This document shows positions 1 through 64,000 of a stretch of DNA of 64,000 nucleotides, piece by piece. Source of the stretch: Elusimicrobiota bacterium (GTDB lineage: Bacteria; Elusimicrobiota; Elusimicrobia; UBA1565; UBA9628). How positions within the stretch are numbered: the first letter of the stretch is position 1; each line of letters opens with the position of its first letter. Made by a program: the position numbers and the translations under genes. The notes beneath the pieces are model-generated. The model did not search any database and was not told the origin of the DNA. It saw only the letters and a list, made by a program, of their open reading frames with translations. Where the stretch lies: NCBI GenBank assembly GCA_026388095.1, contig JAPLKL010000044.1, forward strand, positions 3,993-67,992, in the 5' to 3' direction.

Positions 1-1088
1 AGCCAGGCGGCCAGGGCCGTCACCACGGCCACGAGGAGGCCGTTGACGAGCCCGGCCGCGACTTCGCCCCGGATGAAGCGCATGGAGTCCTGGAGGCGCA
101 CCTCGCGCATGACCAGGCCGCGCAGGGCGACGGAGAGGGACTGTATGCCGGCGTCGCGGCCTTGCCCCGAGACCACGGTCAGGAACACCGCGAGCACGGC
201 CATGCGCGCGATGAGGTCCTCGAATAAGGACACCACGCCTGCGGCCAGGAAGGTCATGGCCAGGTTGACGAAGAGCCAGGGCAGGCGGCGGGCTATCTTC
301 AGGCGCACCGGGGAGAGGGCCCGCTCCTCGCCGCCCGCGCCGAACAGCATCTGGATGCCCTTCGTGGCCTGCGACTCGCTCGACTCCAGGATGTCCTTGG
401 CGCGCACCGCGCCCATGAGTCGTTGGCGGGCATCCACCGCCGGGATGAATAGGTAGTTGCGCTCCCGGGCCAAGCGCACCAGCTCGGCGCGGTCCGTGAA
501 GGCGGGGACCGAGAAGACCTCGCGCATGATCTTCTCCAGGGGCTGGTCCGGCGCCGCCATGATAAGGTCGCGCATGTTCAAGACGCCCAGGAGGACGTTC
601 TCCGGCCCCACCACGTAGGCATAGCTGTGCGCCCGCTTGGTGGACTTGGCGCGCAGGCGCCCGATGACCTCGCGCACGGTCAGGTCCTTGTGAAAGGAGA
701 GGACCGAGGTCTTCATGAGCCGCCCGGCGCTGCCCTCCGGATAGATCAGCATCTCGCCGACCCGGCGCGAGAGCTCCGGGGGCAGGCCTTCCAGGACCCC
801 GTGGCGCGCCGGCTCGGGCAGGGCCCGGATGATGTCCGCGGCGTGGTCCGGCTCCATGTGCGCGAGGATGGAAGTCGCGGGCCCCGGCACCAGCTTCTGG
901 ATGACGGCGGCTGCGAAATCCGGCCGGGCGTGGTCCAGGCAGGACGCGCAGGCGCGCAGCGGCAAGCTGCAGAGGAGTATGGCCGCCTCGGCCTCGGGCA
1001 GGCCTTCCAGGGCCAGGGCCGCCTGCTGAGGGTCCACGTCGATGAACCGCTTGACCAAGGCGAAGGCGGCGTGCTGCTTGACGCTCAT
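1..1088 (-). CDS. mgtE: Magnesium transporter MgtE. N-terminal part only; the C-terminus runs off the window at position 1.
   Basis: Reverse-strand translation from ATG at 1086-1088 gives MSVKQHAAFALVKRFIDVDPQQAALALEGL... Then an MgtE N-domain, tandem CBS-like region (VIGRLRAKS...VGVLNMRDLI) and the start of the TM domain (RLPWLFVNLAMTFLAAGVVSLFE). No stop codon before the window edge. Confidence 0.8.
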   Translation of the reverse strand, partial: MSVKQHAAFALVKRFIDVDPQQAALALEGLPEAEAAILLCSLPLRACASCLDHARPDFAAAVIQKLVPGPATSILAHMEPDHAADIIRALPEPARHGVLEGLPPELSRRVGEMLIYPEGSAGRLMKTSVLSFHKDLTVREVIGRLRAKSTKRAHSYAYVVGPENVLLGVLNMRDLIMAAPDQPLEKIMREVFSVPAFTDRAELVRLARERNYLFIPAVDARQRLMGAVRAKDILESSESQATKGIQMLFGAGGEERALSPVRLKIARRLPWLFVNLAMTFLAAGVVSLFEDLIARMAVLAVFLTVVSGQGRDAGIQSLSVALRGLVMREVRLQDSMRFIRGEVAAGLVNGLLVAVVTALAAW

Positions 1089-1137
1089 GCGCGGACATCT
1101 TAACAAATCCGGGAAATGTTAGAATGGTGCCACCGCG

Positions 1138-1509
1138 ATGATCTGCACGTCCTGCAAGAAGACCGAGGCCGTGGTCTTCATCAAGCACATCATCAACAGC
1201 CAGGTCTCCCAGGCCGCGCTCTGCGCCGCCTGCGCGGCCGAGGCCCCTGTCCCTCTCAACCCCGTCAACCCCATGGCCGCCCTCCTGCAGCTCGCGGCCA
1301 AGGCCGGGGCGCCCCGCGCCAGGGTCCCGGCCCCGGCGCCCTGCTCCGGCTGCGGCGCGACCTGGACGGATTTCCGCGAGACCGGCCGCTTGGGCTGCGC
1401 GCGCTGCTACGACCATTTCGCGGCCCTCCTGCGGCCCCTCCTCCCCCGGGTCCACGCGGGCGCCACCGTCCATCGCGGCAAGGCCCCGCCTACCCCGCCC
1501 GGCCCATGA
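1138..1509 (+). CDS. mcsA: McsA-like activator of protein arginine kinase (zinc-finger UVR-motif protein).
   Basis: MICTSCKK...CAAC...CSGCG...GRLGCARCYDHFAALLRPLLPRVHAGATVHRGK matches the B. subtilis McsA layout (MICQEC...GRFGCSECY...LRKVHSGNTVHAGK). ATGA start/stop overlap with the downstream mcsB. Confidence 0.7.
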   Translation: MICTSCKKTEAVVFIKHIINSQVSQAALCAACAAEAPVPLNPVNPMAALLQLAAKAGAPRARVPAPAPCSGCGATWTDFRETGRLGCARCYDHFAALLRPLLPRVHAGATVHRGKAPPTPPGP

Positions 1510-2558
1510 ACCTCCAAGGGATGCTGCCCTGCCGCATGGGGTGGGTCCAGGCCGAGGGGCCCAGCGCCGACGTGGTGCTCGCCAGCCGCGTGCGCCTGGC
1601 GCGCAACCTCGCCGCGGTGCAGTTCCCGGGCCGGGCCAAGGCCGCGGCCCTCAAGGCCGCGCGCGAGCAGGTCTTCGCCGCGGCGCGGCGGACCACTCTC
1701 AAGGGCGCGGCTTATCTCGAGCTCGACGGGCTCGACGACGTGGACTTGAGGTTCCTGGCCGAACGCCACCTCATCAGCCCCGCCCTGGCCGGCCGGGCCG
1801 GCCAAGGCGGGGCGGTCGTCGACCCGCGCGAGTGCCTCAACCTCATGATCAACGAGGAGGACCACCTGCGCCTCTTCGCCCTGGCGCCGGGGCTGGACCT
1901 GCGCCGGGCCGCGCGCACGGCGGGCGGCCTGGACGACGAGCTGTCCCAAAGCCTCGACTTCGCCTTCCGGCGGGACTGGGGCTACTTGACCGCCTGCCCG
2001 ACCAATCTGGGCACGGGCATGCGCGCCTCGGCCTTGATGCACCTGGCCGGCCTGGGCCTGGCCGGCCTCATCAACACGCTGCTCGAGACCCTGCCCCGCG
2101 CGGGCCTCATCGCGCGCGGACTCTACGGGGAGGGCACCAAGGTGATGGGAGACTTCTTCCAGATATCCAACGCCACGGCTTTGGGCCGCACCGAGGCCGA
2201 GCTGGCGGCCGCGGTGGAGAGCGCGGCGGAGGCCCTGGTGCGGCGCGAGAAGGACGCTCGGCAGAAGCTGGCTGCGGGGCCCGACCGCGCCCGCATCGAG
2301 GACACCGTATACCGGGCCATCGGCGTCCTGACCGGGGCGCGCCTGCTGTCTTTTGAGGAATCCTGCCGCCATCTTTCGGCTCTGCGTCTGGGACTCTCGT
2401 TGGGCTGGGCGGTCCCAGGCGACTTCGCGACCGTCAACGAACTCATGATCCTGACCCAGCCCGCGCACCTCGCGATGCTGGCGGGCAAGCCCCTCGTCGA
2501 AGAAGACCAAGCCGCACTGCGGGCCTCTTTGGTCCGCCGGCGCCTGACCGGGAAATGA
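1506..2558 (+). CDS. mcsB: Protein arginine kinase McsB (ATP:guanido phosphotransferase family).
   Basis: 350 aa starting MNLQGMLPCRMGWVQAEGP. Conserved phosphagen-kinase motifs (NEEDHLRL, CPTNLGTGMRAS, LYGEGT). Translationally coupled to mcsA. Confidence 0.85.
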   Translation: MNLQGMLPCRMGWVQAEGPSADVVLASRVRLARNLAAVQFPGRAKAAALKAAREQVFAAARRTTLKGAAYLELDGLDDVDLRFLAERHLISPALAGRAGQGGAVVDPRECLNLMINEEDHLRLFALAPGLDLRRAARTAGGLDDELSQSLDFAFRRDWGYLTACPTNLGTGMRASALMHLAGLGLAGLINTLLETLPRAGLIARGLYGEGTKVMGDFFQISNATALGRTEAELAAAVESAAEALVRREKDARQKLAAGPDRARIEDTVYRAIGVLTGARLLSFEESCRHLSALRLGLSLGWAVPGDFATVNELMILTQPAHLAMLAGKPLVEEDQAALRASLVRRRLTGK

Positions 2559-2602
2559 CCCCCTCGAAAAATTGATAGACTAAAGGCCCACAGGAGAAAC
2601 CA

Positions 2603-3229
2603 ATGGCTTTCAGCTTTCTGCCCAAGGAAGAGAAGTTCTTCAAGCTCTTCGAGGCTCAGGCCGCCTACAACTGCAAGGCCGTCAAGGCGTTCAAGGAGCT
2701 GGTGAAGAACTGGGATGAGGATTCTCCCGCCTTCGAGTCCATCCGGGAGATCGAGCACGAGGCCGACATCACCACCCACGAGATCTACGACAAGCTCAAC
2801 CGGACCTTCATCACGCCCTTCGACCGGGAGGACATCCGCCAGTTGGCCGGCGAGATGGACGACATCGTGGACATGGTGCAGTCCCTGTGCAACCGCATGC
2901 ACCTCTACCATATCCACAACTCCACCCCCGACCTCGTGCAGCTCATCGACATACTGGATCAATCGGTCGACGCCATCCGCAAGGCCATCGGAGATCTCCA
3001 GGACAAGGACAAGACCCGCCGCGTGCTGGACTACTGCATCGAGATCAACCGCCTGGAGAACACCGGGGACCATGCTCGCGACATGGCCCTGAGCAAGCTC
3101 TTCGAGGGCCAGCCCGATCCCATCGATGTGATGAAATGGAAGGAGATCTACGAGTTGGTCGAGTCCGCCCTGGACAAATGCGAGGACATCGCCAACACCA
3201 TCGAGACCATCCTGGTCAAGCAGGCCTGA
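2603..3229 (+). CDS. DUF47 (PhoU-like) family protein, putative phosphate-transport regulator.
   Basis: 208 aa. MAFSFLPKEEKFFKLFEAQA...IREIEHEADITTHEIYDKLNRTFITPFDREDI is typical of the TIGR00153/PF01865 family. Confidence 0.75.
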   Translation: MAFSFLPKEEKFFKLFEAQAAYNCKAVKAFKELVKNWDEDSPAFESIREIEHEADITTHEIYDKLNRTFITPFDREDIRQLAGEMDDIVDMVQSLCNRMHLYHIHNSTPDLVQLIDILDQSVDAIRKAIGDLQDKDKTRRVLDYCIEINRLENTGDHARDMALSKLFEGQPDPIDVMKWKEIYELVESALDKCEDIANTIETILVKQA

Positions 3230-3238
3230 GGACCTCTC

Positions 3239-3832
3239 ATGGGCCAGCTCCTGGCGCTCCAGCAGGCTGAGATCAGGCTGTCGGCGGTCAGCGTCCGCGT
3301 CGTCGTCCTATCCCGGATGCTCGAAGACCTTCTGTTCCGCGCCCAGCGCATGTCCCGGGCCTTGAAGGACGACGCCGGGGCCGATGCCGCGGACTCCACG
3401 TTCGGCCGCGACCTGCAGGCCCTGCGCGGCGACGTGCACGTCTTCGGCCGGGATTCCGCGGGCCTCTCCGCCGCGCTCGCAGGCATCGAGCCTCCAGCCG
3501 GCCGCGGCGAGCCGTCTTCGGCCCGCGTCCAGGCCGTCAGGCGCCTGACCCACCGGCTGCACCGGAGCCTGGCCGCGCTCCTGGACCAGGCCGTGCTGGC
3601 GCATCGGCACCTGCTCGAGGCCGAGCACAAGGTGGAGGCCTGGGGCCTGGTGGAGGAGCTGGGGGCCGTTTCCCAGCAGGCCCAGGTGCTTGCCGGCATC
3701 GCCAACCGGCTGCTCGCGGCGGCGGGCGGCGGGACGTGTTCTCCCGAGCCGACGCTGCGCCTGCGGGCGGCGGTCCCGCTGCGGCCTATGGGGCGGCTGA
3801 TCGTGAGCCCGCCGAGCCCCCAGCAGGCTTAG
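3239..3832 (+). CDS. Hypothetical protein (alpha-helical, no recognisable domain).
   Basis: 197-aa ORF with strong GC3 bias consistent with real coding. Sits right after the DUF47 gene. The opposite-strand ORFs here are S/R/A-rich artefacts. Confidence 0.45.
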   Translation: MGQLLALQQAEIRLSAVSVRVVVLSRMLEDLLFRAQRMSRALKDDAGADAADSTFGRDLQALRGDVHVFGRDSAGLSAALAGIEPPAGRGEPSSARVQAVRRLTHRLHRSLAALLDQAVLAHRHLLEAEHKVEAWGLVEELGAVSQQAQVLAGIANRLLAAAGGGTCSPEPTLRLRAAVPLRPMGRLIVSPPSPQQA

Positions 3833-3848
3833 CGGCGCGGCGCGCTCA

Positions 3849-4331
3849 TCATTCGACGCGGATGCTGACGATGGCGTCGTTCTGCCTGATGGCGTCGACG
3901 ACGTCCTGGCCCGCGGTCACCTGGCCGAAGACCGTGTGGATGCCATCGAGGTGCGGCGTGGGGCAGTGGGTGATGAAGAACTGGGAGCCGTTGGAGCATA
4001 TCCCCGAGAGCTTCCGGCCCGAAGCGGGGTCGTGCTCGCAGGAGCCGGCGTGGGCCATGGAGAGGGTGCCCTTGCCGTGCTTGAGCTTGGGCCGGATCTC
4101 GCACTCGATCTTGTAGCCCGGCCCGCCCGTGCCCACGGCCGGCCCCCCGTCGCGGCTCAAGGGGTCGCCGCCCTGGATCATGAAGTCCTTGATGACCCGG
4201 TGCCACTTCTGCCCGTCATAGTACTTGGAGTTGGCGAGATTCTCGAAGTTCAAGACGGTGCCGGGGCACTCGGCGTCGAAGAGCTTGAGTTTGATGGTTC
4301 CGCGGCTGGTCACGATGGTGGCTGTCTTCAT
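3849..4331 (-). CDS. ppiB: Peptidyl-prolyl cis-trans isomerase, cyclophilin type.
   Basis: 160 aa. [14 protein letters not shown]...GTLSMAHAG...SNGSQFFI...[11 protein letters not shown] are cyclophilin signature stretches. Confidence 0.9.
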
Positions 4332-4419
4332 GGAATGAGCCTAGCAAAATTTTATGAGGAATTGACGGGGTGCTGGCCGGATGGTAGTATAGGTCCCTCA
4401 CCCCCAAAGGAGCGAAAGC

Positions 4420-5451
4420 ATGAGAGCTTTGGTCAAGAAGAAGAAGGAGAAGGGCCTTTGGCTGGAGGACGTGCCCGAGCCGTCCATCGGAGACCACGAC
4501 GTCCTCATCAAGATCCGGCAGACCGCCATCTGCGGCACTGACGTGCATATCCACCAATGGGACGAGTGGGCGCAGAAGACCATCCCCGTGCCTATGCACG
4601 TGGGCCACGAGTTCGTGGGCGAGATCGCCAAGCTGGGCCCGGCGGTGCAGGGGTTGAGCGTCGGCGAGAAGGTCTCCGGCGAGGGGCATCTGGTCTGCGG
4701 CCACTGCCGCAACTGCCGCGCCGGCCACCGGCACCTCTGCATCAACACCAAGGGCATCGGCGTCAACCGACCGGGCTGCTTCGCCGAATACCTGGCCTTG
4801 CCCGCCGAGAACGTGTTCCCCATCCCGCACGGCGTGACCGACGACGAAGCCTCCATCCTCGATCCCCTGGGCAACGCGGTGCACACGGCTTTGGCCTTCG
4901 ACCTGGTCGGCGAGGACGTGCTCATCACGGGCGCCGGCCCCATCGGCATCATGGCCGCGGCCATCGCCAAGCACGTGGGCGCGCGCCACGTGGTCATCAC
5001 GGATATCAACGAGTACCGGCTGGAGCTGGCCCGCAAGGTTGGCGTGGAGAACGCCGTGGACGTGCGCACCCAGAAGCTGTCGGACGTCATGAAGAAGCTG
5101 CGCATGACCGAGGGCTTCGACGTGGGCCTGGAGATGTCCGGCAGCCCGGCCGCCTTCAACAGCATGATCGAGGTCCTCAAGATGGGGGCCAACGTGGCCC
5201 TGCTGGGCCTCCTGCCCCAGAGCACCACCATCCCCTGGAACCAGGTCATCTTCAAGGCGTTCACTCTCAAGGGCATCTACGGCCGGGAGATGTTCGAGAC
5301 CTGGTACAAGATGTGCGCCATGCTGCAGAGCGGCTTGGATATCAAGCCGGTCATCACGCACCGCTTTCCCTTCCAGGATTACGAGAAGGGCTTCGCGGCC
5401 ATGATTTCCGGCAAGTCCGGCAAGGTCATCCTGGACTGGACTCGGGCCTAA
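4420..5451 (+). CDS. tdh: L-threonine 3-dehydrogenase (zinc-dependent MDR family).
   Basis: 343 aa. MRALVKKK...CGTDVHI...GHEFVGEI...[19 protein letters not shown]...[20 protein letters not shown] is near-canonical Tdh. Confidence 0.9.
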
Positions 5452-5482
5452 GGTCCGTCAGAGTATCTCGGCGAGGAAGGCC

Positions 5483-5746
5483 TTATGCCGCGTCGCGCAG
5501 AAGCGTGGCGTTGATGAAGGTTTGATACCCGATGCCAAGATGCCTGGCCCGAGCCCGAGCCCATTGGAGCACTTTCGGGTGAAGCCGGATGTGAACGTCT
5601 TGGTACTTGTCCGGGCCCTTGAGAGGTCGGCCGCGGGCGGGCCGCTTGATCTGGAACGTGTTTTCAATCGCCTTCCGAAAAGTCGCAGTTTCTTTGGAAG
5701 TAACCCGGCGCGCCTTAGAGAAGTCAAACCCCTTTGAGTTGCGCAT
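5483..5746 (-). CDS. brnA: BrnA antitoxin (CopG-like RHH, DUF4415).
   Basis: Begins MRNSKGFDFSKARRV...YQTFINATLLRDAA. A GGAGG RBS lies upstream and the start overlaps the brnT 3' end by 23 nt. The annotated ORF start at 5857 is an upstream extension. Confidence 0.75.
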   Translation of the reverse strand: MRNSKGFDFSKARRVTSKETATFRKAIENTFQIKRPARGRPLKGPDKYQDVHIRLHPKVLQWARARARHLGIGYQTFINATLLRDAA

Positions 5747-6023
5747 AGTTCCTCCTCTCTTTTTGATTTGCTCGCCGCGCGCTGATGATTCGTATCCTGC
5801 GGCCTGGGGAGCGAACGGTGAACACGACAACCAGGATGCCTGAGCCGGAATCTCCAATCAGCCATTGCCTTTTTTCGTCGTGAGAATGTCTCGCATCGTC
5901 CAGGATGAAGGCGCAAGGGTCATCGAACGCGAACGTCGCCGTCCTAAAATCAATTCCATGTTTGAGAGCGTTCTGCTGCGCCTTTTCATTGTGCCATTCG
6001 AACGTCATATTTATAGTGTACAC
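5724..6023 (-). CDS. brnT: BrnT toxin (RelE-like ribonuclease, DUF497).
   Basis: 99 aa. MTFEWHNEKAQQNALKHGIDFRTATFAFDDPCAFILDD...IRIISARRANQKERRNY matches the BrnT family pattern. Toxin-first gene order as in brnTA loci. Confidence 0.8.
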   Translation of the reverse strand: MYTINMTFEWHNEKAQQNALKHGIDFRTATFAFDDPCAFILDDARHSHDEKRQWLIGDSGSGILVVVFTVRSPGRRIRIISARRANQKERRNYAQLKGV

Positions 6024-6138
6024 TGAAATTATTCGCGGGTCAAGAGGTCGTCAAGGTGGGCGTTTTTGGACTACGAGAATGACGTGATGCCACCATGTTA
6101 TTTTCTTGATTGCGCCGGCTGTTGTGGCGCTTCTTAAA

Positions 6139-6486
6139 TCAGTCGTCTTTGGCCAGCGCTTTCAGGACGCGCAACACTTGGTCGCGGCGTTTGGGGGGCA
6201 TCTCCTTGACCATGGCGCCCAGCTTGCCGGCCCAGCCGTCATCGGGAGACTTGTGGGGCGGGATGTCGGAGAAAAGCCGGGCGATGGGGACCCCCAGGAC
6301 GTCGGCCAGCCTCTTGACCACGCTGATGCTGGGGATTGCCTTCCCGTGTTCGATGCGGCTGAGGTGGCCAGTGTCCATGGCCGCGGCTTCGGCCAGCTCC
6401 TGCTGCGTGAAATGGCGGGCCTTTCGTTCCTCTTGGATTCGGCGCCCCAGCAGGGTATAGACCTCGGCCATTGATGGAGTCGGCAT
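6139..6486 (-). CDS. XRE-family helix-turn-helix transcriptional regulator.
   Basis: LLGRRIQEERKARHFTQQELAEAAAMDTGHLSRIEHGKAIPSISVVKRLADVLGVPIARLF is a classic Cro/C1-type HTH. An AT-rich divergent promoter region follows at 6487-6760. Confidence 0.8.
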   Translation of the reverse strand: MPTPSMAEVYTLLGRRIQEERKARHFTQQELAEAAAMDTGHLSRIEHGKAIPSISVVKRLADVLGVPIARLFSDIPPHKSPDDGWAGKLGAMVKEMPPKRRDQVLRVLKALAKDD

Positions 6487-6760
6487 CTATCAATTTTACG
6501 CGAGTAGATGGCGTTATGATAATGGCGTGAATAGCAATTCATATAATTGACATACAAACAACTGATTAGATATATTCAATCCAGCACCAGGGATGCCACA
6601 TCGTTGCCGCTATTTCATGCGGGCCGCACGGAATCAGGCTGCTAGGCTCTGGGGGAGTGTTGTTATGCGGGACAGCAGGAGGCGTATGCACCATACAAAA
6701 AGGAAAGATGGCGTCTTTAACCTACATTCCGCAACTCGCGGGCAGCGCATGGGGGAGACT

Positions 6761-7435
6761 ATGCAAAGAGAAGGTGCGGCGCATCAAATGTTCCTAACGC
6801 TGATAATGGCATACGTCGCGGGCTTTTGTTTGCCTCTGTCCGCAGCGGCGGAAACAGGAGCCGCCTTCCCGGTGCAACGTGCCAGCCTGGAAAATCCGGC
6901 TGCCGACGCCGCACGATGGAAAACGGTTCACCAGTTGGAAATTCATGCGGGTCCTATGTATCCAATTTCAGCCGATAGCGGGATTTCAGCTGACCAGGGG
7001 ACGATGTTCGGAGGAGCTTATCTGGCGCAGCTTTCTCGCCACTTTGCCATAGGCGTTGAGTTGGACAGCCTCGACTTCGACTTCAAGAATGCATCATTTG
7101 GAGCAGGAAAATACCATTTCCAGGCTCTCTCATATTTGTTGATCGGGGAACTCGGTTCGTCCTTCGTGGAAGAGCGTTTCGGCTATGGAGTCAGATTTGG
7201 CTTGGGCGGCAACCATACCACAATAAAAGGCAGGGGCAGTGTCGACTTCCGCGAAGCGGGCGAGTATCCCATGGCCATGATCGGCGCAGGGCTATGGTAT
7301 TCGCCGGTAAAGCCTCTGCGATGTGACGTCCGCTATGGAGCCCGGCTTTTTGAATTGGAACCGCGAGCCCAGAGCAGGCTGGGTGTCGCCAACGAACTTG
7401 TTTTCGCGCTTTCGGCCCGCTTCGGCGGGAAATGA
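6761..7435 (+). CDS. Outer-membrane beta-barrel protein (OmpA-like/porin family) with signal peptide.
   Basis: Starts MQREGAAHQMFLTLIMAYVAGFCLPLSAAAE (signal peptide). Alternating beta-strand pattern and a C-terminal ...FALSARF aromatic end. The first 56 codons of the annotated ORF are probably not translated. Confidence 0.6.
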   Translation: MQREGAAHQMFLTLIMAYVAGFCLPLSAAAETGAAFPVQRASLENPAADAARWKTVHQLEIHAGPMYPISADSGISADQGTMFGGAYLAQLSRHFAIGVELDSLDFDFKNASFGAGKYHFQALSYLLIGELGSSFVEERFGYGVRFGLGGNHTTIKGRGSVDFREAGEYPMAMIGAGLWYSPVKPLRCDVRYGARLFELEPRAQSRLGVANELVFALSARFGGK

Positions 7436-7455
7436 CGATCAAGGAGCAAAATAAA

Positions 7456-7803
7456 ATGAAAAAAACCGCATTGCTAATGGCAGCGTTGGCTCTGGGGCTG
7501 GCTGGCTGCACATACTACCTTCCTCACCAGATGGCCGCGTCCAACGTACCGATCAACCCGCCCAGCTACGAGGTAGTAGGGCCGGCAGCCGGAGAATCCT
7601 GTCGTTCTCTATTGCTCACCATAATACCCGTGGGAGGCAGTAACCGCCTGCAAGCTGCTATTGACGCGGCGCTCAAGAAATCCGGAGGCGATGCTCTGAT
7701 TGAAGTGACTTCGGACTACAAGGTGCTCTATGTTTATCCTTTCTTTGCTCAGCATTGCACGCTCGTCAATGGGCTGGCGATCAAAAGACAGCAGGGGCGG
7801 TAG
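7456..7803 (+). CDS. TRL-like lipoprotein.
   Basis: MKKTALLMAALALGLAGC lipobox with an AAGGAG RBS 9 nt upstream. The C-terminal SGGDALIEVTSDYKVLYVYPFFAQHCTLVNGLAIK resembles the TRL-like (PF13146) family. Confidence 0.55.
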   Translation: MKKTALLMAALALGLAGCTYYLPHQMAASNVPINPPSYEVVGPAAGESCRSLLLTIIPVGGSNRLQAAIDAALKKSGGDALIEVTSDYKVLYVYPFFAQHCTLVNGLAIKRQQGR

Positions 7804-7952
7804 ACCTCACCATTTCGGGCAAAGCACAGCTCAGAGACCTGTCCGAGTAATATGGTTCCCATCCCCGTTTTGCAACTTTGGAAGGGGGGGGTGGCGAGGC
7901 GACTTGGCCAAAATGGGGCTGTTTAGCCTACAACCACGAGGAGGGAAAAACA

Positions 7953-8249
7953 ATGAAAAAACTAGCACGGGGTCTTTCGGTCTTGGTGGTGGCGATTGTC
8001 GCCGCTGTTGCGCTTAGTGGATGTGGTCTCATTATCAGCAGCACCTGGCACTCAGGATCACAAGTTGTTTCGGCAGAGGGAAACTGCATGCGGATGTGCG
8101 AGAATACTTATGAATCGTGCTCTACAGGGTGCAAGGTTCAAAGCAGCCCCCTGGATCTGCTTCTTTGGGACCCGTGTAACGACGGTTGTCACGATAAGCG
8201 AGAAAACTGCTACCTCGGTTGCCCTGGTGTGGTAAAGAAAGCAAAGTGA
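7953..8249 (+). CDS. Small cysteine-rich lipoprotein.
   Basis: MKKLARGLSVLVVAIVAAVALSGC lipobox with a GGAGGG RBS. The mature part contains 9 Cys (CMRMCENTYESCSTGC...CNDGCHDKRENCYLGC). Confidence 0.55.
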   Translation: MKKLARGLSVLVVAIVAAVALSGCGLIISSTWHSGSQVVSAEGNCMRMCENTYESCSTGCKVQSSPLDLLLWDPCNDGCHDKRENCYLGCPGVVKKAK

Positions 8250-8550
8250 ATCAGGCGGAAAGCCTGCGCCAGACACAATGAAAGGAGTCGGCACATTAGA
8301 GCTATCGAGAAACTCTATCAAGCACTGCCCCTGATCCGTGGGCAAGCATGCAACGGGTTTGCTAACGATTAATCCCCCAAGTCCTTGGAGCCGAAGGATT
8401 GTAGTGCTTATTGCTCCAGCTGGACACTTTCAGACCGGCGCCAACACCTTCCCGGCTCTCGCCGCGCCGGGATATAAGCCAAAAATATTATAATGCAGCC
8501 ACGAGGACCCGCGCGGGCCTCCATCAGGCGCATTCCGACCGAGGGATGAC

Positions 8551-11043
8551 ATGAACGACCAGAAGCCCCTTTTCCTGACCGACGCCCAGCTCCAAAACGA
8601 GATGGAGAAGTGCGAATACTGCGCGGAAAAGCCCTGCCAAGCGGGCTGCCCCGCGGACTGCTCCCCGGCCGATTTCATCATGGCCGCGATGAAGGGCGAA
8701 GCCTCGGACTACAAGCGCTCCGCGGCCTTGATCATGGGCCACAACCCGCTCGGCGGAGTGTGCGGCGCGGTCTGCCCGGACAAGCACTGCATGGCGAAGT
8801 GCTCGCATAAGGAGTTCGACGCTCCCCTCGACATCCCGGCCATGCAGGCCACCATCGTGCAGAAGGCCAAGGACCTGGGCGTCATGCCCCGCTTCGAGCT
8901 GGCCAAGCCCAACGGCAAGAAGGTCTCCGTGGTGGGCGCCGGCCCCGCAGGGCTGGGCGCGGCCGCGCTGCTGGCCCAGAAGGGCTACGCCGTGGACGTC
9001 TTCGACGCGGACCGCCGCGTGGGCGGCATGTGCAACCTCATCCCGGACTTCCGCCTGGACAAGCGCGTGCTCGACACGGACATCGACTTCCTGCGCTCGC
9101 TGGGCCACATCACCTTCAAGCTGGGCAAGAAGGTCCCGACGCCGGCGACCTTGGCCGCCAAGTACCACGCCGTGGTGGTGGCCTCCGGCCTGGACAACCC
9201 CATCCGCCTGGGCATCCCGGGCGAGGAAGCCTCCCTCAACTGGTTCGCCTGCCTCAAGGACCCGGCCAAGCACCCGCTCAAGGGCCGGCGCGTGGCCGTC
9301 ATCGGCGGCGGCGCCGTGGCCGCCGACTGCGCCGAGACCGCGGCCGAGCAGGGCGCGGCCTCAGTCGAGCTCTTCTGCCTGGAGAAGCTCGGCGAGATGC
9401 CGCTGACCGCCAAGGAGATGAAGGGCCTGCTCGACACCGGCGCCCAGATCACCGGCCGCATCAGCGTCACCGCCATCCTGGCCAAGGCCGGCAAGGCCGT
9501 GGGCCTGGAGACCGTCAAGGTCGCTCTGCCCAAGGGCAGGAAGTTCCATCCGCGCGAGGTCAAGGCCCTGGCGGGCTCGCAAGCTCGCCGCCAGGACATC
9601 GACTGCGTCATCATCGCCATCGGCTCGCGGCCCACGGTCAAGGCCGAGGAGCGCAAGGGCGTGTTCTTCGCCGGCGACATGCAGAACGGCCCCACCACGG
9701 TGGTGGAAGCCGTGGCCGCGGGCAAGAACGCGGCCTTGGAGCTAGACGCGTATCTCTCCAAGGGCCCCAAGCCCGCCATCGACAGGAAGGTCAAGAGCCA
9801 CGCCCTGCTGCCGGGCCGCAACCTCATGCCCGTGCCGCTGGAGGCCGACTTCTTCGGCCGCAAGATCATCTCGCCCTTCCTGCTTTCGGCCGCGCCGCCT
9901 TCGGACGGCTACGACCAGATGAGGAAGGCCTACGAGGCCGGCTGGCCGGGCGGCGTGATGAAGACCGCCTTCGACGGCGTGCCGATCCATATCCCGTCCG
10001 AATACATGTTCGCATTCACGCAGTCGACCTACGCCAACTGCGACAACGTTTCGGGCCATCACCTCGAGCGCGTGCGCCGCGAGATCGAGCGCCTGGTCAA
10101 GGAATACCCGGACCGCCTCACCATGGCCTCCACGGGCGGCCCGGTGACGGGCAACGACGAGAGCGATAAGAAGGGCTGGCAGTCCAACACCAAGAAGCTC
10201 GAGGACTGCGGCGTGATGGGCATCGAGTACAGCCTCTCCTGCCCGCAGGGCGGCGACGGCACCAAGGGCGACATCGTCAGCCAGGATGCGGAGCTCACGG
10301 CCAAGATCATCGGCTGGGTGCTCTCCAGCGGCGACCCGGACATCCCGAAGCTCTTCAAGCTCACGGCCGCAGTGACCGCGATCTACCCCATCATGGCCGA
10401 GATCAAGAAGGTCCTGGCGCGGTACCGCAACGCCAAGGCCGGAGTGACCTTGGCCAACACCTTCCCGACTTTGGGCTTCCGCAAGGGCGAGAAATCCACC
10501 TGGGAAGAGGGCGTGGTGGTGGGCATGAGCGGCGAGGGGGTCATCCCGATCTCGAACCTGACCTTGGCCAACGTCTCGCGCATGGGCGTGGCGGTCTCCG
10601 GCAACGGCGGCCCCATGGACTATAAGTCAGCCGCGGACTTCCTGGCTCTGGGCGCCAAGACCGTGCAGTTCTGCACCATCGTGATGAAGCAGGGCTACGG
10701 CATCATCGACGAGCTGCACTCGGGCGTCTCGCACCTGATGGAGGCGCGGGGGATCTCTTCGATGGACCAGCTCATCGGCCGGGCGCTGCCGGACCCCATC
10801 CGGGGCTTCATGGAGCTCTCTCCGGTCAAAAAGATCTCCGCGGTCAAGGACGAGCTCTGCATGCACTGCGGCAACTGCACCCGCTGCCCGTACCTGGCCG
10901 TCAGCCTCAGCGACGAGAAGGTCCCGGAGACCGACCCGGAGCGGTGCGTGGGCTGCTCCATCTGCACCCAGAAGTGCTTCTCCGGCGCGCTCTACATGCG
11001 CCAACGGACCCATAAGGAACTGGCCGCCCTGAAGGAAGCCTAA
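8551..11043 (+). CDS. Fused PreT/PreA-type NAD(P)-dependent dihydropyrimidine dehydrogenase-like oxidoreductase. GltD-like FAD/NAD(P) domain plus DHODH-like FMN domain plus C-terminal 2x[4Fe-4S].
   Basis: 830 aa. N-terminal Cys cluster; VSVVGAGPAGLGAAALLAQKG dinucleotide fold; second Rossmann VAVIGGGAVAADCAETA; GIEYSLSCPQGGDG DHODH-like motif; C-terminal CMHCGNCTRCP...CVGCSICTQKC ferredoxin motifs. Domain order is the same as mammalian DPD. Confidence 0.75.
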   Translation: MNDQKPLFLTDAQLQNEMEKCEYCAEKPCQAGCPADCSPADFIMAAMKGEASDYKRSAALIMGHNPLGGVCGAVCPDKHCMAKCSHKEFDAPLDIPAMQATIVQKAKDLGVMPRFELAKPNGKKVSVVGAGPAGLGAAALLAQKGYAVDVFDADRRVGGMCNLIPDFRLDKRVLDTDIDFLRSLGHITFKLGKKVPTPATLAAKYHAVVVASGLDNPIRLGIPGEEASLNWFACLKDPAKHPLKGRRVAVIGGGAVAADCAETAAEQGAASVELFCLEKLGEMPLTAKEMKGLLDTGAQITGRISVTAILAKAGKAVGLETVKVALPKGRKFHPREVKALAGSQARRQDIDCVIIAIGSRPTVKAEERKGVFFAGDMQNGPTTVVEAVAAGKNAALELDAYLSKGPKPAIDRKVKSHALLPGRNLMPVPLEADFFGRKIISPFLLSAAPPSDGYDQMRKAYEAGWPGGVMKTAFDGVPIHIPSEYMFAFTQSTYANCDNVSGHHLERVRREIERLVKEYPDRLTMASTGGPVTGNDESDKKGWQSNTKKLEDCGVMGIEYSLSCPQGGDGTKGDIVSQDAELTAKIIGWVLSSGDPDIPKLFKLTAAVTAIYPIMAEIKKVLARYRNAKAGVTLANTFPTLGFRKGEKSTWEEGVVVGMSGEGVIPISNLTLANVSRMGVAVSGNGGPMDYKSAADFLALGAKTVQFCTIVMKQGYGIIDELHSGVSHLMEARGISSMDQLIGRALPDPIRGFMELSPVKKISAVKDELCMHCGNCTRCPYLAVSLSDEKVPETDPERCVGCSICTQKCFSGALYMRQRTHKELAALKEA

Positions 11044-11049
11044 GGCCGG

Positions 11050-12267
11050 TTGCCGGTGCGCAGTCCTTTCCGCGGCCTGCCGCGGGCCTTCGTGGTCCTC
11101 TGGTGGGGCATGCTCGTCAACCGCCTCGGCGGTTTCGTGGTGCCCTTCCTGGCCATCTACCTGACCTCCCAGAGGGGGTTCAGCGTCGAGCGCGTGGGCC
11201 TGATCCTCTCGCTCTACGGCGCGGGCTCGGTTCTGGCCGGGCCCTTGGGGGGCTGGCTCTCCGACCGCTTGGGCCGCAAGGCCGTGATGGTGACCTCCTT
11301 GTGCCTGGGCGCGTGCTCGGTGCTGTCCTTGGCCGCGGTCCAGCGCGGGCCGGCCGTGGCCCTGGCCGTGTTCTGCGTCTCCTTCCTGGGGGACATGTAC
11401 CGGCCGGCCTGCTCGGCCATGGTGGCGGACCTCATCCCGGACCAGCGCCAGCGCGCCTTCGGCCTGGTCTATTGGGCCATCAACCTTGGCTTTTCCGGCG
11501 CCATGATCGTCGCGGGAGCCCTGATGCGTTTCGGCTTCCTGGTGCTCTTCACGGCCGACGCGGCCACCTCGCTCGCCTTCGCCGTGCTCGTGGCCCTGTT
11601 CGTGCCGGAGACCAGGCCCGAGGGGGGGACGGCCCATCCGCTCCACATCGCCGCGCCGTTCCGGGACGGCGGCTTCGTCGCTTTCTTCCTGCTCATGCTG
11701 GGCATCGCGATCATCTACAGCCAGGCGCACTGCACCTTGCCCGTGGACATGCAGCGCCACGGCATCTCCGCCGCCGGCTTCGGCTACATCATCGCCATCA
11801 ACGGGGTCATGATCGCCATCCTGCAGCCCTGGGTCGGCCAGCGGCTCGGGCGCCTGCCGCCCGCGCGGGTGCTGGCGCTCAACGGCCTGCTCACCGGCGT
11901 GGGCTTCGGCATCCAGGCCCTGGCCGGAGGCGCTCCCATCTACGTCGCGGCCATCGTGGTCTGGACGCTCGGCGAGATCATAGGCGCGCCCATGGCCTCC
12001 ACCGTCGTGGCGTCCCTGTCCCCGGCGTCTTTGCGCGGGACCTACCAGGGCGCCCTGCAGACCGCCTGGGGCGGAGGAGCGTTCCTGGCGCCGATGCTGG
12101 GCGGATTCGCGATGGGGAGCTTCGGCGGGCCGGCGCTCTGGGTCGGCTGCATGGTCCTGGGCTGCCTGGTGGGATTGGGGCATTGGCTCGTGACCGGGGC
12201 CATTTTGCAGCGCCGCAGCGCCCGGAATTTTTCTATGATGAGCGGACAGCCGCAACCGGAGGTCTGA
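11050..12267 (+). CDS. MFS transporter.
   Basis: About 12 TM helices. GPLGGWLSDRLGRKAVM is the MFS motif A. A TTG start is proposed; the true start could be the downstream ATG at 11110. Confidence 0.75.
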   Translation: MPVRSPFRGLPRAFVVLWWGMLVNRLGGFVVPFLAIYLTSQRGFSVERVGLILSLYGAGSVLAGPLGGWLSDRLGRKAVMVTSLCLGACSVLSLAAVQRGPAVALAVFCVSFLGDMYRPACSAMVADLIPDQRQRAFGLVYWAINLGFSGAMIVAGALMRFGFLVLFTADAATSLAFAVLVALFVPETRPEGGTAHPLHIAAPFRDGGFVAFFLLMLGIAIIYSQAHCTLPVDMQRHGISAAGFGYIIAINGVMIAILQPWVGQRLGRLPPARVLALNGLLTGVGFGIQALAGGAPIYVAAIVVWTLGEIIGAPMASTVVASLSPASLRGTYQGALQTAWGGGAFLAPMLGGFAMGSFGGPALWVGCMVLGCLVGLGHWLVTGAILQRRSARNFSMMSGQPQPEV

Positions 12268-12271
12268 AACC

Positions 12272-13603
12272 ATGCCCCGCAACATCCTGATCAAGAACGG
12301 CATCATCGCCACCTTGGGCGATGAGAACAAGGTCCTCTATGGCCACGCCCTGCTCATCCAGGACGGGCTCATCAAGACCATCGCGCCGCAAGGGACCTTC
12401 CGGGGCAAGTACGCCAAGGTCATCGACGCCAAGGGCAAGGTGGTCCTGCCCGGCTTCATCAACGCGCACATGCACTTCTACAGCACGATGGTGCGCGGGC
12501 TGGGCAAAGCCGCCCCGTCCAAGGACTTTCAGGAGGTCCTCGAGAACCTGTGGTGGCGCCTCGACAAGAAGCTGACCGTGGAAGACTCCTACTACAGCGC
12601 GGTCCTGCCCCTCATCGACGCGGTCAAGCGGGGCACCACGACGCTCATCGACCACCACGCCAGCCCCTTCGCCGCGCGCGGCTCGCTCAGCAAGATCGCC
12701 CAGGCCGTCAAGGACGTCGGCCTGCGCGCGTCTTTGTGCTATGAGCTCTCGGACCGCGACGGGCCCAAGGTGGCGCAGGACGGCATCGACGAGAACCTGG
12801 CTTTCATCAAGACGTGCGCCAAGGACAAGGACCCGCAGCTCAAGGCCCTCTTCGGCCTGCACGCCTCCTTCACCATCAAGGACGCGACTCTGGAGAAGGC
12901 CTCCGCGGCCGGCCGCGAGCTGGGCGCGGGCTTCCACGTGCACACGGCCGAGGCCAAGTCCGACCAGGACTACAACATCAACAACTTCAACATGCGCGTG
13001 GTGGCGCGCCTGCAGAAGTTCGGCATCCTGGGGCCCAAGACCATCGCGGCGCACTGCGTGCACGTCGACGAGGACGAGATGAGCCTGCTGCGCGACACGG
13101 GCACGGCCGTGGCGCACAACCCGCAGTCCAACATGAACAACGCGGTCGGCGTGGCCGACATCATCAAGATGTCCCAGAAAGGCATTTTGGTGGGCCTGGG
13201 CACCGACGCCATGACCGTGAACATGCTCGAGGAGGTGCGCGTCGCCCTTTGGGCCCAGCACCTGTCCCACAACAACCCGAGCGTGGGCTTCATGGAGGCG
13301 CTGGGCAGCCTCATGTTCAACAACGCCAAGATCGCCAACCGCTACTGGGACCCAAAGGTGGGCGTGCTGAAGGAAGGCTACGCGGCGGACGTGATCCTGA
13401 TGGACTACTGGCCGCCCACGCCCTTCGACGAGAGCACCTTCCTGGGGCACCTGGGCTTCGGGATCTCCCAGTCCTTCGTGGACACCACCATCTGCGGCGG
13501 CAAGGTGCTCATGGAAGGCAAGAAGCTCAAGATCGGCTTGGACGAGGCGGAAGTCGCGGCCAAGTCCCTGGAGCTCTCCAAGAAGCTCTGGGCCCGATTC
13601 TGA
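12272..13603 (+). CDS. ssnA: SsnA-like aminohydrolase/chlorohydrolase (amidohydrolase superfamily, ATZ/TRZ-type deaminase).
   Basis: 443 aa. PGFINAHMHFYSTMVRGLG is a metal-binding HxH motif; GFHVHTAEA and HCVHVDEDE further ligand motifs. Overall fits the guanine/cytosine-deaminase-like family. Confidence 0.75.
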   Translation: MPRNILIKNGIIATLGDENKVLYGHALLIQDGLIKTIAPQGTFRGKYAKVIDAKGKVVLPGFINAHMHFYSTMVRGLGKAAPSKDFQEVLENLWWRLDKKLTVEDSYYSAVLPLIDAVKRGTTTLIDHHASPFAARGSLSKIAQAVKDVGLRASLCYELSDRDGPKVAQDGIDENLAFIKTCAKDKDPQLKALFGLHASFTIKDATLEKASAAGRELGAGFHVHTAEAKSDQDYNINNFNMRVVARLQKFGILGPKTIAAHCVHVDEDEMSLLRDTGTAVAHNPQSNMNNAVGVADIIKMSQKGILVGLGTDAMTVNMLEEVRVALWAQHLSHNNPSVGFMEALGSLMFNNAKIANRYWDPKVGVLKEGYAADVILMDYWPPTPFDESTFLGHLGFGISQSFVDTTICGGKVLMEGKKLKIGLDEAEVAAKSLELSKKLWARF

Positions 13604-13636
13604 CTTTGTGAGGGTCTGACCCTCACAAAGTCGGAG
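13604..13636. terminator. Bidirectional terminator-like perfect hairpin between convergent ssnA-like and cNMP-binding genes.
   Basis: GACTTTGTGAGGG-TCTGA-CCCTCACAAAGTC is a 13-bp perfect stem immediately after the ssnA-like TGA. No strong T-run. Confidence 0.4.
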
Positions 13637-13725
13637 CCTTTCCCGGAGCACGACCCCCGCTTCGGCATACCGAAGGCCAAGGGCCTCATGTTCGTGGAGC
13701 TCGCCAAGGCGCTGGCTTATGAGCC

Positions 13726-14193
13726 TTAGGTCTGGAACATCGTCTGGACGCGCGTGCAGGCCACTTGCTTGATCCAGGCGTCCAGGGCTTTGTGCTTCTT
13801 GAGCAGACCGGTGAGATCCCGGGCCGGGAAGCGGAAGAGCCGGCAGGCTGATTCCGTGCGCACCGTGGCCGAGCGGGCGGACTTCATCAAGAATCCGATC
13901 TCTCCGAAGAAGTCGCCGGGGCCGAGCCGGCCCACCTCGCGCGCCGCGGCCTTGGCGGCTTTGCGCCAGACCGACAGCTCGCCCTTGTAGACCACGAAGA
14001 AATCCTCGCCGCGCTCGCCTTCCCGGAGCACGTCTTGATAGGCGGGCCAGACCTCCAGAGAGATGGCGGGGAGGCTCTCCAGCAGGCTTTCCAGGGCCGG
14101 CGACTCGGAGAGCGCCTCGGAGAGCTTCAGGGATTGGGCCAGCCAGTCGAGGTCCTTGGGGCGGATGTTCTGCGGCACAGGTGTCTTGGGCAT
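13726..14193 (-). CDS. Cyclic-nucleotide-binding domain protein.
   Basis: 155 aa. DVLREGERGEDFFVVYKGELSV...GPGDFFGEIGFLMKSARSATVRTESACRLF is the canonical cNMP-binding fold (FGE motif, RSAT). Confidence 0.75.
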   Translation of the reverse strand: MPKTPVPQNIRPKDLDWLAQSLKLSEALSESPALESLLESLPAISLEVWPAYQDVLREGERGEDFFVVYKGELSVWRKAAKAAAREVGRLGPGDFFGEIGFLMKSARSATVRTESACRLFRFPARDLTGLLKKHKALDAWIKQVACTRVQTMFQT

Positions 14194-14279
14194 GGCATGG
14201 CCTCCGATCCTGGGTCAATGATAGCTCATCGGGCCGCTCCGGTCAAAGGGACGTCGGCAGCGCGTCGGGTTTCCGCGCG

Positions 14280-14972
14280 TCAGTCCGCCGGATTGTCGCC
14301 GGGAGGGGGAGGGCCGGTGGGCGCCCCGCCGTCGACCTCGCTCTGGCCCTGGAACCAGAGCTGGATCTGTCCGAGCGCCGCGGCCTGCCGGATGCTTCCG
14401 CCCTTCATCTGCAGGTAGAGCTTCATCTCGAGTCTGTCCTTGCCGTTGCTGCCGTCCGGGAAGCCATGGGGCTGGGGCCAGAGGTTCTCAACGTGGCTGT
14501 TGCCGCCGATGGACAGGGGGATGAGGTGGTCGAACTCGTAGTCGTGCCATTCGCTCTGCGCGACGCCATAGTGCGCCGCCACCTCCTGCTTCATCTGCTG
14601 GGTGACGTGGCGCTTGCAGTAAGGGATCTGCTCGGCGTAGCGGAACTCCTTGAAATCCGGGTCGCTGGTACTGCAGAGCTTCCCGGGAGTGAAGGACCAA
14701 TCCGGGGCGACCCGCGGTGCCGTGCCGCCGAGGACCGTCAGGGGAGCTTGCGAGGCGGGCTTCACCGGGGCGGCCGCGCCGGCCGGAGGGACCGCGGCGC
14801 GGTCCAGGGCGGAGCTGTTGCCGAAGAACCGGGCCGAGAGGCCCTGGATCGCGCCAGGCTGGATGAGGCTCGTCGCCGCGGCCGCGGGCTGCTGGTCCGC
14901 AGGCTGCGTCTGCGCGGCTGCCAGCGCGGGAGCCAGGAGGACGAGAGAGAAGGCGAAGCTCTGCAGGCGCAT
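14280..14972 (-). CDS. Secreted HNH endonuclease-domain protein.
   Basis: Signal peptide MRLQSFAFSLVLLAPALAAAQT. HNH motif DYEFDHLIPLSIGGNSHVENLWPQ. Pro/Ala-rich linker. Confidence 0.7.
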   Translation of the reverse strand: MRLQSFAFSLVLLAPALAAAQTQPADQQPAAAATSLIQPGAIQGLSARFFGNSSALDRAAVPPAGAAAPVKPASQAPLTVLGGTAPRVAPDWSFTPGKLCSTSDPDFKEFRYAEQIPYCKRHVTQQMKQEVAAHYGVAQSEWHDYEFDHLIPLSIGGNSHVENLWPQPHGFPDGSNGKDRLEMKLYLQMKGGSIRQAAALGQIQLWFQGQSEVDGGAPTGPPPPGDNPAD

Positions 14973-15088
14973 GTCGCGGCCTCGGTAATATCATTATTGG
15001 GGGCAAGGGCCCGCTCTGTCAAGACCCAGAGACCCCCTCGCTTGGGGGGGGCTTCATTTCCTATAATGATAACGTCCGGAAGCATCAA

Positions 15089-16207
15089 ATGAAAACGATC
15101 CTGGAGAAGCTGAGGCTGAGATTCGAGTTCGTGTTCGTCTTGGCGATCATCTTGTCGGCCGGGTGCATCCATTATCTGGTCCGCTACAAGCTGGCCTTCC
15201 TGAACCTCTACGCCATCCCGGTCCTGATGGCGGCCTACTATTTGGACACCCGCAAGACCATTCTGGGAGGTCTCGCCTGCATCCTGCTGACCTTGTTGAA
15301 TGTGGCGCTGGCGCCGCAGCGGTTCCTGGGTCCTGGGGGCGGCGTGGAGCTCTATTTCAGCCTGCTCACTTGGGGGGCCTTCCTTCTCCTTGCGGCCATC
15401 CTGGTAGACTACATGAAGAAGCAGCTGGTCAGCGAGATCGAGCATGGCAAGGGCCTGGGCCGGCAGATCGTAGCGCTCAAGGAGTTCGACGCACTCAAGG
15501 ACCGGTTCGCGCGCAGCGTCACCCACGACCTCAAGGCGCCCTTGAACGCGGTGCAGGCCTATGCGCAGCTCATGCGCAGCGGCACCTCCGGGCCGCTTTC
15601 CCAGACGCAGCAGCGGCAATTGGGCATCATCTGCTCCAGCACGGAGGAGATGGCCTACCTCATCGATGAGATCCTGGATTTCGCCAAGATCCGGGCGGGA
15701 CTCATGCAGTTCCACAAGGCCCCGGTCCGCGTGCGGGAGATCCTGCAGTCCGTGCACGATCTGCATAAGGTCAACGCCGAGAAATTCGGGATCCAGTTCA
15801 TCATGCAGGCGCAGGAACCCTTGCCGCAGGTCTGCGTGGACAAGGGGCAGATCGCCCGGGTGGTCACGAACCTGGTCTTCAATGCCTTCAAATTCACTCC
15901 GAGCGGCGGCAAGGTCGAGATCTTCGCCCGTCGGGACGCCGCGTCCCAAGTGCTGGTGCAGGTCCGGGACAGCGGGGTGGGCATCCCCAAGGCTCTGTTG
16001 GAGAGCATCTTCGATCAGTTCTTCCAGGTCGCCGATACCCGCAAGAAGGCGCGCACCGTAGGGACCGGCCTGGGGCTGGCCATCGCCAGGGAGATCGTGC
16101 AGAGCCACGGCGGAAAGATCTGGGCGGAGAGCGGCAACGGGGACGGCAGCGTGTTCTCTTTCACTCTCCCCGCCGAGCCCGAGCCCGCGGCGCAAGCAGG
16201 CAGGTAA
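15089..16207 (+). CDS. Membrane-bound sensor histidine kinase.
   Basis: N-terminal multi-TM region. HisKA (FARSVTHDLKAPLNAV) and HATPase_c (NLVFNAFKFT...GTGLGLAIAREIVQSHGGKIW). Confidence 0.85.
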   Translation: MKTILEKLRLRFEFVFVLAIILSAGCIHYLVRYKLAFLNLYAIPVLMAAYYLDTRKTILGGLACILLTLLNVALAPQRFLGPGGGVELYFSLLTWGAFLLLAAILVDYMKKQLVSEIEHGKGLGRQIVALKEFDALKDRFARSVTHDLKAPLNAVQAYAQLMRSGTSGPLSQTQQRQLGIICSSTEEMAYLIDEILDFAKIRAGLMQFHKAPVRVREILQSVHDLHKVNAEKFGIQFIMQAQEPLPQVCVDKGQIARVVTNLVFNAFKFTPSGGKVEIFARRDAASQVLVQVRDSGVGIPKALLESIFDQFFQVADTRKKARTVGTGLGLAIAREIVQSHGGKIWAESGNGDGSVFSFTLPAEPEPAAQAGR

Positions 16208-16217
16208 AGGAGCGCGT

Positions 16218-16595
16218 ATGCCAGAGCAGAAGAAGGTCCTCGTGATCGACGACGACATAACCCTGCAGGAGTTCTACACCCAGGTCCTGTCGGCCCATAT
16301 AGTGAAATTCTGCACCAGCGGAGAGGACGCCATAGCCTGGCTCGAGGCCGGCGCGACCTTCGATCTCATCTTCCTGGATCTCGACCTGTTGGGCATGTCC
16401 GGCTTCTCGGTCCTGGATAGGTTCAAGGCGATGAACACAGGCAAGTTCCCCCCGGTGATCGTCAACTCCTGCCTCACCGACGCTGAGACGCAGAAGCGGG
16501 CTCTGGAGAATGGGGCTGCGGCCTTCATGTACAAGCCGATCTCCATGGATAACCTCTTGGGCCTGACCCAGAGGTTCTTCAGCGCGGCGAAGTGA
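16218..16595 (+). CDS. Single-domain response regulator (CheY-like receiver).
   Basis: VLVIDDD...DLIFLDLDLLGMSG...AFMYKP. Immediately downstream of the kinase. Confidence 0.8.
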   Translation: MPEQKKVLVIDDDITLQEFYTQVLSAHIVKFCTSGEDAIAWLEAGATFDLIFLDLDLLGMSGFSVLDRFKAMNTGKFPPVIVNSCLTDAETQKRALENGAAAFMYKPISMDNLLGLTQRFFSAAK

Positions 16596-18037
16596 AGCTA
16601 TTCTTCCTGCTGGGCCTGTGCGCCTGGCCCGCGCTGGCGCGGGCCGGCGCGGAAAAATGGTTTTTCAGCAAGCCCAGGACCGTGCGGGTCTACCTTACGG
16701 CCTCGGCCGGCGGCCAGCGCCTGGCCCTGACGGAGACTTCGCCCTTCGCCGACTTCGGCCAGCCGCTGGAGTCCCAGCCCTGCGTGTTCGTGGACCCCTC
16801 CAAAGCCTTCCAGACCGTGCTCGGCATCGGCGGAGCCCTGACCGACGCGGCGGCCGAGACCTTCGCGAAGCTGCCCAAGGACAGGCAGCGCGAGCTCCTG
16901 CGCTCCTATTATGACGTCAAGGACGGCATCGGCTACACCTTGGCCCGCACCAACATCCACAGCTGCGACTTCTCCAGCGAGAGCTACACCTACGTCGCGG
17001 ACGGCGACCGCGCCCTCAAGACCTTCAGCGTGGCCCACGACCGGAAGTTCCGCATCCCGCTGATCAAGAGGGCCATAGCCGCGGCGGGCGGCGCGCTGAC
17101 CCTCTTCGCCAGCCCCTGGAGCCCGCCGGCCTGGATGAAGGACAACGGCAGCATGCTGCAGGGCGGACATCTCAAGCCCGAGTTCTTCCAGACCTGGGCC
17201 GACTACTACGTGCGCTTCATCCGCGCCTACGAGGCCGAGGGCATCCCGGTCTGGGGCATGACCATCCAGAACGAGCCCATGGCCAAGCAGACCTGGGAGT
17301 CCTGCGTCTTCACGGCGCCGGAGGAGCGGGACTTCCTCAAGAACCACCTGGGTCCGACCTTGGCCAAGGCGGGGCTGGGCGACCGGAAGGTCCTGGTCTG
17401 GGACCACAACCGGGACTTGATGTACCAGCGGGCGCAGACGATCTTCGGCGATCCGGAGGCGGCCAAGTACGCCTGGGGCCTGGCCTTCCATTGGTACGAG
17501 AACTGGTCCGGGGGAGAGCCTCAGTTCGAGAACGTCCGGCGCGTAGCCGAGGCCTTCCCGGGCGTCAACCTCTTCCACACCGAGGGCTGCAACGGACCTT
17601 TCGACACGAAGCGCATCGACGACTGGGGCTGGGGCGAGAGCTACGGCCGGTCCATGATCAACGACTTCAACAACGGCGCGGTGGCCTGGACGGACTGGAA
17701 CGTGCTCCTCGATGAGCGGGGCGGTCCCAACCACGTGGGAAACTTCTGCTTCGCTCCGGTCCACGCCGACACCAGGACCGGGGACCTGCACTACACCAGC
17801 GCCTACTACTACATCGGGCATTTCTCCAAGTTCATCCGGCCGGGCGCGCGCCGGGTGGCCAGCCTGAGCAGCCGGGACCCGCTGCTGACCACGGCCTTCC
17901 GCAACGGCGACGGCAAGCTGGCCGTGGTGGTGATGAACCGGGGCGACAAGGATATCGCTTATCGCCTGTGGATCGAGGGCCAGGCCGCGGCGCTCACCAG
18001 CCCTGCGCACTCGATCGCGACCTTGCTGGTCGACTAG
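16592..18037 (+). CDS. Secreted glycoside hydrolase family 30 (glucosylceramidase-like).
   Basis: Signal peptide MKLFFLLGLCAWPALARA (GTG start). GH30 motifs: FASPWSPPAWMK, IQNEP, GLAFHWY, HTEGC. Confidence 0.8.
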   Translation: MKLFFLLGLCAWPALARAGAEKWFFSKPRTVRVYLTASAGGQRLALTETSPFADFGQPLESQPCVFVDPSKAFQTVLGIGGALTDAAAETFAKLPKDRQRELLRSYYDVKDGIGYTLARTNIHSCDFSSESYTYVADGDRALKTFSVAHDRKFRIPLIKRAIAAAGGALTLFASPWSPPAWMKDNGSMLQGGHLKPEFFQTWADYYVRFIRAYEAEGIPVWGMTIQNEPMAKQTWESCVFTAPEERDFLKNHLGPTLAKAGLGDRKVLVWDHNRDLMYQRAQTIFGDPEAAKYAWGLAFHWYENWSGGEPQFENVRRVAEAFPGVNLFHTEGCNGPFDTKRIDDWGWGESYGRSMINDFNNGAVAWTDWNVLLDERGGPNHVGNFCFAPVHADTRTGDLHYTSAYYYIGHFSKFIRPGARRVASLSSRDPLLTTAFRNGDGKLAVVVMNRGDKDIAYRLWIEGQAAALTSPAHSIATLLVD

Positions 18038-18269
18038 CAGGCTGCTGATAAACCCTCCAGCGGAAAGGACGGTGTCCGGACACAGTCCTTTCGGTAGCGG
18101 GCAACAGTCCGTCCCCGAATTGGCGAGCCGAAGGCTCGCCAGTCGCGCCGAAGGCGCCATCCTTCGTGCAACCTATCGGCTGGGTTCTGCCGCCCCGCTT
18201 CGCGGGTCGGTTGCGCCCGGCAGACGGCCGCCGGGCGCTCGCAGAACGGACTTTATCAGCAGCCTGCTA
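18035..18269. mobile_element. MITE-like 235-bp structured intergenic element bounded by 18-bp perfect terminal inverted repeats.
   Basis: TAGCAGGCTGCTGATAAA at 18035-18052 and TTTATCAGCAGCCTGCTA at 18252-18269. Each TIR contains the stop codon (TAG) of a convergent gene, so both genes end TAG+CAGGCTGCTGATAAA. The interior is packed with hairpins (GGAAAGGACGGTGTCC/GGACACAGTCCTTTCGG; GGCGAGC-CGAAG-GCTCGCC; GCGCC-GAA-GGCGC). Confidence 0.5.
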
Positions 18270-18776
18270 GCCCTTGAAGACGATGAATTTGCGCGCGGCG
18301 AAGTTGATGGCCAGGGACGCGGCGGCGTTGGCGGCGTAGGCGTACGTGGTGGGCAAGCCGGTCCATTGGATCAGGGCCCAGCCCAGGGCGGTCCCGATGG
18401 CGAAGCTGGCCGCGGAGACCGCGTAGAAGAGCGCGAACTCCATGGCCTTGCTGTGCCGGCCTCTGGTGAAGACCCACAGGACGTTGGCGACATAGGCCGT
18501 CAGGTTGGAGAACATGAAGGCGATGACCTTGTCCCAGACGTAATGGGCCGAGCGGACGCCCTCAGGGATGGCCGCCGTGTGCAGGCCGAGCAGGCGCGCG
18601 GCGGGGTCGCCGGGATTGAGGGCGGGCAGAAGCAGGACGGCGGCGAGGTAGAAGACCAGGACGTCCACCGCGGTGGCGAGGACGCCGCAAACGGCGTATT
18701 TGGCGAACTGGACCAGCGGGTGAGCATCCCGCCGGAGGCATTGCTCCCAAAGGCGCCGCGCGTATCGCCCCATCAT
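18267..18776 (-). CDS. GtrA-family membrane protein (polysaccharide synthesis/translocation).
   Basis: 169 aa, 4 TM. YAVCGVLATAVDVLVFY...AARKFIVFKG is typical GtrA-like. Confidence 0.7.
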   Translation of the reverse strand: MMGRYARRLWEQCLRRDAHPLVQFAKYAVCGVLATAVDVLVFYLAAVLLLPALNPGDPAARLLGLHTAAIPEGVRSAHYVWDKVIAFMFSNLTAYVANVLWVFTRGRHSKAMEFALFYAVSAASFAIGTALGWALIQWTGLPTTYAYAANAAASLAINFAARKFIVFKG

Positions 18777-18844
18777 AGGGGGGATGATACCAAATCGACG
18801 AGTAATCCCTTGATGCCGGGGGTACTCCCAGGCTTCCGGACCGC

Positions 18845-19576
18845 TCAGAGGTTGATGTCGACCTGCAGGGTGAAGGTGTTCTTGCCGGCCACGGCGCGGT
18901 TGTTGTAGATGTCGTAGCCGAGGATCACGCTGGTCTTCTCGGAAAAGGCCCAGGAGAAGCCCAGGTTGGTGGCGCCCGCCAGCGACTGCCCGCCCTGATA
19001 GTCCACGGCGAGCCAGAGCTTGTCCGATATCTCCTTCATGGTCCGGTCCCAGGAGAGCAGGACCCCGTTGTTGGCCACATGCCCCTGCTCATCGCGCAGA
19101 ACGGCGCCGTTGCCGCCGTAGTAGCCGGCGGAGAGACGGCCCACCTTCGGCAGGGTCCCGGCGGCCAGGCCGTAGACGATGTCCTGGTTGGTGAACCCGT
19201 TCTTGGTCCCGATGTTGTAGCCGCCGATCGCCAGGGCGGGGGACCACTCGGCCAGGGAGTTCTCCGGCGTGCCCAACTTCCCGTGGAAATAGAGGGGGTT
19301 GTTGTCGAGGACCTTGTCGCCCTGATACATCAGGTCGAATCCGGTCTCGGCCTGTATCTGTTTTGTGGGCAATATACCGATGGTGGGGCCGATCATGGAG
19401 ACCGGGCCCTTCCTGGTCCCGGTGTTCTCGTCCTGGCTGCGCAGGTAGGCGTCGATGTTGAGGTGCAGGACCTTGTAGGGCTGGATATCCGTGGAAGGGA
19501 TCCAGATCTGCGTCGAGGGCGTGGCTCCCGCCGCGGCGGGAAAGCCCAGGGCCAACAGCGCGATGAAGATCTTCAT
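18845..19576 (-). CDS. Outer-membrane beta-barrel porin, co-transcribed downstream of amt.
   Basis: MKIFIALLALGFPAAAGA signal peptide (AGGA RBS 8 nt upstream). Ends ...FTLQVDINL. About 80% identical to the paralogue at 24007-24738. Confidence 0.7.
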   Translation of the reverse strand: MKIFIALLALGFPAAAGATPSTQIWIPSTDIQPYKVLHLNIDAYLRSQDENTGTRKGPVSMIGPTIGILPTKQIQAETGFDLMYQGDKVLDNNPLYFHGKLGTPENSLAEWSPALAIGGYNIGTKNGFTNQDIVYGLAAGTLPKVGRLSAGYYGGNGAVLRDEQGHVANNGVLLSWDRTMKEISDKLWLAVDYQGGQSLAGATNLGFSWAFSEKTSVILGYDIYNNRAVAGKNTFTLQVDINL

Positions 19577-19655
19577 GGCGTTCATCCTATCAGTTCGCGA
19601 GGGACCGACGGGGCCCAGACAGGCGGCGTAGCCTGTCTGGGCCGTTGCGCGGACG

Positions 19656-20870
19656 TCAGGTCTGCAGGTAAGCCGTCTCTCCATGCACGCTCTCGTCGAG
19701 GCCCATTTCCTGTTCCTCAGCCGAGGTGCGTACCGGGGTGATCATGTTGATGAGGAACAGCATGACGTAGGTGAAGATGAAGGCGTAGATGGCGGCGCCC
19801 ACCACGGCGATGCCTTCCTTCAGGAAGAAGTTCACGTTGCCGTGGATGAGGCCGTCGGCGCCGTTGGGGTTGACGAACTTGGTGGCGAATATCCCCAGGC
19901 AGAACACTCCCAGAACCCCGCCCACGCCGTGCACGCCCCAGACGTCGAGCGCGTCGTCCCAGTTCATCTTGTTCTTGATGTTGACCGCGATGTAGCAGAC
20001 CACGCTGGAGGCGATGCCGATGAGGACCGCGCTCTTGACCGTGACGTAGCCGGCCGCGGGCGTGATGGTGGCCAGCCCCGCGATGGAGCCGGTCAGCAGC
20101 CCCACGAACTTGGGCTTCTTCTCGATGACCCAGGCCAGGATGAGCCAGGTGGTGGCCGCGAAGGAGGCGGCCACGTCGGTGTTGACGAAGGCCTGCGCGG
20201 TCACGGCGTCGACCTTGAGCTCGCTGCCCGCGTTGAAGCCGTACCAGCCGAACCACAAGAGGCCCGTGCCCAGGGCGACCAGCGGGATGCTGTGCGCGGC
20301 GGCGTCCGAGACCTTGCGCTTGCCCACGAAGAAGACCGAGGCCAGCGCCGCCATGCCGGCGGAGGCGTGGACCACGATGCCGCCCGCGAAGTCGAGCACG
20401 CCGTGCTTGGCCAGCAGGCCGTTGCCCCAGACCATGTGCGCCAGCGGGAAGTACACGAACAGCAGCCAGGCCACCAGGAAGATCAGGTAGGCCTTGAAGT
20501 TGACCCGGTTCGTGAAGGCCCCGGTGATGAGCGCCGGGGTGATCTGGGCGAACATCATCTGGTAGGCGAAGAACACGAACACCGGGATGCTGCTCACGCC
20601 GGAGAAGGCCTGGTTGAGGCTCATGCCGCGCATGAAGGCGTTGTCGAGGTTGCCGATGATGGCTCCTTCCCCGCCGCTGAAGCAGAGGGAATAGCCGCAG
20701 ACGTACCAGAGCACGGTGGTGACGCCCATGGAGACGAAGCTCTGGATCATGATGGCCAGGACGTTCTTGCGGCCGACGAGTCCGCCGTAGAAGAACGCCA
20801 GGCCGGGAGTCATGAGCATGACCAGGCTGGTGGCCACGAGCATGAATCCGGTATTGCCGGTGTCGAACAT
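19656..20870 (-). CDS. amt: Ammonium transporter (Amt/MEP family).
   Basis: 404 aa with Amt signatures (DFAGGIVVHASAGMAALA, GWYGFNAGS, VWGVHGVGGVLG). Confidence 0.9.
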   Translation of the reverse strand: MFDTGNTGFMLVATSLVMLMTPGLAFFYGGLVGRKNVLAIMIQSFVSMGVTTVLWYVCGYSLCFSGGEGAIIGNLDNAFMRGMSLNQAFSGVSSIPVFVFFAYQMMFAQITPALITGAFTNRVNFKAYLIFLVAWLLFVYFPLAHMVWGNGLLAKHGVLDFAGGIVVHASAGMAALASVFFVGKRKVSDAAAHSIPLVALGTGLLWFGWYGFNAGSELKVDAVTAQAFVNTDVAASFAATTWLILAWVIEKKPKFVGLLTGSIAGLATITPAAGYVTVKSAVLIGIASSVVCYIAVNIKNKMNWDDALDVWGVHGVGGVLGVFCLGIFATKFVNPNGADGLIHGNVNFFLKEGIAVVGAAIYAFIFTYVMLFLINMITPVRTSAEEQEMGLDESVHGETAYLQT

Positions 20871-21031
20871 GTTCTCTCTCCTTCCTTATTGAAATGACGG
20901 CCCTAGGGCCGGGAAGGCCCCCATGCCAGGAAACACTAGCTAACTGGGCGCGGGCGCCGAATCAGGGTTTTCCTGAGAACGGCCCGCCAAATCCCTGAGA
21001 CGGCGCATGTGTTATAATCACGAAGACCAGC

Positions 21032-22153
21032 ATGCAGACATCCCCCAAGGCCGTGGGCGGCCCCGCGCGCGGTCTCGAGCAGCGCCAGCAGAGGCGCATC
21101 CGGATACTCCACCTGTTCCAGGAGAGGGTCAAGGAACTGGCCGCGACCATGCTCCAGGATGACGCGCAGGACATCGCCGCGCTCCTGCGCGAGGTGGTCG
21201 CCATGCTGCCTTCGGCTTGGCAGTACCCGGCGTCGGCCTCGGCCCGGATCCGGCTGGACCAGCAGGAGTTCCGCGCCCCGGATTTCGAGGCCACCCCATG
21301 GCGGCAGAGCGCGGCCTTCGTCACGAGCGACGGACGCCGAGGCCTCATCGAGGTGGTCTATCTCAAGGAGTTCCCCCAGGCGGCCGAGGGCCCCTTCTTG
21401 GCCGAGGAAAGGAAGCTCATCGATTTCCTGGCCGAGATGTTCCGCGGCTTCATGGATAGGAAGATCGCCCGGCAGGCTCTGGTGGCTTCCCGCGACTCCT
21501 ACCAGGAGCAGCTCCGTTGTCTGGCCGCGCAGCTTTCGCTGACCGAGGAGCGGGAACGCCGCGCCCTCGCGGCCGACCTGCACGACCACATCGGCCAGAC
21601 TCTGGCCGCGGCCCGGCTCAAGCTGAGCGCCCTGGCCGGGACTCGCGAGACCGAGGCGGTCCGGGCCCTGTTGGATGAGGCCATCCAGTACACCCGCTCG
21701 CTGACCTTCGAGCTGAGCTCCCCGGTCCTTTACGAGTTGGGCTTGGCGCCCGCCCTGGAGCAACTGGCCGAGCGGATGCAGGAGAAGCACGGCCTCGGCA
21801 TCGAGGTCCATGATGACGGGGCCGCCAAGCCCATGGACGACGAGGTCCGGGTCGTGCTGTTCAAGGCGGTGCGGGAGCTGCTCATGAACGTGGTCAAGCA
21901 CGCCCGCGCCGGCCGGGCCACGGTCGCCCTGCGCAAGGTCGACCGGGCCGTCGAGATCTCCGTGGCGGACGACGGGGTGGGCTGCTCCGCCGAACAGGCC
22001 GCGGCTTCGGCCGGGTCGGGGGGCTTCGGGCTTTTCAGCATCCGGGAAGGGCTGCGCCACTGCGGCGGAGAGTTCGCGATCCGGCCCCGGGCAGGGCGGG
22101 GGACCGAAGCCACTCTCAGGGCTCCGCTCCGGGCCGCGGACCGGGGGCATTGA
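21032..22153 (+). CDS. Cytoplasmic sensor histidine kinase, HisKA_3/NarL-partner type, with N-terminal sensory (GAF/PAS-like) domain.
   Basis: No TM segments. ERERRALAADLHDHIGQTL is the HisKA_3 H-box. HATPase_c (LLMNVVKHARA...GGFGLFSIRE). Confidence 0.8.
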   Translation: MQTSPKAVGGPARGLEQRQQRRIRILHLFQERVKELAATMLQDDAQDIAALLREVVAMLPSAWQYPASASARIRLDQQEFRAPDFEATPWRQSAAFVTSDGRRGLIEVVYLKEFPQAAEGPFLAEERKLIDFLAEMFRGFMDRKIARQALVASRDSYQEQLRCLAAQLSLTEERERRALAADLHDHIGQTLAAARLKLSALAGTRETEAVRALLDEAIQYTRSLTFELSSPVLYELGLAPALEQLAERMQEKHGLGIEVHDDGAAKPMDDEVRVVLFKAVRELLMNVVKHARAGRATVALRKVDRAVEISVADDGVGCSAEQAAASAGSGGFGLFSIREGLRHCGGEFAIRPRAGRGTEATLRAPLRAADRGH

Positions 22154-22154
22154 C

Positions 22155-22802
22155 TTGGAGACGCGGCTGCTGCTCTGCGACGACCATAAGCTCTTCCGGG
22201 AAGGCCTGAAGACCCTGCTGGAGAAGAGGCCGGGCCTGCGGGTCGTCGCCGAGGCGGCCGACGGCCCGGGCGCGGTGGCCGCCAGCCTGGAGTCCCGTCC
22301 GGACGTCGTCATCATGGACATCTCCATGCCCAGGCTCAACGGCATCGAGGCGACCCGCAAGATCCTGGAACTGCGCCCGGATTGCCGGGTCATCGTCTTA
22401 TCCATGCACTCGGACCGCCGCTTCGTCAAGGAGGCCTTGAAGGCCGGCGCGTCGGCCTACCTGCTCAAGGACTCGGCTTGCGACGAGCTCTGCGCAGCGG
22501 TCGCCGCTGTAGCGGAAGGCAAGACTTACCTGAGTCCCGCCATCGCCCATATCGTGGTCGCGGAATGCGTGGGCCGCGGTTCCCGGGATGACGGGGCGGC
22601 GTTCTCCGTGCTCTCCGCCCGCGAGCGCGAGGTCCTGCAGCTCCTGGCCGAGGGCCGGTCGACCAAGCAGATCGCCCTGCACCTGCGCCTCAGCGTCAAG
22701 ACCGTCGAGACCCACCGCATGCAGACCATGCGGAAGCTCGACATCCACAGCATCGCCGGCCTGACCAAGTACGCGATCCAGGAGGGGCTCGTCTCGTTAT
22801 GA
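22155..22802 (+). CDS. NarL/LuxR-family response regulator.
   Basis: Receiver (LLLCDDHKLFREGL...VVIMDISMP) and C-terminal LuxR HTH (LSAREREVLQLLAEGRSTKQIALHLRLSVKTVETHR). TTG start. Confidence 0.85.
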   Translation: METRLLLCDDHKLFREGLKTLLEKRPGLRVVAEAADGPGAVAASLESRPDVVIMDISMPRLNGIEATRKILELRPDCRVIVLSMHSDRRFVKEALKAGASAYLLKDSACDELCAAVAAVAEGKTYLSPAIAHIVVAECVGRGSRDDGAAFSVLSAREREVLQLLAEGRSTKQIALHLRLSVKTVETHRMQTMRKLDIHSIAGLTKYAIQEGLVSL

Positions 22803-24010
22803 GCATCGCCCGGAAGGTGTTCTTCGTGGCCGCCAGCTTCGCCTTGCCCATCATCGTGCTGGCCTTCTTGGTGGTGCGCAGCATCAACGAGCACATCACC
22901 TTCGCGCGCTGCGAGCTGGCCGGGACCGCCTACCAGCGCCCCTTGGAGGCCCTGCTCTGGGACATCCAGGATCACCAACTGTCCGGGCAGGCCGCGGCCT
23001 TGACAGGCACCATCCGCCAGGAGCTGGCGGCCCTGCAGGCCGTGGACCGCCGCTACGGGGTCCTGCTGCAGTTCACGGGCGAGGGCCTGGCCAGGCGCGG
23101 CCGGCAGCTCGCCACCGCGGGCAATCTCCAGCGCGGCTGGGAGCGGCTGGAGGCTCTCAGCTCCCGGGGGAGGTCTCCCGAGCTCGACGCCCAGTACGAC
23201 AAGCTGACCGCCATCATCCAGACCATGATCACGCACGTGGGCGACATGTCCAACCTGATCCTGGACCCGGAGCTCGACACCTTCCATCTCATCACCGACA
23301 CGCTGGTGCTGCTGCCCAAGACGCAGGCGCGCCTGGCGCGGGCCACGGGTGCCGGGCGCCTGGATCATACGGACCGGATGGCTCTGGCCGTCCAGGCCTC
23401 CTTCCTGGAATCGGAGCGCGGACAGATCAAGTCCCATCTGGACACCGCACTCAGCGAGAATTCCAACGAGTTCCACGGCGCCTTGGACTCGTTCCAAAAG
23501 AACGTCCCGATCGCCTACGAGGAGTACGAGTCCGCGGTGAACCGGTTCATCGCCCTGGCCAAGCGGGCCGCCGACGGCGGCCGCCCGGTCGTGCCGGCGC
23601 AGGACTACGTCGCGGCCGGCCGGAGCGCGCGCGAGGCGAGCTTCCGCCTCTGGGACGCGGCCGTCCCCGAGTTGGACCGGCTGCTCCAGGCCCGCATCGA
23701 CTACTACACCAAGCGCAAGGTCGTGGCTTTGCTGCTCTCCGGCCTGGCCCTGCTGCTGGCCTGCCTGTTGGCTTACCGGATAGCGGCCAGCCTGATCCAT
23801 CCCCTCAACCGGATATCCCGCACGCTGACCCCGGGCGCCGACCTGCTCGACGGCAGCGTGCAGAAGCTGGCCGATTTCACCGATAAGGGGGCGCAGGACC
23901 TCACCTCGATGCGCATCACCTGCGACGAGCTCGACGCCCATGCCGAGAATATGCGCAAGACCGCGCGCGAGCTGGCCGCGGTCGTCTTCGGGGACCGCGG
24001 CCGCGCCTAG
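22799..24010 (+). CDS. Membrane-anchored periplasmic sensor-module protein with no output domain (TM, ~280-aa helical periplasmic domain, TM, short cytoplasmic tail).
   Basis: TM1 FFVAASFALPIIVLAFLVV and TM2 VVALLLSGLALLLACLLAYRIAA. Periplasmic part resembles MCP/HK ligand-binding four-helix/NIT-like modules. Start overlaps the RR stop. Confidence 0.6.
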   Translation: MSIARKVFFVAASFALPIIVLAFLVVRSINEHITFARCELAGTAYQRPLEALLWDIQDHQLSGQAAALTGTIRQELAALQAVDRRYGVLLQFTGEGLARRGRQLATAGNLQRGWERLEALSSRGRSPELDAQYDKLTAIIQTMITHVGDMSNLILDPELDTFHLITDTLVLLPKTQARLARATGAGRLDHTDRMALAVQASFLESERGQIKSHLDTALSENSNEFHGALDSFQKNVPIAYEEYESAVNRFIALAKRAADGGRPVVPAQDYVAAGRSAREASFRLWDAAVPELDRLLQARIDYYTKRKVVALLLSGLALLLACLLAYRIAASLIHPLNRISRTLTPGADLLDGSVQKLADFTDKGAQDLTSMRITCDELDAHAENMRKTARELAAVVFGDRGRA

Positions 24011-24738
24011 AGGTTGATGTCGACCTGCAGGGTGAAGGTGTTCTTGCCGGCCACGGCGCGGTCGTTCCAGATGTCGTAGGCGAAGAGCACGCTGGTCTTC
24101 TCGGAGAAGGCCCAGGAGAAGCCCAGGTTGGTCGCGCCCAGCAGATTCTGGCCGCCCTGGTACTCCACCGCGCACCAGAGCTTCTTGGAGATCTCGGCCA
24201 TGGCGCGGTCCCAGGAGACCAGGACGCCGTGGTTGGCCGTATGCCCCTGCTCGTCGCGCAGAACGGCGCCGTTGCCGCCGTAGTAGCCGGCGGAGAGACG
24301 GCCTACCTTCGGCAGGGTCCTGGCGGCCAGGCCGTAGACGACGTCCTGGTTGGTGAATCCGTTCTTGGTCCCGATGTTGTAGCCGCCGATGGCCAGGGCC
24401 GGCGACCATTCGTGCAACGACTTCTCCGGCGTGCCGACCTTGCCGTGAAAATAGAGCGGGTTGTTGTCGAGGGCCTTGTCGCCCTGGTACATCAGATCGA
24501 AGCCGGCCTCGGCCCGGATATCCTGGTAGGGCATGACTCCGATGGTCGGTCCGGTCATGTACATCGGCCCCTTGCGCGTCCCGTTGTTCTCGTCCTGGGT
24601 GCGCAGGAAGGCGTCGAAGTTGAGGTGCAGCACCTTGTAGGCCTGGATGTCCGTGGAAGGGATCAGGATCTGGCCTGAGGGCGTGGCCCGGGCCGGGGCG
24701 GCCAGGGCCAGGATCGACAGCGCGATGAAGGTTCTCAT
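24007..24738 (-). CDS. Outer-membrane beta-barrel porin, paralogue of 18845-19576.
   Basis: MRTFIALSILALAAPARA signal peptide. Long near-identical DNA stretches with the first copy (for example, a ~54-bp exact match at the 3' end). Confidence 0.7.
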   Translation of the reverse strand: MRTFIALSILALAAPARATPSGQILIPSTDIQAYKVLHLNFDAFLRTQDENNGTRKGPMYMTGPTIGVMPYQDIRAEAGFDLMYQGDKALDNNPLYFHGKVGTPEKSLHEWSPALAIGGYNIGTKNGFTNQDVVYGLAARTLPKVGRLSAGYYGGNGAVLRDEQGHTANHGVLVSWDRAMAEISKKLWCAVEYQGGQNLLGATNLGFSWAFSEKTSVLFAYDIWNDRAVAGKNTFTLQVDINL

Positions 24739-24872
24739 GGTCCTCCTGCCGTCCGGAAGTATATCAAACCAGCATCCGCCGCCGCGCCGGCATCTCGGCA
24801 CCCCGGTTCCAAATTGGTATCATAGCCGTAACGTCCCATGCGTCCCGTGCACATATCCCTGAAGGAGGAAAC

Positions 24873-27047
24873 ATGCCCCATCGCAGCCACGCCCCGGAGA
24901 GCCTCGCCCAGATGACCCCCCGCCGCGGATCCCAAACCCAGAAGGTTTCGGACTATTTCGGCTGCAACGTGTTCGGCCCGGAGACCATGCGCCTGCTCCT
25001 GCCCAAGGACACCTACCGGCGGCTGCGCGAGGCCGTGGACCTCGGCAAGCGCATCGAGCCGGAGGTCGCCAACGCCGTGGCCGCGGCCATGAAGACCTGG
25101 GCCCTCTCCAAGGGCGCCACCCACTACTGCCATTGGTTCCAGCCCATGACCGGCTACACCGCGGAGAAGCACGACAGCTTCGTGGAGCCCACGGGCGACG
25201 GGCGGGCCATAGAGAAGTTCTCCGGCCGCCACCTGGTGCAGGCCGAGCCCGACGCGTCCTCCTTCCCCTCGGGCGGCCTGCGCGTCACCTTCGAGGCCCG
25301 CGGCTACACGGCCTGGGACCCCACTTCCCCGGCCTTCATCATGGAGATGAAGGGCGGCGCCACCCTGTGCATCCCCACCATCTTCGTCTCCTACAACGGC
25401 CAGTCCTTGGACGACAAGACGCCGCTGCTGCGCTCCTGCGACGTCATCAGCAAGGCGGCCCTGGACATCCTCAAGCTGTTCAAGAGCGACGCGGCCAAGG
25501 TCCACGCGACCTTGGGCGCCGAGCAGGAGTACTTCCTGGTCGACCGTTCCTATTATGAGAGCCGGCCCGACCTGCTCATGGCCGGGCGCACCCTCGTGGG
25601 CGCGCCGTCGCCCAAGGGCCAGCAGCTCGAGGACCACTACTTCGGCAGCATCAAGGAGCGGGTCTTCGCCTTCATGAACGAGGCGGAGAGCGAGCTTTAT
25701 AAGCTGGGCGTGCCGGTCAAGACCCGGCACAACGAGGTGGCTCCCAACCAGTTCGAGAGCGCCCCGGTCTTCGAGGAAGTCAACGTGGCGGTGGACCACA
25801 ACCAGCTGGTCATGGACGTCCTGGACCGCATCGCCATCCGCCACGGCCTGGCCGTGCTCCTGCACGAGAAGCCCTTCGCGGGCATCAACGGCAGCGGCAA
25901 GCACTGCAACTGGTCCCTGGCGACCGACACGGGCAAGAACCTCCTGACCCCGGGCGACACGCCGAACGAGAACCTGCAGTTCGTGGTCTTCCTGGCCTGC
26001 ATCGTCAAGGCCGTGCACGACAACCCGCTGTTCCTGCGCGCCACCGTGGCCTCGGCCGGCAACGACCACCGCCTGGGCGCCAACGAGGCGCCGCCGGCCA
26101 TCATGTCGGTGTTTTTGGGCGGGCACCTGACCAAGGTCTTCGCGGACATCGAGAAAGGCGTGCACCCCAAGGGCCAGGACAAGGAGTGGATGTCCTTCGG
26201 CCTCTCCCGCATCCCGCCCATCCTGCGCGACAACACGGACCGCAACCGCACCTCGCCCTTCGCCTTCACCGGCGACAAGTTCGAGTTCCGGGCCGTGGGC
26301 TCGTCCTTCAACACCGCCCTGCCCATCACCATCCTGCACGCCATCGTGGCGGCGCAGCTGCGGCAGGCCAAGACAGACATCGAGGCCAAGCTCAAGAAGA
26401 AGCCCTTCAAGGACGCGGTCCTGGAGGTGCTGCGCGGCTACATCAAGCAGTCCAAGGCCATCTGCTTCGAGGGCAACAATTACTCCGCCGCCTGGGTGAA
26501 GGAAGCGGCCAAGCGCGGCTTGCCCAATGTGCAAACGACTCCTGACGCCCTGGAGGGTTTCAGCCGTCGGGAGAACGGGGCCCTGCTGGAGCGCCTGGGC
26601 ATCATGAGCGCGGAGGAGAGCCTCTCCCGCGAGCACGTCAAGCTCGAGAAGTACGCCAAGGACATCGAGATCGAGGCCCGGCTGCTCATGGAGATGGTGG
26701 AGACCCAGATCGTGCCGGCCGGCCTGCAGTACCAGAACCGGGTCGCTGAGGCGGTGCGCGGACTGCGCGAACTGCTGCCCTCCGAAGCGGCTCTGGATAC
26801 CCAGATCGGACTCCTGCGCAACGTCGCGGACCACATCGACCGCGCCAGCAAGGGCGTGACCGAACTGCGCCTGGCCGTGGCGCGGGCCGTGGATGAGGAG
26901 GACGGCGCACCCCGGGCGCGCTTCTACTGCCACAAGGTCAAGCCGCTCTTCACCCCCATCCGGGAGGCGGTGGATGGGCTCGAGGGCCTGGTGGACGCGG
27001 AACTCTGGCCCCTTCCCAAGTACCGGGAGATGCTCTTCCTCCTTTAG
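24873..27047 (+). CDS. glnN: Glutamine synthetase type III.
   Basis: 724 aa. Starts ...QKVSDYFGCNVFGPETMR... as in Bacteroides-type GS-III, with the catalytic region conserved. Confidence 0.85.
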   Translation: MPHRSHAPESLAQMTPRRGSQTQKVSDYFGCNVFGPETMRLLLPKDTYRRLREAVDLGKRIEPEVANAVAAAMKTWALSKGATHYCHWFQPMTGYTAEKHDSFVEPTGDGRAIEKFSGRHLVQAEPDASSFPSGGLRVTFEARGYTAWDPTSPAFIMEMKGGATLCIPTIFVSYNGQSLDDKTPLLRSCDVISKAALDILKLFKSDAAKVHATLGAEQEYFLVDRSYYESRPDLLMAGRTLVGAPSPKGQQLEDHYFGSIKERVFAFMNEAESELYKLGVPVKTRHNEVAPNQFESAPVFEEVNVAVDHNQLVMDVLDRIAIRHGLAVLLHEKPFAGINGSGKHCNWSLATDTGKNLLTPGDTPNENLQFVVFLACIVKAVHDNPLFLRATVASAGNDHRLGANEAPPAIMSVFLGGHLTKVFADIEKGVHPKGQDKEWMSFGLSRIPPILRDNTDRNRTSPFAFTGDKFEFRAVGSSFNTALPITILHAIVAAQLRQAKTDIEAKLKKKPFKDAVLEVLRGYIKQSKAICFEGNNYSAAWVKEAAKRGLPNVQTTPDALEGFSRRENGALLERLGIMSAEESLSREHVKLEKYAKDIEIEARLLMEMVETQIVPAGLQYQNRVAEAVRGLRELLPSEAALDTQIGLLRNVADHIDRASKGVTELRLAVARAVDEEDGAPRARFYCHKVKPLFTPIREAVDGLEGLVDAELWPLPKYREMLFLL

Positions 27048-27881
27048 ATGAACAAGCACGCGCCCGGACCCGAGCCGCAGCCCGAGAAGTCCCTGCCGGA
27101 GGGCGTCCGGCATATCGTGGCAGTAGGCGCGGGAAAGGGCGGGGTGGGCAAGTCCACGGTCGCGGTCAACCTGGCCGTGGCCCTGGCCGCGGAAGGGCTC
27201 AAGGTCGGGCTCCTGGACGCCGACGTCTACGGCCCCAACCTGCCGCAGATGATGGGGGTCTTGAACCACGTGCCCCGGCTGGGCGAGGACGGCAAGATCG
27301 AGCCGGCCGAGGCCCACGGGGTGAAGCTCATGTCCATGGGCTTCCTGCTGGAGGCGGACTCGCCGGTCATCTGGCGCGGGCCTCTGCTGCACGGGGCCAT
27401 GAACCAATTCCTGCGCGACGTGCGCTGGGGCGGGCTCGACGTCCTGGTGGTGGACCTGCCCCCGGGCACGGGCGACGTGCAGCTCTCCGTGGCCCAGACC
27501 GTGCCTCTGGCCGGCGCGGTCATCGTGACCACGCCGCAGAGCATCGCGCTCTGCGACGTGATGAAGGCGGCGGCCATGTTCCGCAAGCTGGAGGTCCCGA
27601 TCTTCGGCGTGGTGGAGAACATGGGCGATTTCGTCTGTCCGCACTGCCGCAAGACCAGCCGCGTCTTCTCGCACGGCGCGGGCAAGAAGTTCTCGCAGAT
27701 GTACGGGGTGCCCCTCTTGGGGGAGATCCCGCTGGACCCGGCCGTGTGTTCGGCCGGGGAGGATGGGAGGCCCTTGTGCGTGGCGCATCCGGAGAGCGCC
27801 CCGGCCAAGGCCCTGCGCGGCCTGGCGCGCGCCGTCGCGGCCCGGCTGGCCATACCGATAGCGAAGAGGCAAGGAGGCTGA
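27048..27881 (+). CDS. apbC: Mrp/ApbC/NBP35-family Fe-S cluster carrier ATPase.
   Basis: GKGGVGKST P-loop; CPHC cluster-binding motif; deviant Walker A. Confidence 0.85.
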   Translation: MNKHAPGPEPQPEKSLPEGVRHIVAVGAGKGGVGKSTVAVNLAVALAAEGLKVGLLDADVYGPNLPQMMGVLNHVPRLGEDGKIEPAEAHGVKLMSMGFLLEADSPVIWRGPLLHGAMNQFLRDVRWGGLDVLVVDLPPGTGDVQLSVAQTVPLAGAVIVTTPQSIALCDVMKAAAMFRKLEVPIFGVVENMGDFVCPHCRKTSRVFSHGAGKKFSQMYGVPLLGEIPLDPAVCSAGEDGRPLCVAHPESAPAKALRGLARAVAARLAIPIAKRQGG

Positions 27882-27882
27882 T

Positions 27883-28371
27883 ATGAGCACGCAGACAGCG
27901 ACCCCAGAGACGACGCCCCTGGCCGCGGGCACCGCGGCGCCGGATTTCCGGCTGCAGGACCAGGACGGCAAGGAGTTCCATCTGGGCGACCATCTGGGCC
28001 AGAAGACGGTCATGCTCTTCTTCTATCCGCTGGACTGGAGTCCGACCTGCTCGAAGGAGAACGCGTGCTTCACGCACAGCCTGGCGCGTTTTCAGGAGTA
28101 CGGCGAGGTGGCGGCCATCTCCAGCGATTCGGTGTATTCCCACCGGGCCTGGGCGGACAAGTTGGGCCTCAAGCACCGCCTGCTCTCGGACATGCACCGC
28201 GCGGTGTCCAAGTCCTACGGACTGTACTTCCCCAAGGCCAACATCAACCAGCGCGCGACCGTGATCATCGGTCGTGACGGCAAGGTGGCCTGGGTCAAGG
28301 TCGAGGCGGACATCACCAAGGAGCGCGACTACAACGAAGTGGAGGCGGTCCTCGCCAAGCTGCCCAAGTGA
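27883..28371 (+). CDS. bcp: Peroxiredoxin (Bcp/AhpC-TSA family).
   Basis: PDFRLQDQDGKEF...FYPLDWSPTCSKE places the peroxidatic Cys in the T-x-x-C context. Confidence 0.8.
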   Translation: MSTQTATPETTPLAAGTAAPDFRLQDQDGKEFHLGDHLGQKTVMLFFYPLDWSPTCSKENACFTHSLARFQEYGEVAAISSDSVYSHRAWADKLGLKHRLLSDMHRAVSKSYGLYFPKANINQRATVIIGRDGKVAWVKVEADITKERDYNEVEAVLAKLPK

Positions 28372-28372
28372 G

Positions 28373-28798
28373 ATGCCCATGACACCTGAACCCAAGAAGG
28401 CCGAGCCGAAGATGGACCCGAATGCCCTTTATCGGGAGGAGGTCTTCACCGACCACCAGGCGGGCACCATCCGCCGCCTCTCGCCGGTGAAGTCCGACGG
28501 TGCTGCGGACGCGGTGCGCAGGACCATATACATCGGGGAAGCCCAACTGCTGACCTCGGCGGGGGCCCTGCCCTTGAGCTTCGAGATCGAGGCGCAGTCC
28601 CTCGGCGACGCCGCCCAGAAATACGGCGAGGGCGTCAAGCAGGCCTATGAGGACGCCCTGGAGGAGTTCCAGGAGCTGCGCCGCCGCGCCAGCTCCGGCT
28701 TGGTCCTCCCGGGGGCCGGCGCCGCGGGTCTGGAAGGCCTGGGCGGCGGGGGCTTGCCTCCGGGCGGGCTTCCCGGCGGCGGGAAGCTGAAGCTCTGA
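28373..28798 (+). CDS. Hypothetical protein with Gly-rich C-terminus.
   Basis: Starts MPMTPEPKKAEPKMDPNALYREEVFTDHQAG. No domain recognised. The upstream part of annotated ORF 28274-28798 overlaps bcp and is rejected. Confidence 0.4.
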   Translation: MPMTPEPKKAEPKMDPNALYREEVFTDHQAGTIRRLSPVKSDGAADAVRRTIYIGEAQLLTSAGALPLSFEIEAQSLGDAAQKYGEGVKQAYEDALEEFQELRRRASSGLVLPGAGAAGLEGLGGGGLPPGGLPGGGKLKL

Positions 28799-28831
28799 GC
28801 TGAAAGACGAGCCAGGCTGGCGAGGCCGGTT

Positions 28832-29488
28832 TTGAGACGAAAGCCCCGGGGCCGCGTCCAACTCCTGAAGGATTTCGTCACCTTTCCCCTGCGCGCGCTG
28901 ACCCTGTTCCACAATGACCGGTGGGGCCTGTCCGCGCTTTCCTCCGAGCGGTTCGAGTATGTCGGGCGGGAGGTGAGAGGTCGCTGTCTGGACGTGGGCT
29001 GCGGCCGGAGCAACCGGTTCGTGCAGGAGTTCCTGGGCGGCCACGGCAAGGGCATCGACGTTTTCAGGTATGAAGGACTGGCTCGGGACGAAGTCGTCGC
29101 GGACCTCTGTCGCTTCCCCTTCCCGGATGCCTCCTTCGATTCCGTCACGTTCATCGCGAATCTGAACCACGTGCCGCGCTCGAAAAGAGACATCGAGTTG
29201 GCGGAGGCGTGGCGATGTCTAAAGCCGGGCGGCGACATCGTGGTGACCATGGGCAACCCGGTCGCCGAGATCCTGGTGCATCAGGTGGTCTGGCTTTACG
29301 ACAAGGTCTTCAGGACCGACTTCGACATGGATACCGAGCGGGGCATGGCGGAAGGAGAGGAGTACTTCTTGCGGGATGCCGAGATCGTCTCACGTCTGGC
29401 CCGGGCGGGGTTCTGCGGCGTCAGGAAAAAATATTTTCCGACGCAATGGGCGCTGAATCACTTGTTCGTCGCGTCGAAGCCGGTCTGA
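28832..29488 (+). CDS. Class I SAM-dependent methyltransferase.
   Basis: CLDVGCGRSNRF motif I and LKPGGDIVV post-II. Confidence 0.65.
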   Translation: MRRKPRGRVQLLKDFVTFPLRALTLFHNDRWGLSALSSERFEYVGREVRGRCLDVGCGRSNRFVQEFLGGHGKGIDVFRYEGLARDEVVADLCRFPFPDASFDSVTFIANLNHVPRSKRDIELAEAWRCLKPGGDIVVTMGNPVAEILVHQVVWLYDKVFRTDFDMDTERGMAEGEEYFLRDAEIVSRLARAGFCGVRKKYFPTQWALNHLFVASKPV

Positions 29489-30846
29489 GCGAAGAGCCAG
29501 CGCAATAGCCGCAGTCCGCTGCGGGCGAGGTCCAGGAACCCGCGGGGCCTGAGCGCTGTTTTCAAGAGATAGCCGGGCCGGAAGTAGAACCTGCGGTAGG
29601 CCTGGCTCATGATGCGTTTGAGCCGCGCCTCGGTCCAATGGCCCGTGATGAGCAGGGGCCTGGTCTGCCCGTATTCCTCGGGCGCCGGCCCGGGGCCTTC
29701 CCGGTACCAGCCGTTTTTTACCGCCAGGTCGTAGAGGTCTGTGCCGGGCAAGGGGCTGAGGCTGCCGAACTGGGCGTAGTCTATGCCCAGTTCGACAGCG
29801 AACTCCACGGTCTGGAGTTCCTCTTCATGGGTCTCGACGGGGATGCCGAGGATGAAGTAGCCGAGGACCTTGATGCCGGCCTTCTTGGTCTTGGCCACGG
29901 CGTCCTTGACTTGCTCGACCTTGATCCCTTTGCGCAGCCAGTCGAGTCCTTTCTGGTGCGCGGTCTCGATGCCGAAGGCGATCTGGACGCAGCCGGCTTT
30001 CTTCATCCAGGAGAGCAGCTCGTCGTCCACGGTGTTGGCGCGGCATTCGCACTTCCAGCGTATCTTGAGGCCGCTGTCGATGATGAGGCGGCAGAGTCGG
30101 ATGACGCGCTCGCGGTCCAAGGAGAAGAGGTCGTCGTAGAACATGAAGGCTGTGACGTCGTGCTTTGAATGAAGGGCCTCAATTTCCTTTATAACGTTTT
30201 CAGGGCTGCGGGGGCGGTATTTGCTGCCGCACACGGTCTTGTCGCAGAAGATGCATTGGTAGGGGCAGCCGCGGCTGGAGAATATGGTGGCGAGACGTTC
30301 GCCCGGGAACAAGGGATGGCGGTAGCGCTCCATGGGCATGAGGTCCCAGGCTGGGAAGGGGAGCTGGTCCGGGTCCTTGATCGAGGCGGGTGCCGAGTCG
30401 TGGCTTTTGGTGATCACGCCTGGGAAACCGGTGCCGGTGTCTCCGGCCAAGAGCGCCTTTGCGAACCGGGGGAAGCTCTCTTCGGCTTCGCCGCGGAAGC
30501 CGAAGTCGAGCTCCGGGCATTGTTCGAAGATCTTGCGGCTGACGGCGCTGGGGTGGGCTCCGCCGAGCGCGAGCCAGCGGGCGTGGGGGCGCAGGCTCTT
30601 GGCCAGCCGATAGGCGGCGCCGGAGAGGGGGGTTGTGGCTGTGATGCCTACGAGCTCGGGTCTGAGTCTTGCGACTTCTTGTGCGACGGCGTCATGATCG
30701 AGGCCGAGGGCGACGGCGTCGATGATCTGTGTTCCCAGGCCGGCTTGGCGCAGGGATGCGGCGAGGTAGCCTAGGCCGAGGCTGGGGATGACAAGAGAGG
30801 CGCTCTTGCCGGGGATGGGGGGATTGATGAGGGCGATCATGGGCAT
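29458..30846 (-). CDS. B12-binding-domain radical SAM protein.
   Basis: N-terminal B12-binding (Rossmann-like) region. CPYQCIFCDK is the CxxxCxxC radical-SAM motif. Confidence 0.85.
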   Translation of the reverse strand: MPMIALINPPIPGKSASLVIPSLGLGYLAASLRQAGLGTQIIDAVALGLDHDAVAQEVARLRPELVGITATTPLSGAAYRLAKSLRPHARWLALGGAHPSAVSRKIFEQCPELDFGFRGEAEESFPRFAKALLAGDTGTGFPGVITKSHDSAPASIKDPDQLPFPAWDLMPMERYRHPLFPGERLATIFSSRGCPYQCIFCDKTVCGSKYRPRSPENVIKEIEALHSKHDVTAFMFYDDLFSLDRERVIRLCRLIIDSGLKIRWKCECRANTVDDELLSWMKKAGCVQIAFGIETAHQKGLDWLRKGIKVEQVKDAVAKTKKAGIKVLGYFILGIPVETHEEELQTVEFAVELGIDYAQFGSLSPLPGTDLYDLAVKNGWYREGPGPAPEEYGQTRPLLITGHWTEARLKRIMSQAYRRFYFRPGYLLKTALRPRGFLDLARSGLRLLRWLFAQTGFDATNK

Positions 30847-30958
30847 CGTCGGGGATAATATACCATGCTCGGGGCAGCGGCGGCGGCCAAGACGTGGAAA
30901 GCCCCGGAGAGCGAAGCTCTCCGGGGCTTTCCCGGATACGGGCCAGGCGGCCGAAAGA

Positions 30959-33043
30959 CTACGTCGCCTTCGGCGGGATCTTCCCCGAATCCTGCGGCGC
31001 CAACCGCATCCCGCTGGCCATGAGGCTGGCCATGAACGCCGAGAGCATGTTGGCCCCGTCTCCCTGCGCCCCCGACACCACGATGTCCGGCGTGATCTTC
31101 ACCTTGCCGCTGGAGACCTGCTTCATCACCTCGATCATGGCCAGCGGCGCCTGCCCCAGCGCCAGCGCCTGCTTGGTGTAGGCCTCGGCCGTGGCGTGGC
31201 CGATGGCCCGGATCTTCTCGCCCTCGGCCCGCCCCACCGCCTCGATGCCCGCCGCCACGCCCTCCTGCTCCAGCTTGGTGGCCGCGCCGCGGCCCTCGGC
31301 CCCGATGATCAGCCCGGCCTTCTGCTGGGTCGCGATCTGCACGTCGATCTCAGCCTTCACCAGGCTCGGCTGCAAATCCGCCTGGGCCTTGGTCTTCTCC
31401 ATCTCGCGCCGGCGCGACTCCGCCTCCTGCTGGGCGTCGAACATGGATTTCTGCTGGGTGGCCACCACCTTGTTGGTCAAGGTCTGCATCAGCCGCTCGG
31501 GCAGCATGATCTGGCAGATGAGCACGCTCACGCACTCCACGTGGTAGCGCCGCAGCTCCTCCTGCACGTGCTGCTCCGCCATCTGCTGCTGCTCGTGGCG
31601 GTCCTGCATGAACTTCATCGCCTCGGTGGCCGAGGCCTGGTTGCGGTACGAGCTGTCGATGAGCGGATGGATGACGTGCTCGATGAGGTTCTCGATGGTC
31701 CCGATGCGCGCCACCATGTGCGGCGCCTGCTGGGGCAGGACCCGGATGATGACCTTGACCTCGACCGTCATCTCGAAGCCGTCCTTGGACACGATGGCCA
31801 GAGGGTCGAAGGCGCGCGGGCCTTCCTTGCCCTCGGTCTTGCCCGAGGCCCAGTCGATGGTGATGTTGGTCGTGGGGATGATGTGCGGGGTGTAGGCCAG
31901 CTTGTTGAGATAATAGGTCCCCGGCCCCGCCACCTCGCGCTGGATGCCGCGGTAGCCCGCGTCGACCACGTAGCGCTCCATGCCGTATTTGAGAGCCTCA
32001 TCGGACTTCGCGTCCGTTTTCGCGGCTGAGCCGTCCGTGGCCGGGTCCTTGCCGATGTTGGAGACGATGACCGCCACCTCGCCGCGCTGGACCACGGCCA
32101 CGTCGTCGAGAGAGGCGTCGAACATCAGCGGGTTGATGTAATAGGTCCCGGGCCGCAGGAAGTCCAGCTGAGGGCCGCGCTGGCCGGCGTTGGACAGGAA
32201 GCCCGCCGCGTCCTGGTAGTCCCGGTGTCCGGGCACGATTTTGCCCACGTACTCGGTCGGGGGCAAGGGGTCGCCGTCCCGGGCGGTGATGAGGCCCACC
32301 TTCTTGGTGGGCACGACCGTGGCTTCCCGAACCTCGACCTTGAAGAGTTTGGTGTTGACGCGGTAGGTGCCGGGCAGGAGGATGTCGATCTGGGGGCCCT
32401 TCTGCCCGCCTTTCTCGATGAAGGCCTGGCCGTCCTGGAAGTTGTTGTGCCCGTCCACCTTCCGGCCGAGCAGGCGGCCCGGCGCGATGGGCTGGCCGTC
32501 CGCGGCCACGACCACCCCGATATGGCTGTTGGAGATGTTGACGGCCGGCACCTTGTCCACGCGGAAGAGGTAGGGGTTGATCCGGTAGAAGCCCGGAGGC
32601 AGGACCTGGAGTTGGGGGCCTTTCTCGCCGCCGTTGGTGAGGAAGGCGGGGGCGTCCTGGAAGAGGTTGTGCCCCGTGACGACCCGGGCGAAGATGCTGC
32701 CGGGCGGGACGGGGCTGCCGTCGATGGACTCGATCAAGCCGACCTCGTTCTCGCCCACCACGAACATGGGGTGCTTCTCCGTGCGGTAGAGGAAGGGGAT
32801 CAGGAAATGCAGGCCCGGGCCGAGGATGCGCGCCTGGATGCCCACCTCATCGGCCATGGCCACGACGCGGCCGTCCGGCATGGAGCGGCCGAGCCAGCGG
32901 CGCTCCAGCACCGCCACCTGGGTTCCGCCGACGACGACGATGGAGTTGTAGGCGAACCAGAGGGTGAGGATGATGGCCACGGCCACGCCCAGGCCCGTCA
33001 CGGAAAGGCCGAGGATGCCGGCGAAGGCTGTCACGATGTTCAT
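30959..33043 (-). CDS. Flotillin-like SPFH (band-7) protein with N-terminal TM and three internal ~70-aa repeats.
   Basis: 694 aa. TM GLGVAVAIILTLWFAYNSIVVV. Repeated GHNLFQD...GGEKGPQ...PGFYRINPYLF units x3. C-terminal flotillin coiled-coil (EAESRRREMEKTKAQADLQ...). The repeat is also visible at DNA level (32056-32746). Confidence 0.75.
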   Translation of the reverse strand: MNIVTAFAGILGLSVTGLGVAVAIILTLWFAYNSIVVVGGTQVAVLERRWLGRSMPDGRVVAMADEVGIQARILGPGLHFLIPFLYRTEKHPMFVVGENEVGLIESIDGSPVPPGSIFARVVTGHNLFQDAPAFLTNGGEKGPQLQVLPPGFYRINPYLFRVDKVPAVNISNSHIGVVVAADGQPIAPGRLLGRKVDGHNNFQDGQAFIEKGGQKGPQIDILLPGTYRVNTKLFKVEVREATVVPTKKVGLITARDGDPLPPTEYVGKIVPGHRDYQDAAGFLSNAGQRGPQLDFLRPGTYYINPLMFDASLDDVAVVQRGEVAVIVSNIGKDPATDGSAAKTDAKSDEALKYGMERYVVDAGYRGIQREVAGPGTYYLNKLAYTPHIIPTTNITIDWASGKTEGKEGPRAFDPLAIVSKDGFEMTVEVKVIIRVLPQQAPHMVARIGTIENLIEHVIHPLIDSSYRNQASATEAMKFMQDRHEQQQMAEQHVQEELRRYHVECVSVLICQIMLPERLMQTLTNKVVATQQKSMFDAQQEAESRRREMEKTKAQADLQPSLVKAEIDVQIATQQKAGLIIGAEGRGAATKLEQEGVAAGIEAVGRAEGEKIRAIGHATAEAYTKQALALGQAPLAMIEVMKQVSSGKVKITPDIVVSGAQGDGANMLSAFMASLMASGMRLAPQDSGKIPPKAT

Positions 33044-33075
33044 GCTTTCTCCTTATGCTGTTCTTGCAGACCCTA

Positions 33076-33927
33076 TCATTTCCCATCCTCCGCGACAACC
33101 GTATGCGCGGAGACATAGGCTTTAAGCCGGTCGGCGGAGATGACGTCGCAGGCGCAAGTGGGGCATTCCTTCCTGTCGACCGTCAGAAGCTGCTTGCAGC
33201 GGGGGCAGACTCGGATGACGGATGGGTCCACGAATCCGGCGAGCTTGGAGAGGGTCATGATGGCGCCGCAGGGACAGGTGTCCTCGGAGCAGGGCTTGGC
33301 GCAGCGGGGACACGGGATGGGACGGCGCGCGGGCTCGAAGGAGATTCCGCAGTCTTGGCAGCGAGGGGCTTGCGGGGAGTTCCCCGTTCCGCAGACCGGG
33401 CAGGCCGCGAGGGCGTCTTCCTTGGGCGCGGCTCCGGCTGCGTCGGGGAGGCATTCTTGGCAGCTGGTCTCCACGGCGAGCTCCAAGGGCATGCCGGCCT
33501 CCAGCTTCTCCAGGATCTTGCGGCTCAGGATCTGGCTCAGATCATGCGGGGCGGGGGCGGTGGGGCTCTCGGCGGCAGGGGTTTCTTCTTGAGCGGCCGC
33601 AGCCGGGCTTGGATGTTCGGCGAGCTCCACGCCGCATTCGGTGCAGACTCCTCTTCCGTCTCCGGATTCCTCGACTTTTCCGCCGCATTCGGGGCAGCCT
33701 GCGGGCTCGGGACTGTTGGACATTGGCAGGCCGCACTGATCGCAGAAGGCCGCGTCCGCGTCATTGTCCGCGCCGCAGGCCGGGCAGGCTGAGGCTGGGG
33801 CCTTGACCGTCTGGGACGGCTCCGGCGCAGGGCTCTCTCGTGGGGCTTTTTTCAGGGACTCTAGGCAGTGATAGCAGACCTGGCAGCCGTCGTTATTGTC
33901 TTTGCCGCATTTTGGACAACGGATCAT
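33076..33927 (-). CDS. Multi-zinc-ribbon protein, upstream partner of flotillin.
   Basis: 283 aa with at least 6 CxxC...CxxC pairs (CPKCG, CPACG, CPECG, CTECG, CPVCG, CPRC). Confidence 0.6.
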   Translation of the reverse strand: MIRCPKCGKDNNDGCQVCYHCLESLKKAPRESPAPEPSQTVKAPASACPACGADNDADAAFCDQCGLPMSNSPEPAGCPECGGKVEESGDGRGVCTECGVELAEHPSPAAAAQEETPAAESPTAPAPHDLSQILSRKILEKLEAGMPLELAVETSCQECLPDAAGAAPKEDALAACPVCGTGNSPQAPRCQDCGISFEPARRPIPCPRCAKPCSEDTCPCGAIMTLSKLAGFVDPSVIRVCPRCKQLLTVDRKECPTCACDVISADRLKAYVSAHTVVAEDGK

Positions 33928-34024
33928 GAGCCGCCTCCCGGATGCTGGAGAAGTGATTATAGCGTACCTGGGGCTGATCCCGCCGCTGCGGCCGCGGTCA
34001 GATTGATATAATGCACTCCATTCG

Positions 34025-35986
34025 ATGAAGCCCCGGCTGGCTCTCTTCCTCGCCGTACCCGCAGTCTGGGCCGCGCTCCATTACGGCGTCCTCGCCTACA
34101 TCTTCCTCCATCCTGCCTCGATCAGTCTCTCGATCTTCACCCAAACCCTCAAAGTCCTGGCCCGCCTGGCCGTCATAGCCTGGCTGCTCGCCGCCTCCAT
34201 GGGCCTCGGCCGCATCCTCCTAAAGCCCCTCGCTTTGCCCTACGCGGACCAAGCCGAGCGCTCCATCCTCGAAGCCGGCCTCGGCCTCGGCCTCCTCAGC
34301 CACACCCTCTTCATGTTCGGACTCCTGCACCTCTGGAAGCCCGCGCCCTTGGCCGTCCTATTCGTCCTGATGACCATGACCGCATGGACAGCCGCGCGGC
34401 CCCTGTGGAACAAGCTCTCCATCCCGACACGACTGACCTGGCCCCAAGCTCTCTTCGCCGCGCCCATCTTCCTGGCCGCCCTCTACGGCCTCATCTCGGC
34501 CAATGCCCCGCCCACGGAATGGGACTCTTTGGCCGTCCACCTCGAGCTCCCCAAGCTCTACGCCCAACTCGGACACCTCCTGCCCCTGCGCTGGCTCTCC
34601 CACGGCTTCGACCCCATGGCCGTCGAGATGTTCTACGTCCCGGCCCTCGTCTTCAAGTCCGCCGAGCTGCCCGCGCTGGTCGCTCTTCTTTTCGAAGGCC
34701 TCATGGCCGCCGCCCTCTGGGCCTTGGGCAGCCGCATAAGCTCCCGACCCGCAGCTCTTGCAGCCGTCGCCCTATTCCTTTGCCAGCCCGCCGTCGTCAG
34801 CGTCAGCGGCACGCCCGGAACCGACTTCGGCGTCGGCCTGTTCGCCATGCTCGCCTTCTGGACCGCCTGGCGCGCCGTCGAGACCAGGCAAGGCCGCTGG
34901 CTCATCCTCTCCGGCGCGCTCAGCGGTCTGGCCGCCGTGTCCAAGACCACCGGCGTATTCCTGGCGGCGGCCCTGGCGGCCATGCTCGCCTTCGTCGCGC
35001 TGCGCCAAGAGCGCGCTTTGCGCAAATGGACGCTCGCCTGGGCCGCGGCCGCGGCCCTCTTCGCTTTGCCCTGGTTCCTGCGGACATTCATCTATATGCA
35101 CAATCCCATCTGGCCCTATTTGCCCCAGCTCTTCGGCGGCAGTCCCAGGGATCTCTACATATTCGCACGGCTCAAGGACGCCACCTTGGAAGGCCTCGGC
35201 ACCGGCTGGCGCCAGCTGCTTCTGCTGCCCCTGCACCTCATCTTCGAGGACCCGGACACCTTCCACCATTCCAGCCGGGAGCTGCTCATCCCCTTCCTCG
35301 CGTTGGGCGCCCTCAACTGGCGCAGCGCCTGCAAAGACCCTTTCGCCAAGTGGTCTTTCGCCTATCTGGGCCTCTTCACGCTCCTGTGGTTCCAAGCCGT
35401 GCAGAACTGGCGCTACTTCATCCCGCTCATGCCGTGGCTCTGCCTGCTCACCTGCGGCTGGGCCGAGCGGACCTGGCGGCAGGCAGGCTGGCGCGCGGGC
35501 GCGGCCTGCGTGCTCGCAGTCGGTTTCATCGCGGTCCCGGCCCTGTCCGCCAACAACGCCCTTTTCCCGGTGCTCGGACTGAGGCCCCAAGACCCCCGGC
35601 AAAGCCCGCAGGACGCGTATCTGAGCCGCAACATCGATTCCTATCCGGCCATGGCCTATATCAACCAAACGTTCCCGGCGGATGCCCGCATCCTCCTCTA
35701 CCGGGAGGTCCGGCCCTTCTACCTCGACCGCTATGTCCTCATCGGCGACCCCCAGAACGAGATGCTCATCCGCTATGAAGAGCGCGACACGCCCGAAGAG
35801 CTCTACCGGCGGCTGCGCGAGCTCGGCCTGACCGCGGTTCTCGTCGATCCCCATCTGGAGACCTTCAGCACGCGCGTGCCGGGCTTCATGCGCGCCGAAG
35901 CCTTGCTGAGGACCGTGCTGCAGCGCTACGCCGCACCCCCCGTCGACATCAACGGCGTCTGGATCTATTCTTGGAGGACGCCGTGA
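34025..35986 (+). CDS. GT-C glycosyltransferase (family 39/83-like, PMT/ArnT-type polyprenyl-phosphate-sugar-dependent transferase) with C-terminal periplasmic domain.
   Basis: 653 aa, about 11 TM. The first periplasmic loop has a DxD/TEWDS-like motif. Confidence 0.65.
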   Translation: MKPRLALFLAVPAVWAALHYGVLAYIFLHPASISLSIFTQTLKVLARLAVIAWLLAASMGLGRILLKPLALPYADQAERSILEAGLGLGLLSHTLFMFGLLHLWKPAPLAVLFVLMTMTAWTAARPLWNKLSIPTRLTWPQALFAAPIFLAALYGLISANAPPTEWDSLAVHLELPKLYAQLGHLLPLRWLSHGFDPMAVEMFYVPALVFKSAELPALVALLFEGLMAAALWALGSRISSRPAALAAVALFLCQPAVVSVSGTPGTDFGVGLFAMLAFWTAWRAVETRQGRWLILSGALSGLAAVSKTTGVFLAAALAAMLAFVALRQERALRKWTLAWAAAAALFALPWFLRTFIYMHNPIWPYLPQLFGGSPRDLYIFARLKDATLEGLGTGWRQLLLLPLHLIFEDPDTFHHSSRELLIPFLALGALNWRSACKDPFAKWSFAYLGLFTLLWFQAVQNWRYFIPLMPWLCLLTCGWAERTWRQAGWRAGAACVLAVGFIAVPALSANNALFPVLGLRPQDPRQSPQDAYLSRNIDSYPAMAYINQTFPADARILLYREVRPFYLDRYVLIGDPQNEMLIRYEERDTPEELYRRLRELGLTAVLVDPHLETFSTRVPGFMRAEALLRTVLQRYAAPPVDINGVWIYSWRTP

Positions 35987-36705
35987 GGATCGCGCTCATC
36001 CCCATCTACAACGAGGAGACCACGCTCTCCGGGGTCCTGCAGTCCGCCAGCCGCTGGGCGGACTACCTGGTCCTGGTCGACGACGGCTCCTTGGACGGCT
36101 CCGCCCGCATCGCCCGCGATTGGTGCCTCAAGCGCGGGGCCAAGGGCGCCTTCATCGCCTTGCCCGAGAACCAGGGTATGGGCGCGGCGCTCAAGGCGGG
36201 CTTCATCCATATCGCGCGCGGCCTCGAAGCCGGACATTGGCGGCCCCAGGACCTGGTCGTGTTCGTGGACGCCGACGGGCAGTACCAGGACGCCGCCCCC
36301 CTGAGGCTCTGCGCCCATGTGGAGAGCCGCGGCTGCGACGTGGCCTCGGTGCGCCGCGATTTCTCCCTCTACCCCTTCTACAAGCGCTTGGGCAACAGCC
36401 TGCTCAGCCTCTGGGCCGGCCTCTTGTGCGGACAGCGCTTCTACGACATCGAAGCCGGCATGCGGGTCATGAAGGCCGGGATGATCCCGAGCCTGTTGGA
36501 GTACTTCATGGGCTTGCGCTACAGCTGCTCGCAGGAGATCGGGATCATCTCGGTCCTGCTGGGCTTCAAAGTGGACAACACCCTCGTCCAGCCCGTGAGC
36601 TACTACCGCTCCCGGACCCGGATCATCGACTTCCTGGCCAACGCAGCGGTGGGGCTCATCGCGAGCCTGCGGGTGCGTTTTCGGCGCAAGGTCTCCGGTA
36701 CGTGA
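35983..36705 (+). CDS. GT2 polyprenyl-phosphate glycosyltransferase (DPM1/GtrB/ArnC-like).
   Basis: IALIPIYNEE and VLVDDGSLDGS DxD region. C-terminal TM helix. GTGA start/stop overlap with the GT-C gene. Confidence 0.75.
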   Translation: MRIALIPIYNEETTLSGVLQSASRWADYLVLVDDGSLDGSARIARDWCLKRGAKGAFIALPENQGMGAALKAGFIHIARGLEAGHWRPQDLVVFVDADGQYQDAAPLRLCAHVESRGCDVASVRRDFSLYPFYKRLGNSLLSLWAGLLCGQRFYDIEAGMRVMKAGMIPSLLEYFMGLRYSCSQEIGIISVLLGFKVDNTLVQPVSYYRSRTRIIDFLANAAVGLIASLRVRFRRKVSGT

Positions 36706-39137
36706 ACGCCTGGAGCCCCGCCCAGGCCAGGATCAGGAGCCACGCCGTGACCCCGCCCCAGAGCAGGCGCTCATACCACGAGGTGTCCACTAGGCTCGAC
36801 ATCGGCAGCTTGAAATAGAACTTGTCGAACCATAGCAAGGTCATGCTGCCGGCCGACAAGGCGCCGAGCACGGTCATGCCTGACGGCAGGGCCACGGCGG
36901 GGAGGTCCACGAGCAGTCCCAGGATGGGGGTGAGGAGGAATCCTATGGGCTTGAGCGCCGCCAGCGCGGCCAGAAGACGAGGATTCCAGACCTTGCCCAT
37001 GCCGGAGTAGGCGGCAGCAACGGAGATGTGCGAGAAATCCAGCCGTCCCCCGGGCAGGACGTAGGCCCACAAGCACAGCCCGACCAAGCCCAGCCCTTCC
37101 CAGAGCGGCACCGGCACCACGGTCAGCAAGGCCCAGCGCCAGCCGGCCAGCGTCGCCAAAGCGAGCAGGCACGCTTCGCTGCCGGAGGATTGCGTGCGGC
37201 AGAAGGCCAGGCCGGCCAGGCTGGCCCAGAAGGCCTTGGCCTGAGGCGGCAGGGGCGAGAGCCAGGCCGCGCCCAGCGAGAGCAGGCAGAGCCCCCACGT
37301 CCAATGACGCAGGGCCTGCGGCCAGGGCAGAAGAGCTAAAACCACGGGAGCGACCGCGACGGCGCATGAGATCATGGCCGGCTTGCGGCCCAGCTCCGCG
37401 ACCAGGCGCCGGTAGAGCACGGCCGCCAGGGCCAGCGCGGCGCCGAGCTCTACGGCGCGCCAAGGAGCGGCGCCGAAACGGCGCAGGTCGAAATGAGGCA
37501 GGCAATAGCGCAGCGTGGACATCTCCGTCCCGCTGGCCCAGGCGCTCATGACGGCGCAGGCCGCCAAAGTCGCCGCGGCCCAAGCCAGGGGCGGCAGTCC
37601 GGGCCGCTCCCACCGGGCCAGCCGCAGCGCGAGCAGAAAGACCAGGACGGCCCACGACCAGAGGGAGACGTCCACCAGGCTCGGGAAGGCGATGGTAGCC
37701 AGCGCCGCCCACCACAGAAACCAGCCCCGCCAGCTCAGGGCCGGGGCATCCAGCCCGGAGGACATGCTCAATAGGAGCAGTCCAGCCGAGGCGGCCAGCC
37801 CCCAAGCCATGGCCGGCGGCCAAAGACCGTCGATCCGCAGGGGGAGGACCAGAAGTCCCAGGCATAAGGCCACCAGGACCCCGGCAGCGATCCGGGTCCT
37901 GGGCCGGGCCATGGGCCAAGCCGCGCTGAAGGAAGCGGCCAGCACCATCAGCCACAGCAGCCAAGTCAAGCGCCCGACCCACTGGCTCGGCGAGTGCGCA
38001 TCGAGCTCATGGTCCACGGCCGCCACGGCGCGCTCCGCGGTTGCGGCGCTGCCGCTATAGGCGCCGGCCTGCCAGCGGGTCCGGGCCTGCTGGAGCGCTG
38101 AATCCGGATCGCTCGTCAGCCAGGGCCAATCGGTGCGCGCCGCGAACCAGCGCCTGCGGCGCTGCTCCAGCAGGTCGAGCATGACCGAGGCCTTGTCGCG
38201 CGCGGAGATCTCAAAAGCTTCGAGGTGCGGCAGCCCTCTGGCTTGGATCGGCGGCGGCAGGCCCATGAACGCGGCCAAAGTGGAAGCCGAATCGTTCTGA
38301 GCGAACGTCCCCAGCCGGCCGGGATGGATGCCGCGCCCCCAGAGGACGTAGGGCACCCGGCGGACGACCATCTCCATGCCGCCATGGCTGCCGTCCGCGG
38401 CTTGTCCGTGATCCGCCGTCACCAGGACGGCGGCCTGCGGGCCGGCGGCCGCGGCCAGCTCCATGATCCGTCCGTCCAGCCAAAGCAGCTTGCGGCGGTA
38501 GTCGGCCGAGCGGGTGCCTTCGCGATGCCCGATGCCGTCGAGGTCGAAGAGGTGGATGGCCAGGAAATCCCAGCCGTCCCCCCGGAGGATGCGCATGGCC
38601 CGGCGCAAGACCTCCGGGTCTTCCGGGCGGCCCGTGTAGGCGACGAGCTCCATGTGGGCGGCGTGGTCCTTGAACAGGGCGGGCCAATCCTGCTGGCCTA
38701 TGGTGAACACCCGGCGGCCGGCCGCGCTGGCCCGGGCCATCACCGAGTCGCGCTCCCAGTGCGCCGGCATCCCGCCCAGGAACACGGGCTCCGGCACTCC
38801 GGTCCGGCCGCTCAAGAGGGCCCGCAGCCCGTTGGGGGTCAAGGTCGGGAAAGACGCCAGGGCGGTCCCCCAGGCCGCTTGCCGCAACTGGGCCTGCAGG
38901 CGCGGCATGAAGCCCGAGGACAGGGCCATGTCGGAGCCCAGCCCGTCGACCATGATGAAGATCAGGCGCGGCGCCACAGGCGCGCGGGCTCCCGCGATGG
39001 GCACCGGTTGGACTTTGGGTGTGAAGCGCTCCGCCCGGGGTATGAGCAGGGGGACCAAAGAGACGGTCCCCAGCAGCGCCGCGGTGAAGATCCCGGCGCA
39101 GGCGACCCGGCCCGTGGAAAACAGGCGCTCGTTCAAG
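36656..39137 (-). CDS. Alkaline-phosphatase-superfamily phosphoethanolamine-transferase-like membrane protein with eukaryote-type (PigN/PigO-like) architecture: N-terminal catalytic domain, C-terminal ~14 TM.
   Basis: Catalytic motifs IFIMVDGLGSDM, FPTLTPNGLRALLSGR (Thr nucleophile context), VTADHGQ. Proposed TTG start at 39135-39137 overlapping the stop of the upstream small ORF (TTGA). The 5' end of annotated ORF 36656-39382 is R/P/G-rich and likely untranslated. 50-bp convergent overlap with the GT2 3' end. Confidence 0.6.
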
Positions 39138-39336
39138 GCTCTTCGGGTGGGGGCGCGGAGACGCGGCGATCCAGCCGGATCAGGTAGACGCAGACCGCGG
39201 CCCAGCCGGCCGCGCGCAGCAGGGCCCAGCCGGCCCCCAACCAATGCAGCGTCACCAGGTCCAGGACCAACCCGACCAGGTTGATCAGCGCGAGGACGCC
39301 GCAGGCGAACAGCATGATCTTGCGCAGGAGTCTCAT
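39133..39336 (-). CDS. Small 2-TM membrane protein.
   Basis: 67 aa. ATGA overlap with the SIS gene stop and TTGA overlap with the downstream transferase start. Confidence 0.45.
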   Translation of the reverse strand: MRLLRKIMLFACGVLALINLVGLVLDLVTLHWLGAGWALLRAAGWAAVCVYLIRLDRRVSAPPPEEP

Positions 39337-40355
39337 ATCGTGCGGGTGACCTTGTGCAGGCCCTTGGGCCGGTCCGGGTCAAGGCCCCGGGACGCGGCCA
39401 GGTCCAGGGCGGCCAGCTTGAGCTCCACGTCGAGCAGCAGGGCGCTCAAGGGCGCCTGGCCGCCCGCGGGCCAGAGCACCTCATGAGGCGTGCCGCGGCC
39501 GCGCAGGGCCTTGCGCACCCGGGCCAGGTCGTCCGGGAGCTTGCGGCCCGAGGGCGAGAGGAGCAGGACCAGGTCCCGCGGTCCGCAGGCGCCCACCGGG
39601 CCGTGCAGGAAGGAGGCGGCGGAATGGGCGGTGGCGTGCAGGCCCGCCAGTTCGCGGAACTTGAGCGCCGCGTCCTTGGCCACGGCGTAGAAGGGGCCGC
39701 GCGCCACGAGGCTCAGGACGGGGGCGCGGCGCAGGCGCTTCCAGGCCGCGGCGAAGCGGCCGGCGGGGGGGAAGTCCCGGGGCCGGGAGAGGTAGCGCGC
39801 CAAGGCCGCCTGGGTCTCGCGGAGCTCAGCCTCGGCGGGCCAGCCGCACCAGAGGCGCGAGGTCCATAAGGCCAGCCAGAGCTGCAAAGAGAAGGTCTTG
39901 GTCGCGGCCACGGAGAGCTCGGGGGAGCTGGAGAGCAGGATGTGGCGCCCGGCCTGCCGGGCCAGAGGGTTGCGGGCCGGGTCCGGCTCGTTGGTCACGG
40001 CCACGCCCTGGGCGCCCCAGCCCATGAGCTTCTTGAGGGCGGCGACCACGTCCGGGCTGCGTCCGGACTGTGAGAAGGCCCAGACCACGCGTCCCCGGAA
40101 ATCGAGGGGCCGGCGGGCCTCGAAGACGGAGTGGGGGTGGACGAAGTCGGCGCGCACCCCGGCGTAAGCCTCCCAGATGTACTTGGCGAAGAGCGTGGCG
40201 TTGTCCGAGGAGCCGCGGCCCACGAGGTGGACCGAGCGGTCCGCGGCCTTGAGCAGGCAGCCGCGCAGCCGCTGCGGGGCCTTCTCCGAAAAGGCCGCCA
40301 AGAGCGCCGGTATCTCGTGGATGTCTCGCCAGGTGCTGGTGTCGCTGGCCTTCAT
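39333..40355 (-). CDS. SIS-domain sugar-phosphate isomerase/aminotransferase-like protein (AgaS/GlmS-isomerase-domain-like, two SIS domains).
   Basis: VHLVGRGSSDNA (SIS motif). Second SIS region VLSLVARGPFYAVAKDAALKFRE. Confidence 0.65.
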   Translation of the reverse strand: MKASDTSTWRDIHEIPALLAAFSEKAPQRLRGCLLKAADRSVHLVGRGSSDNATLFAKYIWEAYAGVRADFVHPHSVFEARRPLDFRGRVVWAFSQSGRSPDVVAALKKLMGWGAQGVAVTNEPDPARNPLARQAGRHILLSSSPELSVAATKTFSLQLWLALWTSRLWCGWPAEAELRETQAALARYLSRPRDFPPAGRFAAAWKRLRRAPVLSLVARGPFYAVAKDAALKFRELAGLHATAHSAASFLHGPVGACGPRDLVLLLSPSGRKLPDDLARVRKALRGRGTPHEVLWPAGGQAPLSALLLDVELKLAALDLAASRGLDPDRPKGLHKVTRTI

Positions 40356-40566
40356 GGGGTCACATTATAGCCCTTTCTCCTGCGGGGGACCAACGTCCTA
40401 GGAAGCCGTGGGACTATAGCCTCTGGCGCAAGCTTCGTTCCTGAGCTATACTGGTCGGGTCGCTCCATTATGCCGTTCTGGAGATGAAACCATAAAGAAA
40501 TCATCCTTCATCATCCTCGCCGTCGCCGCGCTAGCCGCCTCGGCCTCGGGCCAGACGAGTTCGTCT

Positions 40567-43095
40567 ATGCCCAAGGACCCGGCTTTCGCCAGGACCCTGG
40601 TCGCCGAGATCCAGCGCTTCGACCCGGCTCAGCCGGGCGACGACAAGTCTCCGGCCGTCTATTGGGTGAAGCAGGCCGTCCAGAGCCCCGAGCCGCGCCA
40701 GCAGGTCTGCGAGCTCCTGGATACGCTGGGCCCGGACGGGGCGGCCGCGAAGTCCAAGCTCATATCTTTGGCCGCGGCCCCGCTGGCGCTCCCGCCCGAT
40801 GCCAAGGCGGCCCAGGTCCCCGGGAACCTCGCCTCCGCGGCCGCGGACTCTGTTCGGAAGGTTTCATGGGACGCGGCCGGCTCGCGACTGGCTTTCGACG
40901 GGGACAAGGCCCGCTCCGAGGGCGGGGCGATCCCCGTGCCCGGGGTCCCGGGCGGGACGCACCCCCCCGAGCTCTCCCCCTACCAGAACCTGCCCGATCT
41001 GCTCACCAAGCCCACGCCTCCGGGGACCATCAAGGTCGTGGCCGTGTCCGTGGACAAGCTCCAGGACCTGGCGCGCAAGCAGGTCTATTCGGAGCGCCAG
41101 GCGGGGCTCGACAAGGCCCTCGGCATCACCCAGGGCGTGGGCGTAGACGGCGGAGGGTTCTTCAAGGTGAAGATCCTCAACCCCGACGAGGTGAGGGCCG
41201 ACCCGGTCAAGCAGGCGGTGCGCGACGAAGCGGCCAAGAAGGGCGAGAAGATCGTGTTCGTGCGCACCGACACCAAGGTGCAGATGGGAGCCAGCGCTTC
41301 CATCCCGATCGAGAACCCGACCGGCGTGCCGGGGGTGTCCTTGGGCGTGGGCCTGCGGATCAACGGCATCATCGAGATCGTGGAGACCCGGGCCATCCCG
41401 GAGGACAAGGCCGGCGCTTGGCTGCACGCGGAGCAGCGGGTCTTCCTCTGGCCGCTGACGGCCAAGCACCTCAAGGAGGTCATGCGCCCTGGCGAGGACC
41501 TGACCATCACGGGCCGCCTGGACGAGGGCGCGGCCCAATCTTTGGGCTTCGGCTCGAGCCTGGGCCTGCCCAAGTACGCGCACGTGGGCGTCAACGCGGG
41601 CGCCAGCGTGGGCAAGGCCGCGGACCAGTGGGTCTCTCTGCACCTCAAGAAGATCGACGACGACCATGTGCGCATCCTGCTGCAGAAGGCCGACGGCGAG
41701 ACCTTCAGCACCAACGTGGCCGCCTCGGCCGGCCTGCAGATCTACAACGACCTGCTGATCCCGCAGGTGACGCCGACCTCCTTGGAGCAGGGGCTGGTGG
41801 GGAAAGCCGTGCTCAGCGGAGAGAAGGGGATCATGCACCAGATCGAGCAGCTGGCCTCCGCCTCGCTCTCCGGCTCCTGGAGCCAGGGCAAGGACGACCT
41901 GGAGGCCGAGGGCTGGGCCTCGGTGCCGCTCTCCGATCCGAAGGTCGGCGCGGCGCTCGATTCCTTCTTCAAATTCCGCCCTGAGGCCCTGCGGGGCCTG
42001 CCCGCGGAGGGGACCTTCGCCCAGGAACTCAACGCCGGCCGCTTCAAGGCGGATGTGCGCGACATCACGACCAACGCGGCTTTCCAGGCGCACATCTCCA
42101 AGCTCAAGATCGCGCTGGCCGACGGCACCGCCTTCTACGAGGTGCGCTGGCGGCAGGACGGCGCGCTCAAGCACTACGTGGTGGGCCTGACGAACTTCAA
42201 CTACCACGGCGACGTCACCAAGACCAACCGCTCCGAGCAGATGGCGCTGTGGTACGACCTCGACACCAAGAAGACCGCGGTCACGGTTGCCCTGGGTCCG
42301 CAGAACCGGCTCATGACCACGACGCGCGAGAAGGTCAACGACGTCATCGCCACGCAGAAGGCCATGGGCGTGCCGGTCAGCGGCAAGTACGACGAGCCCA
42401 AGCCGTACCTCCAACTCTTTGGACTGGGCAACATCGGGCGCAGCGAGGAGACGGGGAGCTTCTATCTGTCGGACGAGGGCGTGCAGGCTCTGCGCGGCGC
42501 CAGCCGGGAGCAGCTCGTCGCCGCCTACCTGCACGCGGACTGGATCTACGAGAAGGAGAGCTGGGAGCCGGGCCGGAACTTCTGGGCCATGTCCTCCAAG
42601 CCTCCGGCCTGGGCCGAGACCATCGACCCCGAGGCGCTCAAGCCCGTTCTGGATTTCCTGCACGACCACGCCTCCGAGGCCCGCCGCCTGCAGGGCGCCG
42701 ACAAGAGCAACCGCGGCCAGTTGGCCGCGCTGGAGGCCCGCTACCGGAGCGTGGCTCCGGGCCGCTATCTGATGGGCGACGCCTGGGCCTACACCGACGC
42801 GAGCGACTACGCCAACCTGGTCGGCGACATGCAGCGCTCCGACAACCCGGAGCAGCTGGTGGAGCTGTTCATGAAGTTCCGCCACGACGACGGCCTGGAG
42901 CTCAAGCGGGCGGTGGTGGCTACGGCCACGCTGGCCGGGGAGCGCGTCGGGCCGGACGGCAAGCCGGTTCCCAACTGGCAGGGCTGGATCCAGATGACGG
43001 GCAAGAACGTGCAGCTCGTGCCCGCGGGCGGCCCGCCGCCGCTGCCGCTGCATCCGGTCGGCGAGCTCCAGACCTTGCTCGGCCGCTGGCAGTAG
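40567..43095 (+). CDS. Large secreted hypothetical protein (842 aa from annotated ATG). A cryptic signal peptide sits in-frame upstream; see finding.
   Basis: No recognisable domain. In-frame upstream translation reads KKSSFIILAVAALAASASGQTSSS, which is signal-peptide-like. Confidence 0.55.
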   Translation: MPKDPAFARTLVAEIQRFDPAQPGDDKSPAVYWVKQAVQSPEPRQQVCELLDTLGPDGAAAKSKLISLAAAPLALPPDAKAAQVPGNLASAAADSVRKVSWDAAGSRLAFDGDKARSEGGAIPVPGVPGGTHPPELSPYQNLPDLLTKPTPPGTIKVVAVSVDKLQDLARKQVYSERQAGLDKALGITQGVGVDGGGFFKVKILNPDEVRADPVKQAVRDEAAKKGEKIVFVRTDTKVQMGASASIPIENPTGVPGVSLGVGLRINGIIEIVETRAIPEDKAGAWLHAEQRVFLWPLTAKHLKEVMRPGEDLTITGRLDEGAAQSLGFGSSLGLPKYAHVGVNAGASVGKAADQWVSLHLKKIDDDHVRILLQKADGETFSTNVAASAGLQIYNDLLIPQVTPTSLEQGLVGKAVLSGEKGIMHQIEQLASASLSGSWSQGKDDLEAEGWASVPLSDPKVGAALDSFFKFRPEALRGLPAEGTFAQELNAGRFKADVRDITTNAAFQAHISKLKIALADGTAFYEVRWRQDGALKHYVVGLTNFNYHGDVTKTNRSEQMALWYDLDTKKTAVTVALGPQNRLMTTTREKVNDVIATQKAMGVPVSGKYDEPKPYLQLFGLGNIGRSEETGSFYLSDEGVQALRGASREQLVAAYLHADWIYEKESWEPGRNFWAMSSKPPAWAETIDPEALKPVLDFLHDHASEARRLQGADKSNRGQLAALEARYRSVAPGRYLMGDAWAYTDASDYANLVGDMQRSDNPEQLVELFMKFRHDDGLELKRAVVATATLAGERVGPDGKPVPNWQGWIQMTGKNVQLVPAGGPPPLPLHPVGELQTLLGRWQ

Positions 43096-43190
43096 GCCCG
43101 ACGGCCCAGCTGCCTCTGGGCCATCTGCGCGGGGCGCCTTTCCCCTATGGCCCAGCCTAGCCGGGCGGGCCGGGTCTATAATCTGAGTGT

Positions 43191-44492
43191 ATGAAGGCCC
43201 TGGCACTCGCCTTGCTCGCGCTGGCCGCCGCGCCGGTCCACGGCGTGGAGGTGGCGCGCGTGCAGGTGGCCGCGCCGGTCAACTCCTTCATCACGGGCGC
43301 CTCGGCCGTGGGCGCGCGCTCCCAGATCGGCCCGCTGGCCAACCCGTCCCTGTCGGGCGCGGGCGCGCTGTCTTTGACCTCGAAGCTGGCCGTCCCGACC
43401 TTGGTCCCGACGGTGATCCCCGTGGCGCCGGGAGTCCAGTCCTACTCCGCTCCCAGCGCGGCCCCCCAGACGGTCTCCGCAATCCCGCTCTCCGCTCCCG
43501 CGGCGCTGGCTCCGACGGGCGGCGCCTCGCTGCTGCAGCAGTCCGCGGAGCAGAAGAGCGCGCCGGCGGCCGCGGTGAACACTTTGCACGGCTTCGTGGC
43601 GCAGATGGAGTCCAGCCGGGTCTCGGGCCGGAACATCTCCAACGAGCTCTCCAACCGTTTCTTCGACCAGTCCGGCACGCGGGGCCCGCCGCTCGCGGTT
43701 CCGGCCGAGGCCTCGGTCTCCGACGTCGCGGCGCCCAAGCTGCCTCAGGGCGTAACCAAGGTGGCGGTGGACACGGTGCGCAGCGCCGCGGACGTGCAGC
43801 GCCTCATCCCGGACAGCGGGAACTCAAAGAGCCTCAAGGCCAAGCTCAAGCGCATGGTCTCGCAGATGGCGCCTTACCAGATCTATACCTATTACGACCG
43901 GAAGGGCGGGCGCTTCGCGGGCATCGATCTTTCCGCCAGACCCGGCTTGATCGACCAGATCCCGGAGCTGCAGCAGCACGAGGTGAAGCTCATCAAGAAG
44001 CTGATGCTGGTCAACAGCGACATCCGGGTCCTGGTGCGCGAGGACGGAAAGACCCCGGACCTGGTGATAGGCGACAAGCTGGTGGAGATCAAGAGTTCCC
44101 TCGGGGAGGCTATGGCTTTGGAGTCGCTCATCGCGAAGGCCAACATGCAGATCTTGGAGCACGGCCAGCGCCACGGCTTGGGGCGCGGCGCTATGGCTTT
44201 GGATTTGACGCGCCAGTCGCGGGTCCCGGTGGCCGAGGTCCAGGGCATCCTGGACTCCTGGCAGGCGGGGTCTAAGGACCAGATTGTTTTGGAGCAGGTG
44301 ATCGTGTTCGGCCAGACGGACATGCAGGTCTTCATGCGCCAGGCGGACGGAACCTACCGGATCCAGGCGCCGGCCGCCGCGGTCCGGCACATCGTCAACG
44401 AGCGGCCGCTGGCCCCGTCCGAAAGGGGCCGGGCTCAGGCGCTGCTGCGCAACGGCATCGAGAAGTCGCCGGTGCTGGCCCTGAGCCTGTAG
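43191..44492 (+). CDS. Secreted hypothetical protein with Ala/Pro-rich linker and C-terminal domain carrying a PD-(D/E)xK-like motif.
   Basis: Signal peptide MKALALALLALAAAPVHG. TATAAT at 43173-43178. Motif TPDLVIGDKLVEIKS. Immediately upstream of tRNA-Gln. Confidence 0.6.
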   Translation: MKALALALLALAAAPVHGVEVARVQVAAPVNSFITGASAVGARSQIGPLANPSLSGAGALSLTSKLAVPTLVPTVIPVAPGVQSYSAPSAAPQTVSAIPLSAPAALAPTGGASLLQQSAEQKSAPAAAVNTLHGFVAQMESSRVSGRNISNELSNRFFDQSGTRGPPLAVPAEASVSDVAAPKLPQGVTKVAVDTVRSAADVQRLIPDSGNSKSLKAKLKRMVSQMAPYQIYTYYDRKGGRFAGIDLSARPGLIDQIPELQQHEVKLIKKLMLVNSDIRVLVREDGKTPDLVIGDKLVEIKSSLGEAMALESLIAKANMQILEHGQRHGLGRGAMALDLTRQSRVPVAEVQGILDSWQAGSKDQIVLEQVIVFGQTDMQVFMRQADGTYRIQAPAAAVRHIVNERPLAPSERGRAQALLRNGIEKSPVLALSL

Positions 44493-44546
44493 GCTGCCAC
44501 CCCGGCCCGGCAAATTTTGGTAGAATATGTCCGTTCACCGATTTAT

Positions 44547-44617
44547 TGCCGGATGGTGAAATGGTATCACGGGTGGCTCTGAACCACTTATTCTAGGTTC
44601 GAATCCTAGTCCGGCAG
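44547..44617 (+). tRNA. tRNA-Gln (anticodon CUG).
   Basis: Cloverleaf by hand. Acceptor TGCCGGA/TCCGGCA with U1-A72; D-stem GTGA/TCAC; anticodon stem GGTGG/CCACT with loop CTCTGAA (CUG); variable TATT; T-arm CTAGG-TTCGAAT-CCTAG; discriminator G. No encoded CCA. Confidence 0.8.
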
Positions 44618-44637
44618 AACTTTAGCGGCAAAAAAAA

Positions 44638-44662
44638 TGAAGCCCTCCGAAAAGGAGGGCTT
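44638..44662. terminator. Intrinsic-terminator-like hairpin GAAGCCCTCC-GAAAA-GGAGGGCTTC (member of repeated hairpin family).
   Basis: 10-bp perfect stem downstream of the tRNA and convergent with the CDF gene stop at 44676. Confidence 0.55.
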
Positions 44663-44675
44663 CCGTGTTTCTGGC

Positions 44676-45335
44676 TTACTCGCAGTGGGAGCAGCCGCAC
44701 CCGCCGCTGAAATTCTCGTGGCGGGATGCCTGGACCGCTTCGACGCCCTCCTTGCCGATCAGGATGGCTAGGACGAGTCCCGCAACAGAGTCAGCCCACC
44801 AAAGAGACGGCAGCAGGAAGAATACCAGGCTTCCTCCCAGGAGCACGGTCGAGAGCTTGATGCAGACCAGCGAGCAGTCGGCGTCCTTCATCATGGTCGC
44901 GCTGTCGAGACCTGCGGCGACGTTCTTCTTGGAACGCCAAAGATAGAACATAAAAGTCAGACTGATGACCGATACCAGGATTCCGGGTATAACCGTCTCC
45001 GGCTGCGCTCGCTGGGCGAGCTTGACCAAACACCCAGCCGTCGTCAGGATGCCCAAGGCGACAAAGAGGAGTCCTATCACGAACACGGCGCGTCGCTCGG
45101 CGTCGAGGGAGATTGCCTCCCGCTTGCCCATCTCGCTTTGGAATCGCCAAAGCACTACTACGGCGGACGCCACTTCGATGAAGCTGTCTAATCCAAAGCC
45201 AGCCAACGCGAGCGATTCCTTCTCCAGGCCGAAGTAGACCGAGACCAAGCCCTCCAGAACGTTGTATCCAATCGTGAACCAGGAAAGCTGGATGGCTCGC
45301 TTTAGGTAGACGGTTTTAGCCGCGTCCATATTCAC
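44676..45335 (-). CDS. Cation-diffusion-facilitator (CDF)-like transmembrane protein with Cys-rich C-terminus; lacks the cytoplasmic C-terminal domain.
   Basis: 219 aa, ~6 TM. FGLDSFIEVASAVVVLWRF is CDF TM2-like with Asp; ends GGCGCSHCE. Lower-GC gene. Confidence 0.55.
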   Translation of the reverse strand: MNMDAAKTVYLKRAIQLSWFTIGYNVLEGLVSVYFGLEKESLALAGFGLDSFIEVASAVVVLWRFQSEMGKREAISLDAERRAVFVIGLLFVALGILTTAGCLVKLAQRAQPETVIPGILVSVISLTFMFYLWRSKKNVAAGLDSATMMKDADCSLVCIKLSTVLLGGSLVFFLLPSLWWADSVAGLVLAILIGKEGVEAVQASRHENFSGGCGCSHCE

Positions 45336-45408
45336 AGTATATCAGTTGACTGTCGATGCATGGTGCAGATGACGTTCCCCCCGAAAACCAGGCCAAGTGG
45401 ATCAATAA

Positions 45409-45520
45409 GCGCAATTAAACGCGCCTTCGGCCAAGAAAGTTCTAAACTCGTCCAAGTAGGGCAGAACTTTCTCGACGACCGACGACCCGTAGGGCAACCT
45501 GCGGGTCGCTTCATTTTGAG
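45409..45520 (+). ncRNA. Copy 1 of a conserved ~75-nt structured element followed by a terminator hairpin (candidate sRNA or shared cis-regulatory element).
   Basis: GCAATTAAACGCGCCTTCGGCCAAGAAAGTTCTAAACTCGTCCAAGTAGGGCAGAACTTTCTCGACGACCGACG, then GACCCG-loop-CGGGTC and CATTTTG. Aligns with the copies at 47829 and 49293. Confidence 0.45.
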
Positions 45521-45648
45521 CCTTGCGAGGCGGGCGGACACCGCTGCGGGCACCGGTTACTGCGGGATGAAGAGATGGAACTCGTCATCCGGGCGGCGGC
45601 GGGGTTCGGGAAGTCGCGCCGGCGGTGTCTGTTTGACTAAGCGAAGGC

Positions 45649-47052
45649 TTAGTAGAACTTGAGCGCCGGGTCAGCGGCGCTCAGCCGGGGCGTTTGTTCT
45701 CGGTTCTGACGGCGCGCGGCGCGCGGCACCTCGCGCGCGAGATAATCGCCGAGTTCCGCCATGGTCACGTGCCCGTCCTTGTTAGCGTCCGCCGCTCCCT
45801 GGAGTCCCTTGAGCAGGAAATACGTGAACACCCCGTGCCCCTCATCCTGCAGGCCGCCGGCAATCTGGTCGCCGGCCGACGCTGTCAGGATGGAGAAGCG
45901 CGGGTCGCTCGGCGCGTCGGTTTGCCGGACCGTGACGAGGGGGCGGGCGCCTTTGGCCAGGACGGAGCGGCCGCCCGCGCCCGAAAAGCAGGCGTCAATG
46001 ATGACGACGATTTGGCGGGCTTTGAGTGCCGCCAAGCGCTCGTAGAGGCGGGACAACGGGTACGCGCTCGATTCCAGGAAGGCCGGGTCGCCGTCCCAGG
46101 GCACCAGATAGGCGCTGCCTTTGACCGGGTCCGGGGCGCCATGTCCGGAGTAATAGACCCACAGGCGCGATTTCTCGGTGACATTCTTCGGCAGCCACTC
46201 CTCGATGTAGCGGGCGAGGCCGGCGCGCGTGGCCCGCGAGCCCAAGAGCGCAATCGCATTCTCCTTTGGAACGCCCAGGCGCTCCACCGCGTAGCGCCCG
46301 AACGCTGCGGCGTCGCGCTCGCCGAATTCGGCTTCGGGGATGGACTGGTAGCGCTCTACGCCCATGATGAGGGCGTAATCGTCCGGCTGGGGAACGGTCT
46401 GGGCGCCAGGCTCCTCCACGTCGGACCGGCGCGCCTGCGCGACAGGGGAAGGCGCTGCGGGCGCGGCGGGAGGCTGGCCGCCAGCCTGCAGGAACGCCTC
46501 GCTCAGGTTGAGCATCGACTCGTCCGACTCCAGCGTCGCGAAGGCTTCTCCGAAGGCCATGGTCAGGGCGGTCTGCGGGTCGTTGGCCCGGCCGCTACCG
46601 GCGTAGCCGCGGGCCCAGAGTCGGGCGCGCCGGCGGCTATCGACGATGGTCAGTTCGAAGGCGGCGTCGGCCCGGTAGTCCTTGGTGAACTGCAGGGCGC
46701 CCACCTCCGCGCGCTGGATGGTCCCGCGCAGGGCCAAGGGTGAGGGGCCGCCCAGGACGCCCTTGCGCTCCAGGGCTGCGGCGACATTGCGCTCCACGCT
46801 GGCGCCCAGGTCTCCTCCGGCGGAGATGGCCGTTTGCCCCGCCACGCTGAATCCGCCGTAGCCGAAGAGCGAGGGGTCGCGCCTTTCGTCGTGGAAGCGT
46901 TCGACGACGACGGCGAAAAGGGGCTCGCGCGCCTGCGCGGGGCGCGGCTGCGGCATGAGGGCGTCCACGGGCAGTACGCGGGGCGTAGCCACCGTCATGC
47001 AGCCGGACAGGCCGGCCATGCCGATGACGGCAAGGAGGGCCAGCCGCCTCAT
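45649..47052 (-). CDS. Caspase-like (peptidase C14) lipoprotein.
   Basis: Starts MRRLALLAVIGMAGLSGC (lipobox). C-terminal caspase domain YYSGHGAPD...IVVIIDACFSG (His-Gly / Cys dyad). The upstream 250 codons of annotated ORF 45649-47814 are R/P/G-rich read-through and are rejected. Confidence 0.7.
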   Translation of the reverse strand: MRRLALLAVIGMAGLSGCMTVATPRVLPVDALMPQPRPAQAREPLFAVVVERFHDERRDPSLFGYGGFSVAGQTAISAGGDLGASVERNVAAALERKGVLGGPSPLALRGTIQRAEVGALQFTKDYRADAAFELTIVDSRRRARLWARGYAGSGRANDPQTALTMAFGEAFATLESDESMLNLSEAFLQAGGQPPAAPAAPSPVAQARRSDVEEPGAQTVPQPDDYALIMGVERYQSIPEAEFGERDAAAFGRYAVERLGVPKENAIALLGSRATRAGLARYIEEWLPKNVTEKSRLWVYYSGHGAPDPVKGSAYLVPWDGDPAFLESSAYPLSRLYERLAALKARQIVVIIDACFSGAGGRSVLAKGARPLVTVRQTDAPSDPRFSILTASAGDQIAGGLQDEGHGVFTYFLLKGLQGAADANKDGHVTMAELGDYLAREVPRAARRQNREQTPRLSAADPALKFY

Positions 47053-47720
47053 CGCGCCACCTTGACGAGCATGTCGCGCGACATGCGGACCGCTCGGCGC
47101 GTGATCGACGACAGGAGGAGTCCGCCCTCCCGGCCCACGTCCGCGGCCATGACCTCGTCGGTGAAGGTGTGGCTCGTGGTGTGGAACCGCCGGGTGCCCG
47201 TGCTGTCCTCTATGGACAGGAGCTCGACATTGCCCTTGCCCAGCACCGAGAGCTTCCAGTCCAGGGAGAGTTCGACGAAGGTGCCGCCGCCGCCGAACAG
47301 GGGGTCGCCCCATTGGAAATTCTCTTCGATGGCGGCCACGGCCAGCACCACGACGGCGTCGTATTCGCCGGGGGGCGGTAGTTGGCGCAGGACCGAGACG
47401 CTCTGGAACGCGCCGGGGAAGGCCTCGGCCGCCTGGCGCGCCAGCTCCTCGGGGATGGGCAGGTACTTCTCCCCGCCGAAGTGCTCGGTCTGGTCCTGCC
47501 GCACGCTGTGGCCGCGGCCTCCCTGCAAGGAGAGATAATACCGGAAGCCCATGGGGTCTGGGATGACCACGGCCAGGTGCAAGGGAAGCTTCTGCTCCGG
47601 AGTCAGTCCGAGGTCGGGTGTGGGTCCGCGGAAAGGGATGGGCCGGACCTGGATGGTGAAGCAGGCGGCCAAGGACAGACAGAGTGCGGCGCCTGCCGTC
47701 GTCAGGATGAGATTCTTCAT
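47049..47720 (-). CDS. Lipoprotein of unknown function, translationally coupled to the caspase-like gene.
   Basis: MKNLILTTAGAALCLSLAAC lipobox with a GGAG RBS. ATGA overlap with the downstream gene. Confidence 0.6.
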   Translation of the reverse strand: MKNLILTTAGAALCLSLAACFTIQVRPIPFRGPTPDLGLTPEQKLPLHLAVVIPDPMGFRYYLSLQGGRGHSVRQDQTEHFGGEKYLPIPEELARQAAEAFPGAFQSVSVLRQLPPPGEYDAVVVLAVAAIEENFQWGDPLFGGGGTFVELSLDWKLSVLGKGNVELLSIEDSTGTRRFHTTSHTFTDEVMAADVGREGGLLLSSITRRAVRMSRDMLVKVAR

Positions 47721-47828
47721 GGGGACATCTCCGGAGCCCACTGATCAGAGAGATGCACCGGCATCCGTGATGATTGTAGAAAAAAGCGCTGGCGTTGTGG
47801 GACAAACAAGTCAAGCCCGGAGCATTAG

Positions 47829-47927
47829 ATGCAATTGAATGCGTTTTCGGTGAGAAAAGTTCGAAAGTCGTCTAAGCAGGGCAGAACTCTCCGACGAACG
47901 AGGCCCTTGGCGTGAAGCTGAGGGCCT
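47829..47927 (+). ncRNA. Copy 2 of the conserved structured element with strong intrinsic terminator.
   Basis: GCAATTGAATGCGTTTTCGGTGAGAAAAGTTCGAAAGTCGTCTAAGCAGGGCAGAACTCTCCGACGAACG, then CGAGGCCCT-loop-AGGGCCTCG and TTTTTTT. Confidence 0.45.
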
Positions 47928-48023
47928 CGTTTTTTTCGGCTTACAACTACGGGGTGTCTGGTATGGCGAGGTCCGTGATGCGCTCGCAGTCTAAGCGCAC
48001 CTGGGCTCGCGCCGCGTCATTGA

Positions 48024-49076
48024 TCAGTGGCGCGGCCCTTCAGCGCGGTCCGCAAGCAACTGTGCCTCCAATCTCCGGACCTTGGCGATCAAGTCGGGGA
48101 GCCTCCTCAAGGCGGCGTGCATCTTGTGAGCCTCCCGGGCAGGCAGGGCCGGAGTCCCGAAATAGGCTTGTCCGGGCTCCGTATCCTGTGCCAACCCGGA
48201 CATGCCCATGACGCCCGACCCCTTGGCGACCCGCACATGGTCCTTGACGATGACCATCCCGGATATCATCGCCCCGTCCTCGATGACCACGGAGCCGCCG
48301 ATAGCCGTGTTCCCTATGATGTAGATGAATCGGCCGATCCGGCAGTTGTGCCCGATGTGGACCTGGTCGTCGATCTTCGTGTATGTCCCTATCGTGGTGC
48401 TCTCGATGGTCGCCCGGTCGATGGTGCATCCGGCGCCGATTTCGACGTGATCGCTGATGACGACGTTGCCGATCTGGGGGATCTTGTGCCTTTGGCCAGG
48501 CCGGTCATAGTATCCGAACCCGTCCGCTCCGATCACGGCGCCTCCGTAGATGATGCAGCGCTTGCCCACGACGCAGTGATGGCCGACGACGGCGCGGGGA
48601 TAGAGGACGGTGCCTTCCCCGACCTCGGCATACGGCTCGACGACCGAGCCCGGATAGAGGACGCACCCGGGTTCGATGACGGCGTTCGCCATCACGACGG
48701 CGCCCGGAAGGATGGCGGAGCTCTCCGCGATACGGGCCGATGAATCCACTTTGGCCGCACTCGAAATCCCCGGCTCGAATGCTGGTGCCTTATCGAAGAT
48801 TTTCAGAACCTTAATGAAGACCAGACGGACATCCTCTGCGGAGATGAGAGCCCGACGGAATTGACCGGACAACTGCTTGGTCGTCAACACCGCGCCGTGC
48901 TCCGCCATGAGGGGATGGCGCTTCAATACCGCCTTGGACTCAACGAAGTAGAGGCGGTTTTCTTCGGGGAGTTGATCGGAAGATAGGCACTCGACATCCC
49001 GAATCCCGAGGATTGCATAATCCGCTTCCCCCTTGACCTCGACACCCAGCATCCGGCCTAGTTCTTGCAGCGTCAT
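48024..49076 (-). CDS. lpxD: UDP-3-O-acylglucosamine N-acyltransferase LpxD.
   Basis: Starts MTLQELGRMLG with a GGAGGAG RBS. Hexapeptide repeats; GADGFGY...KIPQIGNVVISDHVEIGAGCTIDR. Lower-GC gene. Confidence 0.8.
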   Translation of the reverse strand: MTLQELGRMLGVEVKGEADYAILGIRDVECLSSDQLPEENRLYFVESKAVLKRHPLMAEHGAVLTTKQLSGQFRRALISAEDVRLVFIKVLKIFDKAPAFEPGISSAAKVDSSARIAESSAILPGAVVMANAVIEPGCVLYPGSVVEPYAEVGEGTVLYPRAVVGHHCVVGKRCIIYGGAVIGADGFGYYDRPGQRHKIPQIGNVVISDHVEIGAGCTIDRATIESTTIGTYTKIDDQVHIGHNCRIGRFIYIIGNTAIGGSVVIEDGAMISGMVIVKDHVRVAKGSGVMGMSGLAQDTEPGQAYFGTPALPAREAHKMHAALRRLPDLIAKVRRLEAQLLADRAEGPRH

Positions 49077-49292
49077 CAACTCTCCTCCAGCGCCAAGGGG
49101 CACCGAAAGTCTGCCTCAAGCCCGAGGACGGGAAGCAGCTTCGGTAACCCCTCCGGCGACGCGGGTCTGCCTGTCCTCAGTTATACCGCTTGCGCCGGGG
49201 GAGCGTCAACCATCCGCAGGGAGTATGTCCACTTGGGCCGTTGCTGTGTCGACCCGACCTTTCCCCCGAAGACTGGGCCAATCTCATTGATA

Positions 49293-49384
49293 GCCGCAGT
49301 TAAGCGGTTTCCGCCAAGAAAGTCCTAAAGTCGTCTAAGTAGGACAGCCATTCTCTGAAGCCCTCCGAAAGGAGGGCTTTTTCT
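49293..49384 (+). ncRNA. Copy 3 of the conserved structured element, terminating in the GCCCTCCGAAAGGAGGGC hairpin plus T-run.
   Basis: GCAGTTAAGCGGTTTCCGCCAAGAAAGTCCTAAAGTCGTCTAAGTAGGACAGCCATTCTCTGAAGCCCTCCGAAAGGAGGGCTTTTTC. Compensatory GTCCT/AGGAC here versus GTTCT/AGAAC in copy 1. Confidence 0.45.
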
Positions 49385-49493
49385 TGATATACTGCGGTTG
49401 AATTCATGCGCGGCGGATGGGATGCGCCTCTAGGCAGCGGCCGGTCGGGCGCGCCTGTCCAGCAGCCGGAAACATGATGGAAGGAGAACGAAC

Positions 49494-50282
49494 ATGAGAG
49501 TCCCGCGCCCGACCCGCACCGCCGCCCTCGCCCTGTCCCTGCTCGGAGCCGCCTCCTGGGCCCTGGCCTCGACCATGACCGTCCGCCTCAAGGACGGCAC
49601 CTCGACGAGCTACGACACGGCCCGCATTGAATCGGTGACCTTCTCCGAATCCTCCGCGCGGCGGGCGGCGGCCGGTAAGACCCTCTTTGAGGAGTCCTTC
49701 CGCTCTGGGCTCGGTGACGCCTGGGAGCCAGTCGCCGTGGTGGGCGGGGACTTCGACCGGTTCGCCAAGCTGATCCCCGGCCGCCTGGAGGTCGCCGTGC
49801 CGGAGGGCAACCACTGGACCAAGACCGGGATCATGTCCAAGGCGCCCTTCTTCACCGTGGCCCCCTACATGGCGTTGTCCCCCCTCAAGATCGACCTGGG
49901 CTTCGACCCGGCCAAGACCACGGGCTACGTCATCGGCATCTCCGAGGTCAAGGACGCGGACATGTGGCGCCAGCAGAACGCGTGGTTCCACTTCATCACG
50001 GTCTCGCCGACCGAGACTTCCGCGTACCTCGTCAACACCCAGAACGGGGGGGAGAACTACGGCTCGGTCAAAGGCCCGGCCGCCGCGCCCGTGACTGTCA
50101 CTTTGAGCGTCTCTCCCGGCATGCTGCGCGTGGAAACCTCGGCGGGCATGAAGCTGGAGGGCAGGTTCTCCTGGCTGAAACCCGGGGTCCCGGTCTATCT
50201 CTATGTCTTCAGCCATCCCAAGGACGACCAGGGGCCCGCGGCCTTCGCGCTGGAGAGCATCCGCAAGTACACGAACCTCTGA
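49494..50282 (+). CDS. Secreted hypothetical protein.
   Basis: GGAAGGAG RBS. Signal peptide MRVPRPTRTAALALSLLGAASWALA. Confidence 0.55.
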   Translation: MRVPRPTRTAALALSLLGAASWALASTMTVRLKDGTSTSYDTARIESVTFSESSARRAAAGKTLFEESFRSGLGDAWEPVAVVGGDFDRFAKLIPGRLEVAVPEGNHWTKTGIMSKAPFFTVAPYMALSPLKIDLGFDPAKTTGYVIGISEVKDADMWRQQNAWFHFITVSPTETSAYLVNTQNGGENYGSVKGPAAAPVTVTLSVSPGMLRVETSAGMKLEGRFSWLKPGVPVYLYVFSHPKDDQGPAAFALESIRKYTNL

Positions 50283-50399
50283 GGTCGTAGGAGATATCGC
50301 CCCGCTGCGATCCAGCCAGCCGCGGCTCGCGGGCGGAAAAGCGAAGGACCCCCGAGCCGACGCAGGCCGAGGGTCCCTCGTCCAACGGACGCCGAAACG

Positions 50400-51515
50400 T
50401 TATTTGCCGCTCGCCTTCTGCGTCAAGCGAAGGTCGGCGACCATCTTCCCGACCAGCATGTCTACCGCTTGGTCGTAATCCGCCAGCATCGGGGCGAACA
50501 GGTCCCGCTCCGCCTCCGTTCCCATGCCGTTGCGGCAGCATTTCATGTAATCATGCTGCGCGGCCACGTCGTAGGGGACGCCGACCTTGTCCTCGAACTC
50601 CATCTTATACATCCGGTATATCGGGCTCACCTTGGGGCCGATGCGCCTCTTGTTCGCGGCCTTGACGATCTCCTCCCACCGCGGGAACGGCACGTTCACG
50701 CTTGCCGAGATCGTCATCTTCGCCGTCCCCTTCAAGTTTTCGCTGATGGCCTGCTTGCGGTCGGTCTCCCAGTGGAACGTCGAATGGGTGATGATGCCCG
50801 CATCAAGCCCGGCCTCGGGGCCGATCTTGTCGAGGGGCCCGCCCCAGTTCTGCTGGGCGACCCCGCCCGGGGCGCCGAAGGTCCCGAAGTCCCGCAGGCC
50901 TCTCGGGATCGCGTAAACGGTGTCGCGGGGCTTGCTGCCTCCGGGCGCCGCGATGAAGGCGGCCTTGACCCCCTCGAAGCCCAGGATCTTGTCCATCTTC
51001 TGGAAGATGGAGGTCTCCGTGTTGTTCGGCCAGTCTTTCACCGCCTTGCCTTCCTTCTGATAGGCGGCGGACTGGGTTATCTTCTCGATAGGGACCAGGG
51101 TGACGTCCGACGTCGCATATTTCTCGAGCGCCTTGTTCCATGACGCGAGCATCCGCTCCGAGATCGTCTGCTGTACGGCCTCCATCGGGAACAGATTGGC
51201 GCAGCACCCCGGCGTCTTCGCCCCGCCGGACCGCATGATGTTCGTGTCGAAGATGACCAGGCCGATATTCTTGAGCGCGCCGCCCGGAGCGACGAGCATG
51301 TCGTCGGTGGGCGGGTAGTACCCTTTCGACATGTTCGTGACCTCGATGATCTGCTCCGCGGCCTTGGCCCGCTCCTCCCCCTGGAGCTTGGAGTGGACCG
51401 CGGGGTCGTACTTGAGAGTCCCACCCGTGGTCTTGCCTGGCCCGGCGAACCCCGGCTGGACGAGAACAGCCGCGCAGAATACGGCTCCGACGATGCCTCT
51501 GATGACCTTGCTCAT
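50400..51515 (-). CDS. Secreted hypothetical protein.
   Basis: Starts MSKVIRGIVGAVFCAAVLVQPGFAG with a GGAGGAG RBS. No recognisable domain. Confidence 0.55.
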   Translation of the reverse strand: MSKVIRGIVGAVFCAAVLVQPGFAGPGKTTGGTLKYDPAVHSKLQGEERAKAAEQIIEVTNMSKGYYPPTDDMLVAPGGALKNIGLVIFDTNIMRSGGAKTPGCCANLFPMEAVQQTISERMLASWNKALEKYATSDVTLVPIEKITQSAAYQKEGKAVKDWPNNTETSIFQKMDKILGFEGVKAAFIAAPGGSKPRDTVYAIPRGLRDFGTFGAPGGVAQQNWGGPLDKIGPEAGLDAGIITHSTFHWETDRKQAISENLKGTAKMTISASVNVPFPRWEEIVKAANKRRIGPKVSPIYRMYKMEFEDKVGVPYDVAAQHDYMKCCRNGMGTEAERDLFAPMLADYDQAVDMLVGKMVADLRLTQKASGK

Positions 51516-51626
51516 GTCCACTCCTCCCCGCGAGAATAACGAGGAGGCACTGTACGACATAGTCGCTGCGCGGCACCATGACGAGCGTCAGCTATCTCAG
51601 GAAGAGGAGCCGCGCTTATGAGCGGC

Positions 51627-52061
51627 CTACTTTTTTGGAGGGGCGTCGATCTGGCCGACAATGCGCCACGGGCGCCCGTCGTCTTTCCCTTTATCTTCCG
51701 GGACGACTTTCACACAGCGTTCCACCTTCTCCTTGAGATTGGCCAAGACGAACGGTTTCGTGATGTATTCCACCGCGCCCAACTCCAAGGCCCGCTTCGC
51801 CAACTCGATATCGTTCTGGCTGGTCAGCACGATGATGGTCATCGTCACGGCGGAGGCTTGACAGGCTTGGAGCACCTCAAGACCGCTCATCCCGGGCATG
51901 ACCATATCCAGCATCATGAGCCGAGGCCGCTCCGCTTCGATGATCCGCAGCGCCTCCTCGCCCGTGGAGGCCTCGATGACCTCGCCGGTCGTCTCGAATA
52001 GACAGGCCAGGATCTTCCGGTCGGCTGGGTCGTCATCAACCACCAATATCCTATTGTTCAT
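51627..52061 (-). CDS. Single-domain response regulator (CheY-like).
   Basis: ILVVDDDPADRKIL...LMMLDMVMPGMSG...YITKP. Confidence 0.8.
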   Translation of the reverse strand: MNNRILVVDDDPADRKILACLFETTGEVIEASTGEEALRIIEAERPRLMMLDMVMPGMSGLEVLQACQASAVTMTIIVLTSQNDIELAKRALELGAVEYITKPFVLANLKEKVERCVKVVPEDKGKDDGRPWRIVGQIDAPPKK

Positions 52062-52137
52062 GGAAGCTCACCTTACGATACCACCTCTGACGGGCTGTGT
52101 CTATGCGGACTTATACGTGGAATGCGGGATCCGCGGC

Positions 52138-52161
52138 AAAGCCCTCCGAGAGGAGGGCTTC
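52138..52161. repeat. Hairpin AAAGCCCTCCGAGAGGAGGGCTTC (member of repeated hairpin family).
   Basis: Same GCCCTCC...GGAGGGC stem as at 44638, 49358 and 59819. Confidence 0.5.
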
Positions 52162-52220
52162 TTGTCGTCTCGACGCGGCTGAGCCGGCTGAGGCCGGTCC
52201 GCTGAACGGCCGGCGCCGTC

Positions 52221-54779
52221 TCAGCGCACGTCGAGCTGGAGCTGGCAGGGGGCGTCGGCAGCCTCCGGCGTGACCGCCGGCTCCAGGCTGAAGAACCGCG
52301 CCGCCGAAATGCCGCGCGCGCGCAGAGCCTCCGTGATGACCCCGGCGCGGGCCAGGGCCACGGTCCGCAGTTCGGCGTCCGTCGCCAGCCACTTCTCGGC
52401 GAGCCCGTCGCGGGCCGCGGCCGCCGAAGCGGCCGGAGCGCCGAAGGCCTCCTGGTAGAGCGACAGGGCCTGGGCCTCCTCCTTGGGCGTCAAAGGCTCG
52501 TCTCCGCCCTTGGCCCCGCGCAAGCGGGTCAGGAGGGCGCGCGCGCCGGCGGCCAGGGCGTCGGCGCGGCCGGCCGCGCCGCGCACGCCCACGAGCATCT
52601 GCGGCCGGTCTGCCAGGGCCTGCGCCACCTTCTCCAGGTCCGCGGCGCGCTCCGCCGGCAGGGCCGACTCCCCGGGCGCGAAGGCCACCTTGCCGAGGTC
52701 ATCCTTGGAGCCCAGCATCTGGCCCAGCGCGGCGAAAGGCGACACCGCGGCCTTGACGATCAGGTTGACGACGGTCTTGATGACCGCGCCCATGATGTGG
52801 AAGTCCGGGTCGTCGAGGCTGCCGTCGATGGGGATGTCCAGGTCGATGACGCCGCGCCGGTCCTTCAGGATGGCCAGCCCCAGCCTGACCGGCGCCTTGA
52901 TCGCGTCCGGGCTCTCCACCTTCTCGCCCAAAGTCATCTGGTCGATGAGCGCGTGGTTCTTGGTCGCGATGGTCCGCCCCGCGAGCTTGTGGTCCAGGTC
53001 GAAGCTCAGCGCCCCCTGGTCGATCTTATAGCCCACCAGCCGGCCGGAATAGGGGCTGAACACCGGGAGCTGGATGCCGTCGCCTTTGAGCCGGACCGCC
53101 GCCCAGGCGGCCGCCGTCGAGAGGCGCACCGTGCCCTCGGCCGAGACCGGGGCGTCCTCGACCCGGGCCCCGCCGGAGAAGACCGCGGTCGAGCGGGCGT
53201 CGGTCGCCAGGCCCGTCAGGTCCAAGCGGGCCTCGGACACGGCCAAAGAGAACGCCGGGGCCACGGCGTCGTCCTGGGCCACGATGCGCCCGCCGGAGAC
53301 CGAGAGGCGCTTGAGCCGCACCCCCCAGGGCTCCCCGCCGGGCGCGGCCGGGCGGGGAGGTGCCGCGGGCGCTGGAGACTTCGCGGGCGCGCTCGAAAAC
53401 GACACTCCCAAGGCCGATTCGATGTTGGTCTTGCCGTCGCGCCGGCGCGCGGCGAGCAGGTAGGGCTTATCCACCCGGATGGCCGCGATGTCGAGGCGGC
53501 GGGCCTTGGTCGATAGGCGAGCGGACTCCACGGCCAGCCGCCCCAGGCGGACGAAGACGCGGCGGCTCTGCCGGTCCGAGACCGAGAGGCCGGACAGGGA
53601 GAAGGAGACCGCGGCCTCGACCTCTCCGTCGGCGAGGCTGGCCTTGCCGTCGGCGCTGAAGGTCCCGCTGTCGAGCGAGACCTGCGTGGGCGGCGGTCCC
53701 AGCGGCGAGAAGGGCGCCAGAGGCAGAGCCGCGACCTCGAACTCCGCGCCCGCGGCCAGGGGCTTGGGCTTGAGGTAGGATCTCAGGCGCACGAGGCCGG
53801 TCCTGGACACCGGGACCTCGGCCGACAGGGTCAGGCCTCCGCGGGGGAGGTCCGCGGCCACCGCGTCGACCTTGGCCGGCCCGATCTCCAGCGCGAAGGG
53901 CCCCCGCGGCTTCTCCTTGACCGACTTGAGCCTCCACATGAGGCCGGCGATGGAGGTCCGGGCGTCCTTGAGCGAGAGGGTGAGGGTGCCGCTGTCGAGC
54001 GCGACGTCGTAATCCGTGGAGGCGTCCAGTTTGCCCGCCGAGATCTCCACGGGCAGGGCCGGAGCCCCGGTGGCGAGGCGCGAGAGGTCCGCGTCAGCGA
54101 GCGCGACGCGGCCCCAGAGGTGGGGCGGCCGCACGGTCAGGCGCCCTTCCCAGCTCAGGACCTCGCCCTTGCTGGTCCGGGCCTGCAGGCGGTGCATCCC
54201 GTCGTCGCCGACGATGGTGCTGAGGTTTTGGAGGCGGAATTCGATGGGCCGGGCCGAGAGGCGCTGGGGGGCGCTGCGCAGGCGGCTCTCGAAGTTGAGC
54301 TCCCCGTCCACGATATCAAGGGCGCCGATCACCAGGCGCGGGATGAACATCGGCTGGGCCGGGGCCGCGGGTTCCGCCGGAGCCTTCTTGGGCAAAGCGT
54401 CGAGGACGCTGCTGCCGTCCGGTCCGATGCCCAAGGTCAGCTTCGGTCCCTCGAGTTTGATCTCGCGCAGGCCGATCGCCAGGCGCAGCAGAGCGGCCGG
54501 GCCCAGCGCCACGCTGGCCGAGCGGCAGGAGGCTAGCTCCCCGAAGCGCTCCTGGGTCAAGGCGAGGCCCTCCACGGTCAGGCGCAAGGTCAGGGGGTTG
54601 AAGGCCGCGCGGTCCAGGCGCGCCGCGAAGGTGGGCAGGTATTCCGGGACCAGGCTCAGGGCGCGGCGGACCGCCCAGGGCACGGCGGCCCAGGAAACGG
54701 CGGCCAGGACGACGTAAGCGCCCGCGGCATAGGCCAGGCGCCGGAGCCACTTGCGCGAAGCGGGGACGAGGGTTTTCAT
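52221..54779 (-). CDS. DUF748/AsmA-like large envelope protein.
   Basis: 852 aa with N-terminal TM anchor and a long beta-rich periplasmic region typical of the AsmA/DUF748 family. Confidence 0.6.
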   Translation of the reverse strand: MKTLVPASRKWLRRLAYAAGAYVVLAAVSWAAVPWAVRRALSLVPEYLPTFAARLDRAAFNPLTLRLTVEGLALTQERFGELASCRSASVALGPAALLRLAIGLREIKLEGPKLTLGIGPDGSSVLDALPKKAPAEPAAPAQPMFIPRLVIGALDIVDGELNFESRLRSAPQRLSARPIEFRLQNLSTIVGDDGMHRLQARTSKGEVLSWEGRLTVRPPHLWGRVALADADLSRLATGAPALPVEISAGKLDASTDYDVALDSGTLTLSLKDARTSIAGLMWRLKSVKEKPRGPFALEIGPAKVDAVAADLPRGGLTLSAEVPVSRTGLVRLRSYLKPKPLAAGAEFEVAALPLAPFSPLGPPPTQVSLDSGTFSADGKASLADGEVEAAVSFSLSGLSVSDRQSRRVFVRLGRLAVESARLSTKARRLDIAAIRVDKPYLLAARRRDGKTNIESALGVSFSSAPAKSPAPAAPPRPAAPGGEPWGVRLKRLSVSGGRIVAQDDAVAPAFSLAVSEARLDLTGLATDARSTAVFSGGARVEDAPVSAEGTVRLSTAAAWAAVRLKGDGIQLPVFSPYSGRLVGYKIDQGALSFDLDHKLAGRTIATKNHALIDQMTLGEKVESPDAIKAPVRLGLAILKDRRGVIDLDIPIDGSLDDPDFHIMGAVIKTVVNLIVKAAVSPFAALGQMLGSKDDLGKVAFAPGESALPAERAADLEKVAQALADRPQMLVGVRGAAGRADALAAGARALLTRLRGAKGGDEPLTPKEEAQALSLYQEAFGAPAASAAAARDGLAEKWLATDAELRTVALARAGVITEALRARGISAARFFSLEPAVTPEAADAPCQLQLDVR

Positions 54780-54927
54780 CGCGTCATTCTAACATCTTGC
54801 CCGCCCAGTCAGACTTGTCGAGCCTCCCGCTCCAAGCCGCTGGGGGGGCGCTGGATGGGGTATTATATCCTAGCCGGGCCCGCTGCTGACGCTGTGGCTG
54901 GAGGGCTGGCTCGAATCGGAGGAACGG

Positions 54928-55122
54928 ATGAGAACATTAGCCTTGGCCTTGCTAGCCGCCGCTCTGTGCTCCTGCTCCACGGCCGGCCCCTATGTGACCA
55001 ACATCAGTAGCAACGGGGCCGGGATGCTTACCATCGAGAAGTGCATGGCCCATCTCAACGCGTTCACGGGGGTCATCAACAATTCGGACTGCACCAGCAC
55101 GCAGATCCAAGTCGCGAAATGA
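54928..55122 (+). CDS. Small lipoprotein.
   Basis: MRTLALALLAAALCSCS lipobox; 64 aa. Confidence 0.5.
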   Translation: MRTLALALLAAALCSCSTAGPYVTNISSNGAGMLTIEKCMAHLNAFTGVINNSDCTSTQIQVAK

Positions 55123-55192
55123 AGGGGGCCCCCGTTTGCTATCATAGCCTGTCCCGGCCCCCGAGAGGGCCGGATGCGAGAAGGAGGGCGTA

Positions 55193-55462
55193 ATGGAACA
55201 GGAGCAGGTGGGGACGGTCGAGCATTTTTTCGGCAAGATCAGCGTGAGCATGATCAGATTGACCGCCGCGCTGAAGGTGGGAGATAAGATCCGCATCAAG
55301 GGCAAGGACGCCGAACTGGTCCACGAAGTGTCCTCCATGCAGATCGACCGCGTTCCCGCGCAGGAGGCGAAAGCCGGAGACCTGGTCAGCATACAGGTCA
55401 GCCAGAAGGTGCGCCTGGGCGACACGGTCCATAAGGTCACCGACCCCGCTCCGGCCGGCTGA
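55193..55462 (+). CDS. Small EF-Tu-domain-2-like beta-barrel protein (hypothetical).
   Basis: 89 aa. GDKIRIKG...VSIQVSQKVRLGDTVHKV resembles translation-factor beta-barrel domains. GAAGGAGGG RBS. Confidence 0.45.
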   Translation: MEQEQVGTVEHFFGKISVSMIRLTAALKVGDKIRIKGKDAELVHEVSSMQIDRVPAQEAKAGDLVSIQVSQKVRLGDTVHKVTDPAPAG

Positions 55463-55603
55463 ACTCGGGCCCTCCTTTCCCAGGAGGGTTCCTTGTTTCC
55501 CTACACCCAAACTGCTTGAATAGGGCCAGGCGATGGAGTTCGCCTGAACCGCCCCGGCGACGGGGCTGATGACTCCTACCGATCGCGGTAGGAGTCTCTT
55601 TTT
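55463..55603 (+). promoter_or_regulatory. Structured leader with multiple hairpins, ending in a strong intrinsic terminator immediately before the antiporter RBS (candidate attenuator or riboswitch).
   Basis: CCCTCC-TTTCCCA-GGAGGG; CAGGCG-N8-CGCCTG; GCCCCG-GCGA-CGGGGC; GACTCCTACCG-ATCG-CGGTAGGAGTC plus TTTTTTT; then GAGGGGAG RBS and ATG at 55616. Confidence 0.4.
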
Positions 55604-55615
55604 TTGAGGGGAGAC

Positions 55616-56764
55616 ATGGACACGATCTACGCCGCGACCTGCATCACCCTTCTGGTCTTCATCGCCAGCGTCTTCTCCGTCGAGCTGGCGCTCTCGGCGG
55701 CCATCATCGAGATCGCGGTCGGCGTCATCGCCGGCAACTTCCTCGGCCTGCAGTCCGCGCCCTGGATGGACTTCCTCGCGGGCTTCGGCGGCATCCTGCT
55801 CACCTTCCTGGCCGGGGCCGAGGTGGACCCCAAGATCATGCGGGAGAAGTTCAAGGAGAGCGTTCTCATCGGAGGGATCTCATTTTTGGTCCCCTATCTG
55901 GCCGCCATCGCCTACTGCCGCTGGGCCGCCGGCTGGACCTGGGACGCCTCGCTCATCGCGGGCTGCGCGCTCTCGACGACGTCCTTGGCCGTGGTCTACG
56001 CGGTCCTGGTCGAGACCGGACTGACCAGGACCGAGATCGGCAAGGTCATCATGGCCGCCACCTTCGTCACGGACTTCGGCGTGGCCATGGCCCTGTCCTT
56101 GACCTTCGCCCGATACGACCGCTACACCCTGTGCTTCATCCTGGGCTCGGCCCTGCTCATCACGGCCGCGGCCCGCTGGCTGCCCGGCGTGTTCCTGCGC
56201 TACGGCAAGCGGGTCATAGAGCCGGAGATCAAGCTCCTTTTCTTCCTGCTCTTCTGCTTCATGTCCTTGGCCAAGCTGGGCCAAGGGCACGCGGTCCTGC
56301 CGGTCTTCATCCTGGGCCTGTGCCTGGCCGCGCTCTTCCGCGAGCATCAGGAGCTCCAGAAGAAGCTCCGCGTCGTGGCCTTCGCCATGATCACGCCCTT
56401 CTTCTTCATCAAGGGCGGCATGAACGTGTCGCTGGGCTCCGTCCTGGCCCAATGGCCGCTCTTCCTGATCCTGTTCGGGGTCAAGCTCGCGGCCAAGTTC
56501 GTCGGGGTCTGGCCCCTGGCCAGGCTCTACGCGCGCGGCCACGCCGAGTACACGACCTTGCTCATGAGCACCGGCTTGACCTTCGGGACCATCTCGTCGC
56601 TCTACGGGCTCCAGGCCGGCTACATCGACAAGGGTCAGTTCTCGGTCCTGGTGGCCGTGGTCATCGGGACGGCCATCATCCCGACCTTCATCGCCCAGCG
56701 CTGGTTCTCCCCGGCGCTGCCGGAGGCCGAGGAACTGCTGGCTCGGGAGGAAGAGAGCTCCTGA
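55616..56764 (+). CDS. Cation:proton antiporter (CPA/Na+-H+ exchanger family).
   Basis: ~11 TM; typical Na_H_Exchanger segments. The annotated TTG start at 55604 is rejected in favour of the ATG after the RBS. Confidence 0.75.
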   Translation: MDTIYAATCITLLVFIASVFSVELALSAAIIEIAVGVIAGNFLGLQSAPWMDFLAGFGGILLTFLAGAEVDPKIMREKFKESVLIGGISFLVPYLAAIAYCRWAAGWTWDASLIAGCALSTTSLAVVYAVLVETGLTRTEIGKVIMAATFVTDFGVAMALSLTFARYDRYTLCFILGSALLITAAARWLPGVFLRYGKRVIEPEIKLLFFLLFCFMSLAKLGQGHAVLPVFILGLCLAALFREHQELQKKLRVVAFAMITPFFFIKGGMNVSLGSVLAQWPLFLILFGVKLAAKFVGVWPLARLYARGHAEYTTLLMSTGLTFGTISSLYGLQAGYIDKGQFSVLVAVVIGTAIIPTFIAQRWFSPALPEAEELLAREEESS

Positions 56765-57798
56765 TGCGGCTCTCCCCATTCCTGCTCGCCGTCCTCTCGG
56801 CGGTGTTGTTCGGCGCGGCCAGCCCCGCCAGCAAGCCGCTCCTTGGGCATTTCTCATCCAACCAACTGGCCGGGCTGCTGTATCTCGGCGCCGCCATCGG
56901 GATAGCTCCCTGGGCTTTTCGCGGCTCCGTCCGAAAGCCCTGGCAGCTGGATGCCCGGAACCGACGATTTCTCTTGGGGGCCATCGTTTTCGGCGGGATC
57001 CTCGCTCCGGTCCTGGTCCTGCTCGGGCTCAAAGCCGCTCCTGCCGCGTCGGTCTCCTTGTGGCTCAACCTGGAGCTCGTCGCTACGGCGGTGCTGGGTG
57101 CCGCGCTCTTCCGCGATTCGCTGGGCTGGGGCGGCTGGACGGCGTCGGGAGTCGCCGCCCTGGCGGCCGTGGTCTTGGCATGGGGAGGGGGGGCGGCGGG
57201 CGTCCAGGCCGCCGCTTTGGTCGCGCTGGCCTGCGCGTGCTGGGGATTGGACAACCAGCTGACGTCCCTCATCGACGGCATCGCCCCGGCGGACTCGACG
57301 TTCTGGAAGGGGTTGGCCGCCGGGACGGTGAACCTGGCCATCGGTTCGGCGCTCGCCCCGTGGTCAGGAGGCCTCAAAGAGACGGCGCAGGCCCTGGCCA
57401 TCGGGGCGGCGTGCTATGGAGCCAGCATCGCGCTCTATGTCGCGGCAGCGCAGAGGCTCGGGGCGACGCGGAGCCAGATCCTGTTCTCCACCGCTCCGTT
57501 CTTCGGCGTCCTCATCTCGATGGCGGCCTTGGGCGAGAAGCTCTCCTGGCTCCAGGCGGCGGCCGGGGGCCTGTTCGTCTGCGCCGCGGCCTTGCTGGCG
57601 CTGGAGAAGCATCACCATGCCCATAGGCACGAGCCCCTGGAGCATGAGCATCGCCATCGCCATGACGACCAGCACCATGGCCATGTCCATACTGAGGCCC
57701 TTCCCGGGGCAGAGCATGCGCATCGGCATAGCCACGCGGCCTATGAACACGCGCATCCTCATTGGCCCGACCTGCATCACCGGCATCGTCATCGCTGA
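56764..57798 (+). CDS. DMT/EamA-family transporter with histidine-rich C-terminal tail.
   Basis: 10 TM in two EamA halves. C-terminal HHHAHRHEPLEHEHRHRHDDQHHGHVHTE...HAHRHSHAAYEHAHPHWPDLHHRHRHR. TGATG overlap with the antiporter stop. Confidence 0.7.
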   Translation: MRLSPFLLAVLSAVLFGAASPASKPLLGHFSSNQLAGLLYLGAAIGIAPWAFRGSVRKPWQLDARNRRFLLGAIVFGGILAPVLVLLGLKAAPAASVSLWLNLELVATAVLGAALFRDSLGWGGWTASGVAALAAVVLAWGGGAAGVQAAALVALACACWGLDNQLTSLIDGIAPADSTFWKGLAAGTVNLAIGSALAPWSGGLKETAQALAIGAACYGASIALYVAAAQRLGATRSQILFSTAPFFGVLISMAALGEKLSWLQAAAGGLFVCAAALLALEKHHHAHRHEPLEHEHRHRHDDQHHGHVHTEALPGAEHAHRHSHAAYEHAHPHWPDLHHRHRHR

Positions 57799-57825
57799 AG
57801 CCCGGGATTCCTGTTATAATGTCTT

Positions 57826-58230
57826 ATGGGGCGCACGCGTGTCATGATTGCGACTAGATTGTCTGCTGTGGCGATCGTCCTATCCTTGGCCTTGTCCGCG
57901 GCTGCGACCGGCCGCCCGAAGGGATACGGCGGGCTCACGCCGGCCTCCGAGCTGTCGCCGTCTCAAGCCATGCCCTACACCTTGGCGGTCCCCGGGACTT
58001 TCGCCTTTTCCGGGCCTTTCCGGGTTTCCGAGACTTACGCGATTACCGAGTCGTTCACTCTCCGCGCCCCCCTGACGGCGCCGGGACCAGCGACGAAGCC
58101 TGGGGCTCCGGCGGCGCCTCAGCCTGCGGCGCTTCCGGAGACCTTGGCCAGGACCGGGTCTTTCGCCAGGCCGGGGTCTCTGGCAGCCGCCCCGCAGACC
58201 TTCGCGAGCCCCGGGTCTTTCTGGCGGTAG
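57826..58230 (+). CDS. Small secreted Pro/Ala-rich hypothetical protein.
   Basis: Signal-like N-terminus MIATRLSAVAIVLSLALSAAA. Low-complexity mature region. Confidence 0.4.
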   Translation: MGRTRVMIATRLSAVAIVLSLALSAAATGRPKGYGGLTPASELSPSQAMPYTLAVPGTFAFSGPFRVSETYAITESFTLRAPLTAPGPATKPGAPAAPQPAALPETLARTGSFARPGSLAAAPQTFASPGSFWR

Positions 58231-58348
58231 CGCGCCGCCTCGGAGCGGGGCTCGATCCGGAGCCTCGGCCGAGACCGTAGTCTTACTCTCCACCCGCGTA
58301 TAACTCCTGATAGTCGAGGGCCAGGCCCATAGGTATACTGCCTCTGCC

Positions 58349-59152
58349 ATGGAACGAACCCGTTGGACACGACGCCTCGGTTGGCTGGCGGCGGGGATGC
58401 TGTGCGCCGCGACGGCGCGCTCGTCCTTCGCCAACGACCTCGACTGGAAGCTCAGCTCGTCGCTCGACTATGAATCCGGGAAGTTCGGGACCGGCACGCG
58501 GTCGGATTCCCTCTACATCCCCGTCACCCTGAAGCGCTACCTGGGCGACTGGGACGCGTCGTTGACCGTCCCCTACCTGCGCGAGAGCAGCAACGGACAG
58601 GTGACGAACCTTGGGGGACGGCCGGTCAGGACCGGCAGGGGGACGGGGTCGACCGCGACGACCACCCATTCCGGACTGGGCGACGTGGTGGTCCGGGGGG
58701 GCTACGCCCTCATGCGGGAGGATCCGCAGCCCTTCGATCTGTCTTTGGCCGCCAAGATCAAGCTGCCGACGGCGAACAAGAACAAGGGGTTGGGGACCGG
58801 GAAGTTCGACGAGGGGCTCGGGATCGAGTTTGGCAAGCGCGTCGTCCCCGGTTGGACCGTCCTCGCCGACCTGTATTACACGTTCATCGGGGACCCGCCG
58901 GGAGAGGATCTGAACAACCAGGTCGCCGCGGATATCGGCTTCTCGCACCCGCTGGGAAAGGATTGGACGTCGACGGTCCTCTTCGAGGGAAGCAATGCCC
59001 TCGTTTCGGGCCAGCCCGCGCCCCTGGACCTGCGCGGGATCCTGGACTACAAGCTGGGCGAACAAGGCAGTCTCTTCGGCGGGGGCTTGGTGGGCCTGTC
59101 CAACGGCAGCCCGGACTACGGATTGAGCCTGGGCGGCAGTTATCGGTTCTGA
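58349..59152 (+). CDS. Outer-membrane beta-barrel transporter (MetA-pathway/PF13557-like).
   Basis: Signal peptide, alternating amphipathic strands, C-terminal ...LGGSYRF. Confidence 0.6.
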   Translation: MERTRWTRRLGWLAAGMLCAATARSSFANDLDWKLSSSLDYESGKFGTGTRSDSLYIPVTLKRYLGDWDASLTVPYLRESSNGQVTNLGGRPVRTGRGTGSTATTTHSGLGDVVVRGGYALMREDPQPFDLSLAAKIKLPTANKNKGLGTGKFDEGLGIEFGKRVVPGWTVLADLYYTFIGDPPGEDLNNQVAADIGFSHPLGKDWTSTVLFEGSNALVSGQPAPLDLRGILDYKLGEQGSLFGGGLVGLSNGSPDYGLSLGGSYRF

Positions 59153-59165
59153 TCAAAGGAGAAAA

Positions 59166-59765
59166 ATGAAAAACACAGCGTTAGGCCTTTCGGTCGTTCT
59201 TGCCTTCTGCGCCGCGTCATTCGCCGCGGCCGAGGAAGGACCGTCCAAAGACGAGCAGAAGCTGGAGCAGACATCATCCGACCTGGACCAGAACGCGGCC
59301 CGGCCTGAAGGGCAGAAGGCGGTCGAGTCCAGGCTGAAGTCCGAATTCAAGGTGGACGACGCCCGCGTCCAAGGCCTGCGCGACCAGAAGCTGGGCTACG
59401 GCGAGGTATCCATCGTGCTCGCGCTGGCCCAGAAGATGCCCGGCGGGATCACGGACAAGAACGTCCAGACGATCATGTCCCAGCGGCAGGGGCCGCCGGT
59501 CATGGGCTGGGGCCAGATCGCCAAGCAGCAAGGCGTCAAACTCGGCAAGGTGATCGGCAAGGTGAAGAGCGTGGACGCCGCCGCCCGAAAGCACGAGAAG
59601 GCCGAAAGCAAGAAGCAGGAGAAGAAAGAGCAAAAGGCTGAAAAGGCCAGCCGGCACGAGAAGTCCGAGCGCTCGGAACGCGCCGGAAGACCCGAGAGGA
59701 CCGAAAGGCCCGAAAGGACCGAAAAAACCGAAAGGACCGAGCGGCCGGAGAACCCCAAACACTAG
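59166..59765 (+). CDS. Secreted protein with charged C-terminal (R-P/T-E)n repeats.
   Basis: Signal peptide MKNTALGLSVVLAFCAASFAAA. 9-bp tandem DNA repeats at ~59690-59750 encode RPERTERPERTEKTERTERPE. Confidence 0.55.
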   Translation: MKNTALGLSVVLAFCAASFAAAEEGPSKDEQKLEQTSSDLDQNAARPEGQKAVESRLKSEFKVDDARVQGLRDQKLGYGEVSIVLALAQKMPGGITDKNVQTIMSQRQGPPVMGWGQIAKQQGVKLGKVIGKVKSVDAAARKHEKAESKKQEKKEQKAEKASRHEKSERSERAGRPERTERPERTEKTERTERPENPKH

Positions 59766-59818
59766 ACCGGGAAGGTCGGCAGCTCAAGCCAGACCGACTT
59801 CGACGCTCAATGGACACT

Positions 59819-59841
59819 GGCCCTCCGAAAGGAGGGCTTTT
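59819..59841. terminator. Bidirectional intrinsic terminator GGCCCTCC-GAAA-GGAGGGC plus TTTT (repeated hairpin family).
   Basis: Sits between the convergent stop codons at 59765 and 59847. Confidence 0.6.
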
Positions 59842-59846
59842 GTCTG

Positions 59847-61082
59847 TCAGCCCAGGCAGTAGAGCCAGCCCACGCAGAGCGCGCCCAGCAGGACGGCCAG
59901 GGGCGCGCCGACCCGGAAGTACTCCCAGAACCCCACCGCCGCCTCCTTGCGCGCGGACTCGAAGACGATGAGGTTGGCCACCGAGCCGATGAGCGTGAGG
60001 TTGCCGGCCACGGTGCTCGACGCGGCCAAGGCCAGCCACAGGCAGTCGCGTCCGCCCAGCGCGGGCATGATGTTGCTCAGGAACACCACGGCGGGCACGT
60101 TGCTCACGATGTTGGAGAGGAGTCCGGAGACCACGGAGAGCCCGGCGAGCTGGGCCAGCAGGCCGGCGCCGCGCGCCCGGGCCAGCCGGCCCATGAGCTC
60201 GCCCAGCAGGCCCGATTCCCGCAGGCCGCCCATGACCACGAAAAGGCTGGCGAACATGAGCAGCAGCTCCCAGTCGATGCGCGCGAAGGCCTCCCGGGGG
60301 CGGGTGGACCCGGCCAGGATGAGCGCCGCCGCCACCACGATCGCGGCCAGGGGCGGGTGCACGTTCATGGCCAGCAGGAGCAGCAGGACGGCCGAGGCGG
60401 CCAGGCACACATAGATGAGCCGGCCGCGGCCCGCGGGGGCTCTGACTTCCCCCAGCCGGACGGCGCGGTCCCCGGCGAACTCCTCACGGTAAGCCCGGCG
60501 CAGCACGAGGTAGTTGAGCCACAGGCCGAGCGCGGTGATGGGGGCGAGCTTGAGCACGAAGGCGTTGAAGGGCAGGCGCGAATGGACCGCGATGATCATA
60601 TTCTGCGGGTTGCCCATGGGGGTGAACACCGAGCCGATGTTCGCGGAGGTGGCCAATGCGATGAGATAGGGGGCGGGCTTGAGGCCGCAGCGGCGGGTCA
60701 GCCGGAGCACCACCGGCGTGAGCATGAGGCAGATGGTGTCGTTCATGAACAGCGCCGAGAGCAGGCCGGAGGACGCCACCACCAAGGCCAGCAGGTCGCG
60801 CGTGGTGCGGGCCCGCTCCAGGATGAGCCACTCGACCTTTTCGAAGAACCCGCTGACCTCCAGGTAGCCGATGATGATCATCATCCCCAGGATGAACACG
60901 ATGGTGTCGAGGTCCACGAGGCGGTAGGCCTTGTCCAAGGACACCACCCCGCCCGCCACCATGGCGACCGCGCCGATGAGGGCGGCGGCCGGCCGGCGGA
61001 TGAAGACCCCGGGCAGGCTCTGGAAGGACAGCAGGAGATAGGTCAGCAGGAAGACCGCGGCCGCGACCCAGGGATGCGACAT
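59847..61082 (-). CDS. ArsB/NhaD-superfamily anion/cation permease.
   Basis: 411 aa, ~12 TM. Internal two-fold repeat typical of the ArsB/NhaD/CitMHS fold. Confidence 0.7.
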   Translation of the reverse strand: MSHPWVAAAVFLLTYLLLSFQSLPGVFIRRPAAALIGAVAMVAGGVVSLDKAYRLVDLDTIVFILGMMIIIGYLEVSGFFEKVEWLILERARTTRDLLALVVASSGLLSALFMNDTICLMLTPVVLRLTRRCGLKPAPYLIALATSANIGSVFTPMGNPQNMIIAVHSRLPFNAFVLKLAPITALGLWLNYLVLRRAYREEFAGDRAVRLGEVRAPAGRGRLIYVCLAASAVLLLLLAMNVHPPLAAIVVAAALILAGSTRPREAFARIDWELLLMFASLFVVMGGLRESGLLGELMGRLARARGAGLLAQLAGLSVVSGLLSNIVSNVPAVVFLSNIMPALGGRDCLWLALAASSTVAGNLTLIGSVANLIVFESARKEAAVGFWEYFRVGAPLAVLLGALCVGWLYCLG

Positions 61083-61118
61083 CGTGAGGTATTATGCCAA
61101 AAGGCTATAATCGCCTTC

Positions 61119-61802
61119 ATGACCAAAGAGCCGATGGTCGTTGCCACGCGGCGAGGCTACGACCTCTGGGCCGCGGTCTATGACACGGACGGCAATCCCC
61201 TCATCGCCATGGAAGAGCCTGTCGTGGACCGCCTCCTGGGCCCGGTGCGCGGCCTGAGCGTGGCCGACATCGGCTGCGGCACGGGCCGCCACGCGGTGCG
61301 CCTGGCCCGGCGCGGGGCCTCGGTGACCGGGCTCGATTTCTCGGAAGGCATGCTCGCCAAGGCCCGGGCCAAGCCCGGCGCCGCGGCCGTGCGTTTCATC
61401 CGCCACGATCTGGCCAGGCCCTTGCCCCTGCCCTCCGGCGGCTTCGACCGCGTGGTCTGCTCCTTGGTCCTGGAGCACATCAAGGACCTCGGCCGGCTCT
61501 TCCGGGAGCTCAAGCGCGTCTGCAGGCGCGACGGGACCATCGTGGTCACGGCCATGCACCCCGCGCTCTGGCTCAAGGGCCAGTCCGCGCGCTTCTTCGA
61601 TCCCAAGAGCGGGCGGGACATCCGTCCCCGCAGCCATCGTCAGACCCTTTCCGATTACGTCATGGCCGCGGTCGCAGCCGGCCTGCGCCTCTCGCACATG
61701 AGCGAGCACGCCCCGGACCGGGCCTTGGCCAGGCGCTTCCCCCGCGCGGCCAAGCACCTGGGCTGGCCGCTGCTGACGGTCATGGCCCTGCGCCGAGACT
61801 AG
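61119..61802 (+). CDS. Class I SAM-dependent methyltransferase.
   Basis: Starts MTKEPMVVA. VADIGCGTGRHAVRLARRGASVTGLDFSEGM is motif I. The upstream part of annotated ORF 60357-61802 is artefact. Confidence 0.75.
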   Translation: MTKEPMVVATRRGYDLWAAVYDTDGNPLIAMEEPVVDRLLGPVRGLSVADIGCGTGRHAVRLARRGASVTGLDFSEGMLAKARAKPGAAAVRFIRHDLARPLPLPSGGFDRVVCSLVLEHIKDLGRLFRELKRVCRRDGTIVVTAMHPALWLKGQSARFFDPKSGRDIRPRSHRQTLSDYVMAAVAAGLRLSHMSEHAPDRALARRFPRAAKHLGWPLLTVMALRRD

Positions 61803-61803
61803 G

Positions 61804-62292
61804 ATGGACATCGAGATCCGCCGTCCCGGCGGGCCAGGGGAGCTGGCGGCCTGCGCGCGCATCATGTCGAGCCAGGAGCCCTGGCTCACCCTCGGCCGGG
61901 GCCATGACCAGGCCCTGGCCCTGCTGAAGAACCCGGAGCGCGAGGTCTACGTGGCGGCTGCGGACGGCGCCGTGGCCGGCTTCGTCATCCTGGCCATGGG
62001 CGGGGCCTTCAAAGGCTACATCCAGACCATCGCGGTCTCCCCGGCCTGGCAGGGCCGGGGCGTCGGCAGCAGGCTTATCGCATTCGCGGAGCAACGCATC
62101 TTCTCGGAGTCTCCTAACGCCTTCATCTGCGTGTCCGACTTCAACCCGAAAGCGCGCCGCCTCTACGAGCGTCTGGGCTACAAGCTGGTGGGGGAGCTCA
62201 AGGACTACGTCGTGGCCGGACATTCCGAACTGCTCCTGCGCAAGAGCATCGGTCCCATGTCCGACTTCCACCCCCAGAGGCCGTGCGCCTGA
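61804..62292 (+). CDS. GNAT-family N-acetyltransferase.
   Basis: IAVSPAWQGRGVGSRLI is acetyl-CoA-binding motif A. Confidence 0.75.
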   Translation: MDIEIRRPGGPGELAACARIMSSQEPWLTLGRGHDQALALLKNPEREVYVAAADGAVAGFVILAMGGAFKGYIQTIAVSPAWQGRGVGSRLIAFAEQRIFSESPNAFICVSDFNPKARRLYERLGYKLVGELKDYVVAGHSELLLRKSIGPMSDFHPQRPCA

Positions 62293-63071
62293 GCGACCGA
62301 GCCCGCATAGAGGCTTTCCTGCGGCGGGACCCTTTTCTGCACGGCTACGAGCTCGGGGACCTTGACGACCGGTTCTGGCCGGACACGGCCTGGTACGGGC
62401 TCGTGGACGCAGGGCGGATCCGGGCTTTGGCTCTGCTCTACACGGGCTTGAGCGAGCCCACCTTGCTGGCCTTGGCCTCGCAAGAGTCGGCTGAGCTGGC
62501 CCGCCTGCTGCGAGAGCTCTCGCCGCTTCTGCCTCCGAGCCTCTATTGCCATCTGACTCCTTCTTTGGGCAAGGCCTTGGAGGAGCGCTATGCTTTGACC
62601 GCTCACGGCGAGCACTACAAGATGGCGCTGAAGGATCCCAGCCGCCTGGAAACGGCTCGCTCGGCCGAGACCGTGGAGCTCGCTCCTGGGGACCGCGCGG
62701 AGGTGGAGCGGTTCTACGCGGAGAGCTATCCGGGCAACTGGTTCGTGCCCTCCCTCCTCGATACCGGCTACTATGTCGGGATCCGGGAAGGGGGCAGGCT
62801 CATCTGCGCCGCGGGCGTGCATGTCTACTCGGCCCGGCAGAAGGTCGCGGCCCTGGGAAACATCGCCACCCGGCCCGAGGCGCGCGGCCGCGGCCATGCG
62901 GAGGCCGCCACGGCCGAGCTGTGCCGCCGGCTGCTCAAGACGGTGAGCCACATCTGCCTCAACGTCAAGGCGGACAACCGGGCCGCCATCGCCTGCTACC
63001 GCAAGCTCGGCTTCGAGGCCGTCGCGAGCTATGAGGAATACCACGCGCAGCTCCGGAAAAAAGCGCTATAG
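62283..63071 (+). CDS. GNAT-family acetyltransferase (two-lobe, FR47-like).
   Basis: C-terminal half LGNIATRPEARGRGHAEAATAEL is motif A. Confidence 0.65.
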   Translation: MRLSDRARIEAFLRRDPFLHGYELGDLDDRFWPDTAWYGLVDAGRIRALALLYTGLSEPTLLALASQESAELARLLRELSPLLPPSLYCHLTPSLGKALEERYALTAHGEHYKMALKDPSRLETARSAETVELAPGDRAEVERFYAESYPGNWFVPSLLDTGYYVGIREGGRLICAAGVHVYSARQKVAALGNIATRPEARGRGHAEAATAELCRRLLKTVSHICLNVKADNRAAIACYRKLGFEAVASYEEYHAQLRKKAL

Positions 63072-63078
63072 TCTGAGC

Positions 63079-63777
63079 ATGCCCCGCGAGCCCTTGCCGA
63101 GCCGGCCGAATCTGCTGCGCGTCATGAAGGCCTCGCCTCTGTTCTGCGCTTTGCGGCCGGAGGCGATGAGCCTGGTCCTGCGCCGCGGGAGCGTGCGCGC
63201 CTACGCGGCCGGCGAAGCCGTGTTCCAGGCGGGCGAGCCCGCGGACTGTTTCTTTTTGGTCATCTTCGGCCGGGTCAAGGTCTTCAAGCTCTCCGCGCGC
63301 GGGGGCGAGCAGATCCTCCACTCTTTCGGCCCGGGGACCACATTCGGCGAGGCCGCGCTGTGGGCGGGCGGCCGCTACCCGGCCTATTCGGAGGCCATCG
63401 AGAGGTCCGTCCTCTTCGTGCTCTCGCGCGCCGCCCTGCGCGACGCCTTCGCCGGAAGCCCGGACCTGGCCATCGGCATGATGGCCGGCCTCTCCCAGAA
63501 GCTGCGCGAGTTCGTCCAGCTCGTGGAAGACCTGTCCTTGAAGGAAGTCCCGGCGCGCCTGGCCGGCGCGCTGCTCGCCGAAGCCAAGAGGGCCGGGTCG
63601 GAGAGGTTCCGGATACGCCGGACCAAGGCCGAGTTCGCCTCCCAGTTGGGCACCATCCCCGCGACCTTGAGCCGCGGCCTGCGCAAGCTCCAGGATGCGG
63701 GGCTCATCGCGGTGCGCGGCCCTGAGGTCTCCATCCTCAAGTCCCCGGAGTTGCGCCGTCTCGCCGACGGCGACTGA
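63079..63777 (+). CDS. Crp/Fnr-family transcriptional regulator.
   Basis: Starts MPREPLPS. cNMP-binding fold (GEAVFQAGEPADCFFLVIFGRVKV...FGEAAL) and C-terminal HTH (RTKAEFASQLGTIPATLSRGLRKL). Confidence 0.8.
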   Translation: MPREPLPSRPNLLRVMKASPLFCALRPEAMSLVLRRGSVRAYAAGEAVFQAGEPADCFFLVIFGRVKVFKLSARGGEQILHSFGPGTTFGEAALWAGGRYPAYSEAIERSVLFVLSRAALRDAFAGSPDLAIGMMAGLSQKLREFVQLVEDLSLKEVPARLAGALLAEAKRAGSERFRIRRTKAEFASQLGTIPATLSRGLRKLQDAGLIAVRGPEVSILKSPELRRLADGD

Positions 63778-63800
63778 GCCTCGCGGACCCGCCGGGCCCG

Positions 63801-63816
63801 CTTGACCTAGGTCAAG
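63801..63816. promoter_or_regulatory. Perfect palindrome CTTGACCTAGGTCAAG (TTGAC-N4-GTCAA), candidate Crp/Fnr-family operator.
   Basis: Lies ~60 bp upstream of the ATG at 63875 and directly downstream of the Crp/Fnr gene. Half-sites resemble FNR/Dnr-type boxes. Confidence 0.5.
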
Positions 63817-63874
63817 GCCGTTTTCCGCTTCCCGAGCCATACTATGGGCGAAGGACACAGAGGGGGACCTGACC

Positions 63875-64000
63875 ATGACCAGAATGAGGACGCAGACGAA
63901 AGCCGCGGCCAACACCACTGCGGAGCTTTCCGACGAGCATCGGATCATCCTGAAGGTCGTGGCCGCCTTGCGCGCGGAATGCGGCAAGGTCGCCGGCGGC
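63875..64000 (+). CDS. Hemerythrin-like protein, N-terminal fragment (runs off the window).
   Basis: MTRMRTQTKAAANTTAELSDEHRIILKVVAAL contains a hemerythrin-like EH-R motif. Too short to be sure. Confidence 0.3.
   Translation, partial: MTRMRTQTKAAANTTAELSDEHRIILKVVAALRAECGKVAGG

Follow-up and report, generated by a model that had tools for sequence, protein, structure and literature searches.

Between two convergent genes of an Elusimicrobiota bacterium lies a short non-coding stretch that is bounded by a perfect inverted repeat. The genes encode a GH30 glycoside hydrolase and a GtrA-family protein. Both are recognized as real genes by their Pfam domains, and each has its stop, a TAG, at the outer margin of one repeat arm, as the initial annotation of this DNA had noted. 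Such an arrangement raises the question of what this stretch is and whether it provided the genes with their stop codons. In the initial annotation, it was regarded as a 235-bp miniature inverted-repeat element (MITE) whose repeats supply both stops, with a structured RNA as the second possibility. The locus was followed up here in the window, i.e., the whole 64-kb stretch of DNA that was analysed, and in other bacterial genomes. The coordinates of its features are collected in Table 1.

Table 1. Features of the locus between the GH30 and gtrA genes, in window positions.
Feature	Position	Strand	Basis or remark
GH30 glycoside hydrolase gene	16592-18037	+	Pfam PF02055 and PF17189; native stop in the left duplication
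Left CTAG copy, assigned to the target-site duplication	18034-18037		Holds the GH30 stop TAG (18035-18037, + strand)
Probable MITE proper, 229 bp, non-coding, interior 69% G+C	18038-18266		Boundaries from comparison of terminal inverted repeats and target-site duplications across elements
Left terminal inverted repeat, 15 nt, CAGGCTGCTGATAAA	18038-18052	+	Perfect
Interior hairpin 1, 15-nt arms (18063-18077 and 18078-18092), one mismatch, centre GTCC/GGAC	18063-18092		Repeat search and predicted folds
Interior hairpin, 11-bp stem AUUGGCGAGCC-GAA-GGCUCGCCAGU	18119-18143		Minimum-free-energy and centroid structures
Interior hairpin, GCGCC...GGCGC region	18145-18169		Predicted fold
3' structured domain, two G+C-rich hairpins (about 18194-18206 and 18212-18237)	18184-18247		Predicted folds
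Right terminal inverted repeat, 15 nt	18252-18266	-	Exact reverse complement of the left repeat
Right CTAG copy, assigned to the target-site duplication	18267-18270		Holds the gtrA stop (TAG on the - strand, 18267-18269)
GtrA-family gene	18267-18776	-	Pfam PF04138; native stop in the right duplication

Ends and boundaries of the element

The inverted repeat stands at the place where it was first described and is perfect over 19 nt (CTAGCAGGCTGCTGATAAA; arms 18034-18052 and 18252-18270). Its 18-mer is present at only two sites within the window. Practically no such repeat would be expected by chance, and none arose in 100 dinucleotide-preserving shuffles, even when three mismatches were allowed. 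Each arm had also been said to contain a 13-bp palindrome. The string given for it, TAGCAGGCTGCTA, is absent; the sequence is TAGCAGGCTGCTG, and what stands of the claim is a 5+1+5 quasi-palindrome, AGCAG-G-CTGCT. The 229 bp of the element are overlapped only by shadow ORFs of the neighbouring genes and by ORFs of at most 45 aa. No transposase was found in the window when it was searched by tblastn with the transposase of an insertion sequence that has the same ends (L027, described below).

The exact 18-mer is found at 94 loci in a collection of species-representative genomes, and none of these loci belongs to an Elusimicrobiota genome. About 35 of the 94 were set aside as not being ends of mobile elements; the loci set aside include a conserved coding sequence of Lachnospiraceae/Mediterraneibacter, another of Flavobacteriaceae and isolated low-G+C matches. 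At about 40 of the 94 loci, the 18-mer forms one end of an element of 121-269 bp that carries the inverted copy at its other end. The sequence outside the repeat varies between copies of these sibling elements, and the interior is conserved within one genome. Copy numbers reach 11 in Bryobacterales MFD04434.bin.1.48, seven in Rhizobiales and four in Tepidiformaceae. Clustering of the interiors gave 17 families, that of the window included; the others, at least 16 with unrelated interiors, are hosted by Acidobacteriota, Chloroflexota, Binatia and Proteobacteria.

Further copies of the window element's own interior, which had been envisaged at the outset, were found neither in the window nor in 107 fetched loci. 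Two metagenome pattern scans, one for repeat-gap-repeat with a gap of 185-215 nt and the other for the left end CAGGCTGCTGATAAACCCNCC, gave no matches. A blastn search of PLSDB plasmids with the element returned chance-level fragments only (at most 57 nt, all with E >= 0.2). Full-text literature searches yielded unrelated primer matches at most for the repeat string and nothing relevant for ISRssp10/ISRsp13, the named insertion sequences with these ends.

The sibling elements help to define where the element begins and ends. IS5 itself duplicates a 4-bp YTAR target. The flanks of 46 element pairs are 4-bp YTAR sequences, mostly CTAG, with some CTAA, TTAG and TTAA. The nine pairs with non-palindromic flanks are all perfect direct repeats, i.e., CTAA/CTAA at loci L007, L029, L074 and L093 and TTAG/TTAG at L005, L016, L017, L033 and L071. 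In the window, CTAG stands on both sides. CTAG is palindromic, so a duplication at this copy alone is indistinguishable from additional repeat length, and the call rests on the other copies. Judged by them, the outer four nucleotides of the repeat are a target-site duplication and lie outside the element. Because non-palindromic YTAR direct repeats flank the siblings, the boundary is drawn inside the TAG, which is taken as part of the duplication, and the limits first proposed (18035-18269) would be 3 nt too wide on each side.

Autonomous elements with the same ends and duplications also exist. These are insertion sequences of 1.36-1.47 kb, namely ISRssp10, ISRsp13 and copies in Hyphomicrobiaceae and Bosea metagenome-assembled genomes (MAGs). 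The Hyphomicrobiaceae copy (L027) is 1472 bp long and is arranged as CTAG/CAGGCTGCTGATAAACCCACC...CAGGTCGCTAAAAAA(rc)/CTAG. Its transposase of 430 aa has the Pfam domains DUF772 and DDE_Tnp_1 and matches the IS5-family model NF033581 at 1.3e-76 with a score of 257.7 (cut-off 140). ISRssp10 and ISRsp13 are located on plasmids and have TTAA duplications; the RefSeq name of the plasmid homologues is 'IS5-like element ISRssp10/ISRsp13 family transposase'. Over its first 26 nt, the left end of the window element agrees at 24 positions with the transposase-proximal end of the Bosea MAG copy (L088) and at 22 with that of L027, and its similarity to the left ends of the insertion sequences extends to about 18063. 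The right end agrees with the ends of ISRssp10 at 19-20 of the first 26 nt. An autonomous insertion sequence with the same repeats, for which a search had been advised, was found in these four elements, all of them from genomes other than that of the window.

The MITE reading is supported by the terminal repeats, the 4-bp duplication, the absence of coding capacity, and ends that recur unchanged in IS5-family insertion sequences and in numerous multi-copy MITE families of other genomes. The element is very probably a non-autonomous transposon that belongs to the IS5 group within the IS5 family, and there to the clade of ISRssp10 and ISRsp13.

Stop codons and history of the locus

It had been proposed that the repeats supply the stop codons and that the two genes therefore end with the same 18 nt. 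This proposal has to be revised. Only the TAG, with the preceding C, lies in or at the two ORFs, and the remaining 15 nt of each repeat follow after the stop. The stops themselves sit in the duplicated target CTAG, and in the relatives L096 and L099, both without the element, GH30 already ends in GACTAG. The window GH30 is 84% identical to that of L096 in an alignment that reaches the last residue. The window GtrA, which matches MCX5795910.1 of an Elusimicrobia MAG at 100% identity, ends in ...KFIVFKG*, and its counterpart in L100 ends in ...FIVFKG followed by a TGA stop. As judged from these comparisons, both proteins keep their native C-termini, and the stop codons belong to the genes.

A transposase of the ISRssp10/ISRsp13 clade, supplied in trans, would bind the 15-nt ends and insert the element into a YTAR tetranucleotide, and those 4 bp would be duplicated. 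The target here would have been CTAG, whose palindromic sequence reads TAG on both strands. The state before insertion, in which the stop codons of GH30 and gtrA overlapped in this one CTAG, is inferred, as are the mobilization in trans and the timing; the predicted empty site is GTCGACTAGCCCTTGAAG. Duplication of CTAG would then have left one copy to each gene. Neither protein would be altered by it, so the insertion could be tolerated.

A site of this kind exists unoccupied about 6 kb away in the window. The CTAG at 24007-24010 is common to the stop codons of two convergent genes, a 403-aa gene (100% identical to NTY77_10505 and with many homologues) and a gene for a porin-like paralogue. 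For this reason, the simple insertion model requires nothing unusual.

The surroundings of the element suggest another history, in which a MITE is present but the junction arose by rearrangement at or between MITE or insertion sequence copies. The CTAG on each flank would then reflect target preference and not one duplication. L096 and the window have the order cNMP-HK-RR-GH30 in common, after which a porin2 orthologue and GSIII (in the window, from 24010 onward) follow in L096. Not represented in L096 are about 6 kb of the window (18038-24006), which comprise the MITE, gtrA, porin1, Amt, a 497-aa gene and orf403. The difference is thus not the MITE alone, and the element sits exactly at the synteny breakpoint, so a rearrangement, and not a single plain insertion, might have brought its flanks together. 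The gtrA genes of relatives have other genes downstream, an FAD oxidase in L100 and L101 and others in L105, L106 and L107. A clean empty site, with GH30 and gtrA adjacent, was not found among five gtrA contigs and four GH30 contigs; L096 and L099 keep GACTAG at the GH30 stop, and gtrA is not adjacent there. Nevertheless, a rearrangement is unlikely. The two terminal repeats are identical and without a mismatch, no remnant of a repeat stands at 24007, where the extra block ends on the right, and a shared CTAG is present unoccupied in this same genome. Simple insertion into a shared CTAG remains the preferred history.

The position on stop codons is not confined to this locus. At 19 of 88 element ends, an open frame of 200 codons or more terminates in the TAG or TAA of the duplication; among control frames, the figure is 6 of 176 (Fisher p = 5.5e-6). 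Seven of eight such frames at element ends have Pfam domains that run to the C-terminus. Sitting on stop codons is a general trait of this element group and is far commoner than expected by chance. MITEs ending in CAGGCTGCTGA[T/A]AAA form a cross-phylum group, with 17 or more unrelated interiors in no fewer than five phyla, and it is possible, albeit unlikely, that they are preferentially retained on stop codons. The YTAR duplication would regenerate the stop in a 'gene-neutral' landing. In compact G+C-rich genomes, where about a quarter of YTAR sites are taken to be stop codons, hairpin-rich versions such as the window element would then be put to use at the 3' ends of convergent genes, as spacers or insulators between them.

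The structured interior

The description of a strongly structured interior was borne out. The whole 235 nt were predicted to fold far more stably than shuffled controls on both strands (z = -9.8 for + and -8.8 for -), and a z of -5.2 was retained by the interior after removal of the repeat arms. The near-perfect stem of 17 bp reported there proved to be a hairpin with shorter arms and one mismatch (interior hairpin 1 in Table 1).

Such folds could speak for the view that the 229 bp serve in the first place as a structured functional module of RNA or DNA, e.g., a bidirectional terminator or an mRNA-stabilizing 3' UTR cassette, with the repeats as its closing stem. The element lies precisely between the stops of two convergent genes, a place at which termination is needed, and this position would suit such a role, and other bacterial MITEs (Correia/NEMIS) act through RNA stem-loops (PMC2229807). 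For the structured RNA or convergent-transcript terminator of the initial annotation, the hairpin content is the one support. The recommended Rfam scan (Rfam 15, permissive search) matched no family; it returned noise only, the best matches scoring 12-19 bits where the gathering scores are 37-50, with E >= 1, and nothing beyond noise even at E <= 10. No intrinsic terminator, i.e., a hairpin followed by a T-run, was detected on either strand between 17700 and 18600, and no promoter was found by a consensus scan around the element. The searches described above gave no homologue of the interior. Relatives manage without the element, and in L096 the spacer 3' of GH30 is just 5 nt. In addition, the same ends bound 16 other families with unrelated interiors and with fold z-scores anywhere between +1.4 and -8.7, so the common feature would be the transposase-binding end and not structure. 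A primary role as a functional module is thus very improbable. If the element is an IS5-type MITE, its G+C-rich hairpins would be cargo that now forms the start of both 3' untranslated regions, and should they influence transcription termination or the stability of the mRNAs, this would be incidental.

The target of IS630 is CTAG, of which the TA is duplicated. A MITE of the IS630/Tc1-mariner type, extending from G(18037) to C(18267), would fit the local C-TA-G...C-TA-G as well as the 4-bp model does, but this assignment was rejected and can hardly be correct, because a TA-only duplication would not give the whole tetranucleotides that are directly repeated at all nine non-palindromic sibling pairs (CTAA...CTAA, TTAG...TTAG), and the transposases encoded between such ends in autonomous elements belong to the IS5 family (NF033581, DUF772 plus DDE_Tnp_1), not to IS630.

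Relation to known elements

The suggestion of a previously undescribed kind of MITE does not hold, since IS5-group MITEs with 4-nt duplications of CTAG or YTAA have been published and the ends of the window element match ISRssp10 and ISRsp13. The published example is MITEPsy1 of Pseudomonas syringae pv. phaseolicola (Bardaji et al. 2011, PMC3189936), an IS5-type element of 100 nt that is present in six copies, has its parent insertion sequence in the same genome and was experimentally mobile in an entrapment assay. Both elements are short and non-coding, with terminal repeats from an IS5-family insertion sequence (ISPsy2 for MITEPsy1), CTAG or YTAA targets and a 4-nt duplication, and their repeat patterns are related (GGAAGGTCTGAAAAAGCC in MITEPsy1 and CAGGCTGCTGA[T/A]AAA in the group of the window). 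The window element differs in its length of 229 bp, in its single copy and lack of a parent insertion sequence within the 64 kb, in its different, hairpin-rich interior and in its phylum, Elusimicrobiota. It is a MITE of an already known kind, an ordinary though tidy example that is closest to MITEPsy1.

The autonomous elements (ISRssp10, ISRsp13, L027 and L088) have the 15-nt terminal motif CAGGCTGCTGA[A/T]AAA and YTAR duplications (TTAA, CTAG) in common with the window element; unlike it, they are 1.36-1.47 kb long and encode a transposase of about 390-430 aa, and only about 22-26 nt are common to both at each end. In eukaryotes, the relative of IS5 transposases is PIF/Harbinger, which mobilizes Tourist-type MITEs. 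These MITEs also have only terminal repeats in common with the autonomous element and duplicate a short T/A-containing target; however, the duplication is a 3-bp TWA, the hosts are eukaryotes and copies number hundreds to thousands. The Correia/NEMIS elements of Neisseria (PMC2229807) resemble the window element in their small size, terminal repeats, position near gene ends and stem-loop folding, which is predicted for the window element. Their target is TA and their ends are unrelated; RNase III processing, IHF sites and promoter activity have been documented for them.

Elements of this kind, the rule for their targets and the way in which they are mobilized were known before, and no new biological question is opened by this locus. 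For annotation, an apparent stop-supplying repeat can be replaced by a simple rule, namely IS5-type insertion into CTAG with duplication. Seating on stop codons can mislead gene callers and repeat finders about the limits of genes and elements. One 15-nt putative transposase-binding end is common to many unrelated MITE families and to named IS5-family elements in distant phyla, and now also to an Elusimicrobiota MAG.

Boundaries of the element and its probable target duplication

A perfect 19-nt inverted repeat, CTAGCAGGCTGCTGATAAA, lies between the GH30 and gtrA genes, with its arms 199 nt apart. As the initial annotation had claimed, it stands at the stop codons of two convergent genes, both supported by Pfam, and each arm carries one of the two stops, a TAG, at its outer edge. 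The 18-mer described there occurs in the 64-kb window only at the two arms, even with up to three mismatches, and was not matched in 100 dinucleotide-preserving shuffles of the window. Some details of that description have to be corrected. The string TAGCAGGCTGCTA is absent from the sequence, which reads ...GCTG; the two genes share CTAG only and not their terminal 18 nt; and the 17-bp near-perfect stem exists as a hairpin but is shorter, with 15-nt arms and one mismatch.

Features of the element locus and its surroundings (window coordinates)
Feature	Position	Strand	Support or identity
GH30 glycoside hydrolase gene	16592-18037	+	Pfam PF02055 (1.3e-75), PF17189
Left repeat arm	18034-18052		
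Left CTAG, putative target duplication	18034-18037		
Element, 229 bp	18038-18266		
Hairpin	18063-18092		
Right repeat arm	18252-18270		
Right CTAG, putative target duplication	18267-18270		
GtrA-family protein gene	18267-18776	-	Pfam PF04138; 100% identical to MCX5795910.1 (Elusimicrobia MAG)
First porin-like gene	18845-19684	-	
Block absent from L096, ~6 kb	18038-24006		
403-aa gene, conserved hypothetical	22799-24010	+	GC3 0.93 (coding-type); 100% identical to NTY77_10505
Single CTAG, no element	24007-24010		
Second porin-like gene	24007-24801	-	79% identical to first porin-like gene

The boundaries were surveyed in a collection that represents each species by a single genome; all exact matches to the 18-mer were oriented and their contexts compared. 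The 18-mer was found at 94 loci and marks the edge of repeated sequences, with the inner side conserved among copies within a genome and the outer side different in every copy. A large share of the matches are not element ends, since in Lachnospiraceae/Mediterraneibacter (L021, L024, L028, L055, L057, L059, L078, L085, L091) the 18-mer sits in an apparent conserved protein-coding gene, in the context ...CCATG-TAGCAGGCTGCTGATAAA-T[C/T]TC..., which is unrelated to a mobile element. Partner ends were sought as the inverted 18-mer with up to three mismatches; about 40 loci yielded a pair, and the elements so delimited measure 121-269 bp. These are flanked by 4-bp direct repeats, mostly CTAG/CTAG. 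Because non-palindromic flanks also occur, CTAA/CTAA (L007, L029, L074, L093) and TTAG/TTAG (L005, L016, L017, L033, L071), YTAR must be the target-site duplication and the repeat proper begins at CAGG. By this rule, the window element is 229 bp long and has perfect 15-nt terminal repeats. The search for a target-site duplication, which had been suggested earlier, thus points to the CTAGs on both sides as the probable duplicated target, the 4-bp rule coming from the non-palindromic sibling elements.

Autonomous relatives and interior families

Autonomous insertion sequences with the same ends, also proposed as a search target, were found in other genomes and plasmids. In a Hyphomicrobiaceae MAG (L027), a 1472-bp element with the same end and a CTAG duplication codes for a protein of 430 aa with matches to NCBIfam NF033581 'IS5 family transposase' (1.3e-76, 257.7 bits, cut-off 140) and to Pfam DUF772 and DDE_Tnp_1. 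On plasmids, tblastn detected 232 near-full-length homologues of this transposase, including those named by RefSeq as 'IS5-like element ISRssp10 family' and 'ISRsp13 family' transposase. The ends of ISRssp10 (1364 bp) are CAGGCTGCTGAAAAA...TTCTTCAGCAGCCTG and those of ISRsp13 are CAGGCCGCTGAAAAA..., both between TTAA tetranucleotides. Two further transposase copies adjoin such ends in a Bosea contig (L088). The left end of the window element matches the transposase-proximal ends at 24/26 positions in L088 and 22/26 in L027; for the right end, 19-20/26 positions agree with the ISRssp10 ends. Past about 26 nt from the ends, no similarity to these elements was detected, and tblastn found no L027-type transposase homologue in the 64-kb window. 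Additionally, a Paracoccus yeei plasmid (L104; NZ_CP020444.2, 56.4-57.9 kb) carries an IS5-family copy without a YTAR duplication; the sequences on its two sides are inverted relative to each other, and an IS110-family transposase gene flanks it in two inverted copies. Such an arrangement suggests nesting or rearrangement of insertion sequences.

When the paired elements were clustered by interior, 17 families were obtained, including that of the window, with no detectable interior similarity between families. They occur in Acidobacteriota (Bryobacterales, with 11 copies, Bryobacteraceae, Sulfotelmatobacter and Thermoanaerobaculia), Chloroflexota (Tepidiformaceae and Dehalococcoidia), Binatia, Alpha- and Gammaproteobacteria, and the Elusimicrobia MAG of the window. 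Strong structure is common but is not a shared property, because the interior fold z-scores range from +1.4 to -8.7; the feature common to all families is the transposase-binding end. The strongest interior fold (z = -8.65) belongs to a Rhizobium/Pararhizobium/Rhizobiales MITE family of about 240 bp with the same ends, present in seven copies (L017, L019, L038, L042, L063, L069, L093). The interior of the window element is a singleton in the window, the compared loci, the metagenome pattern scans and PLSDB plasmids.

Stop codons in the probable duplicated target

Contrary to what had been proposed, the repeats do not supply the stop codons: each stop belongs to a copy of the duplicated CTAG, outside the element, and GH30 relatives without the element keep the CTAG stop. 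In a syntenic locus of another Elusimicrobia MAG (L096; GCA_028717525.1), the GH30 protein is 84% identical to that of the window and aligned to the last residue; its gene ends in ...GTCGACTAG, with no element, and the stop of a convergent gene comes 5 nt further on. Elsewhere, a GH30 gene ends in GGACTAG (L099), a GtrA protein ends in ...FIVFKG as in the window, with a TGA stop (L100), and a gtrA gene ends in AGCTAG (L101). Since the ends agree in these relatives, both proteins have native C-termini. In L101 (2139-2165), AGCTAG is followed by CAGGCGGGCCCGCC, and the first 5 nt past CTAG match the terminal-repeat start CAGGC; the match is probably fortuitous but may be the footprint of an excision or a degenerate end.

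Under the duplication rule, the pre-insertion site would have read ...GTCGA-CTAG-CCCTTGAA..., with the two convergent stop codons overlapping in one palindromic CTAG. An unoccupied example of this architecture is present in the window, where a single CTAG provides the stop of two real convergent genes, the 403-aa gene, which has many full-length homologues (64-81% identity), and the second porin-like gene. At 66% G+C, the base composition of the window predicts ~199 CTAG sites, but 27 are present, about seven-fold fewer. Of the 73 YTAR sites, 20, about a quarter, terminate an open frame of 150 codons or more. In other genomes, a frame open for 200 codons or longer is terminated by the TAG or TAA of the duplication at 19/88 element ends, vs 6/176 control frames (Fisher p = 5.5e-6), and Pfam domains reach the C-terminus in 7/8 such frames. 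Elements of this group come to lie on stop codons repeatedly, because the target contains a stop triplet and gene-breaking insertions are selected against.

Synteny, alternatives and classification

L096 lacks the element and keeps the CTAG at the GH30 stop, but gtrA is not adjacent there. At 3404-3415 of L096, this CTAG is followed after 5 nt by a convergent orthologue (80% identity) of the second porin-like gene of the window, and type III glutamine synthetase comes next in both. The additional block of the window contains the MITE, gtrA, the first porin-like gene, Amt, a 497-aa gene and the 403-aa gene; both its borders lie at CTAGs, and it reflects either an insertion in the window or a deletion in L096. 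Since this block is absent from L096 and gtrA-bearing relatives have other genes downstream of gtrA, the element sits at a synteny breakpoint. This position would fit a junction of GH30, element and gtrA that arose by rearrangement, but nothing in the data requires such an origin, which is considered unlikely. The porin-like paralogues (~260-280 aa, signal-peptide-like N-terminus) have no Pfam match and lie beside genes for an ammonium transporter and glutamine synthetase III; they may form an uncharacterised outer-membrane channel family tied to nitrogen uptake.

The initial annotation also offered a structured RNA or convergent-transcript terminator. The interior is highly structured, as it had stated: against shuffled sequence, the fold z-score of the element region is -9.8 (+ strand) and -8.8 (- strand), or -8.5 with DNA parameters, and that of the interior is -5.2 even without the repeat arms. 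The RNA alternative is countered by an Rfam scan with no match and by the lack of any hairpin leading into a T-run on either strand of 17700-18600. No sigma-70-like promoter was detected at the locus, and no homologues of the interior usable for covariation were found. The hairpins could conceivably play a secondary part at the 3' ends of the two genes. An IS630-type MITE with a TA duplication is ruled out by the non-palindromic 4-bp duplications and the IS5-family transposases at such ends.

The MITE idea itself was right, as the element, present once in the window, has a MITE's size, terminal repeats and target duplication, together with ends that match those of insertion sequences. Among published elements, the nearest is MITEPsy1 of P. 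syringae (PMC3189936), whose ends derive from the IS5-family ISPsy2; it inserts at CTAG or YTAA, duplicates 4 nt, and its transposition has been demonstrated. Both have IS5-type ends and a 4-nt duplication, whereas MITEPsy1 measures 100 nt and the window element 229 bp. The best-supported reading is that of a putative selfish, non-autonomous IS5-group element, inserted neutrally. A previously undescribed MITE family, envisaged if other copies existed, does not follow: no other copy of the interior was found in the loci, metagenome scans and plasmids searched, and an IS5-type CTAG-targeting MITE is already published. The stop codons are explained by duplication of a target CTAG in which both would already have lain, and not by the repeats; this kind of element is already known, and this example itself is new.

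Follow-up and report, generated by a model that had tools for sequence, protein, structure and literature searches.

What an outer-membrane beta-barrel does beside an ammonium transporter gene, and whether the pair forms a nitrogen-scavenging module with a type III glutamine synthetase, are the questions raised by a locus in a 64,000-nt stretch of an Elusimicrobiota genome (the window). The amt gene (19656..20870, minus strand) encodes a 404-aa transporter of the Amt/AmtB type, which matches Pfam Ammonium_transp (PF00909) at 2.9e-108 and TIGR00836 with 400 bits (cutoff 343). Directly 3′ of amt, after a 79-nt spacer that agrees with the ~80 bp first proposed, lies barrel 1 (18845..19576, minus strand; start MKIF...), a 243-aa secreted outer-membrane beta-barrel of 12 predicted strands; a GtrA gene is found 3′ of barrel 1. 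Between this barrel and its 243-aa paralogue, barrel 2 (24007..24738, minus strand), are the genes for a soluble HisKA_3 histidine kinase (21032..22153, plus strand; HisKA_3 and HATPase_c matches), a NarL/LuxR-type response regulator (22155..22802, plus strand; Response_reg 5.6e-29, GerE 1.4e-18), and a 403-aa protein with two hydrophobic segments (open reading frame 22799..24010, plus strand). Barrel 2 is divergent from glnN (24873..27047, plus strand), with a spacer of 134 nt, and the 724-aa GlnN product contains three Pfam domains (GSIII_N, 1e-76; Gln-synt_C, 1.7e-20; Gln-synt_C-ter, 4.3e-39). All of the elements named in the original prediction were thus present, at the stated coordinates or a few bases away.

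The second barrel had been described as an ~80% identical copy with long exact runs, and the comparison bears this out. The two proteins (database entries P0001 for barrel 1 and P0012, NTY77_10510, for barrel 2) are 81% identical (BLASTP E 7e-151), and their genes are 85% identical at the DNA level, with shared exact runs of 54, 50, 32, and 26 nt and a central stretch of 95-97% identity, a likeness far above chance.

No PII gene was detected in the whole 64 kb by tblastn with E. coli GlnB and GlnK as queries (best match, E 0.07 over 17 residues), as had been noted. The idea that the porin stands in place of glnK is, however, the wrong framing. The barrel, PII, and amt genes occur in a single cluster in 29 loci (barrel-amt-PII, barrel-PII-amt, or amt-PII-barrel), and a close Elusimicrobia relative (L003), whose barrel is 80% identical, has the order amt-PII-barrel. 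These clusters indicate that the barrel is an addition to Amt rather than a replacement of PII.

The linkage between the barrel and amt is both real and conserved. Among 80 family genes from 79 species-representative loci, amt adjoins the barrel on the same strand in 58, in lineages that include the Elusimicrobia, Geobacteraceae/Desulfuromonadales, Deferrimicrobiaceae, Nitrospirota, and Polyangia. Four gene orders were found (amt>barrel, barrel>amt>PII, barrel>PII>amt, and amt>PII>barrel), so the linkage has outlived repeated rearrangement. The original prediction had held that a lack of conserved amt-porin linkage in related genomes would speak against it; the conservation observed leaves the idea standing. 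Three further family genes reside in kdp potassium-pump operons, arranged as barrel>kdpA>kdpB>kdpC (L049), barrel>kdpA (L040), and kdpA-B-C>PII>barrel>kdpD (L073). The nearest relative of each is an amt-linked copy from its own lineage (85% identical, on a second contig of the same metagenome-assembled genome, 79%, and 74%), which makes them three independent recruitments, and points to a channel for cations of the size of NH4+ and K+ rather than to a strictly nitrogen-specific route. Thirteen of the 80 copies are in unrelated contexts, among them all four from Verrucomicrobia/Opitutaceae, which lie beside PocR-AraC regulators. The barrel also neighbours an adenosine deaminase gene in L004 and an amino-acid permease gene in L037. 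No partner gene except amt, PII, and kdp is consistently linked to the barrel, and no phosphate, sugar, or further type of uptake operon was seen beside any of the 80 genes.

The family to which both "porins" belong is uncurated and consists of small outer-membrane barrels of monomer size with a predicted 12-stranded fold. In the AlphaFold2 model (pLDDT 83.9), a signal peptide ending AGA|T is followed by 12 strands, and the final residue is hydrophobic or aromatic throughout the family. Neither the window barrels nor divergent family members matched Pfam, and no sequence match to the family was found in the PDB. Seven acidic residues (D45, E80, D84, D180, D195, D225, and D243) are invariant on the polar face of the predicted strands, set against the basic K103 and R150; with lumen residues assigned by strand alternation rather than from model coordinates, this suggests a net negative lumen. 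A 12-stranded fold alone says nothing about specificity, and the barrel might instead be a non-specific diffusion pore or structural outer-membrane protein, co-regulated with scavenging operons and raising permeability during starvation with no selectivity for NH4+ or K+. The copies in unrelated neighbourhoods would fit such a role, as would the constitutive-looking extended -10 promoters of barrel 2-type copies, but the barrel adjoins only two types of transporter, Amt and Kdp, both of which import monovalent cations of similar size, and its polar-face residues are near-invariant across phyla, unlike those of fast-evolving general porins. We therefore consider the non-specific pore unlikely.

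Mean column identity across phyla is 62%, unusually high for a porin, and extends to the loops and the mature N-terminus, ATPSTQIWIPSTD. Conservation of this kind may reflect catalysis or binding to another protein rather than transport, and invariant His, Asp, and Ser residues could be taken in the same direction: the barrel might be an enzyme of the outer membrane, or might dock or signal to another component, such as one in the periplasm or inner membrane, and come under nitrogen control incidentally. The family nevertheless has no sequence similarity to any enzyme family, its consistent linkage is confined to amt, PII, and kdp, and its dual association with Amt and Kdp is better explained by a shared class of substrate than by a shared enzymatic need, which makes an enzymatic or docking role improbable.

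The substrate-specific outer-membrane channels KdgM and NanC (PDB 4pr7, 2wjr, 8xua) have a basic pore through which acidic sugars cross. They resemble the present barrels in being 12-stranded and in lying, as genes, beside cognate uptake or catabolic genes; they differ in having no sequence relationship to the barrel family, as judged by Pfam and the PDB, and their basic pore contrasts with the acidic lumen predicted here, where the partners are cation importers. COG4313 proteins are tied to the uptake of hydrophobic and aromatic compounds, and not to Amt or Kdp. The COG4313 channel Pput2725 (PDB 4rl8; Phenol_MetA_deg) also forms a 12-stranded barrel after an N-terminal segment, but is 10% identical to the window barrel, which has no Pfam match. 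A conduit of the COG4313/OmpW type, for uncharged NH3 or a small hydrophobic or amphipathic nitrogen compound, would accord with the adenosine deaminase and amino-acid permease among the neighbours. Such a conduit is very doubtful, given that three independent kdp recruitments are hard to explain by a channel for a gas or hydrophobic solute, that the predicted lumen is rich in invariant acidic residues, and that the barrel shows no sequence relationship to the COG4313/Phenol_MetA_deg family.

Specific porins induced by starvation include PhoE and OprP/OprO (phosphate, with Pst), LamB (with MalFGK), and FmdC (urea and short amides). The parallel with these is one of logic: nutrient scarcity induces an outer-membrane channel whose gene is linked to, or controlled together with, those of a high-affinity inner-membrane transporter, and the barrel-glnK-amtB operons driven by sigma-54 promoters (see below) would follow it; PhoE, OprP, LamB, and FmdC are, however, 16-18-stranded trimers rather than 12-stranded barrels, and carry anions or sugars, whereas the probable substrates here are cations. 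An experimental case of an outer-membrane porin controlling ammonium uptake is PorA of Methylotuvimicrobium buryatense 5GB1C, which limits ammonium uptake and aids growth at 0.2 mM NH4+ (10.1101/2025.01.28.635327). PorA is a 402-aa, 16-stranded porin of the general type, unrelated in size and strand number, and linkage to amt is not reported for it; according to the same preprint, an ammonium-specific porin has yet to be characterised.

In the Geobacteraceae and Deferrimicrobia, the barrel is the first gene of sigma-54 barrel-glnK-amtB operons. A -24/-12 motif precedes the barrel in 21 of 25 loci from these and related groups, and leader hairpins or terminators are present in several Geobacteraceae loci. 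A hypothetical protein-glnK-amtB operon (Gsul_0938 homologues) is upregulated during nitrogen fixation in Geobacter (Ueki & Lovley 2010, PMC2995071), and was also covered by Leang et al. 2009 (PMC2725144); its first gene was treated in both studies just as a hypothetical protein. The barrel>PII>amt order is identical in at least 10 Geobacteraceae loci, and a sigma-54 promoter and a terminator-like leader hairpin are likewise found upstream. The sigma-54 barrel loci thus match the published operon in gene order and upstream features, making G. sulfurreducens GSU0938 a candidate member of the family. The Elusimicrobia differ in having the order amt>barrel, without an adjacent PII gene, and a two-component system and palindromic site in place of sigma-54.

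The palindrome TCAGGAAAACCCTGA (20962..20976, minus strand) occurs once in the 64 kb, at the amt promoter; of 23 Elusimicrobia regions upstream of amt, 21 contain the corresponding palindrome TCAGGGAATCCCTGA. In every case with a matched -10-like hexamer (19 loci plus the window), the palindrome begins 38 nt ahead of that hexamer. A half-site-like element, TCAGGGATTTGG (20988..20999, minus strand), matches in position the TAAGGTTTTT element that other loci carry ~22 nt 5′ of the palindrome. In 23 loci a regulator orthologue directly precedes amt, 20 of them with both genes on one strand, and a kinase orthologue is upstream of amt in 22. From this arrangement we infer that the adjacent NarL-type regulator probably binds TCAGGAAAACCCTGA. 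The kinase has an uncharacterised N-terminal domain of ~160 aa; its first 170 residues gave no Pfam match even at E 10. The start of the 403-aa protein gene overlaps the regulator stop codon, and its product has an all-helical region of ~280 aa, presumably periplasmic, between the hydrophobic segments, followed by a short cytoplasmic tail. This protein matched nothing in Pfam or the PDB, and its one hit, to the transmembrane/HAMP region of BaeS, was weak (E 0.019); a single-sequence AlphaFold2 model was all-helical and of low confidence (pLDDT 56.7), and orthologues were found in two loci (L006, L008).

Barrel 1 is most likely co-transcribed with amt. The spacer between them folds with -38.6 kcal/mol (ViennaRNA) and contains a GC-rich stem-loop with a 13-bp stem (19612..19643, minus strand), which in the window has no T-run; a GC hairpin, usually followed by a T-run, is present at the equivalent place in most of ~20 other Elusimicrobia amt>barrel spacers. 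Because the hairpin is strong, co-transcription may be partial or regulated.

The proposed co-regulation with GS-III was not supported. The palindrome is absent from the barrel 2/glnN spacer (24739-24872), where extended -10 promoters were found: an extended -10-like element for barrel 2, TGATATACT (24758..24766, minus strand; a consensus match only), with counterparts TGATAGAAT and TGCTACAAT before the orthologous barrels in L001 and L005, and a promoter-like site for glnN, TCGGCA-17-TATCAT with a TG extension (24795..24823, plus strand), in a block conserved in L005 and L007. The glnN site overlaps a weak sigma-54-like match, CGGCACCCCGGTTCCA, with two mismatches to the pattern; matches of this quality are no commoner than chance predicts. 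Nor did a wider association of the porin with GS-III emerge, since glnN adjoins a barrel in just three of the 80 genes, all from close relatives. The glnN<>barrel arrangement of the window is seen in the relatives L001, L005, and L007, which have a single barrel without the amt cassette, and L001 runs from glnN<>barrel straight into the same GtrA gene that lies after barrel 1. As direct repeats, barrels 1 and 2 could allow the cassette to be gained or lost. That the two-barrel/amt/two-component layout beside glnN is an accident of recent insertion or duplication, and no functional porin-Amt-GSIII module, is an evenly balanced proposition: it covers the GS-III part only, the full window architecture recurs in L008, and the amt-barrel pair is retained in ~30 Elusimicrobia species, which argues against an accidental layout.

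General porins are usually taken to admit small cations, which leaves the need for a dedicated channel unproven. K+ and NH4+ are similar in size. The reading that we favour, with moderate confidence, is that the barrels would form a cation-selective outer-membrane channel for ammonium, and for K+ in the paralogues, feeding high-affinity inner-membrane uptake. A part in carrying ammonium over the outer membrane, as originally predicted, is still the most economical explanation, although the three kdp-operon copies point away from strict nitrogen specificity. In the window, the kinase and NarL-type regulator would switch on the amt promoter through the palindrome, centred near -41, and barrel 1 would most likely be expressed by read-through from that promoter, while barrel 2 would be a lineage-specific duplicate beside glnN with its own promoter of the extended -10 type. 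The barrel would let NH4+ through the outer membrane, supplying Amt, and would do likewise for K+ in the paralogues.

In the window, the ammonium transporter gene (amt, 19656-20870, -) was found to be followed by barrel 1 (18845-19576, -; database protein NTY77_10485) and a gene for a GtrA-like membrane protein (18267-18776, -). On the other side lie genes for a soluble HisKA_3/HATPase histidine kinase (21032-22153, +), a Receiver+GerE (NarL-type) regulator (22155-22802, +), a 403-aa protein that contains two hydrophobic segments and matches no known domain (22799-24010, +), whose start overlaps the regulator stop, barrel 2 (24007-24738, -; NTY77_10510), and the Type III glutamine synthetase (GS-III) gene glnN (24873-27047, +). 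ORFs and domain matches thus confirmed, in every particular, the order of amt and barrel, the second barrel and the genes between, as originally described. Both barrels come from an Elusimicrobia metagenome-assembled genome (MAG) with NTY77_ locus tags, on a contig of 215,647 bp.

The amt product belongs to the Amt/Mep/Rh family (PF00909, 2.9e-108, 362.6 bits, profile positions 2-399 of 399), and scored above the curated cutoff of TIGR00836 (400.3 bits; cutoff 343.3). GlnN carries all three domains of a Type III enzyme, GSIII_N (1e-76), the catalytic Gln-synt_C and Gln-synt_C-ter, in a single 724-aa protein. The HisKA_3+HATPase_c kinase beside a receiver+GerE regulator is a two-component pair of the NarL/LuxR type; its best NCBIfam likenesses (MctS, UhpB, NarX, NarQ) all fall far under cutoff, and no orthology is claimed. 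Neither the kinase N-terminal domain nor the 403-aa protein could be assigned to a family by searches of Pfam, NCBIfam, and PDB sequences; for the 403-aa protein, single-sequence AlphaFold2 returned an all-helical model of low confidence (pLDDT 56.7). The window was also said to lack a gene for PII, the GlnB/GlnK signal protein, and a tblastn search using the two E. coli proteins found none in the 64 kb, so that amt stands without an adjoining PII and a canonical amtB-glnK pair is missing. When the entire window was scanned against Rfam, the locus showed no known RNA element; elsewhere the scan matched only a tRNA and a fluoride riboswitch (RF01734, 61.8 bits, 55520-55585, +), the latter directly upstream of a 386-aa ORF (55604-56764).

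The barrels themselves, called porins in the original prediction, matched no Pfam model at E<=0.01 and no NCBIfam model at E<=1. Ten divergent family members likewise had no above-cutoff Pfam match, with one sub-threshold hit to Porin_4 (20.9 bits; cutoff 27), and the family profile retrieved nothing from PDB sequences at E<=10. AlphaFold2, run with a 25-sequence alignment, confidently predicted a signal helix and twelve beta-strands (pLDDT 83.9, pTM 0.77). The barrels thus show a signal peptide, twelve predicted antiparallel amphipathic strands, and a hydrophobic or aromatic C-terminal residue, the features of the 12-stranded outer-membrane barrels (KdgM, NanC, COG4313, FapF, autotransporter beta-domains). 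General bacterial porins, which are 16-stranded trimers (Porin_1, Porin_4 and related), were rejected, as no model matched and the predicted strand number is neither 16 nor 18. The KdgM family was set aside for want of a Pfam or PDB sequence match (structural alignment gave 7-9% identity), and sequence membership in the COG4313/Phenol_MetA_deg family was not found either. The fold resembles those of KdgM, NanC, and COG4313, but by sequence the barrels belong to none of them; autotransporter beta-domains, LpxR, and intimin appeared further down the list of structural neighbours. The outer-membrane part of the porin designation is therefore upheld by the predicted fold, while the classical-porin part is not: the protein is, as modelled, an outer-membrane beta-barrel that lies by sequence outside every described family.

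The homology search returned 3,006 matches; at 50% identity there are 519 clusters (E<=1e-3) or 340 (E<=1e-10), and matches in genomes number more than 373, with further members in metagenomes. The listed database names were all 'hypothetical protein', save one JGI entry ('opacity protein-like surface antigen'), and literature searches on Amt- or Kdp-associated porins produced no description of the family. Mean column identity was 62% across the 25 aligned sequences, which cover several phyla; the first residues past the signal peptide, ATPSTQIWIPSTD, and the C-terminus, ...QVDIN(L/F/W), are conserved. The family is compact and highly conserved, and would merit an entry of its own in Pfam/NCBIfam. 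Lumen-facing residues were assigned by strand alternation, as the polar face of the predicted strands, rather than from model coordinates. On these faces the invariant acidic residues D45, E80, D84, D180, D195, D225, and D243 outnumber the basic K103 and R150, which suggests that the lumen is net acidic, in contrast to KdgM and NanC, whose pores are basic.

Conservation of the neighbourhood was surveyed in 79 loci (80 barrel genes) from species-representative genomes encoding a barrel relative, in Elusimicrobia, Geobacteraceae/Pelobacteraceae/Desulfuromonas, Deferrimicrobiaceae, Nitrospirota, Polyangia, and Opitutaceae/Verrucomicrobiota; contexts were called by mapping the window proteins and E. 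coli PII onto these loci, which are denoted here by L numbers. The barrel adjoins amt on the same strand in 58 of the 80 cases. The order amt>barrel, with no PII within 4 kb of the barrel, accounts for 28, all from Elusimicrobia except one Polyangia locus, and no PII was found anywhere in these loci, which span up to 10 kb on each side. Another 27, from Geobacteraceae, Deferrimicrobia, and Nitrospirota, have barrel>amt>PII or barrel>PII>amt; two have amt>PII>barrel or PII>amt>barrel, and one has barrel>amt at a contig end. The remaining genes are divergent from glnN (3/80), at contig ends (4/80), in kdp (potassium pump) operons (2/80), or in other contexts (13/80), the last including a third kdp case recognised by Pfam. 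Unsupervised clustering of all flanking ORFs agreed with this, placing amt in 56 loci, PII in 29, NarL regulators in 23, and HisKA_3 kinases in 22. Four different gene orders keep the barrel beside amt, which argues that the linkage is selected and not merely inherited. The conserved amt-porin linkage in relatives on which the original prediction depended was thus found.

The idea that the barrel marks an exception to amt-glnK pairing fared less well. The barrel joins amt-glnK in other phyla, and two Elusimicrobia relatives (L003, L080) carry separate amt-PII pairs, so that no deep violation of the rule is seen. A search for PII that started from the L003 protein gave thousands of matches, among them one named Elusimicrobia protein, P0143, from another assembly in which amt-PII is followed by a 181-aa protein without a Pfam match. 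In two Verrucomicrobiota/Opitutaceae loci (L058:8855-9853, L079:8958-9830), the barrel lies away from amt and divergent from a PocR-sensor/AraC-type regulator, suggesting that the Verrucomicrobia barrels have a different regulatory or substrate context.

Amt takes up NH4+ and Kdp takes up K+, both with high affinity, and these two monovalent cations are much alike in size. Pfam matches identified barrels followed by kdpA, kdpB, and kdpC in an Elusimicrobia locus (L049), followed by kdpA in a Geobacteraceae locus (L040), and between kdpABC-PII and kdpD in a Nitrospirota locus (L073). The nearest relative of each is an amt-linked copy of its own lineage: L054 for L049 (79% identity), L059 for L040 (74%), and, for L073, L077 on a second contig of the same MAG (85%). 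This pattern indicates that the kdp-linked barrels are paralogues recruited on three independent occasions, as judged from sequence relationships. The Kdp partnership is the strongest available clue to the substrate, and it shifts the interpretation to a channel for cations of the NH4+/K+ class. The tie to Amt in the proposed nitrogen uptake route is retained, while its restriction to nitrogen is not, given the three kdp copies.

The L073 operon (5613-13401, Nitrospirota MAG CAVTDB010000018.1) reads kdpA-kdpB-kdpC-PII-barrel-kdpD. Its PII-family gene encodes 93 aa (PF00543 at 8e-22); a nitrogen-type signal protein is unusual inside a potassium-pump operon, and hints at NH4+/K+ cross-talk.

Three other readings of the barrel were weighed against a cation channel. 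It might be a non-selective starvation pore, a COG4313-like conduit for NH3 or hydrophobic solutes, or a protein whose role is not transport, for which the unusually high conservation of the family speaks. Each of the three accounts for the combined Amt and Kdp pattern less simply than does a cation channel.

The two barrels of the window, paralogues of 243 aa, were predicted to be about 80% identical with exact runs over 50 bp. The values obtained agree: 81% protein identity (E 7e-151) and 85% DNA identity, with exact runs of 54, 50, 32, and 26 nt. A central stretch is 95-97% identical, and this near-identical tract would fit gene conversion. In three close relatives of the window genome, glnN is divergent from a single barrel, with no amt and two-component cassette (L001:4607-8183, L005:1-2844, and L007:3653-7295, compared with 18267-27047 in the window). 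Directly after the L001 barrel comes the GtrA gene that in the window stands behind barrel 1, and the L005 barrel is followed by a GH30 gene that in the window sits just beyond GtrA; L008 has the two-barrel architecture. The window barrels form direct repeats flanking the amt and two-component cassette which, together with the relatives that lack it, indicates that the cassette is an insertion/deletion polymorphism, as read from these comparisons. The window looks like a glnN-barrel ancestor into which an amt-barrel/two-component cassette was inserted; alternatively, the relatives may have lost the cassette through recombination between direct-repeat barrels. The 'porin-Amt-GSIII module' is thus not a conserved unit, and represents a lineage-specific juxtaposition.

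Most Elusimicrobia loci have the order kinase>regulator>amt>barrel on one strand; the window carries its kinase operon in inverted orientation, divergent from amt. A palindrome, TCAGGGAATCCCTGA, was found in 21 of 23 Elusimicrobia amt upstream regions, and 20 of the 23 have a second element, TAAGGTTTTT, that lies some 22 nt upstream of the palindrome. Wherever a -10 hexamer was matched (19 loci and the window; TATAAT in 18 loci), the palindrome starts 38 nt before it, a spacing that would place the palindrome centre near -41, typical of an activator. The window copy, TCAGGAAAACCCTGA (20962-20976), is the only one in the 64 kb. A window scan found no such palindrome in the barrel 2/glnN spacer, which instead contains extended -10 type elements conserved in L001, L005, and L007. 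Because the palindrome is missing there, the proposed co-regulation of GS-III with amt-barrel 1 was rejected. The amt, barrel, and glnN spacers were also scanned for sigma-54 (TGGCAC-N5-TTGC, -24/-12) and NtcA (GTA-N8-TAC) sites, as had been suggested for the amt/barrel 1 and barrel 2/glnN spacers, and nothing above chance emerged. The sole sigma-54-like match in these window spacers (24796-24811) has 2 mismatches, such matches are not enriched over shuffles, and no NtcA site was found in the window. We see amt-barrel 1 as being under dedicated, predicted two-component control, in which a share for GS-III is unsupported. For the Elusimicrobia, a phylum with few cultured members, this provides a defined promoter motif and a candidate two-component system for the control of ammonium uptake.

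A strong GC-rich hairpin separates amt from the barrel in most Elusimicrobia loci (about 20 spacers, e.g., L021, L033, L051), and is followed in most genomes by a terminator-like T-run, which the window hairpin (19612-19643, -) lacks. Partial termination or RNA processing at this element may determine how strongly the barrel is expressed relative to amt; the element could fix the ratio or act as a regulated attenuator in a putatively co-transcribed unit. In the kinase gene, a perfect TATAAT (21013-21018) lies 13 nt before the ATG at 21032, with the same sequence in L008; such proximity implies either that the transcript has almost no leader or that the start codon is wrongly set.

Other features were noted elsewhere in the window. 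An exact sigma-54 consensus, TGGCACTCGCCTTGCT (43201-43216, +), at the annotated start of an ORF without a Pfam match (43191-44492), suggests that the organism uses sigma-54, although its amt promoter apparently does not. Three clustered genes at 8551-13603 (+), some 6 kb away from the amt locus, encode an MFS transporter, an amidohydrolase, and an 830-aa Fer4_20/Pyr_redox_2 oxidoreductase whose relatives are the glutamate synthase small subunit or dihydropyrimidine dehydrogenase; they may serve as a further cluster for the salvage of nitrogen compounds. The G+C content dips to 0.55 at 6001-8000, compared with about 0.66 in the rest of the window, and only short, low-GC3 ORFs were called there; this DNA may be foreign or non-coding. 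A 480-aa protein (1116-2558, +) contains the catalytic domain of ATP:guanido phosphotransferases, in the form known from arginine kinase and McsB.

In Geobacteraceae and Deferrimicrobia, a canonical sigma-54 motif (TGGCACG-N4-TGCT) was found in 21 of 25 barrel upstream regions, and several Geobacteraceae leaders contain small hairpins as well as one that resembles a terminator, complete with T-run. GSU0938 and GSU0939 (PII) have been given as one RpoN-affected unit (PMC2725144). Gene order and upstream signals lead us to infer that GSU0938 is a family member; no G. sulfurreducens protein was among the best 120 matches of a homology search from a Geobacter family member. The barrel is probably the protein heading the Geobacter glnK-amtB operon, named 'hypothetical' since at least 2009-2010, and this reading gives that protein a concrete testable function.

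In the mechanism proposed here, the barrel would be a cation-selective outer-membrane channel that raises the flux of NH4+ (or K+) into the periplasm once the high-affinity inner-membrane system is induced, and in the window genome would be switched on together with amt by the NarL-type regulator. The genes, their paralogy, the predicted 12-stranded fold, the amt and kdp neighbourhoods, and the promoter motifs come directly from this analysis; the mechanism as a whole is computational, built on the neighbourhoods and the putatively acidic lumen, and we judge it, on balance, to be probable. A broader possibility is more tentative, and falls somewhat short of probable: that the family would be the first dedicated outer-membrane ammonium channel, a cation-selective pore of 12 strands, its paralogues repeatedly recruited to Amt or Kdp, and that its control in Elusimicrobia would pass through an undescribed kinase-regulator pair rather than NtrBC/sigma-54/PII.

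In textbook models, NH4+ and K+ cross the outer membrane freely by way of general porins. The logic proposed here is like that of PhoE/OprP-Pst, LamB-Mal, KdgM, and FmdC, in which a specific outer-membrane channel is encoded or regulated with its inner-membrane partner; new, at the level of computational prediction, would be an uncurated channel family, the proposed substrate class, and the regulatory circuit. The mechanism is made physiologically plausible by a 2025 preprint (bioRxiv 10.1101/2025.01.28.635327), in which an unrelated 16-stranded porin was shown to limit ammonium uptake and aid growth at 0.2 mM NH4+; according to the same preprint, no ammonium-specific porin has been characterised.

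The association of the family with Amt in most sampled genomes, and repeatedly with Kdp, suggests that outer-membrane entry of NH4+/K+ is a limiting, evolvable step for groundwater, sediment, and soil bacteria that live at micromolar nutrient concentrations. Widespread as it is, and open to tests in culturable relatives of Geobacter (carriers include Geomobilimonas luticola, Geomonas oryzae, G. edaphica, and Citrifermentans bremense), the family has a bearing on the question whether passage of these cations across the outer membrane ever becomes limiting. If the broader possibility is true, such permeation would be a selected and regulated step in nutrient-poor habitats.

Follow-up and report, generated by a model that had tools for sequence, protein, structure and literature searches.

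Sequence and profile comparisons identify a bacterial membrane enzyme, encoded beside two sugar-transfer genes, as a true relative of the eukaryotic GPI-anchor phosphoethanolamine enzymes. As judged from these alignments, the PIGN-like architecture of the 826-aa protein reflects real homology over its anchor, catalytic domain and linker. The gene belongs to a cluster at positions 34025-40355 of the window (the whole 64,000-nt stretch of DNA analysed, from an uncultured Elusimicrobia bacterium), which consists of two convergent operons kept in one clade of uncultured Elusimicrobia (Table 1). It is probable, if only modestly so, that the two operons act on the same envelope glycoconjugate and that the PIGN-like enzyme serves as a phospho-headgroup transferase.

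Table 1. Features of the cluster, with positions in the window
Feature	Position	Strand	Remark
GT-C-fold membrane glycosyltransferase, PMT_2 type, 653 aa	34025..35986	+	Pfam PMT_2 5e-12
GT2 glycosyltransferase, polyprenyl-phosphate sugar synthase type (DPM1/GtrB/ArnC-like), 240 aa	35983..36705	+	Pfam Glycos_transf_2 1.8e-15
Convergent overlap of GT2 and transferase 3' ends	36656..36705	.	50 bp, read directly
PIGN/PIGO/PIGG-like integral membrane alkaline-phosphatase-superfamily enzyme, 826 aa, TTG start	36656..39136	-	putative phospho-headgroup (phosphoethanolamine) transferase
N-terminal signal-anchor helix, residues 14-34	39035..39097	-	AlphaFold model; translation AGIFTAALLGTVSLVPLLIPR
Periplasmic two-metal catalytic domain, residues 45-305	38222..39004	-	D64, T100 (nucleophile), D200, H204, D242, H243, H251
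C-terminal polytopic membrane domain, residues 383-812, about 15 helices	36701..37990	-	secondary structure of model
Conserved membrane-domain loop motif GGRLDFSHISVAAAYSGMG	36995..37051	-	translation
Micro-protein, 67 aa, two hydrophobic helices	39133..39336	-	coupled on both sides (ATGA, TTGA)
Double-SIS aminosugar-phosphate isomerase/deaminase, NagB-II/GlmS isomerase-domain type, 340 aa	39333..40355	-	Pfam SIS 4e-23

All five ORFs listed in the first-pass annotation are present as it described them, with GT-C and GT2 on the plus strand and transferase, micro-protein and SIS on the minus strand. Direct reading of the junctions confirmed its couplings: the GTG start of GT2 at 35983 shares nucleotides with the stop of GT-C (GTGA), as does the ATG of the micro-protein with that of SIS (ATGA) and the transferase TTG at 39136 with that of the micro-protein (TTGA). 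The 3' ends of GT2 (stop at 36703-36705) and the transferase (stop at 36656-36658) do overlap by the 50 bp that had been flagged for verification. The overlap is again 50 bp in one relative (L022) and 68 bp in two others (L006 and L016), and is thus no accident of this assembly; within the transferase it is confined to the variable, unconserved C-terminal stretch that follows W805.

The transferase gene lies within a maximal ORF of 908 aa (36656-39382, minus strand). Its TTG start was assigned from an NCBI entry of 826 aa with the identical sequence (an "alkaline phosphatase family protein" of an Elusimicrobia MAG), from agreement with homologue N termini, and from codon-position GC, with GC3 falling from 0.87 within the gene to only 0.50 in the stretch by which the longer ORF extends upstream. 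A wrong start, with the catalytic domain falling in another frame, had been named as a way in which the annotation could fail; the start holds, and the domain is in the right frame.

The translation contains the catalytic motifs quoted previously (VDGLGSDM, FPTLTPNG, and TADHGQ) and matches Pfam Phosphodiest (4e-11), with no match to PF00884 (Sulfatase). The catalytic domain is of the alkaline-phosphatase type with all metal ligands conserved: none of D64, D200, H204, H243, and H251 varies among the 69 family sequences, position 100 is Thr or Ser in all 69, and D242 is kept in 65/69. An AlphaFold model built from the same 69 sequences (pLDDT 91.9, pTM 0.92) shows an anchor helix (residues 14-34), an alpha/beta domain (57-300), and then about 15 helices. 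The first-pass annotation was right about the order of the catalytic and polytopic regions, although, as in PIGN, the anchor comes ahead of the catalytic domain, and the helices that follow number about 15 in the model rather than ~14.

PIGN/Mcd4 proteins combine PF01663 with PigN (PF04987), and PIGG/Gpi7 and PIGO/Gpi13 combine PF01663 with PIGO_PIGG (PF19316). The GPI-transferase sequences used for comparison were validated against Pfam and database entries; the Mcd4 query was 100% identical to database protein P0159 and matched Pfam PigN at 3e-141, and the Gpi7 query matched PIGO_PIGG at 3e-55. By hhalign, the family profile matched Mcd4 with a probability of 99.7% (E 2.9e-26), its catalytic half matched a 25-sequence yeast PIGN alignment over 350 columns (E 1.1e-34), and the transferase anchor helix paired with the PIGN N-terminal helix. 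By hmmsearch at fixed database size, the family profile scored PIGN at 150-200 bits, with envelopes covering profile positions 10-790, and Gpi7 at 178 bits overall (164.8 for the catalytic domain); the catalytic half scored GPI transferases at 127-165 bits. These scores bear out the PIGN/PIGO/GPI7 layout proposed earlier. The proteins are alike in having an N-terminal anchor, an extracytoplasmic catalytic domain, a helical linker, and then about 14-15 membrane helices, and they share metal ligands, nucleophile position, and a short DHG-x6-G-x-HG spacing. They differ in that the window enzyme is bacterial and only about 22-24% identical to Mcd4, and no bacterial family member matches the Pfam PigN or PIGO_PIGG models.

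The domain order is opposite, as had been noted for EptA and LtaS, to that of EptA/MCR-1, EptC, LtaS, and PbgA/YejM (PF00884), all of which place the membrane bundle ahead of the catalytic domain; none of these appeared among the best 60 of 84 PDB matches of the family profile. Alternatively, the protein could be a membrane-anchored hydrolase (an NPP-type phosphodiesterase, a phospholipase-C-like enzyme, or a phosphatase) in which the polytopic domain provides anchoring or has another role, and both its Pfam class, Phosphodiest, and its NCBI name would suit such an enzyme. However, the GPI transferases outscored every NPP with the same family profile, for which the best PDB sequence, Xanthomonas NPP, reached 91 bits over profile positions 15-248 only; with a narrow 7-sequence profile, PIGN scored 40-59 bits and the best PDB match 22 bits. 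The match to Xanthomonas NPP and ENPP1-7 ends at the DHG motif (position 248), whereas PIGN and Gpi7 run on through GxHGG and the linker; the catalytic domain groups neither with ordinary NPPs nor with LtaS. NPPs also have no polytopic membrane domain, while a conserved domain of ~440 residues that has its own motif and is modelled as a single compact unit (pTM 0.92) is difficult to account for by simple anchoring. We consider a hydrolase quite improbable.

The membrane domain itself appears weakly similar to that of PIGN, with the similarity centred on a common loop motif. A profile of the family membrane domain scored PIGN membrane domains at a median of 14.7 bits, against -1.4 for reversed and -3.1 for window-shuffled controls, and the corresponding hhalign score of 27.3 compares with a mean of 13.0 (SD 2.1, maximum 20.7) for 130 column-shuffled nulls, although hhalign's own probability for the match was only 3.6%. 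The similarity was not reciprocal, as a yeast PIGN membrane-domain HMM gave no signal above controls on the bacterial membrane domains. Both hhalign and HMMER aligned GGRLDFSHISVAAAYSGMG in register with FFGTGNVASISSF of PIGN and GGTNSISTIDLGNAYHG of Gpi7, and these are the most conserved membrane-domain loop motifs in both families; GGRLDFSHISVAAAYSGMG does not vary within the close family, and the consensus for the family is G..(F/L)(S/G).(I/L).(V/I). The domain matched no solved structure and no Pfam family. Where a separate fused transporter had been considered for this region, the comparison points to weak PIGN-like similarity instead.

By profile search, the transferase belongs to a large bacterial family. 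An exhaustive search returned 4969 cluster representatives at E<1e-3, of which 121 pass E<1e-30; the sequences that we inspected appear bacterial, the only one with a source organism name being from Blastocatellia, and listed members are unnamed, "hypothetical", or simply "alkaline phosphatase family protein". We found no functional study of this family in the literature. Since the best-scoring characterised relatives are eukaryotic, it might be asked whether the gene is a horizontally transferred PIGN recently acquired from a eukaryote. The low identity to Mcd4 and the size and bacterial appearance of the family speak against such an origin, as do the facts that Gpi7 and Mcd4 are more closely matched by other bacterial members than by the window protein and that the GC3 of the gene equals that of neighbouring genes (0.87 in GT-C); we regard it as extremely improbable.

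The two plus-strand genes were assigned as in the first-pass annotation (Table 1). GT-C has an acidic EWD motif in its first extracytoplasmic loop and a soluble C-terminal domain of about 130 aa, and its orthologue in L001 is 80% identical; it matched no PDB sequence. The GTG start of GT2 is supported by a homologue, 86% identical, that begins at the same residue. The top PDB match of GT2 is ArnC (6e-6), and its NCBIfam matches (Dol-P hexose transferase, PpgS, and ArnC) are weak and all far below cut-off. As in ArnC-ArnT, GtrB-GtrC, Ppm1-PMT, and DPM1 with PIG-M/V/B, a small GT2 is paired with a GT-C/PMT_2 membrane protein, which it adjoins and to which it is translationally coupled here. Unlike those systems, the window GT2 reaches no NCBIfam equivalog cut-off; it is also ~80 residues shorter than the matched ArnC chains (322-363 aa), and GT-C matches only the generic PMT_2 model and none of the PIG-M, PIG-V, or PIG-B models.

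On the opposite strand, the SIS assignment likewise stands. The protein matches PDB 8eol, a GlcN6P deaminase (1.6e-29), and NCBIfam NagB-II (1.9e-40), the latter at 139 bits against a cut-off of 430 bits. The micro-protein has copies 60-79% identical in four related lineages (L001, L007, L016, and L020), which marks it as a real gene; its GC3 is 0.90, it was not found in L006 and L021, and it matches nothing in Pfam or NCBIfam. It is possibly an accessory subunit.

The five-gene layout, SIS-(micro-protein)-transferase and GT-C-GT2, is kept within one Elusimicrobia clade (L001-3, L006, L007, L016, L018, and L020-22), where the transferase is 63-78% identical, and is absent from most other relatives examined. 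We did not find GT-C, GT2, or SIS near the transferase in seven other relatives (L008-L015), as would be expected if the transferase were real and PIGN-like and the five genes were not one pathway. The enzyme would then modify another envelope molecule, as EptA modifies lipid A, GT-C and GT2 would have an unrelated target, and SIS would be housekeeping. Across all related loci SIS is indeed 79-89% identical, against 43-78% for the transferase, a conservation well above that of the neighbouring genes, and SIS may thus be a housekeeping gene that sits upstream; moreover, the operons are convergent and not co-transcribed, and in L001-3 and L018 they are separated by a TPR gene. Yet in L004, where the transferase is 43% identical, the locus is rearranged to SIS-GT-C-transferase, still adjacent on one strand (the GT-C relative is 31% identical, E 1e-43); a GT-C gene lies 4 kb upstream of a 40%-identical transferase in L005; and the tight 50-68 bp convergent packing persists where the transferases are 66-77% identical. 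We view separate pathways as unlikely, though not negligible, and gene linkage makes a single glycoconjugate pathway for the five genes plausible.

In such a single pathway, GT2 would charge polyprenyl phosphate with a sugar on the cytoplasmic side, GT-C would move this sugar to an acceptor in the periplasm, and the transferase would decorate the same product; SIS would interconvert fructose-6-P with glucosamine-6-P, perhaps providing an aminosugar. Phosphoethanolamine transfer is plausible by analogy with the eukaryotic relatives, and it is on this analogy that the identities of donor and acceptor rest entirely. As in those relatives, Thr100 would attack, on the periplasmic side, the phosphodiester linkage in a membrane phospholipid (most likely phosphatidylethanolamine), releasing diacylglycerol and keeping the phospho-alcohol on the enzyme. 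The polytopic domain would hold a membrane-bound acceptor, to a sugar hydroxyl of which the enzyme would then pass the group. Candidate acceptors are LPS/lipid A, a different glycolipid, or a protein. A GPI-like product is at most a possibility, and no other GPI-pathway family matched among the ten flanking ORFs scanned.

The reading proposed above is also favoured by lipid-related genes beside other relatives: a PLD-type gene (PLDc_2 x2) lies directly upstream of the transferase relative in L015, a PF04185 phosphoesterase gene lies directly upstream of that in L012, and DedA/VTT genes lie near those in L010 and L012.

Five open reading frames (ORFs) make up the cluster. On the forward strand lie a 653-aa membrane glycosyltransferase (GT-C) and a 240-aa glycosyltransferase (GT2), and convergent with them are a 340-aa sugar-phosphate enzyme (SIS), a two-helix micro-protein of 67 aa, and an 826-aa putative phospho-headgroup transferase, here called the transferase. 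Adjacent genes on each strand are coupled by overlaps read directly from the sequence: GTGA between the GT-C stop and the GT2 start, ATGA between the SIS stop and the micro-protein start, and TTGA between the micro-protein stop and the transferase start. The GC content by codon position, with third-position values (GC3) of 0.87 to 0.94 across the five genes, settles the reading frames. The transferase read from its TTG start is identical to the NCBI entry 'MAG: alkaline phosphatase family protein [Elusimicrobia bacterium]'. Because the ORFs, the junctions, GC3, and this identical protein all bear on the same arrangement, the five coupled genes that the first-pass annotation had proposed from sequence alone are confirmed.

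Two other start sites were considered and discarded. The maximal 908-aa ORF would extend the transferase upstream into a stretch where GC3 is 0.50 and where the micro-ORF, in another frame, has a GC3 of 0.90; the N termini of homologs also contradict it. A TTG at 35971 was a candidate start for GT2, for which homolog alignment favors the GTG. A promoter and terminator scan gave nothing above chance.

Coordinates of the cluster, of other features in the window, and of features in related loci
Feature	Location	Strand	Remarks
1092-aa ORF	window 24735-28013	-	no Pfam family; candidate gene
724-aa ORF	window 24873-27047	+	overlaps the 1092-aa ORF; candidate gene
B12-binding radical SAM gene	window 29458-30846		
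SPFH/Band 7 protein, 694 aa	window 30959-33043	-	
Double zinc-ribbon-rich protein, 283 aa	window 33076-33927	-	
GT-C	window 34025-35986	+	ORF table; Pfam PMT_2 5e-12
GT2	window 35983-36705	+	GTG start; Pfam Glycos_transf_2 1.8e-15, 57.7 bits (generic GT2 cut-off reached)
GT2/transferase overlap	window 36656-36705		50 bp, convergent stops
Transferase	window 36656-39136	-	TTG start
Transferase, maximal ORF	window 36656-39382	-	908 aa; Pfam Phosphodiest 4e-11
Micro-protein	window 39133-39336	-	ORF table; no Pfam match
SIS	window 39333-40355	-	Pfam SIS 4e-23
842-aa ORF	window 40567-43095	+	no Pfam family
433-aa ORF	window 43191-44492	+	no Pfam family; signal-peptide-like N-terminal stretch
tRNA-Gln	window 44546-44618	+	anticodon CTG
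721-aa ORF	window 45649-47814	-	C-terminal caspase domain (Peptidase_C14, 1.7e-9)
Fluoride riboswitch	window 55520-55585	+	Rfam RF01734, 61.8 bits, E 9.5e-15
TPR-repeat gene, 694 aa	L001 10429-12513	-	
SIS homolog	L004 2313-3332		
SIS-transferase gap	L006 7975-8001		no micro-protein
SIS-transferase gap	L021 2367-2393		no micro-protein
DedA/VTT gene	L010 5806-6510		
PF04185 phosphoesterase	L012 3256-4095 and 7561-8205, jointly with a DedA/VTT gene		
PLD-type protein	L015 6049-7248		PLDc_2 x2

A word-indexed search returned only nine relatives of the transferase, and a profile scan of genomes with a 7-sequence alignment reached two Elusimicrobia MAGs only. An exhaustive profile search returned 4969 cluster representatives at E<1e-3, with 121 at E<1e-30. 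About twenty of these align over their full length, and most of the others match profile positions 45 to 330 (up to 450) at the N terminus of proteins of 550 to 970 aa. Those inspected look bacterial and, where named at all, carry the labels 'hypothetical' or 'alkaline phosphatase family protein' (e.g., in a Blastocatellia MAG). We refer to these bacterial homologs of the transferase as the family.

The quality of AlphaFold models followed alignment depth, with a pLDDT of 59.6 from 7 sequences and a pLDDT of 91.9 and pTM of 0.92 from 69. In the 69-sequence model, an anchor helix (residues 14 to 34) is followed by an alpha/beta domain (57 to 300), three linker helices (312 to 380), and about 15 more helices up to residue 812. 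The first-pass description of an N-terminal catalytic domain followed by many helices therefore holds in the model, with two amendments: the helices number about 15 rather than about 14, and the anchor precedes the catalytic domain. Seven residues (D64, D200, H204, D221, H243, G249, and H251) are invariant in all 69 family sequences, D242 is present in 65, and position 100 is threonine in 63 and serine in the other 6. Since its ligands are conserved across these sequences, the two-metal site is intact. By analogy with NPPs, T100 is the predicted nucleophile. The active-site motifs, including DHG-x6-G-x-HG, are in register with GDGLRAD, PTESRPGH, GCDTAGH, and ADHGMSAFGSHGDG of the yeast protein Mcd4.

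The order of domains is that of the eukaryotic GPI ethanolamine-phosphate transferases (PIGN/Mcd4, PIGO/Gpi13, and PIGG/Gpi7), as had been read from the sequence. In these enzymes, as in the transferase according to its model and its Phosphodiest match, an anchor helix leads into an extracytoplasmic PF01663-type domain and then a large polytopic C-terminal domain. In contrast, EptA, MCR-1, and LtaS have the reverse order, with an N-terminal membrane bundle and then a C-terminal Sulfatase domain (PF00884), and NPP/ENPP proteins carry the PF01663 fold in a soluble or single-pass form; the transferase fits neither layout.

The query sequences of two yeast enzymes were checked first: Mcd4 matches Pfam PigN (3e-141) and shares 100% identity with database protein P0159, and Gpi7 matches PIGO_PIGG (3e-55). 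Profile comparison of the family with Mcd4 gave 99.7% probability (E 2.9e-26), and the catalytic half of the family aligned with 25 yeast PIGN sequences over 350 columns, a span that starts at the anchor helix and takes in the linker (E 1.1e-34).

It could be that the catalytic domain instead groups with ordinary NPPs. A Foldseek search of solved structures placed a Xanthomonas NPP first and found partners for the catalytic domain only, with no GPI ethanolamine-phosphate transferase among the PDB matches listed. However, in bit scores from a single 69-sequence profile with the database size fixed, this NPP, the best PDB match, reached 91 bits over profile positions 15 to 248 only, whereas the catalytic part of PIGN alone scored 110 to 152 bits and that of Gpi7 164.8 bits. 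Whole yeast PIGN sequences scored 150 to 200 bits with envelopes across positions 10 to 790, and Gpi7 scored 178 bits from its catalytic domain and a weak C-terminal part. With a narrow 7-sequence profile, PIGN scored 40 to 59 bits and the best PDB match 22 bits. The scores from both profiles thus place the catalytic domain nearer the GPI transferases than the NPPs and, as judged from sequence, it is much nearer to them than to EptA or LtaS. We are highly confident that the transferase is homologous to the GPI ethanolamine-phosphate transferases. Recent acquisition of the gene from a eukaryote was rejected on the grounds of the exhaustive family search, GC3, and the similarity of other family members to Gpi7 and Mcd4.

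The membrane domain is covered by no Pfam model. PigN (PF04987) and PIGO_PIGG (PF19316) gave no match to the transferase at E<=0.01 or to 57 family members at E<=0.1, and a narrow, yeast-only HMM of the PIGN membrane domain gave no signal against the bacterial membrane domains. In fold searches, the membrane domain matched no solved structure, and hhalign's own probability for the match to PIGN was 3.6%. Scored with the profile of the family membrane domain, PIGN membrane domains had a median of 14.7 bits and a top value of 22.6, against -1.4 for reversed and -3.1 bits for locally shuffled sequences. The hhalign score was 27.3, compared with a mean of 13.0 (SD, 2.1; maximum, 20.7) for 130 column-shuffled nulls and 17.7 for the reversed alignment. 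The most conserved loop of the family, GGRLDFSHISVAAAYSG, is followed by a helix with ALKP and falls in the same register in every alignment, on FFGTGNVASISSF...MLKLIIP of PIGN and on GGTNSISTIDLGNAYHG of Gpi7. We consider homology of the membrane domain to that of the GPI transferases probable.

The first-pass annotation had also flagged the convergent overlap of GT2 and the transferase as unusual. It is real, and it recurs at the same length in L022, one of the 22 related loci compared (L001 to L022), and at 68 bp in L006 and L016. The only part of the transferase inside it is the unconserved tail beyond W805; the C terminus of GT2 is conserved, even where a TPR-repeat gene separates the two. 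We read the overlap as close gene packing that a free transferase tail can tolerate and not as a separate functional element, although it may possibly carry antisense consequences. The TPR-repeat gene is found in L001, L002, L003, and L018, whose transferases are 78% identical to that of the window; in this lineage, the 3' end of the transferase gene overlaps it by 77 bp.

The five proteins were compared with these loci by tblastn and through called genes. Apart from the TPR-repeat gene, the 78%-identical lineage has the same layout. The five-gene layout is also kept in L006 and L016 (transferase, 66 to 77% identical), L006 being without the micro-protein. The short contigs L007, L020, L021, and L022 (63 to 76%) show part of it, on either the SIS or the GT2/GT-C side, and are consistent with it. 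At greater distance, L004 (43%) is rearranged, with SIS, GT-C, and transferase on one strand and a downstream fragment not recognizable as GT2, and L005 (40%) has a GT-C gene 4 kb upstream. None of GT-C, GT2, or SIS was found near the transferase homologs of L008 to L015 (28 to 57%). Linkage to the GT-C/GT2 pair is thus real in this lineage and does not extend to the family as a whole. Lipid-related genes instead neighbor some of the L008 to L015 homologs: immediately upstream lies a PF04185 phosphoesterase in L012 and a PLD-type protein in L015, and DedA/VTT genes are two genes from the transferase homolog in both L010 and L012.

SIS is 79 to 89% identical throughout the loci, far above the conservation of the transferase, and its sequence conservation suggests that it may be a housekeeping gene. 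Between the window and L004, rates are very unequal, with identities of 79% for SIS, 43% for the transferase, and 31% for GT-C. The micro-protein occurs in five lineages (the window, L001, L007, L016, and L020) and is absent in L006 and L021, where SIS and the transferase are about 25 bp apart.

The best PDB match of GT2 is ArnC (6e-6). Its NCBIfam matches, to Dol-P hexose transferase, PpgS, and ArnC, are weak and below every equivalog cut-off (best, 39.6, 39.5, and 30 bits versus 375, 370, and 529); these matches therefore point to a putative polyprenyl-phosphate sugar synthase. GT-C matches the generic PMT_2 model only (46.7 bits; cut-off, 26.1) and carries an acidic motif in its first extracytoplasmic loop, which we infer faces outward (PTEWDSLAVH in the window, ATDWDVLAYH in L004). 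SIS has two SIS stretches in Pfam, scores 139 bits against NCBIfam NagB-II (cut-off, 430), and matches PDB 8eol over its full length (1.6e-29); by sequence, it is similar to NagB-II glucosamine-6-phosphate deaminase and to the isomerase domain of GlmS.

We assign the transferase to a bacterial branch of the lipid-dependent phospho-headgroup transferases that has the eukaryotic arrangement of domains and that Pfam does not model. By analogy with the GPI transferases and EptA, Thr100 would attack a phospholipid on the periplasmic side and remove from it a phospho-alcohol, phosphoethanolamine being the most likely, which the enzyme would then hand to a hydroxyl group on a sugar of a membrane-bound acceptor. 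Gene linkage suggests that this acceptor may be the product of GT-C. We lean slightly toward this overall account of the cluster, mechanism included. More doubtful is the fuller proposal that the clade builds a membrane-anchored glycan from a polyprenyl-phosphate sugar donor and GT-C, that the PIGN/PIGG homolog caps it with phosphoethanolamine derived from phosphatidylethanolamine, and that the family is the stock of the eukaryotic transferases; we consider it unlikely. If true, the capping would be a bacterial equivalent of the steps that decorate the glycan in GPI-anchor synthesis, and the eukaryotic GPI ethanolamine-phosphate transferases would descend from this wide family of prokaryotic proteins. 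That the cluster yields a GPI-like product, a possibility raised in the first-pass annotation, is also improbable.

Yeast depends on the three GPI ethanolamine-phosphate transferases for viability; mutations in them occur in human disease, and antifungal compounds target them. A large bacterial family with their layout and detectable homology to them would provide tractable prokaryotic systems for work on structure and mechanism, as well as a concrete lead on the origin of this part of the GPI pathway. It would also add to the bacterial envelope-modifying enzymes a class not studied before and separate from the EptA/MCR-1 type, which causes polymyxin resistance. A full-text literature search, whose partial coverage leaves absence unproven, turned up no account of PIGN-like proteins in bacteria. 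The neighborhood conserved in this clade, of GT-C, putative polyprenyl-phosphate sugar synthase, and aminosugar isomerase, makes for a testable acceptor hypothesis.

Ten flanking ORFs match radical SAM, SPFH, zinc-ribbon, cation-efflux, caspase, or hexapeptide families, or nothing. The flanking genes (radical SAM, SPFH, double zinc-ribbon, and two without a family) are unrelated to the cluster. The SPFH and zinc-ribbon genes sit between GT-C and the radical SAM gene, and because the radical SAM gene of L001 adjoins GT-C, they represent either an insertion in the window or a deletion in L001. On the other side, the 842-aa and 433-aa ORFs diverge from SIS. The tRNA-Gln is the sole tRNA in the window, and the fluoride riboswitch lies just upstream of an ORF that starts at 55604.
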